In this document: positions 1 through 41,171 of the stretch, in pieces | How the letters are laid out: every line of letters starts with the position of its first letter | How positions within the stretch are numbered: position 1 is the stretch's first letter | DNA from: Macrostomum lignano | Lineage: Eukaryota | NCBI GenBank assembly: GCA_002269645.1 | Contig: NIVC01000490.1 | Coordinates: 1 to 41,171, forward strand | Direction: 5' to 3' | Length of the DNA stretch: 41,171 nucleotides | Notes under the pieces: model-generated | Database searches by the model: none | Told to the model about the DNA's origin: nothing | What the model saw: the letters and a program-made list of their open reading frames with translations, nothing else | Made by a program: the position numbers and the translations under genes

Positions 1-319
1 GCTTGTAGTGTATAGGCCCTTGGCCCTACTAAGTCTATTACTAATTGTCAAAAGACCTACGTAGATTGTCTTCAAAGTCTGCTGTGATACACCTTGCCGC
101 AAAACTGAAATGAAACTAAAAAAGCGCATATGCAATGCAAACTTGTATATAATGATATTCGTTAAATAACTAAAAACTGCTTGACATTGGCTAGATTTTA
201 CCATTTGAAAATTGCCTATCAAGCGTGTTACAACAAACAGTTGTATTTATATAAAAATTTGCTCCCCTTTTATATCTATCACTTAAAAGCTTTTGAATAA
301 AGGTATCAGAAAAATTCTT

Positions 320-428
320 GAATCTTGTCTCGAATTTCTTTGACAAAATTTGAGATTTCTCGAGATGAGAAAAAATGTTGAGATCTTGTCTCAAATCTTG
401 TCTCGTCGAGATCTTCGTGACAGCTCTA
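320..428. mobile_element. Probable right end of a hAT-like non-autonomous element (other end not found in window)
   Basis: Repeated TCTTGTCTC(G/A) subterminal motifs at 323, 384 and 397, ending in GTGACAGCTCTA (reverse complement TAGAGCTGTCAC), a terminus style typical of hAT MITEs. No partner TIR or TSD seen. Confidence 0.35.
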
Positions 429-1035
429 ATAAGTTAATAGTTTTTTGGTATTCTTTATAAAGATAAATTTTATAGTTTTTTGTTTGAAATTTAAGTAAAT
501 TTATTTAATTTTATTACTGTTTAAAATTTAAAATTTATACTTTCAAAATAAATAAATATATCTCATGGCGATATTCCCATTTAACCTTATTTTTTCCATA
601 ATTTATACAAATTAGATTAGCTAATAATTAAACATATCATAGTTTAAACCAAAGAATGCTTTTTTGCTAATGCTAGGAAATTCTAGCATATTATTGTTTT
701 TCACTAATAGTCTTAAACCTAATATACTAAGAATTTTTAAGCCCTCTAATAAACATTTTTTAATATTTAGTAGTTAAATATAGTAAATTATACCTCATAA
801 GTAATAAAGTTAAAGTTTCAATTCTATTAAATAGCCTATGACTAAATAAAAATATTAGGGAGGCCTACTTATCTTTTAGATCTTTGACTATAAATTTTTA
901 TATGAATTTAACTTTTACTTCATTTTAGTCATTTGGTAAACATACATGCGCAACTTCTGAAATTACGCTGGCCGTGCGACTTAGTTTTCGATAAAAAATG
1001 CGACTTACCTATGAAAGAGCCAAGCAAAAACTTTA

Positions 1036-1113
1036 GGTAAACGGCAGGAGTAACTATGACCATATTTTTAAAGCTAAATGCCTCGCCAGCTAATTAGTGC
1101 TGCGTGCAGATTC
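1036..1113 (+). pseudogene. Degenerate fragment of eukaryotic 28S rRNA (helix 69-71 region, the R2 / I-PpoI target region)
   Basis: GGTAAACGGCaGGAGTAACTATGAC matches the recalled 28S consensus at 24/25 nt. AAATGCCTCGcCAgCTAATTAGTG matches at 22/24 nt, with correct order and spacing, followed by AGATTCC. No other rDNA nearby. Confidence 0.78.
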
Positions 1114-1524
1114 CGCGTTTTTATAACAGCTAATCCGTATGTCATCTAGTGGCGGCATGAAGCAATTAGTAAATTGTCAGTACAGTGTAGTGAGCATACT
1201 ACAAAAGTCATGATTCATGAATGTCCAGAAGTAAGTGAAGTGAATACAGTGTGACCTATAGCTCAAGAACGATTTGCTAGACGATTTGGCATGGAAGATG
1301 AGAGCCCTGATTCAGATGGCTCATCAGATGCAGAATACGAATCCAGTAGAGATACAAGCTGTGAAAACCCACATATTTTTAAACCACTGAATTCTAATTC
1401 CCGGAACTATTTTTGCATAGATTCTAAATTTGAAGTCATGCTCAAACAAAAACTTGTTAACAGTTAGGAAAAAGGCAAAGATGGGAGTAATGCATGTTAA
1501 ACTAAGATTTGAGGCCTTTGCAAA

Positions 1525-2184
1525 TTCTCTCCATTCCTCAATCTTCTCATCCTCTTTTTCTTTTCTCTCTCATCCCTTATCCCTTCTCTCTTTCCTCTCC
1601 TCTCCTATCTCTTCTGTCTCCTCTCTACATTCTTATCTCTCCTCTCGTCTCTCTCCATTCCACTCTACTCTACTCTCTCATCTTATCTTCCCTCTCGTCT
1701 CTCTCCACTCTACTCTCTCATTATCTCTCCTCTCTTTTCTACTCTCTCATCTCTCCTCTCTTCACTCTCCTCTCATCTCCTCTTTATCCTCTCTTCTCTC
1801 ATCTACTCTCTCCTCTTTCCTCTTTCCTCTCTTCTGATCTTATCCATCATCTTTTCTTTCCTCTTTCCTCTAATCTCCTCTTCTCTCTCATCTCTTTCCT
1901 CCCTCAGCTTTTCTCTCCTCTTCTATCTTTTCTCCCATCGCATCGCTCGCCTCTCCTCTGTTTGCTTATCTCTAATCTTCTATTCCCTCTACTTTGAAGT
2001 AAGAAAATATGCACATATTTTTGCTGAAGATAAGAGGAGAGAAGAGGGCATTGAGGAGAAAGGGTAGAGAGAAAGGGGGAGAAGAGAGGAGAGTAAAAAT
2101 GAGAGGAGAGAGAAGAGGGAAAAGGGGGGAGAGAGAGAAGAGGGGAGGCAAGGTAGAGAAGAAGAGAGAGATGAGAGTTGAAGA
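1525..2184. repeat. Low-complexity polypyrimidine (CT) tract ~1525-1990 followed by polypurine (GA) tract ~2026-2184
   Basis: Almost pure C/T, then almost pure G/A, on the + strand. The L/S- and E/R/G-rich ORFs reported here are compositional artefacts. Confidence 0.9.
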
Positions 2185-2249
2185 GACACCAACCTTGCTA
2201 CTCGTAGTTAGGAAGTTTCAAAGAACCCGAGGGGCGAGGGCCAGATAGA

Positions 2250-2282
2250 GGGGCTTCGCGAGCCGGAGTTTGCCAACCCCTG
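2250..2282 (-). mobile_element. hAT (Charlie/MER58-like) terminus nested in the 941-3648 element
   Basis: Reverse complement reads CAGGGGTTGGCAAACTCCGGCTCGCG, a classic hAT-MITE end. It is followed by CTCCAGAG, resembling the NTCTAGAN 8-bp hAT target. Partner end not found. Confidence 0.5.
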
Positions 2283-2406
2283 CTCCAGAGTTTAAGAAAT
2301 GACGCGGGCTTCTGATTTCAAAGATCTTGTCTGTGGTTGAAGGCTTCTATTCTGTTTTTGCTCTCCTGCCACACTTGCACCTACTACCCCCTGATTGCCT
2401 CTGATT

Positions 2407-3470
2407 GTGACTTACTTCCCTCTTATTGCGACTTAGTTGCTTCTTTTTGCGACTTACCTAATCCTTTTTGCGAATTACTTAATCCTTTTTGCGACTTACC
2501 TAATCCTTTTGCGACTTACCTAACCCTTTTGCGACTTACCTAATCCTTTTTGCGACTTACTTAATCCTTTTTGCGACTTACTTAATCCTTTTGCGACTTA
2601 CCTAACCCTTTGCGACTTACCTAACCCTTTGTGACTTACCTAATCCTTTTTGCGACTTACCTAATCCTTTTTGCGACTTACTTAATCCTTTTTGCGACTT
2701 ACCTAATCCTTTTGCGACTTACCTAACCCTTTTGCGACTTACCTAACCCTTTGCGACTTACCTAACCCTTTGTGACTTACCTAATCCTTTTTGCGACTTA
2801 CCTAATCCTTTTTGCAACTTACTTAATCCTTTTTGCGACTTACCTAATCCTTTTTGCGACTTACCTAACCCTTTGTGACTTAGCTAATCCTTTTTGCGAT
2901 TTACTTAATCCTTTTTGCGACTTACCTAATCCTTTTTGCGACTTACCTAACCCTTTGTGACTTAGCTAATCCTTTTTGCGACTTACCTAACCCTTTGTGA
3001 CTTACCTAATCCTTTTTGCGACTTACTTAATCCTTTTGCGACTTACCTAACCCTTTGTGACTTACCTAATCCTTTTTGCGACTTACCTAATCCTTTTTGC
3101 GACTTACCTAATCCTTTTGCGACTTAGCTGATCCTTTTGCGACTTACCTAACCCTTTTGCGACTTACCTAACCCTTTTGCGACTTACCTAACCCTTTTGC
3201 GACTTACCTAACCCTTTTGCGACTTAGCTGATCCTTTTGCGACTTACCTGATCCTTTTGCGACTTACCTGATTCTTTTTGCGACTTACCTAATCCTTTTT
3301 GCGACTTACCTAATCCTTTTGCGACTTACCTAACCCTTTTGCGACTTACCTAATCCTTTTTGCGACTTACTTAATCCTTTTTGCGACTTACTTAATCCTT
3401 TTGCGACTTACCTGATCCTTTTTGCGACTTACCTGATTATTTTTACAACTTAGTTTGCTTCTTTTGCGAA
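2407..3470. repeat. Minisatellite, ~21-22-bp unit GCGACTTACCTAA(T/C)CC(T)nT, roughly 45-50 copies
   Basis: Direct reading of tandem units with variable T-run length. The same TGCGACTTA core occurs singly at 975, 999 and ~3575. Confidence 0.95.
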
Positions 3471-4582
3471 TTGTTTTTCTTTTGCTTCATTATTTTCCCT
3501 GAACTGCTCTTTCTTTCGCTTTCCTCTTGCCTTTCTTGGTTCTTGTGTTTTTCTGTTTTTGGTTGACTCAATTTTGCGACTTACCCCTGGTCAGCCACGA
3601 TTTACGGTGGCCGGATCGGCCAGGTCGGCCAGCAGTTGCGCATGTATGTTTGGTAAATATTGTAAGGTTAATATTTATAAAATTGTATTTTATTTTGTCC
3701 AACAAATATTATTTTAAAATTCAATATTTTTTTGCCAAATAAAGCCTAATAATATAGAAACAAAATAGCAAACTATAAAGTGGTATCTAATTATAATATT
3801 TGAATAATATTTGTAAGTCAATCCATACTCCTTGCTTAAAATAATCTATTTGGTTATCTAAGTATATGTTTAAACTCATAGCTAAAAAGTTATCAATAAA
3901 CATAATTTTATTAATGTACTTATCAAACTAGTAGACTTACTAATACTATATTCATTATATATTGTTATAACTTTGAATACAATAAGTGATAAAAATGTTC
4001 AATTCAAGTTTGGTTATAATTTTTTAAATGACCTCTATAAAAAAGCCTAAATAAACAAATTTGCTAATTAATAATTTTTTGTTCCATAAGTAAAAGACGC
4101 AGGGTATTAATATTAAGTTTTAATCAGAGAGATAGATAAGAGATTAGTGGAATAGTAGAATGATATATATAGTAAGGTTGAGGCATTGAGCAATTAAAGT
4201 TAAAGTGTAAGTTAAGCTAGGCAGATACAAAATGGAATGAAAGGGAAGCAAGTATAAATGTGCTGACTAACAATAAAAAATAGCAACATATATAATAAAT
4301 AAAAAGTACTATTTTATGCTTGCATTAAAATTTATTAGATTGATTTTATTAGAAATGGATTTGATTAGAAAATATCAAACCTTAAAGAGTGAATAAGTTA
4401 TTGAAATTTATATTTACAAAGCCAAGGTTTAAGTTGGCACTATAGCATTTTTAATCTGAAATAGAAAGTTGTTTGATTCCATTGCTAATTATTATCTTTA
4501 TTAAGTTGGCAAAAAATTCCAAAATGAAAGTAAAAACTAGCTAGTCAATTAATATTTTTACCCATTTTTTCACCTCTCACAG

Positions 4583-4750
4583 GCAGTGCTCCAGTGCCAG
4601 ATTCTGAGCCCTGACCAATGCAAGCAGTCTGGCTTCACTAGTGCTCTAGAGTGCTCCTCTTGCTCGCAATTGAAGCAGTTCGGCCTGTCTCAGTTGGATC
4701 AAGCCTGTCAGCAGTGCTGCAAAGGCGACAGTCTAGACAGTGCCAAACTG
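4583..4750 (+). CDS. SELENOF: Selenoprotein F (Sep15), internal exon with the Cys-rich N-terminal domain
   Basis: Acceptor ttttttcacctctcacAG, donor GTaatt. Translates AVLQCQILSPDQCKQSGFTSALECSSCSQLKQFGLSQLDQACQQCCKGDSLDSAKL, matching the Sep15 pattern C..GF...L.CSSC..L.QF.L.QLD..C..CC. Phase 0/0. Confidence 0.93.
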
Positions 4751-4951
4751 GTAATTTGCTGACTGCTGAACTCTTCTTCTACAACTCTGCTTTTGTGAAT
4801 CAGTCTATTTGGTTTGCAGTGCTGTGTATTTTTTTGTTTGATCACTGTGCCAATCGTGGTATTCAATAATCTGCTTCTGTATTCAAGCATCTGATTCAGT
4901 CAATCTTCTTTCTTTTCTCTCGACTGCAACTCGCTATCTGGCCTGCAAATC

Positions 4952-7705
4952 ATGGCTGATCGCATGCAAGACCAATCTGTTCATACAGCTGTACGACCTG
5001 GAGCAGCCCCGGGCAAGGAAGCCAGCTCGGCTAAGCGAAATCCTAATATAGTGATGCGCCAGCCACCTGCCGAATCAGCAAATAGAAACTCGTCCGATTT
5101 AGATGGCGACAATATTCAACCGCCTCAGCAGCCGCCGCCAGTTGCGCCGAAGCCTAAAGGCAAGAAAAAAGATAAGAAAGAGAAAGACAAAGACAGAGAG
5201 AAGAAAAAGAAAAAAGACAAGGATAAGGACTCTGCTTCATCGCCGCCAGTGCCACCGCCGCCAGTAGCGCAGCCACCACTGCAGAAAGAGCCGCCCCCGT
5301 CAGTGCAGCCAATGCCTTCCCAGGCGCCGCCGCCACAGACACAGCCTGCGCCACCACAGCCGAAACCGCGCTCTCACGCTTTGCCTCAGACGGTGCCGTC
5401 ACCGCAGCAACTGCCTTCGCCTACTCTACCGCCTCCCCAACCAGCGCAGGCGCAGCAGCAGTTGCGATCTTCGTCTCTGCCTCGCAATCAACCGGTAAAT
5501 GCGAGCGGATCCACCAGCGGAGCTGTTACCGCATCCGCTGCTCCTATGTTGCCTAATGCCGCAGTCGCTGCTGCAGCAAGCAAGCCGCAACAGTCTCAAT
5601 CGTTCCATGGCACCACCGCTGCCAGCCAGCCATCCGCCAGCGCCGTACCAGTTGATAATTTCGGTCCTGGCTTAGTTGGCATTGTTAATCACGGCAATAG
5701 TTGCTACATGAATGCCATAGTGCAATGCATCTGCCATGTTGACCCGCTGGCGCACTACTTTGCGTCCGAGCTATACCTACAAGACCTGTACGCGGGCACA
5801 GTTGATAAAAAAGGCCGCCCCATCCCACACGAATATCGCACCGAACTCACCGAGGCATTCGCTCAGCTATTAAAATCGCTTTGGTTTGGCAACTATCAGC
5901 CTCAACTGTCTGACAATCTTCGTCAGATTGTTGCTCAGACTCGACCGGAACTGGCTCTCCGGGATCAACAGGACGCCCACGAGTTTATGCTGCTGCTCCT
6001 GGATCATCTCCACGATGAGCTCAATGGCTATAAACGACAGCCTAAGGCTAAACAGAAGCCGCCGCTACCCCCTTCTGTCAATGCCGACAGTGCCACTTTT
6101 GCCGACGACCACGCTCAAAGAAATCGTTCCGTTGTCTACCAGTTGTTCTATGGTTACCAGCGCAATCGTCTGCAGTGTCCTGGATGCAGTTTCACCACCA
6201 GCACTACGGAGCCTATCACATGCTTGTCTCTGCCAATTCCTGTAGGCACAACCCGAGCGCTCACTATCGTACTAGCTGACGAGCGCGGCCGTCAGACTCG
6301 ATTCGGCTTGGAAGTTGCTGCTGATGGTTCTGTGCGCGAGCTTCGACGCAGTTTGACAACTCGCTGGCAGCTGGAGGATCCCCGTCATCTGCTCCTGTGC
6401 GAACTTGGACCAAACGGATTCTGGCGCACATTCCGCGACACGGATTCCACGGCTCTGTTGTGCGAGCTGGGCGAAGCAGGCAGCCTCTATGCTATTCAAC
6501 TGCCCAATCCAGTTATGGACGATGGCGACGATTCTGACTCGAGCGACTCAGAGCCCGTCTATCGACCGGACGGTATCGGTGCTGGCATCCGACCCCAGGA
6601 AGAGGACCTTAGCTACATTCGCATCGTGTCCGTTCACTGCGAGCGCACCCGCAGCGGAGAGCTGCGCCGCTTTACTGGCCCGCTGCACACTCAGCTCCAG
6701 GTACACTGTACTCATGCCGAGCTTAAAGAGGCCCTACTAACCGAACTGGAAAGGGCTGGAGATCTGGCTCGAATTGCTAATAAACGCGATGTCTATGTTG
6801 AACTGCGCCTTGTTGACGGACCTCCGCAGTCCTCTGTCCTCCAGCAGAATCAGCGTTCACCGCCTCTTGTTGGTCCCGCTGTAGACCGGGCATTGAACTT
6901 TAATCTGACCGATGGCGGGCCGCGTCATCTTAAACTCACAGTTGTCTGGGGTGTCGCCGAACGACAGCGCTACGCTGCCGCTTACGTTGATGAAATTGAA
7001 GCCGACGCTAGTCTTCGGACGGCGGCTGCTCAACAGCAGGACAGGCCAGTCAGCTTGCAGGACTGTCTGGCCGAGTACATGCAGGGCTTCCCAGCTTCTT
7101 GGATGTGCCCGAACTGTCGCCGAGTTCAACAAGCTGAACAAATCTCACGAATGTGGACTTGCCCTGATCTGTTGGTCATTCAATTGAAACGATTTCAACA
7201 GACTGGAACGCGCAAATCCAAGGTTTCCGCTTTTGTCCAGTTTCCTATCGAATCGCTGGACATGTCCGAATACCTTGACGAGGAGAATCTTGGCCGCCTG
7301 AATCCTTACTCGCTGTCTGCCACTGGCCGGCATCCGCAGTCAGCAACGCCAGCCGATTTCACCTACGATCTGGTTGGCGTAGTCAACCACACTGGCAGCC
7401 TACAGTCTGGCCACTACACCGCCTTCACGTTGAGTCAATCTGATCATCAGTGGTGGCGATTCAGCGACGGCCAAGTTGAAGCTCTGTCCGACATGACCGC
7501 TGTTAGCTCTTCGGATGCCTATCTGCTCTTTTATCAGCGCAGAACTCTTCGGGCCATTTTTGTTAACAATGCTCACTGGAGTGTAGCGATCGCACAGCAG
7601 CAAATGTACGAGCAACAGTTTGAGCAGCAGCCGCCTCAATCACAGCCGCTGCCATTCCAATCGCTCAATTTGCCACGGACGCGTCTCTGCCGCGAGAAGA
7701 TCTAG
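4952..7705 (+). CDS. USP31/43: Ubiquitin carboxyl-terminal hydrolase (peptidase C19), USP31/USP43-like; intronless; probably extends to 7995
   Basis: Cys box GIVNHGNSCYMNAIVQC, QQDAHEF, CPGC/CPNC zinc ribbon, LVIQLKRF, His box VVNHTGSLQSGHYTAF and WWRFSD. The insertion CLSLPIP...LLLCELGPNGFWRTF...HLKLTVVW resembles the USP31/43 ubiquitin-like insert. Pro/Gln-rich N-terminus. Confidence 0.9.
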   Translation: MADRMQDQSVHTAVRPGAAPGKEASSAKRNPNIVMRQPPAESANRNSSDLDGDNIQPPQQPPPVAPKPKGKKKDKKEKDKDREKKKKKDKDKDSASSPPVPPPPVAQPPLQKEPPPSVQPMPSQAPPPQTQPAPPQPKPRSHALPQTVPSPQQLPSPTLPPPQPAQAQQQLRSSSLPRNQPVNASGSTSGAVTASAAPMLPNAAVAAAASKPQQSQSFHGTTAASQPSASAVPVDNFGPGLVGIVNHGNSCYMNAIVQCICHVDPLAHYFASELYLQDLYAGTVDKKGRPIPHEYRTELTEAFAQLLKSLWFGNYQPQLSDNLRQIVAQTRPELALRDQQDAHEFMLLLLDHLHDELNGYKRQPKAKQKPPLPPSVNADSATFADDHAQRNRSVVYQLFYGYQRNRLQCPGCSFTTSTTEPITCLSLPIPVGTTRALTIVLADERGRQTRFGLEVAADGSVRELRRSLTTRWQLEDPRHLLLCELGPNGFWRTFRDTDSTALLCELGEAGSLYAIQLPNPVMDDGDDSDSSDSEPVYRPDGIGAGIRPQEEDLSYIRIVSVHCERTRSGELRRFTGPLHTQLQVHCTHAELKEALLTELERAGDLARIANKRDVYVELRLVDGPPQSSVLQQNQRSPPLVGPAVDRALNFNLTDGGPRHLKLTVVWGVAERQRYAAAYVDEIEADASLRTAAAQQQDRPVSLQDCLAEYMQGFPASWMCPNCRRVQQAEQISRMWTCPDLLVIQLKRFQQTGTRKSKVSAFVQFPIESLDMSEYLDEENLGRLNPYSLSATGRHPQSATPADFTYDLVGVVNHTGSLQSGHYTAFTLSQSDHQWWRFSDGQVEALSDMTAVSSSDAYLLFYQRRTLRAIFVNNAHWSVAIAQQQMYEQQFEQQPPQSQPLPFQSLNLPRTRLCREKI

Positions 7706-7995
7706 GCGACGGCGGCGAGGTAGCGCTCAGGCGATCCGCGCGTCCGCCACAGGCTACTCTACCTATCAACCTCATTCCTAATATGATGCCTGCACCTCCG
7801 CCTCAGCCACAGGCGCCAATTCTGTCCATTGACGAGACAGCCAGCGGCATGACTGTTAAGACTGGTCGAGCTCGGATTCACGTTCCAGATAGTAAGAAGC
7901 GTCAGGGCAAATGGGTGTGGCGCGGCGGCGTCAAAGTCTGGGACGGTCCGGATCCGCCGCCACCGCAGGAGCAGCCGGTGCCGCCGCCTGAATGA
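7681..7995 (+). CDS. Probable true C-terminus of the USP protein in a shifted frame
   Basis: An overlapping open frame (7624-7995) reads ASLPREDLGDGGEVALRRSARPPQATLPINLIPNMMPAPPPQPQAP...PPPE*. It has the same GC-rich, Pro/Gln-rich style, and GC drops only after 7995. Confidence 0.6.
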   Translation, partial: ASLPREDLGDGGEVALRRSARPPQATLPINLIPNMMPAPPPQPQAPILSIDETASGMTVKTGRARIHVPDSKKRQGKWVWRGGVKVWDGPDPPPPQEQPVPPPE

Positions 7996-9483
7996 TCAAT
8001 TGGTCCAAATCTGCTGCAGTCGTTCGCTCTTTAAAGACTTCCCATCTCTCTGTTTCTCCGCTTTCTCGATTCGTCTTTTCTACGCTCGTACGTGACTTTT
8101 TTTCTTGTCTTTTAAAACATGCCAAGCTTTACTAACTGACTTGACTTTTAAAGAATTTTTGTTACTAATTGTTGAGTCGAATTTGGCGTCAAGAGAAGGC
8201 ACAGTTTCAGTGTGCTCAAAGTACTCCAGAAGAGAGCTAGCATATCAGCTAAGTGTAAAGTATTGAATGACAGTAAAATATTGTGTTAACCAAAGCGTAT
8301 CGATGTTAGATTTATTGACGTGTATCTAATAGCTATCATTAAAAATATGAAAAACTTCTAAATGATTCCACATTCGACTTATACACCACCACTTCAACAA
8401 AAAACTTTTTTGGAGTAGCATACCAACTTGACAAAATTATATTGTTAACTTTCCATTTGCCATGCATAGGCTAGTTTTAGTTGTTGAGAGGACATTTCTC
8501 CTTTAGTATCTCTAGTATGCATCCATCTTTTTGTAGAACTGAGCCATTTATTGCAACTCGGTTATAAAATACACAATCAGTCCAATAATTACAAAACCTC
8601 CTCCGCTATGTTTTTTTCTAAAGACTAACCAAATCTGCTTGGCTGTGCCTGCATTGTGATGTGATGCGCTTATTAATAACTGGCGCTTATTACTTAGTAT
8701 TTTAGTTCGGCATATATGATTCCATATTTACAAATTTAATAAATATTGCTTAAAATTTGTTTTTTTAAGCAACAAAATTTCTAATGCCACTATAGACATT
8801 CCACAATAGGTGAAGCTCTCTATACGAAGGCCTGTTGACTGCACATTCCTGCGCTCCATGTGTTTTTGCAACTCTCTGGTTACTTGTACTTGTATGACAG
8901 CACCTTTTTAGTCCGGGCTGTCTGGTTACATTTTGATTATTCTACGAGCTATGCTATTTAATGCTCTTGTACGTTTCCATTTAATTGTATATGAAAAGTT
9001 TTTCTCTGTCCCTGTGTACTGCCCCACATTCCGTGATCCTATTGGCTATTACATTCCAGTATGCTGATATTCAATATTATCAGCAAATATTCTACCTTTA
9101 TGACCTTCTTGATTCACGTTGACTTTTTTGATTAATTCTTCACTCTAAAATACCAATTCACCCCAATCTGATTCGATCAGTTTTAGCTGTGCATGCGACT
9201 CATTTAGCTAACAATATCTATTAAATATTAATAAAGTCGATATGAAAAGTGCAGATTTGCACATTCATAAAAATCCCAAACAATACATGTGCCCTTTTAC
9301 TATTAACAGTTATTAAGTACCTGAAAAGCGATTCAAAATGTCTTAAAATTGTTGCGAATTGCTTGAGGTCTTAATCATTTTTTGCCATAGTTCATCAATG
9401 CCAACTCATTTAGGCACATGTAGATGAGGATAGGCTTAGCAACAAGATCATCGTCATTATTTTCTCTTTTAATTTCGTTTTAG

Positions 9484-9547
9484 CGCTACCAATTTGCTGA
9501 GCTGGAGATATGCGGATGAAAACTGGGCAGGTATCCACAGATTGAGG
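9484..9547 (+). CDS. SELENOF: Selenoprotein F exon carrying the selenocysteine codon (TGA 9517-9519)
   Basis: Acceptor ttcgttttAG, donor GTAAGT. Translates RYQFAELEICG-U-KLGRYPQIE, matching the Sep15 redox motif LEVCGUKLGRFPQ. Confidence 0.96.
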
Positions 9548-10179
9548 GTAAGTTATTAAAGTTAATGCTAAATTTTCGTTTTTCATTTACTATACTAATA
9601 GTATCGAGGTTTAAGGTATAGGCAATTTTTTAAGTTCATAGACTTAGAAATAGTTGTACGTGTATGTCCAAGTATCCTACTGTTTCGCAAGTAGTAGAAA
9701 GGGTGTCAAGTCTGACTGTTCTATTTAACTAGTTGGTTTTGGTTTTATTATTTGTATGAACGTAGTACGCGCGACACTTGTTGACGGAAATCTTTGAGTT
9801 TTCAGCAGTTATATATCGTAATTTCGAAGCATATTTTTCCAATTTTAACAGCCAATTTAAAATGAATGTGATTTAATACTTTCACTATGAAATCATTTTA
9901 ATTTTGTAATAATTTAAACACAGCGAGCTTGAAATTTGGAAGTTACGTAAAGAAGAACAATTCATATCGGATTGTACCTGCGTGTAAAACGATGTCGTCG
10001 TTAAAATTCAATAAAATAAACGTCTTTGGATACAGTTTTAACACAGAGTAGTCTGACTGACTCAAGCTGTAGCTTTTAAAGTGATAGATAATAAAACCAA
10101 AATAAATTTAAAGTTAACACAGTCACCGCACAAGCTGAAACTCAAAGTTAGCCAATTCTGGCAAAACTGGATATTGCAG

Positions 10180-10367
10180 CATTCATTAAGTCGAACCGAC
10201 CGTCTCAGTTCCCGGGCTTGAGCATCAAGTACAAGCGGGGCGCTGAGCCGGTCATCCGGCTGATGCAGGACGAGGCTGCCAGGTCTGCTGGCACCGGTGA
10301 GGAGTTCGGCATCGATCGATGGGACACTGACACTCTGGAGGAGTTCCTCCGGGAGCGACTGGTGTAG
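10180..10367 (+). CDS. SELENOF: Selenoprotein F terminal exon
   Basis: Acceptor ttgcAG, phase 1, compatible with the previous exon. Translates (A)FIKSNRPSQFPGLSIKYKRGAEPVIRLMQDE...EEFGIDRWDTDTLEEFLRERLV*, matching the Sep15 C-terminus (KYVRGSDPVLKLL...W.TD.VEEFL.E.L). Confidence 0.95.
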
Positions 10368-10788
10368 AGTTCAGTTCCTTGAGTTGGTTACTATAACAAG
10401 GCCATGGGGTGCTAAGTAAAACATTGCAATTGATAAAATGAAATTATAGCAATAATGGGCTAAATTATGCATAAAAATTGATAACTGCATTGATAGCAGT
10501 TAGCTGAACTGACTTAAAAAAGCATTTCATGGTCTTAACTAGTTTCAACAGACAATCGGTTTACATTTGATGCTTCGAGTCTAAGGGATACCTGCGTTAC
10601 CAAAATATCATACTACTTTATTATTAAAAATGAAGCTGGGGAAGGGGCAAGTGAATGATCAAATTGCTTTTGTCGATTCGCTTTGCTCTGTAGCAAAAGC
10701 GAAAATGCGTAGCAAAATGAACTTTAATGGTCTGCAATTAGTCGGTTTGATATTAAATATAGCTATGTGTTGTCGTTATCCCACAGCT

Positions 10789-10865
10789 AAAAAAGCGCTC
10801 ATGACGCCATCGAGTAAAACTGACAATTTTGCAGTGCTCGATGAGCTGATTCTATCTGCTTTTTT
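10789..10865 (+). promoter_or_regulatory. Type II SECIS element in the SELENOF 3' UTR
   Basis: Helix I AAAAAAGC/GCTTTTTT; core ATGAC (10801) opposite TGAT (10847); helix II GC-CATCGAG/CTCGATG-A-GC; unpaired AAA bulge; apical mini-stem ACTG/CAGT. Lies ~430 nt after the stop codon. Confidence 0.93.
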
Positions 10866-12179
10866 ATTCTGCTTGGGATCCGCAGAATTGTTGCTTTTCC
10901 CTCTACAATGTTACATAATATTAGTCTTGCTCTCAACTTAATGTAGTGTTACAATGCATTAATAGTCTCTGGACAGTGCGAAAACCAGCATTGTTTAGTT
11001 TCACAAGCTTCCACAATTAATCAATTTGAAATAAATTTGAGCACAAAGCGCACGCTTTCAGTGTAGCATCGTCAACTTTCTGAAAAGTGGTTTTTACTGC
11101 AACTGTATTTAACCAGAGTAACTATTTTGATGAGCGAGCAAATCTTCATTCCAGATGCAATCCAGTACAAATATGCGTACAATTATATAACTATAAGTCC
11201 CTTTCGGTTCGCTCACGCCACCATTAATGAAGCCTTTGAGCCAACTAATTTTTTTCTGAATCAATTGTTACCATTGCTGAACTACATGTATATTAGTCCA
11301 AGGCTATATTAGTAGAACTGCACTATTTTGAAAATAAACGCAAATTAACGCAACAATGTATTTTTGAATCCAGAAATTCGAGCCTTAAACCAAACGCATC
11401 CCTAACAGAATGCTTGCACTAACCCAGACAAAGCTCCGTTGTTGCTCGTAAAGCCGTCAAACGGCTAAGATATCAACATTGCTTACTTCTATCATTCAGC
11501 TGTACTACTGTACGCCGAGTAGCACTCGACACATTGAAGCATTTTTATCAGAAATAAAAAAAAAACATTAGATACCGTTTTATACTATGCAGTAACGTTA
11601 GTGCAAGAGTTAAACCATTTACATGTACAAGCGGTAGCCATATTGTACGCTCGTATTTTACATGTAAGAGCGGTTTAGCAGTGTAATTACTAGCTATTTT
11701 TATTTCAATTTCCTAATGAAAGTGCGAATTCACTAGTTAGCTCAAAGTACGCTATATTCATAGCTAGTAGCTAATGCAGTGCATAGGTCGTACGAGCGTA
11801 CAGTGTATTTGTCTTGAAAAAGTTGACAGGCAAATAATACACCTAAGTGATATTGGGCCACGTGTACATCCTAAAAAAAGTTTAAAAGTGCCGATCATTT
11901 TGTATTTGCTTAAGGCTGCTTGGGTTCAAGTACTATAATTAGCTCAGCTTGCATAATTTAAGGCTCCAACATATTAATAAAATTAAAGCGAAATAGTAGT
12001 GACAAACAAGCAAGTTTGAAGGCTCGTTCACACACCGCCATCGAATAGTAAGCCATGAAACCGACGCAAAAAATAGAAACCCAATGAAAAGTGAGGTGCA
12101 AGTTGTGTAATCACTAAAAGGGGTGCAATTCATACCTCTAAAAATGTCGACAGCACCTCTCATAGTTCCGACAATTTCT

Positions 12180-12200
12180 TAACCCTACCCTAACCCTAAC
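12180..12200. repeat. Short interstitial telomere-like (CCCTAA)n tract
   Basis: taaccctaccctaaccctaacc, about 3.5 units with one variant. Confidence 0.5.
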
Positions 12201-12643
12201 CGTTGATGGAGATACAGAGTTGTGAGAGAAGCTGCATGATGGATGGTTTTCGGAGATGTGAAACCCCCTCAATAAAATTGGCTGAATCTGATGGTGGTGT
12301 GAATGGGTCGTTTAAGCGATTAAAGTTTTGCGTAAATGTTTAATTCAGGCAAACAATTGAGTTTAATAAATGAGATACTTTAAAAATCTACTCCTAAAAA
12401 GCCTACATATAAAATTAGGGGAAATAAAAAAAAGTTTGCTATCGCATTTGAATTTTCAAGTACGTGTATGCTTTTCGTGTACAGGGATTGAAATCATATA
12501 ACAACGGTTAGGGAAAACATTATTGAAAACGATCGGGCTTCATTGATAAGTTACCAGCTACACTGTATAGCTAATTCTCAGTGGCAGGATTACGGTGGTT
12601 CTCTGCCATGGCTATATGTATAATTGAATTAAGATCAACTAAG

Positions 12644-15600
12644 CTACTTGAGATCCCAATAGTGGTGGCTGTAGTAGTCGGGCACTCTGATGTTGAACTC
12701 CTTCGCCTTATATTCCGGCTGCCGGTCCACAGGCCGAAGAAAGGCGGGTCGCGGTGTCGTACCGGCGCTGCAGAAATTGGCCAGCTCGATTTTACCGTCG
12801 ATTTCGGTCACACGGGAGGGCCCGATAGTCACCCGAAACTGGGAGACGCGAATCAGAGGATGGACTCGGTTGATGTAGCTCTCCGGCTCTTGAGGCAGTT
12901 GGTCCGGCAATTTCTCGCGAATGCTCACTGGTAGAATGTCTCTACAATCAGTGATGCAGGACTGCATAGCTTTTCTGGCTTCATGGAAGTCTTCTGGATC
13001 ACTCCGAGTGCACACTGAGCAGGAATTATCGAAGTCTCGCCAGCTCTGGTGTCCATCCAAAGTTCTTTGAGGTGCCTCGAACTCTCTATTGAAATCCGTC
13101 GTGGCCTTATCCACCAGCAGTTTTAGCTGTTGTTCGGTATTTTTATAGTCTGGAACTTCAAAGTCGCAGTTGATCTGGCTTGGCACTGCTTCCAGTTTGG
13201 CCTGAATTTCCGCTTTGATTGAGCGACACTCGGAATCGAATTGCCACCATTCTTGATCTGATTCTTTTGCGCTTACAGGCAGAAACTTACAGGCAGTGGC
13301 TGCGTCTGAGCTGAAGTCGATTGAACTTGAAGGCTCCGGTGCCTCAGTGAGGCTTTTGGCTGCCTCTGTCAGTGAACTGAACGGCTGTGGTGCCTCAGTG
13401 GGGCTTTTGGCTGCCTCTGTCAGTGAACTGATCGGCTGTGGTGCCTCAGTGGGGCTTTTGGCTGCCTCTGTCAGTGAACTGATCGGCTCCGGTGTCTCAT
13501 GGAATTCGACAGCTGTTTCTGAGAATCTAGGATCATTGCTGATTCTCTCCTCAACATTAGTCAATGCGTTCAACTCCCAAGGAGTGAGGAGGCGCTCTTC
13601 AAGTTCTTTAGCTAGTGAAGCTTGAGTAGTCTTAGGATTCATTTGAGTCGGAGAAGACAAACTGAAAGCTTCGTTGTGACGTGTGTAAGCACTGGAAATG
13701 CTTGCAAACGGAGATGTAGCCTTTGTTGTGATGGAACCTTCGAAGCCAAGGTGCTCAGTATATCTGCCATTGTTTCGCATACCCTGTGTTTTCTCATCCA
13801 GTGTGATCTGCTTAGCTTGTATTGTATATTCCTGCAGATCGATTCCACCTGACTCGGCTATGAGGCAGATCTGCTTTAAGGACGCAACGCAAATATTTCT
13901 GAAGCTGATGGACGGAGCGGCAAGTGTTATGCCGAATTTCAGAGCAAGTTCCCTTTCTCGGAACTCATTGCCAGAAAGTTTGATTGGCTTTCTAGTTTTT
14001 ATTTTCAATACATTCCTGACACACTCGAAAGTTTTTGCATTGATGAATCGGACCAAATTCTCCTTGTCAAAACTTGGGCAGTCAATTTGAAGTTCGTCAA
14101 ACTGGCAGTCTTTTGCAGCTCCAAAATCTGGCAGTTCTGATTCTGAGCGAATAAGAAAAGAAGCTGCGGTGATTCCACTGTTCACCCGAATTCTGCCCGA
14201 TGAAGTGACCTGCAGGCTGGAATCCACTTTTAGGCTCCCGATGTGCAGCTCGCTAGCGCAGTCAATACGAAGTGACTTAATAAATGAGATCTCTCCATCA
14301 ATACTGACAACTCTTGCTGATACTGCCACTTCATCGCTAATCAGGCACTTGCGAATATGCACTTTGCTGGCAGCACTGATCCAAGATCTTTCACTCGTGT
14401 CTGCACCATTTATTTCCACTTCGCTGCCCTCTAGGTGGAAGCTTCTGCATTTGGAATTCTCTAATTTGAGCAACCCCTGCTTGCCAAATGACTTCACTGC
14501 ACCGTTAAGTTGGCAGTCCGATAGACTCAGTGATCCGGACACAAACAGACTGCACCTGTTGCTCACTCTGGCCCCGTGGATAAAACCATCATGACTGCGC
14601 AGTGTTAGGGATGCAGAGAACTCCGGGTTTTCCATTTCACAGCGCTCACAGTCGATGCTCACATTTTGATCGAACCTGCAAAGTTTCATTGCGTCAAATG
14701 TGTGACATTTCAACGTCACTTCTCCTTTGAATCCACAGCACTCGCTAATTGAAATTTTGTTGAATTCGTCGATTTTAAAAGTCAACTCTGTTGAAAATCC
14801 TTCAATCGTTGCAGTGGCCGAAGCTTTGGATCCTTTGGGGCAAATCCAGGCTGATCCAACTTTGGCAGTTTTAATTTCCAGCTTGTTCACTTTCAATACA
14901 AGCTCTTGCTGAATGTCTGTTTCACCAGCTAAGACAAAAGAGTCGCATGACAGTTCCGTGTGCTTTAGTGATGAAGTCAAAATTGACATATTTTCCACTG
15001 AGCCCTTTAGCGAATCAATAAATCCTGAGCTTATCTTACATTGTGTCGGCTCAGCGCTCAAAATCAGCATCGAAGTCTCAACATTTTCTAGTTTTATATC
15101 ATTACCGGTCAAAAGAGCTGTATTCTCAATCGTCACGTGACTCAACACAACCGTCTTGGGTCTCGAATTCACTTGAAGCTGCATTGTCCTGATGTTTTTT
15201 ATGTTCACAGCTGTTCCTTCAGCGCATGTTTCAGGGCCAGACATCACAAGCAATTCTTTTGTGAATCCTTCGCTTTCTTGTTTGGAATTTCTACCGTCTA
15301 GATCAAGCACCCTTGTCTGTACCTGCATTCGATCCTGCACCAAAACACCACAAACCATTGTAACATCTGCTTTTAGTAGAAGGCTTTCAATGAATTCACA
15401 CGCGGTCACCTGCGCAGTAGTTTCAACTTTCGCTTCAACCTTTTGAACACAACAGCCTTGAAGTTGGAGTTTTTTTGTCTTAAGTTGGACCTCTGCATAT
15501 CGCAAACTTTTGATCTCGCAAATGTTTGAGGCGCTGACTTGAATTCTGGTAGCATCAGTGTCTGCAACGCGGACTTCGGCGCTCTGGATGCAGGCTGTAT

Positions 15601-18600
15601 CCCGAATGTTGCAGCCAGTCATTGTGAACTGAGCATCCGCTTGAATGGTACCGTTTTTGAAGACGCATTCCGTCAAGGCGATGTTCTTGCCAGCGAGTTC
15701 GACAGAGTCGATTCTCGATACGAGATTCAACAGCACTGCTGGTGCGGCCATGGTTTCTTTGGCGTGAATGAAGAGACTTGTCTGCAGTCCAAAAGTGCTT
15801 GTAATGCAGCAACGCCTGCACACGGCTGTTACCTGACCAATTTCTGAGTCACTGATTGCCAGAATGCCGTTACTTTGTACTGTCAGATTGTGCAGACTGC
15901 AGTTTGACTTGATTCGTACATCACCCGAAATTCTTTTGAAGACGACACTGTTAACGATTTCTGTTGTCGATACTGAGGCGAAAAGTGCATCAGTAATGTT
16001 TATCTCTTCCGATTTTACTGCGAGCAGCCGGACTCCCACGATTCCATTTGTCGTACCCGTGACTTCTAGAGTGCGTGAAAAACATTGCGCAACTCGAGCT
16101 GCTATCGAGACAGTCAGTTTCATATCCGACTGAGATTGACAGTCGGAAATGCACAGTCTACCCGAGTTCAGCCAACTCAGACCTACCGAGTTGAGATCAT
16201 GAATGTTGAGATAAGAATTTCCTATATCCACATGGAGACTTCCGACTAGGAGTTGTTTCAGTGTTGTATGACCCTTGGCGATGACGACTGTGCTCTTATT
16301 TGTAATGAGCCTTTCGACATTCACAGACGAATCAGCCAGTAGTTTGAAATGGTCCAGCTGACAATCGCTCACAGTAACATGACCCAAACTGGCAACATCA
16401 CAGCCTTCATCAATCATCAGCCTCTCTAAGATTGTGTTTCCTCTTGACAAGATCTTCAGGGACTTGCCGCTTGAGTCGGACATTCTCAGCATTCGGCAGG
16501 AGATTTCAATGTCCTTCTGGACTTCACACATTCTTACTGTAGCTCCCACTGAACAGCCACGAAGTTTCATCGAGCCCAGTAAGCTGGCAAACGCGTGCGC
16601 AGTTTCTGACCAGGCTACGAGGTCGCCAAAGACGCTAGATTTGGACAGAAGAAAACCACTGTAAGCATCTACATGCATTTTCTCTGTCTCTGTCTCGAAA
16701 AATTTTAACTGCTTTCCCTGGAATGCCAGTCTAGTGAATTTGTTTTGTTTTGACGTCAAATCTGAGCAGAAAGCGACGAATTCGTCACTCATCGATTGCT
16801 CAATGGATAATTCTCCTTCTTTAGGGCATATGAACCAAAGTTTGGAGAGCATAGTTTCACTTACTTTTGCTTTGAAGCTGCATAACACCAAAGTTTCAGT
16901 GACATAAACATTTGCAATTTCGAAGTTATTGCTCGTGCAGGTTGCTGTTCCTAGACAGGTCTTTGTTGAGCTACCTGCAATCTTCGTCATGTTACTAGAG
17001 CGAACTTCTAAATCGGTGACGCTCGAGTCAGTTATTGTAATATTTTCAGCTTTGACAATTTTAAGTGCAGCAGCTAATAAGTCGTCAATTTGAAGGTCGG
17101 AGCACGAAACAGTCAGGTGCTGTGCTTCTACCTGCTGAATGCTGATTTTCTCTTCTGCGGTACAGTGCAAGTCTTTAAGGAAACAAAACTCACCGATGCT
17201 AAAGTGTCGCTTAGTTTTTGCCAAGAACTTTTCAAACACGTGCGATGTTCTTACCAGCAACTCATCAGTGACGTTGCAATTTAGGTTAGTAAACGAGCAC
17301 TTTAGAATCTGGCAGGAGTCGCTCAATATTGTGCAGTTTTCTAACTTCGATGACTCTAGCTTAATGCTGACAAAGCTATCAGATGCTATTAGATAGGTTT
17401 TAGGCGCAAATACAAGCTTTGCATCGAGTTCATTGGAAATAATTGCCTCCAAAATCTCTGTGCTTGTACTATTCACGATACTCGCTGATTCAGACAGTAA
17501 ACAAAGTCTCTCAGATGCTAAATTGCCCACTCGAGCATTCTTAGCGGTGATCCAAACCTCCGTCTCACCAAGGATCTCGTCAATGCCGAGGCTTTCCTCC
17601 GCGGCCATCAGCAAATTCCGTGCTGACCAGATTCCGTACGCTTCAATTTGAGCACTTCTTAGAGTTACAGAGGCTTCTTCAGATGTCAAGCTTCGAGTCT
17701 TCAAGAGTTTCTCCGCAAAAATGTGCACATCCCCAGTGCACACAAGCCATGTTGTTGGCTGATCGGACCAAAGCTGGGCACAGACGGATTTGATGAGGGC
17801 TCCATCCTTCACCGCCATGGAGCCATCAGACCGCCAGCTTTCACAATCATACATGACTTTCTGGGCCTCAATTCGAGTAGGTCCGATCAGGCACAACCAC
17901 CGACTTCGTTCGAACAGTCCGTTTGATTTCAGCGGCGTCCAATCGCACTTGTAAAGCTTCTTCCAGTAATCCGATAAGTCTTCTTCTGTTTCAGAAAACC
18001 CTTCCTTGATGGAAGCAGTAAAGCCTGCAAGCAGACTAGCAACTGAGGAATTTCTCTGCAGACCAGAAGTCTCTGTCACCGTCTGAAGTACCATTTTAGA
18101 TGCAGCCGAAACAACCTGGGCACACCGATTATGATTTTCTCTGAAAGCCTGTGCAGCGTCTAGCACCATGATTTTCAGTGCGTCACACATCTGATTGCTT
18201 GAATCTGGCTGCAGTACCTTTTCTAAATCTTTGATTGAAGCCTTCAGCTCGTCAGACCCCGATTCGATATCTGTGCAAATTTGTTCGGCAAAGCCAAAGT
18301 GCAATATGCTTCTGGTGGATATCGTTGGGCTACACAGCTTTGAAAATATCGTGATGAGGGCACAGCTTTTCATTTTTAGCGAATTTTTGGCCTGAACGTT
18401 TGCTGGTGTGAATTTGCTTGCATCATCGCCATCGTCGCGTTTACACAAGTGCATTAGCACTTTTCCGTTAAGTATGACATCTTCTGCACTCAGCTGACTT
18501 TGGTTGTAAATAAGCTTTGATGCTGAGATGGAGAGCTTCGAACGACATTTTAAGCTTCCAACGACAAGAGCATTTTCCGCTTCGCAAGCAATGGATCCCG

Positions 18601-21600
18601 TGTCTTGTATAGAAGCCAGATTATCAATAAATTTACTTATCAGGCGTAAGGTCTTGCAGAATGTGATTTTGCTTCCAGGTCCAAGTGAAGCGGATTTATC
18701 TGCATGAATCTCTACAGCATTGATGTTTCGCATTTCGAAGGCTGATTTTGCTATGAGTTCCTGAGCACAGATTCTCACTTCAGCAGTGCTTACTTCATCG
18801 TAGCTGCCCACTAAGGAATCCTCAAGCACAACGCCATACGGACATTCTACAGTCGTGTCTTCAAAAATCAACCTATCAACTTTTCTTACTAGCAGTCGCG
18901 CTTGATTCAGCTCGAGTTTGCTGGACTCCCAGATTAACTTCTTGACAGACTGGACCACCATCAGCTCTGATACAAAAGTTCTCGCTGAGTTCATTGCTAG
19001 CAGCTCACCGTTATCAGCATTCACTAGAAGCGTTCCAACTTTAATCTCACAATTTGGGTGCATTTTCATCTCGTTTTCAAATTCAATCAGCAGCAGGGGT
19101 GGCTTTTGTTCTTCGAACTGAGTGATTTCACCACTTATTTTAACGGTTTTTGCGTTCAATATTAGTTTGCCAGAGTTTACTGAAGTTTCACTTCCAAATC
19201 GAAAGCTGCCGCAGCAGTTTAAATTTTCTGTTTCAATCACCATTGCTGGATTTTCTCCAGCCATGCATGAAGTAACTGTGCCGCGAATCAGAACGCTGTC
19301 TGCCTGAATGGTTGCTTTTTCAACACTTTGGAACGCAATGGTGGCCTCTTCAGACTGTATGAACTCCTGGGCTGTAACAAGGCAATTCTTCAGCCCCACC
19401 AATTCGACAAGCCCGCTAAGGCTAAGGTCCTTGTTGCAAGTCAGAAGAAAGTCATCACAAAAACTTTGGTGGCTCGTAACAGACAGTATATCTGCTACTG
19501 ACAGTCGGTGTGCTGTCAGTTGGCTGGGCAAGTCCATCTCGACTCGAATTTCGAGCTGAAGACTGATCTCCGATCCAAGAAAAGTCTGACATTTTAACCT
19601 CGCATCTCGTTGGCCTTTTATTGTGACCTGGTAGTCATTGTGGCACAGCTCATTGTCGTTTAAGTGGCTCACAAGAAGACTGCTTACTTGCACCTGTTGC
19701 GATTTGGCCACAGTAAGATTCAAATCCATTCCAAAATCTTTGTGTGGCTGAACTATCATTGTGTGACACTGAACATTTCGACGTAGTTCAATCATCTCGG
19801 CAGCTCGCAGGTGAAGATAACTCTGATCGGGTGCGCTAACTTTACTGTGCATTATCACGGAGCCCGACAAGCACTGAAAGCTTGCGCCATTTGGTGGTAG
19901 CTTTACTTGGAGAAGCTGGTCATGAGAATTGGCTTGGACATGGAGACTCTTAGAGTTTGTCGCTACGCACACAAGTTGAGCTGCAGCGTTTACATGTCCC
20001 TCGAGGTAGCTGTTTTCATGAGAGCCCAGCCAAAAGATGAACACAGTTCCATGAGTCGATACAATGCTTCCTGCAGAATTATCAATGTCAGTGGCAACAA
20101 TCAGCGTATCCTTGTAGCACACCACGGAGCCAAAGTTAGCAAATTCATTTGCTCTGATCTGCAAATTGCCTCTTATGCACTTAAGCTTGATTTTGGGCAA
20201 AATATGAAGCCATTGGTTTGTCACTATGACAACCGAATCCAGCGCTTCAAAATCATTTGCCAGTGTACAGTCATCTTCCAAATCAATGGACAGGTGCTTT
20301 GTTCCAATTACGCTTCCCTTGTCTATAAAGCGTCGTCCTTTGATATGAAGCGTAGTTCTACACTCTTCCTTTGTCCTAGAGAGGGTCAGTCTTCCGTGAT
20401 GAGTAAACTGATCTGCGATAAAAATGGTAACTTCATCAGCTGCAAAGTCCCACTCAGATCCATTGTGCGTATTTGCTTTGTGTAGCACGATTTCAATGCT
20501 TTTAGGATTTGGTGCTTCGTAGTTTGACTCTGGCGGGCACACCAGTCTGCTGCTCGAACTGAATTCGGCTGTTGCTGCTGGAATGACAACTCCCATGCAC
20601 TGGATGCAGCTATCCACTTCTACATCAACCCCGGTTTGGTTGAAGGAAGAGTGCACAATGAAGGGCCCTTTTGTTATCAGCACATTTTCTCGAAATGAGA
20701 TGTGACCACCTGGACCACAAATTACACTAAGCACGGATTCTTCCGCTTTAACATTAGCCTGGATGGTGAGTTTATCGAAGGCTTTGACTGTAACTCTGTA
20801 GCCGCTGATGCTGCCGCAAGCTTGATCGCTTGCTCTCCTAGTCGTTATTTGAACCTCCGCTTCACTTTCCACAGCTGAACAAAGCGCTGCCTTTTTATCT
20901 TGAATAAAATTTCCGACATCGAGGCTGAGAATTTGGAAAGTGTTGTGTATGCGTTGATAGTTTTCCAAAGTGTTTGCCACCGACAAAGTGCCACCGTTCA
21001 CCAGCCAAAGGTCTGCTTTCTTGTGAACTTTGCAGTTTCCAACTTCCAAAGCAAAAAAGTCTTCGACAATGACTCTTCCAAATACTTCAAAATTTTCACG
21101 GCAGTATCCGCTTATGGACCCGCTTTTCCACACTGACAGCCGCTCGACATAAGCATCTCCTTTGATCTTGAGGTGAACTTTGGCCCCTATGAGCTGACCT
21201 AGATTGTCAAAATTCTGCTTGACAACGCAGAAAATGGATTCTGACTTGAAAATTCCCTTACTGTTTTCTGCCCATTCCAGACGCGCTCGATTGGCATCCA
21301 GTCTGGCTCGTTCCTGTTTGACCAGATTCGCATCGCTGCTCAGATCATTCACTGACTGCCGCAGCGTTGCGCTCGACCTTCGACCCCGGTTATTTCTATA
21401 GCTGGGATCGGCTCCTGAGCAAAGTAGCTGGTTTAGTTCTCCGGAATGACTGGTACATCTTGTGAGTAGTTGTTCATCCAGTCTTCTGCCTTCTCCATCC
21501 AATGTTAATTCAAGCTCTTGGTTTGTCATGCTTTCCCGGTGGTACTTTGCCACGCGAGCTGCTGCCTCTTGTACAGACTCTGGAGATCGTACATTTTGAG

Positions 21601-22129
21601 CGAAAACTTTTAGCTTGGTCTTGGCGAAGACAAGCCCAACATTCGTTATGCTACCAGTGAGGCTTAAAGTTACTTCTTCTGCTCTTTGCTCTTCTTTTCG
21701 CGAGTATCCGATAGTTCCTTCCATGCTAATTTCTGCGGTTCCATCCACTTCGATTGTAACACTGCTGTCAAACTGCTTTTTAAAACGACTGTCCTGCAGG
21801 GGCAGGAGGGAGCCTGATACTTTAAGATTGCATGCTTCACGACTTCTTGACTCGCATATCAGCTTCGAACACTGTACAATCGCCCCTACATCTATGAAAA
21901 CTGAGGGAGCAACTAGTGTAAGTGTGCTGCCCTGTAGTTTATTAGAAGTGATGTGGATCTCTCCTTCCGACTCGATTGTTAACCGGTTGAACTTCTGGCT
22001 TCGGTCAGCAACTGAGACCCTGGATGCAGCAATCCTGATGCATTCGTTCATTTTCATACTCATTATTAATACAAACAGTTCTTTCGATTGTTTGTCAACT
22101 TTGACCTGGCAGCTCCACCTCTCAGGGCT
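12644..22129 (-). CDS. Giant (~3,150 aa) single-exon protein, predicted long beta-helix with filamentous haemagglutinin-like repeats; function unknown
   Basis: 9.5-kb uninterrupted frame. Short alternating-hydrophobic strands throughout, plus FHA-like motifs (SITNVGLVFA, NFDNLGQL, FANFGSV, ATDIDNSAGSIVSTHG, FIDNLASI). The track's start at 22174 is a TTG. A strong acceptor (ttattctttcAG) precedes 22129 and the first ATG is at 22063. Confidence 0.85.
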   Translation of the reverse strand, partial: SPERWSCQVKVDKQSKELFVLIMSMKMNECIRIAASRVSVADRSQKFNRLTIESEGEIHITSNKLQGSTLTLVAPSVFIDVGAIVQCSKLICESRSREACNLKVSGSLLPLQDSRFKKQFDSSVTIEVDGTAEISMEGTIGYSRKEEQRAEEVTLSLTGSITNVGLVFAKTKLKVFAQNVRSPESVQEAAARVAKYHRESMTNQELELTLDGEGRRLDEQLLTRCTSHSGELNQLLCSGADPSYRNNRGRRSSATLRQSVNDLSSDANLVKQERARLDANRARLEWAENSKGIFKSESIFCVVKQNFDNLGQLIGAKVHLKIKGDAYVERLSVWKSGSISGYCRENFEVFGRVIVEDFFALEVGNCKVHKKADLWLVNGGTLSVANTLENYQRIHNTFQILSLDVGNFIQDKKAALCSAVESEAEVQITTRRASDQACGSISGYRVTVKAFDKLTIQANVKAEESVLSVICGPGGHISFRENVLITKGPFIVHSSFNQTGVDVEVDSCIQCMGVVIPAATAEFSSSSRLVCPPESNYEAPNPKSIEIVLHKANTHNGSEWDFAADEVTIFIADQFTHHGRLTLSRTKEECRTTLHIKGRRFIDKGSVIGTKHLSIDLEDDCTLANDFEALDSVVIVTNQWLHILPKIKLKCIRGNLQIRANEFANFGSVVCYKDTLIVATDIDNSAGSIVSTHGTVFIFWLGSHENSYLEGHVNAAAQLVCVATNSKSLHVQANSHDQLLQVKLPPNGASFQCLSGSVIMHSKVSAPDQSYLHLRAAEMIELRRNVQCHTMIVQPHKDFGMDLNLTVAKSQQVQVSSLLVSHLNDNELCHNDYQVTIKGQRDARLKCQTFLGSEISLQLEIRVEMDLPSQLTAHRLSVADILSVTSHQSFCDDFLLTCNKDLSLSGLVELVGLKNCLVTAQEFIQSEEATIAFQSVEKATIQADSVLIRGTVTSCMAGENPAMVIETENLNCCGSFRFGSETSVNSGKLILNAKTVKISGEITQFEEQKPPLLLIEFENEMKMHPNCEIKVGTLLVNADNGELLAMNSARTFVSELMVVQSVKKLIWESSKLELNQARLLVRKVDRLIFEDTTVECPYGVVLEDSLVGSYDEVSTAEVRICAQELIAKSAFEMRNINAVEIHADKSASLGPGSKITFCKTLRLISKFIDNLASIQDTGSIACEAENALVVGSLKCRSKLSISASKLIYNQSQLSAEDVILNGKVLMHLCKRDDGDDASKFTPANVQAKNSLKMKSCALITIFSKLCSPTISTRSILHFGFAEQICTDIESGSDELKASIKDLEKVLQPDSSNQMCDALKIMVLDAAQAFRENHNRCAQVVSAASKMVLQTVTETSGLQRNSSVASLLAGFTASIKEGFSETEEDLSDYWKKLYKCDWTPLKSNGLFERSRWLCLIGPTRIEAQKVMYDCESWRSDGSMAVKDGALIKSVCAQLWSDQPTTWLVCTGDVHIFAEKLLKTRSLTSEEASVTLRSAQIEAYGIWSARNLLMAAEESLGIDEILGETEVWITAKNARVGNLASERLCLLSESASIVNSTSTEILEAIISNELDAKLVFAPKTYLIASDSFVSIKLESSKLENCTILSDSCQILKCSFTNLNCNVTDELLVRTSHVFEKFLAKTKRHFSIGEFCFLKDLHCTAEEKISIQQVEAQHLTVSCSDLQIDDLLAAALKIVKAENITITDSSVTDLEVRSSNMTKIAGSSTKTCLGTATCTSNNFEIANVYVTETLVLCSFKAKVSETMLSKLWFICPKEGELSIEQSMSDEFVAFCSDLTSKQNKFTRLAFQGKQLKFFETETEKMHVDAYSGFLLSKSSVFGDLVAWSETAHAFASLLGSMKLRGCSVGATVRMCEVQKDIEISCRMLRMSDSSGKSLKILSRGNTILERLMIDEGCDVASLGHVTVSDCQLDHFKLLADSSVNVERLITNKSTVVIAKGHTTLKQLLVGSLHVDIGNSYLNIHDLNSVGLSWLNSGRLCISDCQSQSDMKLTVSIAARVAQCFSRTLEVTGTTNGIVGVRLLAVKSEEINITDALFASVSTTEIVNSVVFKRISGDVRIKSNCSLHNLTVQSNGILAISDSEIGQVTAVCRRCCITSTFGLQTSLFIHAKETMAAPAVLLNLVSRIDSVELAGKNIALTECVFKNGTIQADAQFTMTGCNIRDTACIQSAEVRVADTDATRIQVSASNICEIKSLRYAEVQLKTKKLQLQGCCVQKVEAKVETTAQVTACEFIESLLLKADVTMVCGVLVQDRMQVQTRVLDLDGRNSKQESEGFTKELLVMSGPETCAEGTAVNIKNIRTMQLQVNSRPKTVVLSHVTIENTALLTGNDIKLENVETSMLILSAEPTQCKISSGFIDSLKGSVENMSILTSSLKHTELSCDSFVLAGETDIQQELVLKVNKLEIKTAKVGSAWICPKGSKASATATIEGFSTELTFKIDEFNKISISECCGFKGEVTLKCHTFDAMKLCRFDQNVSIDCERCEMENPEFSASLTLRSHDGFIHGARVSNRCSLFVSGSLSLSDCQLNGAVKSFGKQGLLKLENSKCRSFHLEGSEVEINGADTSERSWISAASKVHIRKCLISDEVAVSARVVSIDGEISFIKSLRIDCASELHIGSLKVDSSLQVTSSGRIRVNSGITAASFLIRSESELPDFGAAKDCQFDELQIDCPSFDKENLVRFINAKTFECVRNVLKIKTRKPIKLSGNEFRERELALKFGITLAAPSISFRNICVASLKQICLIAESGGIDLQEYTIQAKQITLDEKTQGMRNNGRYTEHLGFEGSITTKATSPFASISSAYTRHNEAFSLSSPTQMNPKTTQASLAKELEERLLTPWELNALTNVEERISNDPRFSETAVEFHETPEPISSLTEAAKSPTEAPQPISSLTEAAKSPTEAPQPFSSLTEAAKSLTEAPEPSSSIDFSSDAATACKFLPVSAKESDQEWWQFDSECRSIKAEIQAKLEAVPSQINCDFEVPDYKNTEQQLKLLVDKATTDFNREFEAPQRTLDGHQSWRDFDNSCSVCTRSDPEDFHEARKAMQSCITDCRDILPVSIREKLPDQLPQEPESYINRVHPLIRVSQFRVTIGPSRVTEIDGKIELANFCSAGTTPRPAFLRPVDRQPEYKAKEFNIRVPDYYSHHYWDLK
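13332..13490 (-). repeat. Coding tandem repeat, 51 bp / 17 aa (PISSLTEAAKSPTEAPQ) x3
   Basis: Three near-identical 51-bp units read directly. Confidence 0.95.
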
Positions 22130-24489
22130 CTGAAAGAATAATTTCAAATTAATATTATTTGAGTAGTAAGACAATGAAAATATATTTTAACTTCTGCTGA
22201 TACGATTTATTTACTGATTGTCACGCACGACGCGCGTATATAACTACGTGTAGGGGGTTGTTATGCCTTCCAAGTTTAATTGACTTCAGTCATTACTAGC
22301 AATTGTCCCACCTAATTTTATTTGTTATAGTTTTAAGGCCCACTTACACCACCATCAAATACATGTATTGTATTGCATAGTCACAAAATTTTAAGTTAAA
22401 GTGGTTCGAAATTTCATGTAGTCGAAAAGTCTAGCTAGTCACCTTCGGCTTAAAATTTAAAAGATCTACTTAACGATGGGAAATTATATCTGAACAAGTC
22501 AACGGCTTATGAAATTTACTATCTTCAACTACGTTAAAGTTCGAGCTCAGAAGCGCTCTTATAACCGTTCTATGATCTATACTTGTTGGACCAGCCAGAT
22601 ATGCTAAACCTCATTCAAACTATATCTTGTCGAGGAACTGAAAAATCTTCTCTCAATCAGCTAATTAAAACCATGGCGCCTTTTAAAGCTTAGCTAGGGT
22701 TCAGAACTTAAAACGGAACTATAAATACAAACAGAGATCAAAATGTCTCAGCGGTCGGGCTGATGGGTTAGGCGCTGATGGAATGGGCCCAGGTTAGGGA
22801 GCTCCCCGCCTCCCTGTCTCTCCGGCCCAGCACCTTCACCATTTACTCTTTATAAGCTATTATTAGGATTATAGCACACTTAGAAATATTTAAAGTTTCC
22901 AGTGGTCAACAAGTGGCAGCTTTATTTTAACTCAAGGCATAACTCTCCTCTCTTTCCTCACCAGCCTAAGCTAGAGTCTTGTGAGCTAAAGTCAACTCAA
23001 TTTTTCGGAGACAAAAAATCACAATGATCAACCACGATCACTAGCCTGGCTGAGAAACCGTTGTATAGCAGTCAAATTTCAGTCCCCCTCGACTCCTAGC
23101 ATGTACGTACGAATACACATGTACCGTACATGTACATCAATCCCCGAGGGAAAGAGAGTGACAGTACACACAAAAAACCCATGCAGCAACATAGTTCTAC
23201 CGAGTTGACAAACCCCATTCAATGTAATTCCTTTAATTCTCCCCTGTCATGCCCCTGGGGAATTCCACGTTTTTATTCTGGGCTCCTATGTGTTCTGGCT
23301 ATTGCTACTCTTAATAAATGCACTCATTCTGATGTATTCGTCCTCCTTTTCACGCTGCCTGCCCAGCGCCCACGCAATAGCCGCATCATTACTGTAATTG
23401 CGTGCATATATTATTGTTCCCATTGATCCCCCTACTATTAGCGATCAGTAACGCGTATATTGCTTCCCGATTTTCTCTCACCCACGGAATGATCGCGCAA
23501 CACCCTTGTTCTCACCCTGATGGATATCGAGCAAAACCCACTGGCCCTAATCCACCAGGGCGCGAGTGACCTGCGACGTGTCTGTGCCCAGAGACCTTTT
23601 TTAATTTAAGGGCTTTTTAATTCTTCCGCGGATCCGAAAGAAAGAGGCGGATACTATCCAAACTATATTGAAAGCTAATTTATGTGTTCTTTTCTTACGA
23701 GAGTATGTCTTAAATTCCTATTTTGATCATTTCTCAATTTGCTTCAGTAGTTTGCATTAGATACCGAATTTTTATGGGGGCGCATTTTCTACCGGATGTC
23801 ATTTTATTTGGCAAGGTGATCCAGCACCAGAGTTGTCGAAGCTACTGATTAGGGGGCGCCCATGCATATACTTTTAATTGCCAGCCACAGGAGGCCCTCC
23901 TTCCCCACCCGCTAAGTTACTAATGTATGGAATACTCTACTACAAGAATTATTTTTAGTCGGAGGGCTGAATTAGCGCGCACAAGCAGAAGCGCGCGCAG
24001 ACACAAGCGCGCTAACACAAGCGCGCAGACACTTTTTACGGCAAGAAAAGTCGTAAATATTGTAGTACTCTGCACCCCCCTTCTCGGCACGTTGGTTTTA
24101 ACTCCTGTATACACTACATCGTAGATGCACACTTACTCTTGAGCAATTAGCTACAGAGCTTTGAGCTCAAAAATATAATCGGATCCTACGCCAACGTCGG
24201 GGCTGTAGGCGTCTGGTTCAGGTAAAATTCTGTCTCTCGCGTCAGTCACAACAAATATATTGTTGGACGAAATGCAAAGACGAGCAATCAAAAGTAAAGT
24301 AAAAAATCCGAATAAAGCAAAGTAAAACTACCGGCACAAAGCGCAGTATGAAACCAGATGCTTTGATGAAAATAGATTTCCATTCATTGGAGGTTAGGAA
24401 ACAGGAATGGATTCAAGAAAATTGGTTGCCGCTGCAAAGTAGTGGGTTGCCACAACGAAGGCCGAAGGCCGGCGGATGCTCGGATACCA

Positions 24490-25102
24490 GCTGAACGGTG
24501 TCCCCGACCTTCTCAGAAACATGTGACAACAGCGTCAGAAACTCGATGCGATTGATTAGGCGCAGCCGCAGGTTCTCTTCTGTGTGGAACAATCTCTTCG
24601 ACTGCAGCAGCGGCTTGTGCTTTTGTCGCCGTACTTTTTGCCCTTCCCCGTCCTGTCGCAGTCTAGCAGATGTGTCTTGATCGCTTTCACAAGGCTATCC
24701 AGGTAGATTTCTTAATTAGTCGTGACAGGCCCTGGTGAAGGACTCAATATCGCAGTTCGTACGCCTGGCCAGTCCGCGCACTGAGAGACGACTGCTTCCT
24801 ACGCGCTGCAGCCAAAGGGTGCCGATGAATCAGAAACCGCCCTCATACTGGCACTGTTCTCTTCGGCCCGTCTCTTCAGTCGCGATTGAAGTTGCAGCAA
24901 TTCCTTTTGTCGAGGCTCCGCTTCGTGGTTGTGCGCGGAGGCATGAATCTGTCCATCTTGTTGCACAGCAGCGCGGCCGGGACAAGTCTTCTGTGTACAG
25001 CGGTAGCCTCGGACTCCGTTTGCGGTCGCTGTCCTTGCGGTATAGCAATCCTTGATACCAATAGAGGCACGAGCCTCTTCTGTTGCCCTCGACTGACTTC
25101 AT
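24490..25102 (-). pseudogene. Frameshifted, internally deleted FLYWCH-MULE transposase relic
   Basis: Joined frames read KSVEGNRRGSCLYWYQGLLYRK...GYRCTQKTCPGRAAVQQDGQIHASAHNH (FLYWCH C-C-H-H finger), then LQSRLKRRAEE. After a deletion: RTNCDIESF (MULE RTNNxxE motif) and ...RIEFLTLLSH. Confidence 0.7.
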
Positions 25103-25244
25103 TCTCAAACTATTTAGAATAGTGACATTGGATAAGAGTAGCGGGCTTTTATGCGATAAACAGAAATATGCACAAACAGCCTGTACACAATCCCTTCTCG
25201 TGGTTGTAGGTATTCATAGTACATTTAGGACCACAAAAGATATA

Positions 25245-25520
25245 CGCTGAACAACATGTTAAAGTTTCCACCCCGAAGCCAGTGGTCAACTGATAAATTA
25301 TTCATCAGTTGAATAATGAATGAATTAATTAATTAATTTATAATAATATCATTGACAACACACTAATATCAGTCTATTTTTCTTTATATCAGCTTGATTG
25401 CGAAATCAGCCCAAACGAGCCCGCGGACGTGGTGTGAACTGCGTCACTTAGGGCTGAGATCTGAGGAAAGTTGACCACTGATTTTGGGGTGGAAAGGAAA
25501 CTTTAACATGTTGCTGAGTG
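25245..25520. mobile_element. MITE with ~45-bp imperfect TIRs and TA flanks (Tc1/mariner-type), nested in the MULE
   Basis: CAACATGTTAAAGTTTCC...CAGTGGTCAACT at 25252-25291 is inverted at 25469-25513. TA at 25243-44 and 25521-22. A related half-copy lies at ~22875-22910. Confidence 0.7.
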
Positions 25521-25893
25521 TACATCACGTGACTGACTAGCGCCCCTCGTATCTAGCCTCATATTTTAGACCCGTAGCATCAAGAATATTCTGTATTCGT
25601 TTCAACTGCACTTACCTGAGGGGAGGTGCTGAATCATCAAAATACCCATAAAACATCCACGCCATAATCACCCGAGCTCAAGTTGTATTCAGATGCGCGT
25701 CTGTGCCAGACACGTGCATTTAAAATGCGCTCCTGCATCAGAGTCCCTGAGTCAAACAGTTAAAATGCGCGCTTGTGCCAGTGCGCGCTTGTGTCAATTA
25801 GAGCAGTTTCAAAATACGCGCTAATGTCATGCGCGCTTAACCATGTGTTCCTTTTAGTAACTAATTTAGTAAAGCAAACTATTGAAAACTTAC

Positions 25894-26130
25894 ATTTCGT
25901 CCATGATTCCTGCTGATGTGCACGGACCATTGTTTGCTGTGTGTAGTAGACTTTATCTTCTGCTCTGTTATAGATGCTTTCCAATAGTTGGAGAGTAGAT
26001 AAATGTCATCACGATCCAGATCAGCTAAAAACACATTTCTCAGGTTCTGTATGTCGCTTATTCCGTGCTTATTTCTTTTGACGGCAAACATGAAATGATG
26101 CTCCTGCTGTTTCTCGTTCATTTCATGAAC
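25894..26130 (-). CDS. Putative 237-bp coding exon, possibly an upstream exon of the giant beta-helix gene
   Basis: Open 79-codon frame VHEMNEKQQEHHFMF...SRNHGRN bounded by AG and GTAAG. Its phase 0 end is compatible with the phase 0 acceptor at 22129. No recognisable homology. Confidence 0.35.
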
Positions 26131-27235
26131 CTATTTGTTATTAATAACTGTGCTGTTAATAACCATAAAACTTATGAGTTGTGTTATGCTGCTAGTTGCA
26201 ATTAAGCTAAACTACCTTCTGAGTATCAGAACGGAAAACGCAGCAGCAAATTTATTCTTCTAAGACCCTCTGCAGGCGTAAATGCTATAAAAGTTCTGAA
26301 GTAGATAAAGGCCTCATTTTTTGTTTACGAACTAGCTAATCGAAAAAAGGAACTTCAGTTTTATAAGTGCAGTAATCTGAAAGAGAACTTCAGCTTTGAT
26401 GTACGCAGGCTCGCGGTTCTTGTCTTCCTCGCTGTTTCGGAGGCCGCCCTGCAGCCAAGTCACGTGGCTTAGAGGTACATAGCCGGGGTAAGCAGAAAAA
26501 TGGACAGGCACGCAAACCCTGTAAAACTGACCCAAAGCTGTATCAGTCCAAAAAGTTAGATTTGCATATATTTTTCACTAGGAACGAACATGTTTTTGTG
26601 CGTCGTGTTAGAAGGTACCAACATTTTCCAAGTACATGTACTTAAATACAACTTGATGAAAACATTTAGAAACATGCCTGCCACTTGAGGCATTTTTCTT
26701 CGTTTTTATTTAATCTGCAAATCCTAAAAGCTGAAATAAGTTCTTGTACGAGTGATTGTAAGCCCAAAAGTAAGTTTTTTGTATTTTCTATCATTTATGG
26801 TTTTACTGGCAATAAAAGCACCAACGATCTAAGCAGTTTATCAACGCCTTCAGCATTCTAGCAGTGTTTTCAAAAGTTTAGAAATAGTTACATTGAAGAC
26901 AACTACGAGAGCAATACCTTCCAAGTTAATCTATGTTATCTACAGTATTTTAGTAGCTTTAGTTCAAAAGTATAGCATTTTCCAAGCCAATTGAGCCTAC
27001 TAGCAAGCAATTTAATCCTTAGTGGGAAAATCAAGCTATTGAAGACTTGTTTTTCATTGTCTATGGCCCAAAAGAAGGGTCTGTGGAGCAACCAATTTGA
27101 GAATATGGGCGCGCAATTAATCCTTTTCACAGTGCTCGTATATCTTTCACGAATAACTTCACTGAAATAAGGTCTGCAAATAGATAACATATCAGAAAAC
27201 GATTGACAGTAGCACTTTGATTTCAGAGAAACCAA

Positions 27236-27415
27236 TCAAAACAGGCCCGTGATTTCATAGCGACGCCTGATAGAATACACAGCTTTTCTCTTTACGTCCC
27301 GCCATGGCGAAATGTGCTCAGCACTATCACCTCTCTCGATGGCAGCGACAATCAGGTCGTACTTTTCGTTGCTTATCTTGCGATAAGGGTTCTCGCCCTG
27401 TAGGATTCTGCTCAT
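27236..27415 (-). pseudogene. N-terminal HTH relic of an IS630/Tc1-like transposase
   Basis: RKISNEKYDLIVAAIERGDSAEHIS...DVKRKAVYSIRRRYEITG fits the Tc1/IS630 N-terminal HTH pattern. No DDE domain follows. Confidence 0.55.
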
Positions 27416-27823
27416 CCACTGCATCTTTGGCTGTAGCAAAATATACCAATATTGATGGGCTGCAGAGGGCAGAAACGATCTATAACGCCGAGGCGCGTAG
27501 CGCCGATCGGAGTGTGTCATGCCGTGAATTTGGCATAAAGAAACTCAAGGTTTATTTTAACTAGCAAGTAGCTTATTAAATAATGACACGAGCAGGGGCT
27601 GAGAGAACACCGAAATAAAGTCACGTGATGATAAATAACTACGTACAAGTACATGGCGGCTTAGGGGATGGCCAGTCAGAGCGAAGGGAGAGGAAAGAAT
27701 GGTGTGCACGTACGATGCACGTACATAGCATAAGTTAGTTGGTTAGCCAGTGCCTAGAGCTCAGCGCTCCGGCACCACAGAGTGTTAGCTCATTTCTGCC
27801 CGATGCGACCCATCCATATTAGT

Positions 27824-28289
27824 GTTATAGTTAGCGGGCGTGAAACCGCGTTACACGGGCCGCTGAGACTGTCTATGGTAAAATCCCATTTACTCCAATG
27901 CATTCAGTTGGTTTCACGGCCCGCTGAAAATGTCGAAGGCAAAGTCAGAAGAAAGCGGAGTCAAGGGGGCGCTGAGCCCCCTTGTGAGGGTGGGGGCGGA
28001 GCCCCCACATTAGCACACCAGCACACAAGACAAAGAAAGAAATAATGAAATCCAAAAATTGCCTAAGGCTAAAACTCCTTATTTTGCGAATTGAAAAAAT
28101 AGTAGCTGATACTAAGAATTATTAAGCAGCGCTAAGCTTTACTTTTAAAATATACAAGTTGAAGAAACATTAACTAGATACTTATATGCATACGAGATTT
28201 TTTACTTATTGAAGTTGGCCATAGATTATTGCAGCGGACGGGATGCCGTGCGTTTCACCCCGTTTCAACACGCCTAGGCTAACTATAAC
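27824..28289. mobile_element. Nested MITE-like insert with 12-bp perfect inverted ends
   Basis: GTTATAGTTAGC (27824) and GCTAACTATAAC (28278), related GCGTG..GAAAC subterminal motifs and internal GC-rich hairpins (GGGGGCGCTGAGCCCCC). Confidence 0.5.
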
Positions 28290-28599
28290 TTTCGTCACTG
28301 CTCTGCTCGCTAAATTCTTCGTCTGCCATATCTATGTTTGTCTAATTAAATCTGTTTTCTATGGTCTAAGGCTTGCACAACTGTGGAAAGGATTAATAGC
28401 GCGCCCAAATTCCCAAATTGGTTGCTTCATAGACCCCCCTTTCGGGCCATTGACAATGAAAAGCAAGTCTTCAATATAGCTTGATTTTCCCACTAAGGAT
28501 AAAATTTCTTGCTCCTAGGCTCAATTGGCTTGAAAAATGCTATATTATATTATCTGAATTTTTGCCATACATATTTTGTGAATCAAGCCTTAGAATATA

Positions 28600-29200
28600 T
28601 TCAGTGGTTTAGCAGTTCAGCAGTTATTCGAAGTAATTGTGTAGAAAGCTTATAAGGAGGGTGGAGAGCAGCTTTATAATAATTGCGTCTTAAGCATTGA
28701 CTTTCTCCCCAATGAGTCTGGGCACCACAACATTCGTCATTGATAACTTGCATGTCTAACATGCCCCCAGGGACTACTAAAACACTGTTCATGGATCGGT
28801 AGTAAACAGCTGCAAATATTAATTTGTTTAAATAGATGTTTTTAGAAGCAAAGTTGCATTGTTAAAGTCTGCTTTAGCTGATAGCACCGATTCCTTAACA
28901 GCGCTTGTTTATCAGTTATTGAACTAATCCCTCAGTATATGGCCGCTAATCTGTAAGAGTTCTGTAGTAGTCTCTAAGCAGTTTTTTCACCTATTATTTT
29001 GACATAAAACAACTTCAAAAGGTTTTATTTCTAACAATTGTGACAGGTCTCTACGTCTTTTCCTAACGATGCCACCAATTTGTTGTAGGGGTCTTTCCTT
29101 TCCTAAGAAATTATTCCACAGCTATCACCAAATAGTGACAGCTAGGTGTTCTGGTTCTCTCTTTATAATCCCTCAGTTGATATCAATTTGTTATTGGACC
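28600..29200 (-). mobile_element. Very decayed possible non-LTR retrotransposon APE endonuclease relic
   Basis: Minus-strand fragments GGIVRK, IFAAVYYRS, VVPGGMLDM and THWGE fall in the order expected for APE motifs, with many stops and shifts. Confidence 0.3.
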
Positions 29201-31511
29201 GGTGGGGGGGGTTCTTAGCCTTAGGATTGTGGGAAAGAATTCTATTTCTAATCTGATTCGAGTGTACTTTATTGATACTCTAGTAGCGTTTATTACAGAA
29301 TGTCTTACAGGGAGGCAGCACGCCTGATAGACTGGGAGTCTAGGGGATAGGCAAAACGCCTGGTAGACAGTAAGTTTAGGGAGATAGGCCGAACGCTTAA
29401 TGGACAGTACGTCTAAAAACTACGCCTAAATCGGACAATACGCCCTTGAGGTTGGAAGAAGGCAGAATGCCTGTACTGGGCACTGGGCAGCACGCTCTTG
29501 GGGAAGAGAGAGAGAGAGAGACAACACGCCTCTATTGAACAGCACTGTTGTACCTTGGGAGAAAGAGGCAAAATCTTCCCAAGTAAGTGATAATGACAAA
29601 TATGCTATTTTTAGAACAAAAATATCAGACACTCGGATCGAGGCAAGTATTAGGCAAGAGCCCAGGAGCAAGAAGTTGGTCTTTCACTTGTGTTTTTCGT
29701 CGGTATATTTAATAAGAAAATGAAGATGGCGGTTTCTTTAAAACAAACTACAGTATTTATACGTGTCTTTTAAATACAATAGGTGCAAAATATCAGTTTT
29801 TATCAGTGCGCTAATAAAATATGGTTAGAAAATATATTTTTTCAAGGAGATAGAAAATAATGCTAACCACCTATATAATCACCTAATCACCTAGTAATCA
29901 TAGTAATCACCAGAGATCCAAAGCCACTCTGAGTCTAAGGACCTCGATGACAACATGTACTTTTAAAATTTCACCGATGTTTAGCCGACGTAAAATGACG
30001 TTATCCGTCGATGTAACGTGAGAGTGCATATTTTATACTCTCGGATTGTTTACAGTCTAGTCGGATTGCTGTACGGGTGTGACGTTGCTAGTTTAAAGTG
30101 GTCCCGCAAAAGGGCCGTTGGACTACAAATTTCCTTACAATTTCTCATTTAATATTCTCCAATCCTGTATTCTCACGTTTACTTGTAGTAGCGCCCAACG
30201 AATCTGTATCAATTGCTAAATCACTCCGTACTTTGTAAGCCTTGTGTACGGCTGTAGGGTCTCGCGCGATCGATAATTTCTGTTTCTTGTTTTTTCCTCG
30301 ACAGCCAATGATAACTCTCCGCATATATTATGTTAACCCTCCTGCGCTCCTTTATTAACCCCGCCTAGCGGCGGGCTGGGGTTTTTTTCACTCCCTTCGC
30401 CACTTTCGCTCTTTCGCTCTCTCGTTCTCTCGTCCTCGTGCCTCCTTATCTCTCGCCACGGCTCCACTCCGTCTGGGCCAGACTGTCTACGCACTCTTGC
30501 TACACTGTGTACTGCCACGGGCCGACGCCCAATCTCGCCGCTTTGTTTGTTTGCCTACTTGTTACTCACAGCCATCACTTGCTACTCGGCTCCATCCCAA
30601 TTATCATCATCTACTCAACTTCCATCTATACGACTAGATTACATCAACCCATTGTTGCAGCCGCCAGTGCCCCATAACGTCATAAGCTTCTGTATTAATA
30701 TTAAACATTGATAATTATAAACCAGTTGGCGTCTTTTGTTATCTACCGCCATTGCCAAGTGCTACCGCTACAAAATCTACTCTGCCATTGTTGAGTTCAC
30801 CATCCTTTTTGGGACTAATAACGTCAGCACTCTCGTCAAACGGCCCTTTTGAGGGCTATAGCCACTACTACGCCAATAACGTGACACGGGTATAATGAAA
30901 TTTGGGATATTGCCTCGCAAAGTAGCGGCCTAACTAATTCAGAACAAATGTCAGGTATGATCATAGCTATTGGTTTTACTCGGTAGTTCACGCACTTCAC
31001 GCTCGCACTCGTAATATAGTTTTATGCTTATTTCTCTTAGATAAGAAGGTGGATAGATCTAAAGATAGTTACCGCGAATTTAAAATAGTTTTACATGTAT
31101 ACGTACAAAAACACCGCTTTTAAGGCTTTGAACTTTCCGTAACAATGTCCACCAAGCTTGTGTGGTTTTTAATCCGATTCTTCTTATTTTTCTTCCTAGA
31201 TTCGTCTCCTAAATCCAATGGCATCACATTAATTTCGGATTATTCAGTGTTCGAGTGCTGTTGATTGCGACAGTAAAAAAAATTTGTCTGGCTCTCTGAC
31301 CCTCTTGGTAATCTCTAAATTTGACAAGAGCAAATCTAATAATTTGTTATTAGAAATGAGAGCATTTCTCTAAGCACTACGATCGTAGCATAGAACTCAA
31401 TTTTAAGTACTCGTAATCGACCATTTCCTGAAAAATCTCAGCACTTGAGACTGTCTAAGTGCTAATAATTAATTCGTGCTAAGTACTTTGAGCTTAATTC
31501 TAAATTGCAGA

Positions 31512-34500
31512 ATGGGCAATACTGGAAGCAAACTGAGCAACAATACTGATGAGCATTGGAGCGTAGCTGCAGAATACAAGGTCGTTGGATGGAGCGCTGG
31601 CGATGGCATCATTCATGTGGACCCTTGGAACTCAACACATTATGATTTCAAGGGTTTTCCTGTTAACATCTATTTTAAACACAAGACACACAGTTTATCA
31701 GATACGATTAGTGACTCAGATATGAAATCATGGTGCAACGGTATCAGAAACAAGGACTGGAAGCTGCATTCACCATCAGAAGGCATCATCCATCTGGAAT
31801 ATAATGGAGGATATGTTGCAAACTACAAATACGAAACCAGATCGATGTTCGAGGCGAGAATGCACAGAGAACGAGAGCAGAGAATGGAGAGAGAGCGCAG
31901 AGGACAAGAGCAGAGAATGGAGAGAGAGCGCCGAGGACAAGAGCAGAGAATGGAGAGAGAGCGCAGAGGACAAGAGCAGAGAATGGAGAGAGAGCGCAGA
32001 GAAAAAGAGCAGAGAATGGAGAGAGAGCGCAGAGAAAAAGAGCAGAGAATGGAGAGAGAGCGCCGAGAAAAAGAGCAGAGAATGGAGAGAGAGCGCAGAG
32101 AAAAAGTTCAGAGAATGCAAGGGGCGCTACAGCAGCTGAAGCAGGGTGACAGAGAGCAGTCACTTTTTGATCAAAGGAGGGCGGAACAGCAGATGGCTCG
32201 ACAAAGTGCGATGCAAACTGAAAACATACAAAAGTGGAAAAGCTTGAATGCTGAGCGAGACAGGGCTTTGGTGAACTTCAACCATAAAACTAAAGATTTC
32301 AGCAGAAGATGCGAGGCGACGAGGCAAGAGAGATCGGCCAAACACGAGGCGAGTAAAAGGCAAACTGAGAAAGATCGAGCAGAACACTTTGCCAGACTGC
32401 AGAAGCAGGCAAGAGACAGAACAGAAAGCGAACAGCTATCTTTGGCTGATGAACAGGAGCAGGCAAATGCTATTCGCAAACAGAGACACGATGAGTTTCA
32501 TCGTCAAAAATTAAAAGTCACCTCAGAAACTAGCGAAAAATTTAGCAGTCTCAACCAGGAAGCTCAGGAAACAAGAGCTCGTTTGAGAGCTCAGTTTGAA
32601 GAGAGAAAAAGTACTTTTCAGGAACAGATGAAGCGAAAGAAGGAGGAGATGCAGCAGCAAAGCTCGGAGATGCAAGACAGGCTGCAGTTGCAGAAAAATC
32701 AGCTGGAAATTGGCAAAGAAGAACTTCACCGCGAAATGGCTGAAAGGGAGGCTGAGATTGCCCGAAAAATAGAAGAGCAGCGGCGGCATCGAGCGGAGAA
32801 GCAACGGGAGTCTGAGAACCTGAAGAAAACAGAGCAGTTCAAGCGACAAATATTGATAGAGCTGGAGAGAGAGAGAGCCAAAGCTATGCGCAGACAATTT
32901 AAGAGTGTTAGCTACTCCATTCAGCACGTTCGTGGGAAGAGCGCCAAAGGCTATTCTAACCCTGCAGTAAGCGAAGCATCCGAAGTGATGCTCAGAGACC
33001 AGCTTGAAGAAAATGTTGAAGATGCTTTGACGAAATTTCTAGGCAGTCTGTCAGGTGCTATCGAGGATGATTCCAATCAGGAACTGTCAGTAGCAGCTAA
33101 TGTCAAAACAATTTCTGCAAAGGACGCTTTAGATTTATTTAAGCGTGTCTGGAAATCAGAAGGTCATCCATTTGGAAAGCAGCCAACATCTAGCCAATTG
33201 TCTCTCCTACAACTATTGGATGAAAAATTCGCTCAACAGTGTTTAGATGCGGCTAACAAAGTTTTCCGAGAGATCTGCTTTCCGAGTTTAGAACTCGACT
33301 TGGTCAGCTATGGTCTGCTGGTTTTTGTCCTGCACAGCGAAAAATCCCAAGATATCAAGCACGAAGAAGACTTCAGTGCTCTCCGTCAGCAACTCAGCGA
33401 CACAAGAATTGCACTGGCGCATATGAGAAAGCTCACTAGTGAAACAGCCTATAATGAGCTCAGTCCTGTCACTGAAAGGCTGCTCCAGCTGCTAGTTGTG
33501 GCTGAAGATGTTGTGCGACTTTGGCCGATTCAACAAGACCCTGCTGCTGGCTTAAAGAGGCTCAGAGTCGTACTGGCAACGATGCTGAGGCATGCTGGTG
33601 TGTCGCAGTATTTGGATGAAAAATCCAACACCGAATGTGTCGTAGAGCTCATAACATCGATGCAGCATTGGGACCCTGTTAGCATGCTCAAGCTGATGGA
33701 ATTTATACATACAAGTTGCACTGAGCCCGATCAGGTGAGAGAATTCGTGAAGATGATGGTGTTGAGCCGCGGCGACCCCAGATCTCTTCCGAGTCCTCGC
33801 GAGGCGATTACGGAAACTTATATTGCGAGCCTAAAAAAAGATCAAGCATCACAGAAAACACTTGACCAGCTTCTCGATGAACTGAAGAAGACAGGGCAGT
33901 TCGACGAGGGTCAACTTTCAGAACTTGCTGACGTAGTAAGAAAAGTTTTCACATATTTTGATTCGTCTGGGTTCGATAAAGCATTGCAGAAACTGAAAAT
34001 ATGGAAACGTGGTAAGGAATCGCCACTGCACAAAATTCTGATTGATCTCTGTAAGGCAGTGCTGAAATGCAAGGGATATCTCCCAAGACATACACAAGTA
34101 TTCAGTACTGCAGCCCTCCTAAACGCTTTTAAAAACAAAACAAGTGGGCAAGTATTACAGATCCTGACTGGTGAAGGTAAATCCTGCATTGTCGCAATGT
34201 CTGCTGTAGGATTGGTGCGTCTTGGACAAAAGTCTGTTGATGTCGTGGCTCCGTCAGAAGTTTTGGCTGCGAGAGACTGTAAGGAATGGAAAGATTTCTA
34301 TAAAATATGCGATGTTCGAGTTGACTGCAACATTGAGCACGAAAATCCTAAAAAATGCTATGAATCGTGCATAGTGTATGGCACAGTCTCTTCTTTCGCG
34401 GGCGACACATTGCGGCATGAGTTCCAGTTCAAAGACATCCGCGGCTCACGAGGCTTTGATTCAATAATCGTGGATGAAGTTGACTCTCTGCTGCTGGACC

Positions 34501-36308
34501 AAGGTGTGCAGCTGACATATCTGGCTCAGGACGCAGGTGACATGAAAATGCTGGATCCAATTTTCGCTACTATCTTTAGAGCCACTATGGGCTGCCACGT
34601 TCTCAACACAGCGCACGGAGGTGAGATGGTGGCAGAGCAACAAATGACTTTTCTCTACCTCATAAAAGAGTTCGTCTCGTCGGATGAAGAGTTCAGCACT
34701 TTGGTCGAGCAACTTGATCTCAAACAGTTAATTAGTTCAGAGGAGAAACAGAGCTTCTTGGCTCAAAATGCCGAACCAGTGGATTTGTCAAACTTTGATA
34801 TTAAAAGGACGATTCAGGTTCTTGAAGTTTCTGGAGAAGTTTTGCAAAATTTTCCATCGTATACAATTTATGCATTTAGAAATGCTGAAATCGAACCAGT
34901 GCGGCTTTGCCAAGATAGCTCATTGGATCTTTTAGTCCAAGATGGTGGAGTCTGCAATTTGCTTTTTGAAAATATCGATGACTTCAAAACACGAAAGAAG
35001 GAAGATATCTGGTCGAGAATAGACTACAGTACAACAATACTAGACCCGAAAGACGACACCAAAAAGAAACATGAAGAGGCCCAGCTGCCCATTCCATCGC
35101 ATTTAAAGCAGTTCATAGATGACATGCTGGATGTCTGGATCAACAGTGCCCTCACTGCAGGAGCTCTGCAACCCGGTAGAGACTACCTGCTTCAGGGTGG
35201 GGACGCTGTTCCAGTAGACTACAAGCACACAGGAGTGGTGCAGGAGAACATGAGATGGAGCGATGGGCTGCAGCAGTTTCTGCAGTTAAAACACAGCCTG
35301 CAAATGCGGCCTCTAGGATTGGAAACAAACTTCCTGTCAAACTTGGCCTTCTTCCGTCGATATGGCAAATCCATGTTCGGTGTGTCTGGAACTCTCGGAG
35401 AAGAGCATGAGAAAAAGTTCATGCGGGAAACTTACAAAGTGCAACTGAACTACATTCCTCCGTACAGGGAGCGCCGGCTTGTGGAGAACCCGGGCATTGT
35501 GGCAGAAACCAAGTCAGAGTGCATCACGAAAATTTGCCAACTAGTTACACAGGAGAGAAATCGGCCCAGCTTGATCGTGTGCGAGGATATCAACAGTGCC
35601 GACCTCATTTTCGAAGAGGTGGCTCGCCGTTGTCAAGGAGTCAAGACAAAAAAGTACGTCAAGAATGAGGACACAAAAGATGAACTTCAGGTGGGTCCCG
35701 GTGATGTTATTGTGGCCACGAATCTGGCAGGCAGGGGCACGGATGTGAAAGTGAGTGACGACGCGGAGACAGCGGGAGGTCTACACGTTCTCGTCACATT
35801 CCTGCCCCTGAATCAGCGCGTTGAGGAGCAAGTGTTCGGCCGCAGTGGTCGCAAGGGCCAGCGGGGTTCAGCGACTTTGCTGCTAAGCAGAGAGGGCCTC
35901 AGTGCCTGCTTTTCAGACTGTGACTCTGTCGAAGAAATGAAGCAGGTGAGACGAGAGGCCAGCTTGCAGGAACTGAAGAATCATGAGGAGTTCGCGCTGC
36001 CGGAAGTTGAGTTCAAGGAGAATCTTTTCAAGTGTATCAGTCATTTGCTATCGGAGTATTATCATCAGATAAAGAAACCTCCCAGCACTGGTACAGAGCT
36101 AGAAAAGCGTTGGTCAGAGACGGACCTAAAATTAAAAATGGATCATTTAAAAGAGATTTGGGGCATGCATCTCAAAAAAACACTCTGTCACATTACTGAT
36201 TTCAGTAGAGAGAGAACAGCTCAGTGCATTGGAGAAGTTGAGAAAATGTTCCAGGAAGCAAAATCTAATGTCGAATCCGAGTGTTCATTGAGTCCTTTTC
36301 AGCACTGA
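31512..36308 (+). CDS. Giant SecA-family (SecA DEAD-like / SF2) ATPase protein, N-terminal intact part; metazoan SecA-like protein, not a canonical translocase
   Basis: ATG at 31512 directly after an acceptor (ttgcAG). SecA motifs in order: PRHTQ, QILTGEGKS, SEVLAARD, VYGTVSSFAGDTLR, IIVDEVDSLLLD, DYKHTG..QENMRWSDGLQQFLQLKH, FFRRY...GVSGT, VATNLAGRGTD, GGLHV, RVEEQVFGRSGRKGQRGS. Motor spans ~34060-35890. Confidence 0.93.
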   Translation: MGNTGSKLSNNTDEHWSVAAEYKVVGWSAGDGIIHVDPWNSTHYDFKGFPVNIYFKHKTHSLSDTISDSDMKSWCNGIRNKDWKLHSPSEGIIHLEYNGGYVANYKYETRSMFEARMHREREQRMERERRGQEQRMERERRGQEQRMERERRGQEQRMERERREKEQRMERERREKEQRMERERREKEQRMERERREKVQRMQGALQQLKQGDREQSLFDQRRAEQQMARQSAMQTENIQKWKSLNAERDRALVNFNHKTKDFSRRCEATRQERSAKHEASKRQTEKDRAEHFARLQKQARDRTESEQLSLADEQEQANAIRKQRHDEFHRQKLKVTSETSEKFSSLNQEAQETRARLRAQFEERKSTFQEQMKRKKEEMQQQSSEMQDRLQLQKNQLEIGKEELHREMAEREAEIARKIEEQRRHRAEKQRESENLKKTEQFKRQILIELERERAKAMRRQFKSVSYSIQHVRGKSAKGYSNPAVSEASEVMLRDQLEENVEDALTKFLGSLSGAIEDDSNQELSVAANVKTISAKDALDLFKRVWKSEGHPFGKQPTSSQLSLLQLLDEKFAQQCLDAANKVFREICFPSLELDLVSYGLLVFVLHSEKSQDIKHEEDFSALRQQLSDTRIALAHMRKLTSETAYNELSPVTERLLQLLVVAEDVVRLWPIQQDPAAGLKRLRVVLATMLRHAGVSQYLDEKSNTECVVELITSMQHWDPVSMLKLMEFIHTSCTEPDQVREFVKMMVLSRGDPRSLPSPREAITETYIASLKKDQASQKTLDQLLDELKKTGQFDEGQLSELADVVRKVFTYFDSSGFDKALQKLKIWKRGKESPLHKILIDLCKAVLKCKGYLPRHTQVFSTAALLNAFKNKTSGQVLQILTGEGKSCIVAMSAVGLVRLGQKSVDVVAPSEVLAARDCKEWKDFYKICDVRVDCNIEHENPKKCYESCIVYGTVSSFAGDTLRHEFQFKDIRGSRGFDSIIVDEVDSLLLDQGVQLTYLAQDAGDMKMLDPIFATIFRATMGCHVLNTAHGGEMVAEQQMTFLYLIKEFVSSDEEFSTLVEQLDLKQLISSEEKQSFLAQNAEPVDLSNFDIKRTIQVLEVSGEVLQNFPSYTIYAFRNAEIEPVRLCQDSSLDLLVQDGGVCNLLFENIDDFKTRKKEDIWSRIDYSTTILDPKDDTKKKHEEAQLPIPSHLKQFIDDMLDVWINSALTAGALQPGRDYLLQGGDAVPVDYKHTGVVQENMRWSDGLQQFLQLKHSLQMRPLGLETNFLSNLAFFRRYGKSMFGVSGTLGEEHEKKFMRETYKVQLNYIPPYRERRLVENPGIVAETKSECITKICQLVTQERNRPSLIVCEDINSADLIFEEVARRCQGVKTKKYVKNEDTKDELQVGPGDVIVATNLAGRGTDVKVSDDAETAGGLHVLVTFLPLNQRVEEQVFGRSGRKGQRGSATLLLSREGLSACFSDCDSVEEMKQVRREASLQELKNHEEFALPEVEFKENLFKCISHLLSEYYHQIKKPPSTGTELEKRWSETDLKLKMDHLKEIWGMHLKKTLCHITDFSRERTAQCIGEVEKMFQEAKSNVESECSLSPFQH
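31875..32105 (+). repeat. Coding 33-bp / 11-aa repeat EQRMERERR(GQ/EK) x7
   Basis: Seven units read directly; E/R-rich helical segment. Confidence 0.95.
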
Positions 36309-39300
36309 AGTTCGCAGAGAAAAGTGTAAGGCACGAAGATTTCGAACGAGCCATTGATCTTTACACAAAAGCTATAAATATGAACAGCTCATGGTCGTCT
36401 ATCGCGTACTACAACAGAGCATACGCAAAAATAATGAAAGGCAACTGTGATATCAGAGAAGTGATGGATGACTTGAAGATGCAAAAGCTCGGATTGCAGA
36501 AACCTGGCTGGCCCATGCCACGTGGACGCAGCTGTACTCTGGCGCAAGAATCCAGCAGGAAAATGCAAGCGATAATGACTGTGAGGAGGAGGCTAAGAAG
36601 GAAACACCCAAAGACCAAGCGAATAAACAAGTTAAGGAAGAAGCCAGCAAGATGTTCGAAGTGAAACTGCAAACCCTCAGTTCCGTCAATGCATGGCTCG
36701 AATAAGGATAATCAGCAATTATAAAACCCAAATAGAAAATGCCTGGAAAAGCTGGAAGAGCACAGAAGAGCTGGTGATAAAATCATTGCTGTCAGCACTT
36801 GCATTAAGGAGATTGAGAAGGAACCAGACAGCATTACACTTGACGAGCTCAAGTCTCTGTACCATCTGGGTCATGTAAGATTTTTTGATGTACAAAAGAA
36901 GCCTTCATATGCATTAGCATTTGTGGCATTTTCGGTGCTTTGAGATTGCGCTTGGCACTGCGCTGTGTCTTGTGGTGGTGAATGTTGGAATTCATTTTAT
37001 CAATGAGGCATTAATGATATAATGGCAGGTGTGGGATGATTCAGGGTGATTTTAATTTAAAAGCCTGGCTAAAAAAAAAGCCAAGAATATTGGTGTCAGC
37101 CTACTGACTTTTGGATTTGAAAAGTCGTCAACTATCTTAAAATCTTCGGAAATTCGAAGCTGTTGCGCAAAACGTTAATGCAGCTGGGAGTAATTTACAC
37201 GAAAGCCGCATCAGTACTGAACAAAGTGATTGGACAAAAAGCTGTTAAGTTTATTAAGAACATAATGAGCAATCCAATTGTACAGAAAGTGACCGATTAC
37301 GCGATAAGTGTAGCTCAAAGGAAACTGCTCGATAGTTAATTGAAAAGTTAAAGCAGGACGTCCAAAGACGACGTTAAAGAGAAGTGCCTCTGAGGCTGAA
37401 AGTGGAAAACTTCATGACATTGTTCTCCGACTGACTGCTCCTCTCTGCTTAGTAAAGGACCAGGAGACGAGTAAAATCGATTTATATGATTTTTCCACTC
37501 TAACTCATTCTCAAACCAATAATATTTTACAGGCTCTTACCGCTATAGCACACGAAGCAACAGATGAATTAATGTCTGATGTAAAAATACGGCCAAAGTA
37601 ATCGAAGCAATAATTCACGATTGACTGTTCTAAAAGACGAGTTCTGCAGACTCTTCAAAGGTATTCTGTCTTTTGTAAGACTGGCATCAGTGGCAGTGGA
37701 TTCGGCAGCAATAGCAAGCATGCAAAAACATTAACAGCCTGTAGGCAATACTGTCGAGTTGCATGGACAAACGATTGCTGAAGAGAATGGAAAATAAAAT
37801 TTGACCAGACCATTGACATCCGAAGCGAAAAGCTGCAGAGAAAAGAATGCATCAAACCACTCTGTAAAGCAATTCGAAAAGAGCTGGAGCAGCGCATCAT
37901 TGAATGCGTCATTGTAATACTGGAAGAGCACATCCGTAAAAACCTAGATGGCATTGTGGAAAACAGCATTGAACAAGCAAAAAAATTCATTGGAAAAACA
38001 TTTAAAACCGCACATAAAGAAAATATAGCTAACAAAAAGATACCATCCATCAAAAATAAAAATATTGAAAAATCCGAAAAACCTGGAACCAAGAAATTCC
38101 TAAAGAAAACTAAACTCACTGCTACAGACTCCGGTGTGGAGCTAACTAATGCAGACAAAAAACTAGCGGTCAAGGCTGGCGACTCTGGAGTGAGTGTGGC
38201 CGCTCAGCACAAAGACATGGCTCTCGGCGTGTCTCACGGATCGGACGGTTCTACAGAAGTGGCCGCGAGCAAGGCGACAGCAAACTAGCGGTCAAGGCTG
38301 GCGACTCTGGAGTGAGTGTGGCCGCTCAGCACAAAGACATGCTCTCGGCGTGTCTCACGGATCGGACGGTTCTACAGAAGTGGCCGCGAGCAAGGGCGAC
38401 AGCAAACTAGCGGTCAAGGCTGGCGACTCTGGAGTGAGTGTGGCCGCTCAGCACAAAGACATGGCTCTCGGCGTGTCTCACGGATCGGACGGTTCTACAG
38501 AAGTGGCCGCGAGCAAGGGCGACAGCAAACTAGCGGTCAAGGCTGGCGACTCTGGAGTGAGTGTGGCCGCTCAGCACAAAGACATGGCTCTCGGCGTGTC
38601 TCACGGATCGGACGGTTCTACAGAAGTGCCGCGAGCAAGGGCGACAGCAAACTAGCGGTCAAGGCTGGCGACTCTGGAGTGAGTGTGGCCGCTCAGCACA
38701 AAGACATGGCTCTCGGCGTGTCTCACGGATCGGACGTTCTACAGAAGTGGCCGCGAGCAAGGGCGACAGCAAACTAGCGGTCAAGGCTGGCGACTCTGGA
38801 GTGAGTGTGGCCGCTCAGCACAAAGACATGCTCTCGGCGTGTCTCACGGATCGGACAGTTCTACAGAAGTGCCGCGAGCAAGGGCGACAGCAAACTAGCG
38901 GTCAAGGCTGGCGACTCTGGAGTGAGTGTGGCCGCTCAGCACAAAGACATGGCTCTCGGCGTGTCTCACGGATCGGACGGTTCTACAGAAGTGGCCGCGA
39001 GCAAGGGCGACAGCAAACTAGCGGTCAAGGCTGGCGACTCTGGAGTGAGTGTGGCCGCTCAGCACAAAGACATCGCTCTCGGCGTGTCTCACGGATCGGA
39101 CAGTTCTACAGAAGTGGCCGCGAGCAAGGGCGACAGCAAACTAGCGGTCAGGCTGGCGACTCTGGAGTGAGTGTGGCCGCTCAGCACAAAGACATCGCTC
39201 TCGGCGTGTCTCACGGATCGGACAGTTCTACAGAAGTGGCCGCGAGCAAGGGCGACAGCAAACTAGCGGTCAAGGCTGGCGACTCTGGAGTGAGTGTGGC

Positions 39301-39781
39301 CGCTCAGCACAAAGACATGGCTCTCGGCGTGTCTCACGGATCGGACGGTTCTACAGAAGTGCCGCGAGCAAGGGCGACAGCAAACTAGCGGTCAAGGCTG
39401 GCGACTCTGGAGTGAGTGTGGCCGCTCAGCACAAAGACATCGCTCTCGGCGTGTCTCACGGATCGGACGGTTCTACAGAAGTGGCCGCCAGCAAGGCGAC
39501 AGCAAACTAGCGGTCAAGGCTGGCGACTCTGGAGTGAGTGTGGCCGCTCAGCACAAAGACATCGCTCTCGGCGTGTCTCACGGATCGGACGGTTCTACAG
39601 AAGTGGCCGCCAGCAAGGCGACAGCAAACTAGCGGTCAAGGCTGGCGACTCTGGAGTGAGTGTGGCCGCTCAGCACAAAGACATCGCTCTCGGCGTGTCT
39701 CACGGATCGGACAGTTCTACAGAAGTGGCCGCCAGCAAGGGCGACAGCAAACTAGCGGTCAAGGCTGGTGAATCTCTATAA
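36281..39781 (+). CDS. Frameshift-broken C-terminal part of the SecA-like protein: TPR, Gly-rich hydrophobic segment, helical region, 41-aa repeat tail ending AVKAGESL*
   Basis: TPR-like FERAIDLYTKAINMNSSWSSIAYYNRAYAKI overlaps the main ORF end. Successive frames join into coherent protein-like sequence that runs into the repeat array and stops at TAA 39779-39781. Disruptions may be assembly errors or pseudogenisation. Confidence 0.65.
38155..39768 (+). repeat. Coding tandem array, 123-bp / 41-aa unit GDSKLAVKAGDSGVSVAAQHKD(M/I)ALGVSHGSD(G/S)STEVAASK, ~13 copies
   Basis: Near-identical units read directly. Many copies lack 1-2 bases at scattered positions. Confidence 0.95.
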
Positions 39782-40207
39782 GGACTACCATTTTGACGTG
39801 TAATGACGGTAATATTTTGGCTATACGATTTAATCGAAAAGGACATTTTTCAGTGACGTCCTTTGACTTCCGTGTGGTTGAATACTTTTGCGGACTTCAG
39901 AGTGTCGTTGTCTAAGCGTTCGTTTGAAATGCAGTGTAGATGAAAAAAAGTGTTGAAATTAGTATTTATAGTTTCTAGTATAGCAAGTAAATCATTTAGG
40001 TCATTTTATCCACCTACATGTGCTTGTATCGTTTGAATTAAAAACTTTTACAAGAATACAAGTACCACTAAATTGATGCAGCTTCGTTTAGGAGTTATTT
40101 GGTTGATTTGGGGCTACTAGTTTTTATTTTATTTATAAAATAATATTAACTATTCGCATTGTAATCGTGTAATTCGTGGTTTTTCTATGGGGTAAATTAT
40201 GGATTTT

Positions 40208-41171
40208 CCGCTCAGCACAAAGACATGGATCTCGGCGTGTCTCACGGATCGGACGGTTCTACAGAAGTGGCCGCGAGCAAGCGACAGCAAACTAGCGGTC
40301 AAGGCTGGCGACTCTGGAGTGAGTGTGGCCGCTCAGCACAAAGACATGCTCTCGCGTGTCTCACGGATCGGACGTTCTACAGAAGTAGCCGCGAGCAAGG
40401 GCGACAGCAAACTAGCGGTCAAGGCTGGCGACTCTGGAGTGAGTGTGGCCGCTCAGCACAAAGACATGGCTCTCGCGTGTCTCACGATCGGACGTTCTAC
40501 AGAAGTGGCCGCGAGCAAGGGCGACAGCAAACTAGCGGTCAAGGCTGGCGACTCTGGAGTGAGTGTGGCCGCTCAGCACAAAGACATGGCTCTCGGTGTC
40601 ACGGATCGGACGGTTCTACAGAAGTGGCCGCGAGCAAGGGCGACAGCAAACTAGCGGTCAAGGCTGGCGACTCTGGAGTGAGTGTGGCCGCTCAGCACAA
40701 AGACATGGCTCTCGGCGTGTCTCACGGATCGGACGGTTCTACAGAAGTAGGAGCAAGGGCGACAGCAAACTAGCGGTCAAGGCTGGCGACTCTGAGTGAG
40801 TGTGCCGCTCAGCACAAAGACATGCTCTCGCGTGTCTCATGGATCGGACGTTCTACAGAAGTGGCCGCGAGCAAGGGCGACAGCAAACTAGCGGTCAAGG
40901 CTGGCGACTCTGGAGTGAGTGTGGCCGCTCAGCACAAAGACATGCTCTCGGCGTGTCTCACGGATCGGACGTTCTACAGAAGTAGCCGCGAGCAAGGGCG
41001 ACAGCAAACTAGCGGTCAAGGCTGGCGACTCTGGAGTGAGTGTGGCCGCTCAGCACAAAGACATCGGCTCTCGCGTGTCTCACGGATCGACGGTTCTACA
41101 GAAGTGGCCGCGAGCAAGGGCGACAGCAAACTAGCGGTCAAGGCTGGCGACTCTGGAGTGAGTGTGGCCGC
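40208..41171 (+). repeat. Second array of the same 123-bp unit, ~8 copies, running off the window end
   Basis: Starts abruptly mid-unit (CCGCTCAGCACAAAGAC) after ~430 bp of AT-rich sequence, with more small deletions than the first array. Confidence 0.93.

What the first reader, a model, noticed from the sequence alone, without database searches (positions are those of the whole stretch)
4583..10865. Intronless USP31/43-like gene nested on the same strand inside a selenoprotein F intron
Seen: SELENOF exon 4583-4750 splices in phase to 9484. The 4.7-kb intron contains a complete 2.75-3.0-kb DUB ORF starting only ~200 nt after the donor, on the same strand. Same-strand nesting is uncommon. Inference: a retrocopy or operon-like arrangement in which one transcription unit yields either SELENOF (splicing across the DUB) or the DUB (intronic processing or trans-splicing). 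This could couple DUB output to selenium-dependent handling of the host mRNA.
Basis: partly seen in the sequence, partly recalled or inferred. Interest (0 to 1): 0.7.

Follow-up and report, generated by a model that had tools for sequence, protein, structure and literature searches.

The report
Deubiquitinase gene nested in SELENOF intron
In the flatworm Macrostomum lignano, a working single-exon deubiquitinase gene sits on the same strand inside an old intron of the selenoprotein F gene; the arrangement is real, conserved and missing from public annotation, but it is an ordinary nested gene and nothing links it to selenium.

Summary
The window is Macrostomum lignano, 99.9% identical to GenBank contig NIVC01002681.1. 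SELENOF exon 4583-4750 joins exon 9484-9547 in phase 0; that exon carries an in-frame Sec TGA in a CGU motif. It is followed by exon 10180-10367 and a SECIS-like hairpin at 10792-10859. GenBank transcript-derived proteins already contain the 4750|9484 junction.

The 4,733-nt intron holds a single-exon USP31-like gene (4952-7995) on the same strand, starting 201 nt after the donor. The window copy has a 1-nt deletion near 7676. All three GenBank homeologous copies carry intact ORFs of 1,014-1,016 aa and the same nesting.

The USP gene is under purifying selection (dN/dS 0.09). A distant relative has the same layout: its Logan contig starts exactly k-1 = 30 nt before the homologous donor, which points to RNA containing both spliced and unspliced forms.

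- **Retrocopy:** no hallmarks found.
- **Misassembly:** excluded.
- **Selenium coupling:** unsupported.
- **Expression route:** untested. I favour co-transcription with SELENOF, release by spliced-leader trans-splicing and polyadenylation inside the intron. An internal promoter is the main rival.

This is a new member of a known kind, of modest interest.

The parts
1..4582 (+). 3' part of SELENOF intron 1. Exon 1 lies 716 nt upstream of the window. The region includes a homeolog-specific insertion at 940-3760 with a 21-bp tandem array at 2422-3452.
   Evidence: Exon 1 peptide is absent from the window and found at L003 4701. Tandem repeats. The insertion is absent from L002.
4583..4750 (+). 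SELENOF exon 2: end of the signal peptide plus the Cys-rich N-terminal domain. Phase 0 at both ends.
   Evidence: 100% identical to UniProt A0A1I8GQE5 and to GenBank PAA55969.1.
4751..9483 (+). SELENOF intron 2 (4,733 nt), the host intron. Donor GTAATT, acceptor ttttag.
   Evidence: The junction is present in GenBank CDSs. The intron position is shared with the rotifer SELENOF, where the intron is about 50 nt.
4751..4951 (+). 201-nt spacer between the host donor and the USP start codon. It contains no ATG and is the presumed USP 5' UTR or outron.
   Evidence: 0 ATG against 2.7 expected (P = 0.06). The relative's 182-nt spacer also has 0 (P = 0.09).
4814..4819 (+). TTGCAG, the only match in the spacer to the M. 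lignano SL trans-splice acceptor motif [T/C]TNCAG. Candidate only.
   Evidence: The motif comes from PMC8629364.
4952..7995 (+). Single-exon USP31-like deubiquitinase CDS. It would be 1,014 codons if the 1-nt deletion near 7676 is disregarded; as assembled it is a 917-aa ORF to 7705 plus an out-of-frame conserved tail.
   Evidence: Pfam UCH 4e-60. Intact ORFs of 1,014-1,016 aa in L002, L003 and L004. 72% identical to the 1,010-aa P0001 of a relative. dN/dS 0.09.
7672..7681 (+). Site of the 1-nt deletion. The window reads GCCAC-GGACG, L003 reads GCCACCGGACG, and L002/L004 read GCCACGGGACG.
8338..8343 (+). ATTAAA, the first candidate poly(A) signal after the USP stop. Candidate only.
8738..8743 (+). 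AATAAA, the second candidate intronic poly(A) signal. Candidate only.
   Evidence: Homeolog divergence and a 65-nt indel peak at 8500-8700.
9484..9547 (+). SELENOF exon 3, with the Sec codon TGA at 9517-9519 in the CGU redox motif.
   Evidence: GenBank CDSs stop at this TGA.
9548..10179 (+). SELENOF intron 3 (632 nt, phase 1). Donor GTAAGT, acceptor tgcag.
10180..10367 (+). SELENOF last coding exon (Sep15/SelM redox domain C-terminal part, stop TAG).
   Evidence: Identical to UniProt A0A1I8JHL5.
10792..10859 (+). SECIS-like element in the SELENOF 3' UTR.
   Evidence: Rfam SECIS_1 17.8 bits, below the gathering score of 35. Fold -26.7 kcal/mol, z = -3.5, with AUGA...AAA...UGAU. Identical in L003 and L004.
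11030..11035 (+). AATAAA, the first canonical poly(A) signal after the SECIS. Candidate end of the SELENOF mRNA.

Best explanation
Shown:
- The locus is the Macrostomum lignano selenoprotein F gene.
- Its ancient phase-0 intron 2 harbours, on the same strand, an autonomous single-exon USP31-like deubiquitinase gene with intact catalytic Cys and His boxes.
- Both genes are functional.
- The nesting is present in all three homeologous copies of the GenBank assembly and in a distantly related species.

Inferred:
- RNA polymerase starting at the SELENOF promoter transcribes through the USP gene, so each primary transcript has two exclusive fates.
- In the first fate, the 4750 donor pairs with the 9484 acceptor. 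The USP is discarded in the lariat and SELENOF mRNA results.
- In the second fate, the spliced leader is trans-spliced to an acceptor in the 201-nt ATG-free spacer (candidate TTGCAG|4820) and the RNA is cleaved and polyadenylated inside the intron (candidate signals at 8338 or 8738). USP mRNA results and the SELENOF 5' exons are lost as an outron.
- The non-consensus donor GTAATT, conserved in the relative, may set the balance between the two fates.
- The single-exon state of the USP is what is expected of same-strand nested genes, because selection acts against mis-splicing. It is not evidence of retroposition.
For: Structure:
- Exon coordinates, phases and the Sec TGA.
- Pfam Sep15_SelM and UCH.
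- SECIS-like element.

Reality of the locus:
- The window is 99.9% identical to NIVC01002681.1.
- Two further contigs, about 95% identical, have the same nesting and intact USP ORFs.

Splicing across the USP:
- GenBank CDSs join exon 2 to exon 3.

Function of the USP:
- dN/dS is 0.093 between homeologs.
- Against the relative, pN is 0.16 with pS saturated at 0.82, and the C-terminal tail is constrained too.

Conservation and co-transcription:
- The relative's Logan contig L001 carries 30 nt of SELENOF exon 2, then GTAATT, 182 nt of spacer and the whole USP ORF.
- Thirty nucleotides is exactly k-1 for Logan's k = 31 graphs. That is the signature of a graph branch at the exon/intron boundary, meaning RNA in which the donor is both used and left unused.

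Organism context:
- 30-39% of M. lignano genes are SL trans-spliced, about 7% of assembled transcripts are multi-gene precursors, and the acceptor motif is [T/C]TNCAG.
- One such motif lies in the spacer.
- Neither species' spacer contains an ATG.

Single-exon state:
- Same-strand nested genes are typically single-exon.
Against: - No SL-containing read, 5' end or poly(A) site was observed for the USP.
- L001 contains no SL sequence and passes through the spacer without a graph break. That is not what a dominant SL junction would be expected to produce.
- The spacer shows no significant sequence conservation between the two species, and the relative has no [T/C]TNCAG motif there.
- Only 44% of known M. 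lignano acceptors carry that motif in any case.
- An SL, which ends in ATG, joined at 4820 would open a 25-codon upstream ORF.
- The RNA nature of SRR30276804 is inferred from contig geometry, not read from metadata.
Confidence: 0.5

Rival explanations
1. The USP31-like gene is an independent nested gene with its own promoter, lying in SELENOF exon 2, the spacer or late intron 1. It shares only chromatin neighbourhood with its host. Host transcripts simply splice it out, and host read-through contributes little or nothing to USP mRNA.
For: - This is the default for nested genes. In Drosophila, nested and host genes are not co-expressed more than neighbouring genes are.
- The ATG-free spacer in both species fits a conventional 5' UTR starting near the host donor.
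- L001 shows no SL and no graph break in the spacer.
- 60-70% of M. lignano genes are not trans-spliced.
Against: - Host transcription must still traverse the USP and its poly(A) signal on the same strand, so some interaction is unavoidable.
- The relative's contig extends into host exon 2. A transcription start site would therefore have to lie upstream of the last 30 nt of that exon, or those reads are host pre-mRNA.
- There is no recognisable core promoter element in the 201 nt, by inspection.
Confidence: 0.33
2. Shared-5'-exon architecture, as at the cholinergic ChAT/VAChT locus. USP mRNA starts at the SELENOF promoter and is made by alternative cis-splicing of exon 1 or 2 to an acceptor in the spacer (for example a 69-nt intron, 4751-4819), followed by intronic polyadenylation.
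For: - It is the closest described precedent for a co-oriented intronless ORF in a 5' intron.
- A CAG acceptor at 4817-4819 lies 69 nt after the donor.
- Cis- and trans-splicing share acceptors widely in flatworms.
Against: - The shared exons here are coding. Exon 1-2 spliced to 4820 would give an upstream ORF of about 95 codons ending at 4894, leaving the USP as a poorly translatable second cistron.
- The relative's contig keeps the spacer unspliced.
Confidence: 0.08
3. The USP is a retrocopy: a processed mRNA of an intron-containing USP31/43 parent that inserted into the intron, possibly recently and possibly non-functional.
For: The CDS is single-exon. An ancient retroposition origin cannot be excluded, because its hallmarks decay.
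Against: - No A-rich tail remnant and no flanking direct repeats.
- Strong purifying selection.
- Same position in a species diverged beyond synonymous saturation.
- No second, closer M. lignano USP31-like protein in either database search.
- Large intronless ORFs are common in the neighbourhood.
- Single-exon status is the norm for same-strand nested genes.
Confidence: 0.06
4. The nesting couples DUB output to selenium status through Sec-dependent handling of the SELENOF mRNA. Alternatively, the 4.7-kb insert is a misassembly.
For: None beyond physical linkage.
Against: - Misassembly is excluded. Three GenBank contigs, the window and a relative's contig all show the exon 2-USP junction, and the three contigs and the window also carry the USP-exon 3 side.
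- Selenium-dependent decoding and decay act on spliced cytoplasmic mRNA, after the intron is removed. This is established knowledge.
- The TGA is 28 nt from the last junction.
Confidence: 0.03

Closest known systems
Same-strand single-exon nested genes in introns, catalogued genome-wide in Drosophila melanogaster (Lee and Chang 2013, PMC3814207)
   Same: A complete protein-coding gene lies inside one intron of a host gene on the same strand and is itself single-exon. That is the typical state: 73% of same-strand nested genes are single-exon, explained by selection against mis-splicing.
   Different: The organism has pervasive SL trans-splicing, so host read-through RNA could be converted into nested-gene mRNA, a route Drosophila does not have. 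The nested gene is large (3 kb) and old, not a short young duplicate.
Polycistronic transcriptional units and operons resolved by SL trans-splicing in M. lignano (Wudarski 2017, PMC5730564; Ustyantsev and Berezikov 2021, PMC8629364)
   Same: Two co-oriented genes separated by about 200 nt in an organism where 15% of genes are in operons and about 7% of assembled transcripts are multi-gene precursors. A [T/C]TNCAG motif lies upstream of the downstream ORF.
   Different: In an operon the upstream gene ends, with its poly(A) site, before the downstream acceptor. Here the downstream gene is embedded in the middle of the upstream gene, so the two mRNAs would be mutually exclusive rather than both made from one precursor. 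SL use at this gene has not been shown.
Cholinergic gene locus (VAChT/unc-17 inside the first intron of ChAT/cha-1)
   Same: A co-oriented, intronless ORF sits within a 5' intron of a host gene and the arrangement is evolutionarily conserved (and general knowledge).
   Different: There the shared 5' exon is non-coding and the two products act in one pathway. Here the upstream exons are coding, no shared-exon transcript is known, and no functional link between SELENOF and a USP31-like DUB is established.
Vertebrate USP31 and USP43 (peptidase family C19)
   Same: UCH domain with Cys and His boxes separated by a long insert. The only hits covering more than 70-90% of the protein include one whose cluster NCBI names USP31-like (29-32% identity). 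The nearest solved structures are the USP15, USP4 and USP11 catalytic domains.
   Different: It has a long Pro/Gln/Lys-rich N-terminus and a short conserved C-terminal tail (…KRQGKWVWRGGVKVWDGPDPPPP) that was not found outside the Macrostomum relative. One-to-one orthology was not established.
SELENOF / Sep15
   Same: Signal peptide, Cys-rich N-terminal domain, CGU motif with in-frame TGA, Sep15_SelM domain and a 3' UTR SECIS-like hairpin. The intron position is shared with the rotifer.
   Different: The intron before the Sec exon is expanded from about 50 nt (rotifer) to 4.7 kb by the resident gene.

Membership tests
SELENOF/Sep15 | Sep15/SelM thioredoxin-like redox domain | tested here: met
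   Pfam PF08806, 2.3e-22, 79 bits against a cutoff of 26.
SELENOF/Sep15 | CxU redox motif with Sec encoded by an in-frame TGA | tested here: met
   ELEICG-TGA-KLGRYPQIE at 9484-9547, TGA at 9517-9519. It aligns with CTC in the rotifer Cys homologue.
SELENOF/Sep15 | SECIS element in the 3' UTR | tested here: inconclusive
   Rfam SECIS_1 scores 17.8 bits, below the gathering score of 35, and there was no hit at the gathering threshold. The element has an AUGA/AAA/UGAU core, folds at -26.7 kcal/mol with z = -3.5, and is identical in two homeologs.
SELENOF/Sep15 | N-terminal signal peptide and Cys-rich domain | tested here: met
   The Cys-rich exon 2 is in the window. Signal-peptide exon 1 (MQVVTAFLIVLQA) lies outside the window, 716 nt upstream on L003.
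USP deubiquitinase (peptidase C19) | UCH catalytic domain with Cys box and His box | tested here: met
   Pfam PF00443, 4e-60, over the full 254-position profile. GNSCYMNA and SGHYTA motifs are present in the translation. USP15, USP4, USP11 and USP8 structures hit at 1e-55 to 1e-44.
USP31/USP43 subfamily | Closest full-length relatives are USP31/43, including the inter-box insert | tested here: inconclusive
   Among named proteins, the best hit belongs to a cluster that NCBI names 'USP31-like' (72% coverage). Only a few hits cover up to 93% of the core, while USP8, USP50, USP20 and USP33 hits cover 18-40%. No reciprocal search or phylogeny was done.
Same-strand intron-nested gene | The whole nested CDS lies inside one host intron, on the same strand, and the host splices across it | tested here: met
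   Coordinates. Host junction in GenBank CDSs. Three contigs agree.
Retrocopy | Poly(A) remnant and target-site duplications | tested here: not met
   No flanking direct repeats and no A-tract.
Retrocopy | Intron-containing parental paralogue elsewhere | not testable with these tools
   No other M. lignano USP31-like protein appeared in two database searches, but the whole genome could not be scanned.
SL trans-spliced polycistronic unit (M. lignano) | SL added at an acceptor upstream of the downstream ORF | not testable with these tools
   Only a motif match was found, TTGCAG at 4814-4819. No reads were available, and there is no SL in L001.
SL trans-spliced polycistronic unit (M. lignano) | Both genes on one primary transcript | tested here: inconclusive
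   The relative's contig joins host exon 2 to the full USP ORF and starts k-1 = 30 nt before the donor. This is compatible with pre-mRNA, but the library type was not verified.
Cholinergic-locus-type shared 5' exon | Common 5' exon alternatively spliced to the nested ORF | not testable with these tools
   No transcript data were available. The predicted product would be bicistronic.

The most novel reading that the evidence does not exclude
SELENOF and the USP31-like gene form a conserved 'intronic operon'. A single promoter drives both genes, and regulated competition at the conserved weak GTAATT donor partitions each primary transcript. Cis-splicing to the Sec exon gives an ER redox selenoprotein; SL trans-splicing plus intronic polyadenylation gives a deubiquitinase. 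The outputs of the two proteins would then be reciprocally coupled, possibly in ER protein quality control.
Probability: 0.15. Interest if true: 0.55.

Novelty: new member of a known kind. Interest (0 to 1): 0.3.

Why it matters
There are three practical points.

1. A conserved 1,014-aa deubiquitinase gene of a model flatworm has no CDS in the GenBank Mlig_3_7 contigs examined. It also has no M. lignano entry in the protein collection searched.
2. Its host selenoprotein is mis-modelled in both public annotations. GenBank stops at the Sec TGA, and UniProt skips the Sec exon.
3. The locus is a clean, conserved and experimentally tractable test case for how an SL trans-splicing organism handles a same-strand gene inside an intron. 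M. lignano has transgenesis and RNAi, and SL and 3'-end read sets are already public. The question is splice-out versus trans-splice plus polyadenylation.

If the competition model holds, it would extend the operon concept to mutually exclusive products. If it does not, this is simply one more nested gene.

Tried and rejected
- **Rfam at gathering threshold over the whole window.** Nothing was found. The SECIS appeared only in a permissive local scan.
- **Exon 1 of SELENOF in the window.** Exact words and permissive tblastn both failed. It lies outside the window.
- **Exact-sequence look-ups.** The window's 917-aa ORF and UniProt P0050 are not on record.
- **Spacer conservation between species.** Local alignment of the donor-to-ATG spacer scored no better than shuffles. 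A by-eye similarity around a CAG was therefore dropped.
- **Homeolog divergence profile.** It was meant to delimit UTRs or regulatory blocks. It is confounded by mosaic gene conversion: L004 switches from about 95% to 99.7% identity near 8660.
- **Second homology search, catalytic core only.** The aim was to find other flatworm orthologues with genomic context for synteny. None was returned.
- **Literature and supplement searches.** Searches for Mlig008417, USP31 and SEP15 in M. lignano papers found nothing.
- **SL sequence in the window and fetched loci.** Absent.
- **Short intron to bridge the two USP frames.** Rejected. The relative and the three GenBank copies align continuously, and the difference is a single base.
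- **GenBank g2 CDS start as evidence for trans-splicing.** This partial CDS starts exactly at exon 2 base 1, which could suggest SL trans-splicing at 4583. I judged it ambiguous, because g1 and g4 start 24 nt further in.

Full report
**What is in the window**

The interval 4583-10865 contains three exons of a selenoprotein F gene on the + strand.
- Exon 4583-4750 is 168 nt and phase 0 at both ends, between cag| and |GTAATT.
- Exon 9484-9547 follows ttttag|. It reads RYQFAELEICG-TGA-KLGRYPQIE, with the TGA at 9517-9519. It ends in phase 1 before GTAAGT.
- Exon 10180-10367 ends in TAG.
- With Sec written as Cys, the spliced product matches Pfam Sep15_SelM at 2.3e-22.
- A SECIS-like hairpin lies at 10792-10859. 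It is sub-threshold in Rfam (17.8 bits against 35; no hit at gathering). It nevertheless has the AUGA / apical AAA / UGAU core and folds at -26.7 kcal/mol, z = -3.5. An AATAAA follows at 11030.

Between the first two exons lies a 4,733-nt intron. It holds a + strand ORF at 4952-7705 (917 aa; Pfam UCH 4e-60 over the whole profile). The ORF starts 201 nt after the donor.

**Identity of the locus and reality of the arrangement**

- The SELENOF product is identical, exon for exon, to Macrostomum lignano entries. UniProt A0A1I8GQE5 and A0A1I8JHL5 skip the Sec exon. GenBank PAA55969.1, PAA56522.1 and PAA55962.1 (BOX15_Mlig008417 g2, g1, g4) read ...DSAKL|RYQFAELEICG and stop at the Sec TGA.
- Those GenBank CDSs come from the transcript-guided Mlig_3_7 annotation. 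They span 4.9-5.0 kb on their contigs. The 4750|9484 junction is therefore already supported by public transcript evidence.
- The window is 99.9% identical to contig NIVC01002681.1 (L003). Two other contigs (L002, L004) are about 95% identical homeologous copies.
- All three contigs show the same nesting, which excludes a misassembly.
- SELENOF exon 1 (MQVVTAFLIVLQA|GTAAGG) is not in the window. It lies 716 nt upstream of window base 1 on L003.

**The nested gene**

- After the 917-aa ORF, a conserved tail continues in another frame to a stop at 7993-7995.
- The cause is a single missing base near 7676. The window reads GCCAC-GGACG, L003 reads GCCACCGGACG, and L002/L004 read GCCACGGGACG. All three GenBank copies encode uninterrupted proteins of 1,014-1,016 aa. 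The break is therefore an assembly error or a private allele, not a property of the gene.
- The start codon is conserved with the relative, where an in-frame stop lies 15 nt upstream. The CDS is single-exon.
- The Cys box (GNSCYMNA) and His box (SGHYTA) are intact.
- The nearest solved structures are the USP15, USP4 and USP11 catalytic domains.
- Only a few database hits cover more than 70-90% of the protein, and one belongs to a cluster NCBI calls USP31-like. USP8, USP50, USP20 and USP33 hits cover only the catalytic boxes. 'USP31/43-like' is a fair label, but orthology was not proven.
- Between M. lignano homeologs dN/dS is 0.093. Against the relative, pN is 0.16 while pS is saturated at 0.82, and the C-terminal tail is constrained as well. 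This is a functional gene.
- No CDS is annotated for it on the three GenBank contigs, and no M. lignano copy exists in the protein collection.

**Conservation of the nesting**

- The closest homologue is P0001 (1,010 aa; 72% identity overall, 83% over the core). It comes from a 3,365-nt Logan contig of run SRR30276804 (L001).
- L001 begins with 30 nt resembling the end of SELENOF exon 2 (…GACAATACCAAACCG against …GACAGTGCCAAACTG). Then come GTAATT, a 182-nt spacer and the complete USP ORF.
- Logan graphs use k = 31. A contig that starts exactly k-1 = 30 nt before the G of a donor is what a graph branch at the exon/intron boundary produces. In that sample the exon continues in two ways, spliced and unspliced.
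- I infer that the sample is RNA, that the homologous donor is used, and that RNA molecules run from the SELENOF exon into the USP gene. The library type could not be checked.
- The nesting is therefore older than synonymous saturation between the two species.
- It is not ancestral to SELENOF. In the rotifer Adineta steineri the gene spans 576 nt, and the homologous phase-0 intron, immediately before the K/R-Y that opens the redox exon, is about 50 nt long. The USP gene thus came to occupy a pre-existing, ancient intron in the macrostomid lineage.

**Origin**

I found none of the usual marks of a retrocopy.
- There is no A-tract after the 3' UTR and there are no flanking direct repeats.
- No second USP31-like gene of M. 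lignano appeared in the searches.
- Neighbouring ORFs of 3,176 aa and 1,610 aa are also intronless.
- In Drosophila, 29% of nested genes are co-oriented with their host. Of these, 73% are single-exon, attributed to selection against mis-splicing.

The intronless state is therefore expected and says little about origin. An ancient retroposition cannot be excluded.

**How it most likely works**

Shown:
- SELENOF mRNA is made by splicing across the USP gene.
- The USP gene is functional and conserved.

Inferred:
- Host transcription must traverse the USP gene on the sense strand. Each host transcript is therefore either spliced, so the USP is lost in the lariat, or processed at USP signals, so SELENOF is lost.
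- In M. lignano 30-39% of genes receive the 35-nt spliced leader, 15% sit in operons, and about 7% of assembled transcripts are multi-gene precursors.
- The spacer contains one match to the trans-splice acceptor motif, TTGCAG at 4814-4819.
- The spacer is ATG-free in both species (0 observed against 2.7 and 2.2 expected; P = 0.06 and 0.09), as a 5' UTR would be.
- Candidate poly(A) signals lie at 8338 and 8738.
- The host donor GTAATT departs from the GT[A/G]AG consensus and is the same in the relative.

I therefore favour co-transcription with SL trans-splicing plus intronic polyadenylation, at about 0.5 for the full statement. The structural part I put at 0.95 or higher.

Against this model:
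- No SL junction was seen.
- L001 has no SL and no graph break in the spacer.
- The spacer is not detectably conserved, and the relative lacks the motif.
- An SL ending in ATG joined at 4820 would add a 25-codon upstream ORF.

The main rival, at about 0.33, is an internal promoter near exon 2 or the spacer. A cholinergic-locus-style shared exon (about 0.08) would yield a bicistronic mRNA and seems unlikely.

**The selenium idea**

Nothing supports coupling to selenium status. Sec decoding and selenium-sensitive mRNA decay act on spliced cytoplasmic mRNA, which no longer contains the intron; this is established knowledge. The TGA also lies only 28 nt upstream of the last exon junction. Under the mammalian 50-55 nt rule that predicts insensitivity to nonsense-mediated decay. 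Any coupling would be at the level of a shared promoter or of splice-site competition.

**Verdict**

The nesting and the family label hold. The operon-like idea is plausible but untested. The retrocopy and selenium ideas are not supported.
- The arrangement is a new, unannotated example of a known kind: a same-strand, single-exon nested gene in an SL trans-splicing organism. No paper in the library mentions it.
- Interest is modest (0.3). Its value lies in correcting the annotation and in offering a tractable test case for competition between cis- and trans-splicing.

Noticed in passing
window 940-3760 (CT-rich 1545-1921, GA-rich 2033-2144, 21-bp tandem array 2422-3452): A 2.8-kb block of low-complexity sequence and about 50 copies of the 21-bp unit CTTTTTGCGACTTACCTAATC sits in SELENOF intron 1. 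It is present in the window and in L003 but absent from the homeologous contig L002 (L004 not separately resolved), so it is a copy-specific insertion.
   Followed up: partly
window 7672-7681: A 1-nt deletion breaks the USP ORF in the window only. The 99.9%-identical GenBank contig and both homeologs are intact, so an assembly indel or a private allele is likely.
   Followed up: yes
window 9484-9547 and 10180-10367; L002, L003 and L004: Public SELENOF models are wrong in two ways. The GenBank CDSs (PAA55969.1 and others) are 5'-partial and terminate at the Sec TGA. The UniProt models skip the Sec exon and use a cryptic acceptor (ttaag|TCG) inside the last exon.
   Followed up: yes
window 4952-7995; L002 10347-13397, L003 10370-13414, L004 10346-13390: The 1,014-1,016-aa USP31-like gene has no annotated CDS on any of the three GenBank Mlig_3_7 contigs. 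No M. lignano entry for it exists in the 5.8-billion-protein collection.
   Followed up: partly
window 4583: The M. lignano spliced leader ends in ATG. If it were trans-spliced to the exon 2 acceptor it would be in frame (M+AVLQCQ...) and would give a SELENOF lacking most of its signal peptide. The GenBank g2 partial CDS starts exactly at exon 2 base 1, but g1 and g4 start 24 nt further in, so this is only a lead.
   Followed up: partly
window 12644-22174 (-): A 3,176-aa uninterrupted ORF with no Pfam match. GenBank annotates only fragments of 953 aa and 1,318 aa at the corresponding places in L003 and L004.
   Followed up: no
window 31476-36308 (+): A 1,610-aa uninterrupted ORF with SecA_DEAD-like, DEAD and Helicase_C domains. 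SecA-type motor domains are unusual in an animal gene.
   Followed up: no
L002 17428-23320: A 5.9-kb insertion relative to the window lies downstream of SELENOF. It carries a 650-aa hAT-type transposase-like gene (Dimer_Tnp_hAT, FAM200-ZBED5 RNase-like) and is present in this homeolog only.
   Followed up: no
L004 compared with the window, breakpoint near window 8660: L004 is about 95% identical to the window left of 8660 and 99.7% identical to its right. This suggests gene conversion or recombination between homeologous copies inside the host intron.
   Followed up: partly
L002 2979-3815 (-), L004 2663-3505 (-): The upstream neighbour of SELENOF is a VPS28 gene on the opposite strand, about 4.3 kb before exon 1.
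   Followed up: no

Follow-up and report, generated by a model that had tools for sequence, protein, structure and literature searches.

Long β-solenoid rods are characteristic of the surface fibres of bacteria and viruses, and we know of no intracellular animal protein of the size reported here for which such an architecture has been described. Among vertebrate proteins, the giant cytoplasmic scaffold AHNAK, whose several thousand residues are specified by a single very large exon, is proposed to form a strand-based rod; it is found only in vertebrates and contains a PDZ domain as well as distinct repeats of 128 aa. Polymorphic toxins follow a template of a trafficking domain, filamentous repeats and a C-terminal toxin (PMC3482391). 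The window analysed here is the entire contig NIVC01000490.1 (41,171 nucleotides) of Macrostomum lignano, a model flatworm for which transgenesis is established (PMC5730564), so a preliminary description of this DNA was correct in placing it in an animal genome. The same description proposed that a giant exon in the window encodes a β-helix like those of FHA and CdiA, either horizontally acquired or independently evolved.

We found that the giant open frame (Table 1) is a real protein-coding gene of M. lignano. Given the base composition of the region, the chance of a stop-free run of 3,176 codons is ~1e−81, and the remaining five frames contain 94–212 stops each over the same region; a chance ORF was therefore rejected. 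From the predicted splice acceptor the exon runs from 22129 to 12647 on the minus strand (3,161 codons), which agrees with the unbroken single exon of ~9.5 kb described previously. NCBI holds transcript-derived partial models of the gene (Mlig022560), which span its 3′ 4 kb, and public annotation is limited to fragments of 953 and 1,318 aa of a full coding capacity of ~3,160 aa. Expression data for Mlig022560 were not found in the M. lignano literature examined.

Table 1 Features of the giant gene and its product, with positions in the window. ORF residues are numbered from the first codon of the open frame.
Feature	Position	Strand	ORF residues	Basis and remarks
Candidate polyadenylation signal (ATTAAA)	12362..12367	minus		Read off the sequence; ~280 nt past the stop
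Whole open frame	12644..22174	minus		3,176 codons, first codon TTG; stop at 12644-12646
C-terminal tail (~215 aa)	12647..13294	minus	2961-3176	Contains Cys and Trp; not strand-repeat-like
Pro/Thr/Glu/Ser-rich linker	13295..13729	minus		Composition; no structure in C-terminal AlphaFold model
β region 2	13730..17494	minus	1561-2815	Strand-like by sequence pattern alone
Middle non-strand segment, Trp-rich	17495..18304	minus	1291-1560	Sequence inspection and composition
β region 1	18305..21259	minus	306-1290	AlphaFold strands (aa 306-1215 covered); colinear with homologues
Best-conserved family module	20807..21703	minus	158-456	BLASTP to homologues; pLDDT 60-78
Helical insert	21260..21580	minus	199-305	Helices at 186-289 of N-terminal AlphaFold model, low pLDDT
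Single ankyrin-like LLxxGxDP motif	21422-21469	minus		Inside helical insert; conserved in homologues
N-terminal strand-rich segment	21581..22129	minus	16-198	AlphaFold strands, pLDDT 50-76 in parts
Polypyrimidine tract and CAG splice acceptor, ttattctttcag	22130..22141	minus		Exon begins at 22129; use of the site inferred

The encoded protein has no significant internal repeats (BLAST and hhalign) and no transmembrane-like segment, its highest 19-residue hydropathy being 1.72. In the Pro/Thr/Glu/Ser-rich linker, a unit of 51 nt (17 aa) is repeated in tandem 3.5 times at 13322-13499; one of these units is missing from the NCBI gene model. Cysteine accounts for 3.43% of residues compared with 1.6–1.7% in two neighbouring ORFs, an approximately twofold excess which matches the Cys richness noted earlier, and shows no regular or disulfide-type spacing. 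It should be noted that such an excess would equally suit an extracellular protein.

The neighbours of the giant gene encode a USP deubiquitinase and a SecA-like ATPase. Two near-identical copies of the locus in the assembly retain the same USP neighbour, and the three assembly copies are 99.86–99.97% identical, with 1-nt indels between them that look like assembly errors. As the copies are ~99.9% identical they carry no information on selection, and dN/dS among them is impossible. A transposon or viral origin was rejected, since the USP gene flanks the giant gene in the copies too and no PHROG or viral-contig match was obtained.

We compared the protein with sequence databases to determine its relatives. 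A protein of the octocoral Paramuricea clavata, CAB4033201.1, was retrieved at an E-value of 1.5e−5 against 5.8 billion sequences and matches the giant protein at 1e−11 in pairwise BLASTP over the best-conserved module. A profile search added a 2,521-aa ORF on ENA contig ERZ25073809:ctg31296 and the nematode protein KAL3984582.1/VBB26236.1 from Acanthocheilonema viteae (KAL3984582.1 against the giant protein, pairwise 6e−5; against the ENA contig ORF, 6e−11), and a fragment from Wuchereria bancrofti also belongs to the family. The N-terminal module was searched with a word-filtered tool, and its known relatives come from that search and its profile extension. The homologues are colinear with the N-terminal ~1,300 residues of the flatworm protein and share the same order of modules, namely a cap rich in strands, a helical insert carrying the LLxxGxDP motif, a core motif, a long strand-rich region and a non-strand segment. 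ORF residues 16–198 align with the N-termini of CAB4033201.1 and KAL3984582.1, and the LLxxGxDP motif is kept in both of these and in the ENA contig ORF. The core motif of the family, G-I-x-S-x-SI-x-C-V-V-K-Q...W-K-x-G-x-x-S-G, is present in the flatworm protein as SIFCVVKQNFDNLGQL...WKSGSISGY (21191-21238 and following), within the best-conserved module. The middle segment, which is probably helical judging by its composition, corresponds in position to the helical-looking C-terminal part of CAB4033201.1 and of the ENA contig ORF. Pfam domains were found neither in the giant protein nor in its homologues, and the relatives are hypothetical proteins, consistent with the earlier statement that no named animal family could be recognised. 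On the basis of sequence similarity, the flatworm, octocoral and filarial nematode proteins constitute an unnamed metazoan family spread over three phyla.

No counterpart of ORF residues 1561–3176 was found outside M. lignano by BLASTP, and an exhaustive HMMER search of residues 1977–3176 against 1.84 billion proteins returned only the flatworm's own copies and one match to the repeat. For the C-terminal tail there was no Pfam match, no homologue outside M. lignano and no confident model. This restriction of residues 1977–3176 to one species, together with assembly copies too similar to inform on selection, would suit a reading in which the second half (residues 1561–3176), or even the whole ORF, is fast-evolving, lineage-specific sequence with no conserved function, its frame still intact only owing to its youth. 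We regard this as very unlikely, as chance cannot keep 9.5 kb free of stops, conservation of the N-terminal module extends over three phyla and transcript-based models span the 3′ 4 kb.

The proposed kinship with FHA and CdiA was examined at the level of domains, motifs and neighbouring genes, and none of the hallmarks of these proteins was detected. There was no match at E ≤ 1 in Pfam or NCBIfam to the TPS domain (Haemagg_act PF05860), either with the whole protein or with the N-terminal 410 aa, and none at this threshold to FHA repeats (Fil_haemagg PF05594, Fil_haemagg_2 PF13332; TIGR01731) in the giant protein and its homologues. NPNL/NPNG and VENN/pretoxin motifs are absent from the giant protein, a signal-like N-terminus was found neither in the exon nor in CAB4033201.1 or KAL3984582.1, and no TpsB-like (Omp85/POTRA) partner is encoded next to the gene. 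The three peptides quoted as examples of strand-like segments with FHA-like turns were all located (ATDIDNSAGSIVSTHGTV at 20042-20095, NFDNLGQL at 21191-21214 and SITNVGLV at 21629-21652), but the N-x-G motif occurs 9 times against 6.4 ± 2.5 in shuffled sequences and is not enriched. PHROGs gave no matches for the giant protein, its ends or its homologues, as did Pfam and NCBIfam; the PDB gave none in sequence searches with the giant protein and with the family profile. Tblastn against plasmids returned nothing, either for residues 16–1976 or for the segment of the cnidarian homologue that looks FHA-like, and the best-conserved 299 aa gave no match when JGI metagenomes and IMG/VR were scanned by pattern. 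No bacterial relative of the last 1,200 aa, including the tail in the toxin position, was present among 1.84 billion proteins.

These results bear directly on the suggestion that the gene is a horizontally acquired TPS (FHA/CdiA-type) adhesin or contact-dependent toxin which now resides in an animal genome. The protein is strand-rich and very long and has a distinct tail after a linker, recalling the polymorphic-toxin template (PMC3482391); its structural model weakly matches the TPS proteins EtpA and HMW1, and the gene for a SecA motor of bacterial type lies 9 kb away. However, the TPS domain, FHA repeats, pretoxin/VENN motif, signal peptide and TpsB-like neighbour are all lacking, there is no bacterial homologue in the HMMER search (last 1,200 aa) or among plasmids (first 1,961 aa), and no SecA-like gene adjoins the homologues in their own loci, so this linkage is not conserved. 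The relatives are animal genes in three phyla and that of Acanthocheilonema, located on a 12.6-Mb scaffold, has introns, which argues against recent transfer from bacteria. Acquisition as a TPS adhesin or toxin is thus very improbable and for practical purposes refuted: nothing points to a bacterial source of the gene, and its product would resemble FHA-type rods in shape only and is not a detectable relative of the FHA family.

We used AlphaFold and Foldseek to examine the fold. The partly usable model covers the part of the ORF up to residue 1215, with a mean pLDDT of 45 for the N-terminal model; that of residues 1977–3176, made from a single sequence, had a mean pLDDT of 33 and was unusable. 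Within β region 1, confidence was moderate at model residues 290–410 and 720–990 only. The 450 residues with pLDDT of at least 55 are 68% strand and 1% helix. The top Foldseek matches of this low-confidence model were mostly β-solenoids with a few other folds, at TM-scores of 0.1–0.2: in the PDB, IgA1 protease, EtpA, Hbp, SepA, Hap and Fap2 were among the leading entries, with VacA and HMW1 lower down (best E = 0.24, not significant), and in BFVD the matches were phage and giant-virus fibre-like proteins (best E = 8e−6, with poor superposition). Hydrophobic autocorrelation in β region 1 peaked at a lag of 22 residues (z = 2.9), and across three divergent homologues the strongest hydrophobic period was at a lag of 21–22 (combined z = 3.0, which is marginal after correction for 60 lags). 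The strand content, the lean of the Foldseek matches towards β-helices and the weak 21–22-residue period make a β-solenoid fold of the strand-rich regions plausible. Of the β-helix proposed previously, the strand-rich part was upheld; the helix itself depends on models with mean pLDDT of 45 and 33, TM-scores of 0.1–0.2 and a periodicity of z ~ 3, and the structural matches point in its direction at low confidence and with poor superposition.

Some of the AlphaFold strands are 16–17 residues long and form hairpin-like pairs, which fit a solenoid poorly. Strand pairs of this length with 2-residue turns (334–349/352–368, 844–859/862–878 and 976–992) are longer than typical solenoid strands and, with the lag-2 alternation of hydrophobicity and the giant, apparently cytoplasmic, all-β character of a protein with helical interruptions, could instead indicate an open β-sheet or groove of the VPS13/ATG2/BLTP kind, or another non-solenoid all-β fold, which would serve as a conduit or sheet-like scaffold. 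We consider such a fold unlikely, given that the giant protein and its homologues have no Chorein_N, VPS13, ATG2, Apt1 or Fmp27-type Pfam match at E ≤ 1, that no VPS13, ATG2 or TamB-type structure is among the Foldseek matches of the low-confidence model in PDB and BFVD, most of which are solenoids, and that the 21–22-residue period is common to the homologues. Orthology to VPS13/hobbit-type proteins, raised in the preliminary description as an outcome that would overturn it, likewise finds no Pfam domain or Foldseek match, the latter with a low-confidence model. Animal VPS13, ATG2 and BLTP genes typically have many exons, in contrast to the single exon of the flatworm gene.

The 5′ end of the exon has a plausible eukaryotic splice acceptor, as described previously, which reads ttattctttcag|AGCCCT with its AG at 22131-22130. 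In M. lignano the trans-splice acceptor motif is [T/C]TNCAG, and the spliced leader, 35 nt long, has ATG at its 3′ end (PMC8629364). The TTTCAG of the giant gene matches this motif, and the terminal ATG of the leader would be in frame with AGC CCT GAG of the exon, from which we infer that the acceptor is used for trans-splicing. The first residues encoded by the exon align with the very start of the nematode homologue KAL3984582.1; the octocoral homologue CAB4033201.1 reaches ~200 residues further in the N-terminal direction. No upstream exons were found by open-frame scan or by tblastn with the N-termini of the homologues; an upstream exon, perhaps with a signal peptide, possibly lies ahead of 22130.

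Such an exon is required by a further alternative, that the gene encodes a fibrous or adhesive protein which is secreted or extracellular, the exon for its signal peptide having been overlooked upstream. M. lignano does make very large secreted adhesive proteins, and the cysteine content at twice the level of neighbouring genes, the opening of the ORF at a splice acceptor rather than an ATG and the longer N-terminus of the octocoral protein all fit this possibility. It nevertheless appears improbable: CAB4033201.1 and KAL3984582.1 each open with Met and lack a hydrophobic signal sequence, the scans revealed no exon upstream, an in-frame ATG donated by the spliced leader completes the gene model without one, and extracellular domains such as EGF, vWD or lectin are absent, as is disulfide-type spacing of cysteines. 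Because the giant protein has no transmembrane-like segment and these two homologues begin with Met without a signal peptide, it is probably cytoplasmic.

Taking these observations together, we lean towards the view that this M. lignano gene encodes a giant protein of ~3,160 aa, mostly β-strand and probably cytoplasmic, which belongs to an unnamed metazoan family and would be FHA-like in shape only. Its mRNA would be produced from the single exon by spliced-leader trans-splicing, with the terminal AUG of the leader as start codon. The strand-rich regions could form β-solenoid rods with ~21–22 residues per turn, giving two rods of roughly 20 nm and 27 nm linked by the non-strand hinge. The protein might act as a rigid intracellular spacer or scaffold, and the ankyrin-like insert and the C-terminal tail might bind partners. 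More tentatively, and with considerable doubt, the family may be an old and unnoticed one of giant cytoplasmic β-solenoid rods, convergent in shape with bacterial TPS and autotransporter fibres, in which the Macrostomum rod would have been doubled in length and would be expressed from a single 9.5-kb exon with the spliced leader providing its start codon.

Confirmation of the fold would imply that animals have built β-solenoid rods independently, and would make the family a novel kind of element, cytoskeletal or scaffolding, for study. Even if the fold differs, current annotation holds only fragments of a gene of ~3,160 aa, and a family with members among cnidarians, flatworms and parasitic nematodes has no Pfam model and merits a profile with which to map its taxonomic spread. 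The most striking suggestion of the earlier work, that an animal received an adhesin or toxin gene horizontally from bacteria, gains no support from our findings.

Among known systems, the type Vb exoproteins FHA/FhaB, CdiA, EtpA and HMW1 are likewise very long, strand-rich, presumed rods with a tail after a linker, and EtpA and HMW1 are among the weak Foldseek matches of the flatworm model; unlike them, the giant protein has no immunity gene, TpsB partner or sequence similarity at the thresholds tried. The best structural matches, themselves weak, are autotransporter passengers (IgA1 protease, Hbp, SepA, Hap, Fap2 and VacA) and viral fibres and tailspikes, whose range of coil lengths would include the weak 21–22-residue period seen here, but the giant protein lacks their β-barrel translocator, enzyme or receptor-binding domains and any sequence similarity to them. 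VPS13, ATG2 and BLTP1-3 are also giant cytoplasmic eukaryotic proteins composed mainly of β-strands with helical inserts, and differ in having Chorein_N and other family domains, which the flatworm protein lacks together with any Foldseek match to them. In contrast to AHNAK, it has no repeats or PDZ domain, and no sequence relation to that protein. The closest relatives are its homologues, all uncharacterised hypothetical proteins without a Pfam domain or signal peptide, which share just 16–23% identity with it; the cnidarian gene is likewise one giant exon, of 7.6 kb. The flatworm protein alone carries a tail, a linker with repeats and a second strand-like region of ~1,250 aa, in place of which the cnidarian homologue bears a repeat-rich C-terminal half of its own.

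The giant minus-strand open reading frame (ORF) is real: given the local base composition, 5.7% of codons should be stops, so the probability of 3,176 stop-free codons is near 1e−81, and the remaining five frames over the region contain 94–212 stops each. The window corresponds to contig NIVC01000490.1 of Macrostomum lignano (assembly GCA_002269645.1) over its full 41,171 bp. The preliminary description of this animal contig had reported the long frame and its richness in cysteine. Both were confirmed, with 3.4% Cys in the giant ORF versus 1.6–1.7% in two neighbouring ORFs (approximately twofold), and the peptides it quoted were found at 20042–20095, 21191–21214 and 21629–21652. The FHA-like turns which it had also described were not enriched (N-x-G: n = 9 vs 6.4 ± 2.5 in shuffles), and no significant internal repeats were found in the giant protein.

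Features identified in the window (forward-strand coordinates)
Feature	Position	Strand	Description
CT-rich low-complexity tract	1545–1921
21-nt minisatellite	2422–3452		~50 copies (CTTTTTGCGACTTACCTAATC)
Ubiquitin-specific protease (USP)	4952–7705	+	Single ORF, 917 aa; Pfam UCH 4e−60; 56% GC; convergent with giant ORF
Giant ORF	22174 to stop at 12644–12646	−	3,176 codons
Alternative start of giant ORF	22040–22063	−	Internal ATG (MSMKMNEC)
Short open stretch	27239–27544	−	Weak similarity to a helix-turn-helix domain (Pfam HTH_28, E 0.06)
SecA-like ORF	31476–36308, continuing 36281–36664 in another frame	+	1,610 aa; Pfam SecA_DEAD 7.6e−24
33-nt tandem repeat	31865–32117		7.7 copies, 95% identity; inside SecA-like ORF
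Satellite, 122-nt unit	38160–41171 (contig end)		≥13 copies, 98% identical, followed by more divergent 120-nt units

Two M. lignano database entries, the hypothetical proteins BOX15_Mlig022560g1/g3, correspond to the giant ORF: one has 953 aa and is 99% identical, the other is its 1,318-aa cluster mate. These public models cover only aa 1842–3176 or 2216–3176 of the ORF, and in one of them a 51-nt repeat unit is treated as an intron. Public annotation of the assembly therefore lacks the complete 9.5-kb frame and describes the locus wrongly. The gene is already known in part, as a hypothetical protein of a family which is unnamed and has no profile; no mention of the locus was found in the literature searched. 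Two more assembly copies, NIVC01002682.1 and NIVC01002681.1 (99.97% and 99.86% identity to the window), differ from it by five 1-nt indels, one 3-nt insertion and three substitutions, and both stop inside the ORF, at ORF nt ~3198 and ~3006. They resemble genome duplicates or haplotypes more than transposon copies, since the same USP gene is kept downstream in at least NIVC01002682.1, the copy examined for it.

The whole giant protein had no sequence match in Pfam, NCBIfam, PHROG or PDB. However, a search with its first 1,000 residues led to a single distant relative, a partial protein of 1,459 aa from the octocoral Paramuricea clavata (CAB4033201.1; E = 1.5e−5 among 5.8 billion sequences; pairwise 1e−11 across 313 residues). 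A two-sequence profile of these proteins extended the family to a 2,521-aa ORF on ENA contig ERZ25073809:ctg31296 (58% identity to the octocoral protein) and a 1,762-aa protein from the filarial nematode Acanthocheilonema viteae (KAL3984582.1), a fragment of which type is also present in Wuchereria bancrofti. Pairwise links agree (giant protein to nematode 6e−5; nematode to ENA ORF 6e−11). The four proteins are colinear, comprising in order a strand-rich N-terminal part, a helical insert with one ankyrin-like LLxxGxDP motif, a well-conserved core (SI-x-CVVKQ...WK-x-G-x-x-SG), a long strand-rich region and a non-strand segment. No Pfam domains were found in the homologues, in keeping with the earlier remark that no named animal family could be recognised. 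The nematode gene, on a 12.6-Mb scaffold, occupies 10.3 kb, of which 5.3 kb are coding, and therefore contains introns. The ENA ORF, a cnidarian-type homologue, is a single uninterrupted 7.6-kb exon (320–7885 of its contig). Near-perfect tandem repeats of ~46 aa ('GKSTYDANLKTGDFGIEASSSQNNKSIGIEAGDFKTNIKQ') make up its C-terminal 400 residues, and its middle resembles haemagglutinin repeats by eye; the ORF gave no Pfam or plasmid match.

Flatworm aa 1561–3176 have no counterpart in the octocoral, ENA or nematode homologues. An exhaustive HMMER search of the last 1,200 residues against 1.84 billion cluster representatives returned only the flatworm copy and a 278-aa ENA protein, the similarity of which is restricted to a 17-aa repeat ('SPEKxSSLTELGKDVGE' vs 'SPTEAPQPISSLTEAAK' in the linker of the giant protein). 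This tandem repeat, common to two unrelated proteins, may be mobile or convergent. The giant protein is real and conserved in part; that it is functionless young sequence is highly improbable.

The frame is entered at ttattctttcag followed by AGC, so that the exon begins at 22129, and the eukaryotic acceptor previously noted at its 5′ end is plausible. In M. lignano, a single 35-nt leader with a terminal ATG is trans-spliced onto the transcripts of approximately 30–39% of genes, and the acceptor motif [T/C]TNCAG is enriched (PMC5730564; PMC8629364). The acceptor of the giant ORF (TTTCAG, then AGC CCT GAG) matches this motif, and the leader's ATG is in frame if joined at 22129, an agreement which alone has a one in three chance. 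With trans-splicing here, this one exon would suffice for a complete 3,162-aa protein that starts at the leader ATG, and we infer such leader-initiated expression from the sequence. Residues just past the junction align with the extreme N-terminus of the nematode protein; the octocoral protein reaches further N-terminally. An open-frame scan and tblastn with homologue N-termini detected no exon upstream of 22129, and neither the exon nor the Met-initiated homologues have a signal-like N-terminus, which makes it unlikely that the protein is a secreted fibre whose signal exon was overlooked.

We modelled ORF aa 16–1215 in AlphaFold2 with the four-sequence alignment (mean pLDDT 45). Moderate confidence (pLDDT 55–80) was reached at model residues 30–100, 150–180, 290–410 and 720–990; these 450 residues are 68% strand and 1% helix, and the insert at 186–289 is helical. 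A single-sequence model of aa 1977–3176 was unusable (pLDDT 33). The modelling supports a mostly beta protein for the first third. Foldseek against the PDB found nothing significant (best E 0.24, TM 0.1–0.2), its list being mostly beta-solenoids (IgA1 protease, EtpA, Hbp, SepA, Hap, Fap2, VacA, tapirins, PL6 lyase, HMW1, LpxD, antifreeze beta-helix), alongside leucine-rich-repeat solenoids and unrelated folds such as ComZ pilin and RsaA S-layer protein. Among predicted viral structures, the best matches were cyanophage and giant-virus fibre-like proteins (E = 8e−6 and 6e−4), followed by 'pectate lyase' and 'putative hemagglutinin', with TM below 0.2 throughout. Hydrophobic autocorrelation peaked at a lag of 21–22 residues in the flatworm, octocoral and nematode strand regions (combined z = 3.0, harmonic at 41; marginal once corrected for 60 lags). 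Several modelled strands are 16–17 residues long and lie in hairpin-like pairs, which counts against a solenoid. Of the beta-helix proposed in the preliminary description, the strand content is thus upheld for the first third of the protein; the architecture is putative, a beta-solenoid being the leading guess. No domain or structural match was found to VPS13/hobbit, the family which had been named as one to refute the beta-helix. An open-sheet or groove architecture is considered unlikely.

The giant protein has no detectable membrane or secretion signals (highest 19-residue hydropathy 1.72), and a cytoplasmic rod-like scaffold is, by our estimate, slightly better than an even bet as an overall picture; the scaffold role itself is clearly less certain. 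Assuming solenoids with ~21.5 residues and 0.48 nm per turn, the strand regions would be rods ~20 nm and ~27 nm long, with a Trp-rich non-strand hinge between them; the ankyrin-like insert and the ~215-aa C-terminal tail would serve as binding modules. In that case the frequent cysteines would not form disulfides but would fill core positions as small residues in a reducing environment.

At a distance of 9 kb from the giant ORF, the opposite strand encodes a genuine SecA-type ATPase (1.7e−33 to Bacillus subtilis SecA in PDB), which is unusual on an animal nuclear contig; the linkage was absent in the homologue loci examined. In the SecA-like ORF the motor follows ~800 aa of charged coiled-coil-like sequence and precedes TPR-like sequence in a shifted frame, implying an intron or frameshift; the 33-nt repeat inside this ORF encodes an 11-aa EQRMERERRxK/Q unit. 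The short open stretch between the two genes may be a transposase remnant. ORFs of 110–275 aa in all three forward frames of the satellite were rejected as artefacts, because the unit length is not a multiple of three.

The most striking possibility raised by the earlier reading, that an animal genome here carries a bacterial adhesin or toxin, is unsupported. Every testable defining feature of FHA/CdiA two-partner secretion exoproteins is missing: Pfam and NCBIfam searches of the whole protein and its ends found no secretion domain or FHA repeats, NPNL/NPNG and VENN motifs are absent, and no TpsB-like transporter gene neighbours the ORF in the window. No bacterial similarity was found for the last 1,200 residues by the exhaustive search, or for aa 16–1976 against plasmids, nor did the C-terminal half of the cnidarian-type ENA homologue, which looks FHA-like, match plasmids. 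The existing relatives are animal genes, one with introns, so recent transfer from bacteria is unlikely, and acquisition of a bacterial exoprotein of this type is very improbable. The giant protein fits the polymorphic-toxin template (PMC3482391) only in the loosest sense, in that a long filament ends in a distinct tail; its general kind, a giant strand-based fibrous or scaffold protein, is familiar, and the unexpected part is its place, in an animal and apparently inside the cell.

Follow-up and report, generated by a model that had tools for sequence, protein, structure and literature searches.

By sequence and by predicted fold, a gene of Macrostomum lignano encodes a motor that genuinely belongs to the SecA superfamily of ATPases and keeps every catalytic motif. 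SecA is the textbook secretion motor of bacteria and plastids, and drives unfolded polypeptides through a membrane channel at the expense of ATP. Animals are known to have Sec61 but no SecA pathway, and SecA is assumed to have no role in their cells. The gene lies on contig NIVC01000490.1 (assembly GCA_002269645.1) in a stretch of 41,171 nucleotides, the whole of which was analyzed and is here called the window. The best explanation overall, which we favor tentatively and hold to be somewhat short of probable, is an intact giant SecA-like gene with a self-delivering tail. The locus encodes a divergent member (36% identity or less) of a large uncharacterized family of giant intronless proteins.

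The first part of the gene is unbroken (table 1). An ORF scan finds a continuous forward frame from 31476, or from 31512 when its 1,598 amino acids are counted from the first ATG, to 36308. This ATG is the first one past the upstream stop and begins the MGNTGSK sequence that an earlier, sequence-only reading of the locus had picked out. An acceptor-like TTGCAG is immediately upstream. In a comparison of N-termini, 18 family members also start with MGxxx[STAGCN], which supports reading the start as a membrane tether. The E/R/Q-rich coiled coil described in the sequence-only reading is real, although its size is ∼400 residues (aa ∼119–520, to nt ∼33070; E 18%, R 17%, Q 12%) rather than ∼600.

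Table 1. Features of the SecA-like locus and of the sequence downstream of it; positions are those of the window.
Feature	Position	Strand	Remarks
Intact ORF	31512–36308	+	1,598 codons and stop; N-terminal domain, coiled coil, helical region, SecA-like motor, post-motor helices
MGNTGSK start	31512–31532	+	Fits N-myristoylation consensus MGxxx[STAGCN]
Small N-terminal domain	31533–31865	+	∼118 aa; weak likeness to N-terminus of Ameiurus homolog P0101 (E 0.24 only)
In-frame tandem repeat	31865–32117	+	33 bp × 7.7, EQRMERERRGQ/EK; opens E/R/Q-rich coiled-coil region
SecA-like DEAD motor	33950–35900	+	NBD1, insertion at PPXD position, NBD2; motifs I, II, III, V, VI
Post-motor helices	35928–36281	+	49-residue helix and helix pair, model residues 773–890; predicted secondary structure
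Unique C-terminal part	36282–38159	+	Homologous to family C-module; 17 frame segments, 16 junctions, of which 14 are single-base deletions
TPR-like helix pair	36317–36484	+	SSWSSIAYYNRAYAKI...; family motif AIAxYNxAYCTI
Gly-rich hydrophobic hairpin module	36895–37125	+	KKPFICISICGIFGALRLALGTALCLVVVNVGIHFINEGINDIMAGVGMIQGDFNLKAWLKKKAKNIGVSLLTFGF once corrected; homologous to family hairpin
Repeat array	38160–39768	+	13 copies of a 123-bp (41-aa) unit, KLAVKAGDSGVSVAAQHKDMALGVSHGSDGSTEVAASKGDS; in frame with preceding unique sequence
AT-rich spacer	39769–40204		436 bp, GC 32%; interrupts array at unit position 20; no clean in-frame intron
TAA stop	39779–39781	+	In the coding frame of the repeat (...KLAVKAGESL*)
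Second array of 41-aa repeat	40205–41171	+	8 units; resumes at unit position 41; runs off window end

The evidence for a SecA-type motor comes from sequence and predicted structure. All five motifs quoted in the sequence-only reading, which are SF2 helicase motifs I, II, III, V, and VI in SecA-type form, are found in the uninterrupted ORF, namely TGEGKS (aa 886–891, nt 34167–34184), DEVD (aa 988–991, nt 34473–34484), SGT(LG) (aa 1292–1296, nt 35385–35399), ATNLAGRGTD (aa 1402–1411, nt 35715–35744), and QVFGRSGRKG (aa 1440–1449, nt 35829–35858), and they occupy invariant columns in an alignment of 54 sequences. The Pfam model SecA_DEAD (PF07517) matches with a score of 84.9 bits (cut-off 24.6, E 7.5e-24) and P-loop_SecA scores 32.2 against a cut-off of 27 (E 1.1e-7). 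In a PDB sequence search, 24 of 24 matches are SecA or SecA2, each with E 1.6e-33 or better. The AF2 model of the motor (pLDDT 83.6, pTM 0.82) recovers SecA or SecA2 as its top 36 Foldseek matches (E 5e-30 to 4e-15), with UvrB next at 7e-8. The proposed membership in the SecA family is thus borne out. Among the profiles suggested with it as a check, SecA_DEAD exceeds its cut-off, whereas TPR falls below threshold and SecA_PP_bind has no Pfam match at E<0.01 in the window protein; relatives match SecA_PP_bind at E 1e-3 to 3e-6. An insertion is present at the PPXD position in the AF2 model, and the PDB alignments begin inside the PPXD.

Relative to bacterial SecA and SecA2, which provide its best matches in sequence and fold, the window protein shares the two-lobed DEAD motor with TGEGKS, DEVD, ATNLAGRGTD, and GRSGRKG, the insertion at the PPXD position, and a long helix after NBD2. 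Unlike them, it lacks the helical wing, the C-terminal linker, and the zinc/SecB-binding domain, carries ∼800 extra N-terminal and ∼1,200 extra C-terminal residues, and is encoded by an intronless eukaryotic gene, with no SecYEG partner implied. It also falls far below equivalog cut-offs: the best NCBIfam SecA/SecA2 model reaches 143 bits against cut-offs of 725–1493 and covers profile positions ∼283–557 only. Pfam finds no match to SecA_SW (scaffold and wing) or to the SEC-C zinc motif in the window protein, and among the homology matches only bacterial sequences carry PF07516/PF02810.

About 200 homologs were found, some of them long forms with a shared architecture. Bichir, gar, catfish, salamanders, a brittle star, and a rotifer all have long relatives that run from an N-terminal MG start through coiled coil and motor to the TPR-like segment, the hydrophobic hairpin, and a long tail. 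With an E threshold of 1e-3, a profile search with the hairpin retrieves 972 representative proteins, and with 1e-10 it retrieves 584; they range from 1,400 to 6,231 aa. Hosts are fishes, amphibians, an echinoderm, a rotifer, and bacteria, with gar, newt, brittle star, and rotifer among the named members. Vertebrate genes that bear the automated NCBI name "protein translocase subunit SecA-like" have 31–36% motor identity with the window protein, and the long forms in Polypterus, Lepisosteus, Ameiurus, Pleurodeles, and Lissotriton also have the coiled coil, TPR-like segment, hairpin, and tail. They differ in that most fish forms are about 1,100–1,200 aa without a hairpin and the 41-aa array is found only in the window protein. 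Many of these fish homologs lack the tail as well and therefore the motor can evidently work alone. A full-text literature search found no paper on the animal family, and databases give only the automated name "SecA-like".

The phylogeny separates this family from canonical SecA. The window motor groups with animal members, apart from canonical SecA (support 100/100) and from bacterial toxin members (98/100), and branches beside vertebrate sequences, not clearly within them. Nesting in ordinary SecA, against which the sequence-only reading had advised a check, is thus not found. A search of the phage collection found no Wolbachia-phage relative; its only matches are canonical SecA in bacterial-like records.

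The region after the motor is homologous, on the evidence of profile and pairwise alignments, to the hairpin module of the family. The family C-terminal HMM matches pieces of the window at E 3e-18, 3e-6, and 1e-5, frameshift-aware alignments agree with homology to the C-module, and the frame-corrected C-module yields a blastp E of 8e-20. The Gly-rich hydrophobic segment of the sequence-only reading exists as this hairpin, though it is scattered across all three frames by five breaks (in CC, GG, GG, GGG, and A9 runs). Its TPR is reduced to one TPR-like helix pair that is below Pfam thresholds in the window (TPR_BSK1_C E 1.8e-5; TPR_1 E 0.006); some relatives match TPR_2 (E 2e-5). AlphaFold prediction of the family C-module (P0091, six-sequence alignment) gave an unusable mean pLDDT of 51.5; the hairpin fold is therefore not modeled and pore formation is conjecture. 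We rejected an identity of the hairpin with DUF4225, an antibacterial effector domain of the T6SS (PMC9765294). The hairpins of three of eight family members weakly match the DUF4225 core, with a best E of 6e-4 and ∼19 bits that are below the Pfam cut-off of 25.9 and in hydrophobic sequence prone to chance matches, and there is no T6SS context.

As judged from their sequences, family members span animals and bacteria and have polymorphic tails, many of which resemble toxins or effectors. The 127 family tails compared fall into 30 clusters, 24 of which are singletons. Tails include a SNAD4/APOBEC-like deaminase (E 7.5e-9), Ntox46 (E 1.1e-7), an M91-like peptidase (Peptidase_M91, E 7.5e-5), and, in P0167, an OTU domain. 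Across whole proteins, ApoL (E 8e-17), Ulp1/RickCE, and ILEI occur in one member each. The bacterial member P0244 is followed by an immunity-like 145-aa multi-TM ORF and has a TraG gene nearby; P0199 is followed by a 136-aa ORF.

These features resemble bacterial polymorphic toxin systems (Zhang et al. 2012, PMC3482391), in that the family joins a conserved N-terminal and central "delivery" part to swappable C-terminal domains (Ntox46, AID/APOBEC-like deaminase, M91-like and OTU-like peptidases) and a small multi-TM ORF follows one bacterial member. The literature briefly mentions SecA-like modules for actinobacterial giant toxins (PMC8195603) and for Amoebophilus effectors (PMC3482391). Unlike polymorphic toxins, the window protein is encoded by a eukaryote and has neither a recognizable toxin domain nor an evident immunity gene, and no established trafficking mode relies on a built-in SecA-like motor with a hairpin.

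By analogy with SecA, a mechanism can be suggested for the favored explanation of an intact gene with a self-delivering tail. N-myristoylation and the coiled coil might hold the SecA-like motor at the cytosolic face of a membrane, and the motor might then push its own C-terminal tail into this membrane or to its far side, by way of the hydrophobic hairpin or next to it. Such a protein would behave like a polymorphic toxin that acts in cis, for defense or inter-organism conflict. The self-threading effector motor proposed in the sequence-only reading is made plausible by the comparative data: the polymorphic toxin and effector tails and the bacterial toxin-plus-immunity-like locus count in its favor, although its own tail is without a toxin domain. 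Profile searches recognized no toxin domain in that tail, PADLOC returned no defense-system match for the window protein, and no immunity-like partner gene is evident in the window, where eukaryotic small genes are not reliably callable. The missing toxin domain and immunity-like gene are points against the favored explanation, as are the missing wing and C-terminal domains of SecA, the many fish homologs without hairpin and tail, and the second repeat array outside the ORF. Against translocation in cis, a two-pass hairpin would keep the tail on the side of the membrane where the motor is. A broader version, that animals and bacteria share a one-polypeptide machine in which a SecA-derived motor with its own hairpin pushes an interchangeable C-terminal effector across a membrane, is possible but on balance unlikely; deaminases, peptidases, toxins, and repeat arrays could each serve as the effector.

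In the window protein, the tail is a repeat array. The long repeat tail of the sequence-only reading is a real tandem array of 13 units of 41 aa, and among the family members compared the repeat is unique to this protein. The only sign of the beta-rich character given to it there is a marginal periodic match to 41-residue WD40 blades. Most copies are without one G, and TRF reports a period of 122 because most of the 123-bp copies miss one base. A non-coding 122-bp satellite was ruled out by unit-by-unit alignment, which gives a 123-bp unit with scattered one-base deletions. We also rejected an intron in the spacer (GT 39769, AG 40217), which would remove 29 nt of a unit and break the frame. 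The second array is more damaged than the first, with about 2.5% single-base deletions. The array and the WD40 propeller of Nostoc Npun_R6612 (PDB 2ymu) both consist of near-identical copies with a period of 41 residues and have a motif pattern in common (H..GV..DG.T..AS..KL); by contrast with the propeller, the repeat contains few large hydrophobic residues. Summation over repeats inflates the full-sequence E to 2ymu (5e-7); per-domain i-E values are 6–20, the pairwise BLASTP E is 0.014, and the tail repeat has no match to Pfam WD40. The array is possibly a WD40-like propeller and might serve for binding or sensing instead of killing.

Such a propeller would fit another reading of the whole protein, in which the SecA-like ATPase is a conformational switch of the STAND/NLR type, the repeats sense a ligand, and the hairpin or the N-terminal part executes, for example, by membrane damage. 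Near-identical WD40 arrays in fungal HET-type and cyanobacterial STAND proteins are typical fast-evolving recognition modules, and the shared period and pattern with 2ymu, the short fish forms without hairpin and tail, and the pore-forming ApoL domain in one family member are in line with a switch. We nevertheless consider a switch or sensor unlikely, with the marginal WD40 match, an ATPase that is specifically SecA-like with its insertion at the PPXD position and relatives that match SecA_PP_bind, and toxin domains that are C-terminal, like cargo in polymorphic toxins.

Whether hairpin and tail belong to the protein depends on how frame breaks are read. Between 36282 and the stop at 39779–39781 there are at least 22 breaks in the frame, such that the ∼2,700-aa protein of the sequence-only reading does not exist as a continuous ORF and ∼2,760 aa are reached only after that many corrections. 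A real frameshift at ∼36282 would leave a motor-only protein of 1,598 aa, with the hairpin region and repeats as a neutral relic. The intact 4.8 kb upstream of the breaks, the second degraded array downstream, and motor-only fish relatives (about 1,100–1,200 aa) are compatible with truncation, but neutral decay should yield substitutions far in excess of indels, as well as indels of mixed sizes. Instead, nearly all frame corrections are single-base deletions in short homopolymers, and across the damaged region there are at least 45 deletions versus ∼3 events of other kinds. Where junctions of the unique part could be placed to the exact base, they fall in homopolymer runs. The tail repeats have 33 one-base deletions, one insertion, and one private substitution, and copies that are not neighbors share deletions at identical GG sites. 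Amino-acid similarity to relatives of 30% identity persists across every junction. A truncated gene is accordingly improbable.

Frame breaks are absent from 17 kb of other ORFs in the window, and deletion density peaks at the window end. Homopolymer lengths upstream and downstream differ in the expected direction, in counts too small to weigh. A sharp boundary at the first frame break is expected whether the gene is intact or truncated. Because deletions outnumber private substitutions 33 to 1 in the tail repeats, we read the frame breaks as local errors, and we infer fairly strongly from the pattern of changes that those after 36281 are errors in the assembly consensus, not decay. If so, the organism would have one ORF from 31512 to 39781.

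The predicted fold bears on a further possibility, that the SecA-like motor uses Sec61, a homolog of SecY, or some other channel to export its tail or partners post-translationally, with the hairpin as an anchor only. In the model, the post-motor helices appear to resemble the scaffold helix and two-helix finger of SecA. The predicted fold aligns with whole SecA, including structures of SecA–SecY complexes (5eul, 3dl8, and 3din), and a long helix and helix pair do follow NBD2. Nonetheless, docking to a host channel is highly doubtful: the wing, C-terminal, and SecB/zinc-binding parts of SecA are missing, and hairpin and motor co-occur in hundreds of proteins, bacterial ones included, which points to a self-contained unit.

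The setting of the gene indicates that its host is eukaryotic and probably an animal. Flanking DNA is of eukaryotic type, with a UCH/USP neighbor gene, low gene density, long non-coding stretches, and micro- and minisatellites. Bacterial contamination, a concern that the sequence-only reading had raised, or an ordinary SecA mis-assembled into eukaryotic sequence, is effectively refuted by these flanks, by a motor that groups with members on animal chromosomes to the exclusion of canonical SecA, and by the low scores of NCBIfam SecA models, despite the bacterial members of the family. Neither the SecA-like protein nor the USP of the window has an exact match on record, and the USP has only one close relative, at 83% identity, on a Logan contig. 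No homolog of a 3,176-aa neighbor protein was found in the search, and scans of the window for Rfam families and tRNAs gave no match.

The locus carries a warning for annotation, as deletion errors in homopolymers can give an intact giant gene the appearance of a pseudogene and can disguise a 123-bp coding repeat as a 122-bp satellite. More broadly, it places a bona fide SecA-type ATPase inside a giant eukaryotic protein whose family has hundreds of members, with several known toxin or immune-effector domains among their swappable C-terminal modules. If the motor delivers its own tail, it would represent a new kind of effector-delivery system and a clear example of the reuse of bacterial conflict machinery in animals. 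And if the one-polypeptide machine is true, the family would be a eukaryotic equivalent of the polymorphic toxins of bacteria, in immunity or inter-organism conflict, and the first SecA-type translocation system in the animal cytoplasm.

The window protein is a genuine relative of SecA, as the sequence-only reading had claimed. All five SecA motifs quoted in that reading are present (aa 886–891, 988–991, 1292–1296, 1402–1411, and 1440–1449), Pfam identifies SecA_DEAD (E = 7.5e-24) along with P-loop_SecA, DEAD, and Helicase_C, and all 24 PDB chains matched by its sequence are SecA or SecA2 (E of 1.6e-33 or better). The AlphaFold model of aa 701–1598, for which the input alignment had 54 sequences, is confident (pLDDT of 83.6, pTM of 0.82); its top 36 Foldseek matches are SecA/SecA2 (E from 5e-30 to 4e-15), and the next fold is UvrB (E = 7e-8). 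Judged by profile scores and domain content, however, the motor is not an ordinary SecA. It scores 143 bits against the NCBIfam SecA and SecA2 models, which have cut-offs of 725–1493, with the match confined to profile positions ~283–557. In the predicted structure, an insertion is at the position of the preprotein-binding domain of SecA. The Pfam scan found neither wing/scaffold nor SEC-C domains. NBD2 is followed in the model by one 49-residue helix and then a helix pair.

The first protein search recovered about 200 homologs, the best just 31–36% identical, mainly from ray-finned fishes (automatically named "protein translocase subunit SecA-like") and also from Polypterus and Pleurodeles. 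Long homologs (1,770–1,890 aa) have in common a coiled coil, helical region, motor, TPR-like motif, hairpin (…LISEGISDMISG…FSWASWAISKAISIGLSL…), and long tail. A hairpin-module profile run on 1.84 billion representative proteins matched 972 of them with E no higher than 1e-3 and 584 with E no higher than 1e-10, most being 1,400–6,231 aa in length, with named members from Lepisosteus, Lissotriton, the brittle star Amphiura, the rotifer Brachionus, and a Bacteroidota MAG. SecA_DEAD is present in 24 of 24 scanned with Pfam, and 18 members, the window protein among them, have an N-terminal N-myristoylation-type MGxxx[STAGCN]. Likeness of the hairpin to DUF4225 is sub-threshold. Our literature search found no paper on the animal SecA-like family. 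Two papers from the Aravind group mention SecA-like modules in passing. One concerns giant actinobacterial toxins (PMC8195603) and the other Amoebophilus effectors (PMC3482391).

Sequence clustering shows the tails of the family to be polymorphic: the final 300 residues, compared for 127 tails, gave 30 unrelated clusters, of which 24 hold a single sequence. Among homologs, tails include an AID/APOBEC-like deaminase SNAD4 (P0173; E = 7.5e-9), Ntox46 (P0244; E = 1.1e-7), a Peptidase_M91-like HExxH domain (P0215; E = 7.5e-5), and an OTU-like peptidase (P0167; Pfam). The contig of P0173 is 751 kb with eukaryote-like ORF density, and SNAD4 has been reported from sponges only (PMC5889660). An OTU-like catalytic motif (GH..., NxCL[YF]) was seen by eye just before the terminal domain in tails of P0199, P0264, P0174, P0194, and P0215, with OTU Pfam-confirmed in P0167 only; this placement recalls the releasing peptidases of polymorphic toxins. 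Counted over whole proteins rather than tails, ApoL (E = 8e-17), a Ulp1/RickCE-type peptidase, and ILEI occur in one member each. P0199 is on a bacterial contig of 23% GC. P0244 (10001–15250 of Logan contig L003, SRR28385527) has a SecA-like motor, hairpin, and Ntox46 domain in a neighborhood that is unmistakably bacterial and mobile-element-like, with an abutting 514-aa ORF upstream and, downstream, a multi-TM ORF of 145 aa and an HTH gene. In the related contig L004, a P0244-type locus is near a TraG-type coupling protein. The 145-aa ORF is of a type that serves as an immunity protein, and the P0244 locus has the look of a toxin-immunity cassette carried by a mobile element.

The tail of the window protein itself consists of near-identical 41-aa repeats in an array and is not a recognizable toxin. 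Its period and motif pattern are weakly like those of highly repetitive WD40 blades, a marginal match. These features favor the main rival to a motor that threads its own tail, namely that the protein is a STAND-like sensor or switch, which we consider rather unlikely. The repeat period is 122 bp by TRF and 123 bp (41 aa) by unit-by-unit alignment, and the 123-bp unit is intact in three copies. Coding potential of the repeat is supported because its open frame is directly continuous, via a degenerate half-copy, with unique coding sequence (…TATDSGVELTNADK KLAVKAGDSG…). Since the spacer gives a stop codon and the array resumes past it, the true C-terminus may not be at 39781; the true 3' end of the gene, or a neighboring copy, may lie beyond the window end. 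Each unit of the first array also has GTGAGT, which resembles a consensus splice donor, and some 20 nt from it CCGCTCAG, which resembles an acceptor; these are probably coincidental, and could otherwise allow unit-skipping splicing.

Features of the window, with coordinates and strand
Feature	Coordinates	Strand	Details
TC-rich tract	1545–1921		close upstream of minisatellite
AG-rich tract	2033–2144		close upstream of minisatellite
21-bp minisatellite	2422–3452		CTTTTTGCGACTTACCTAATC, about 50 copies
UCH/USP deubiquitinase	4952–7705	+	intronless, 917 aa, Pfam UCH E 4e-60
Orphan ORF	12644–22174	-	uninterrupted, 3,176 aa
In-frame repeat of orphan ORF	13322–13499		51 bp x 3.5, C-terminal part; PISSLTEAAKSPTEAPQ
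SecA-like ORF	31476–36308	+	uninterrupted; 1,598 aa from first ATG at 31512 (MGNTGSK)
Homopolymers at resolved junctions	TT ~36289; CC ~36902; GG ~36948; GG 37007-8; GGG 37033-5; A9 37071-9	+	base-level junction analysis
Tail repeat array	38160–39768	+	13 copies
AT-rich spacer	39769–40204		436 bp; interrupts array at 39769; supplies stop codon
Second array, same 123-bp repeat	40205–41171	+	starts mid-unit after spacer, runs off window end

The reading frame of the SecA-like gene is broken after 36281. Of the ∼2,700-aa protein originally described, the C-terminal module stands, as frameshift-aware alignment shows 36290–37700 to be homologous to that of long homologs (TPR-like motif, Gly-rich hydrophobic hairpin, and helical tail) in alternating frames; a continuous frame does not, as at least 22 frame changes are needed to reach the stop at 39779–39781. 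Homology-guided reconstruction of the unique C-terminal part yielded 17 segments in frame order 2,1,0,2,1,0,2,1,0,2,1,0,2,0,1,0,2, and thus single-base deletions at 14 of 16 junctions. Where junctions were resolved to the base, the missing base is always inside a short homopolymer. Across 20 aligned units of both repeat arrays there are 33 one-base deletions, nearly all the loss of one G from GG or GGG, versus one insertion and 16 substitutions (15 are shared variants). The same five unit positions are hit again in non-adjacent copies. Deletion density is about 2.5% in the second array versus 0.75% in the first (about three times as many single-base deletions per unit) and peaks at the window end. 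The other ORFs of the window, 17 kb of sequence, have no such deletions. In natural decay, substitutions would far outnumber indels and indels would be of mixed length, whereas near-pure one-base homopolymer deletion is the look of an uncorrected long-read consensus. Given this pattern, the gene is quite probably intact in the organism, with a predicted product of about 2,764 aa. A real truncation at 36282 is improbable.

The window DNA looks eukaryotic: its three long ORFs lack introns, and the non-coding DNA between them is AT-rich and has micro- and minisatellites. The deubiquitinase gene encodes a P/Q-rich N-terminus and has a GC content of 56% relative to about 34% in its flanks; the sole close relative of its product (83% identity) is an mRNA-sized Logan contig, SRR30276804. 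For the orphan ORF, a search of 5.8 billion proteins gave no homolog and Pfam no match; its sequence looks beta-strand-rich and solenoid-like. This giant ORF and the SecA-like gene are on opposite strands, 9 kb apart. Scans of the window for tRNA and Rfam families gave no match. A neighbor-joining tree of the motor, built from 207 sequences over 546 columns, places the window protein either as sister to a clade of 147 members or just within it; that clade includes vertebrates, Amphiura, and the SNAD4 protein. Bootstrapping (100 replicates, 69 taxa) separated the window-plus-animal grouping from canonical SecA in 100 of 100 replicates and from bacterial-context members in 98 of 100. Because the motor groups with animals rather than nesting in ordinary bacterial SecA, and is in eukaryotic-looking DNA, bacterial contamination is effectively excluded.

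Family comparison suggests that threading of the protein's own C-terminal module, as first proposed, is the best available model. The window protein has a SecA-type ATPase and the conserved downstream hydrophobic hairpin, and across the family the tail is swappable. A variant in which the motor docks on Sec61 is unlikely. In the self-threading model, N-terminal myristoylation together with the coiled coil would anchor the protein to a membrane on its cytosolic side, and at the hairpin the motor would feed the tail into or across that membrane, a translocation step that is in itself doubtful. Taken as a whole, the model is possible, falling slightly short of an even chance, and predicts that the tails of these giant proteins would be effectors.
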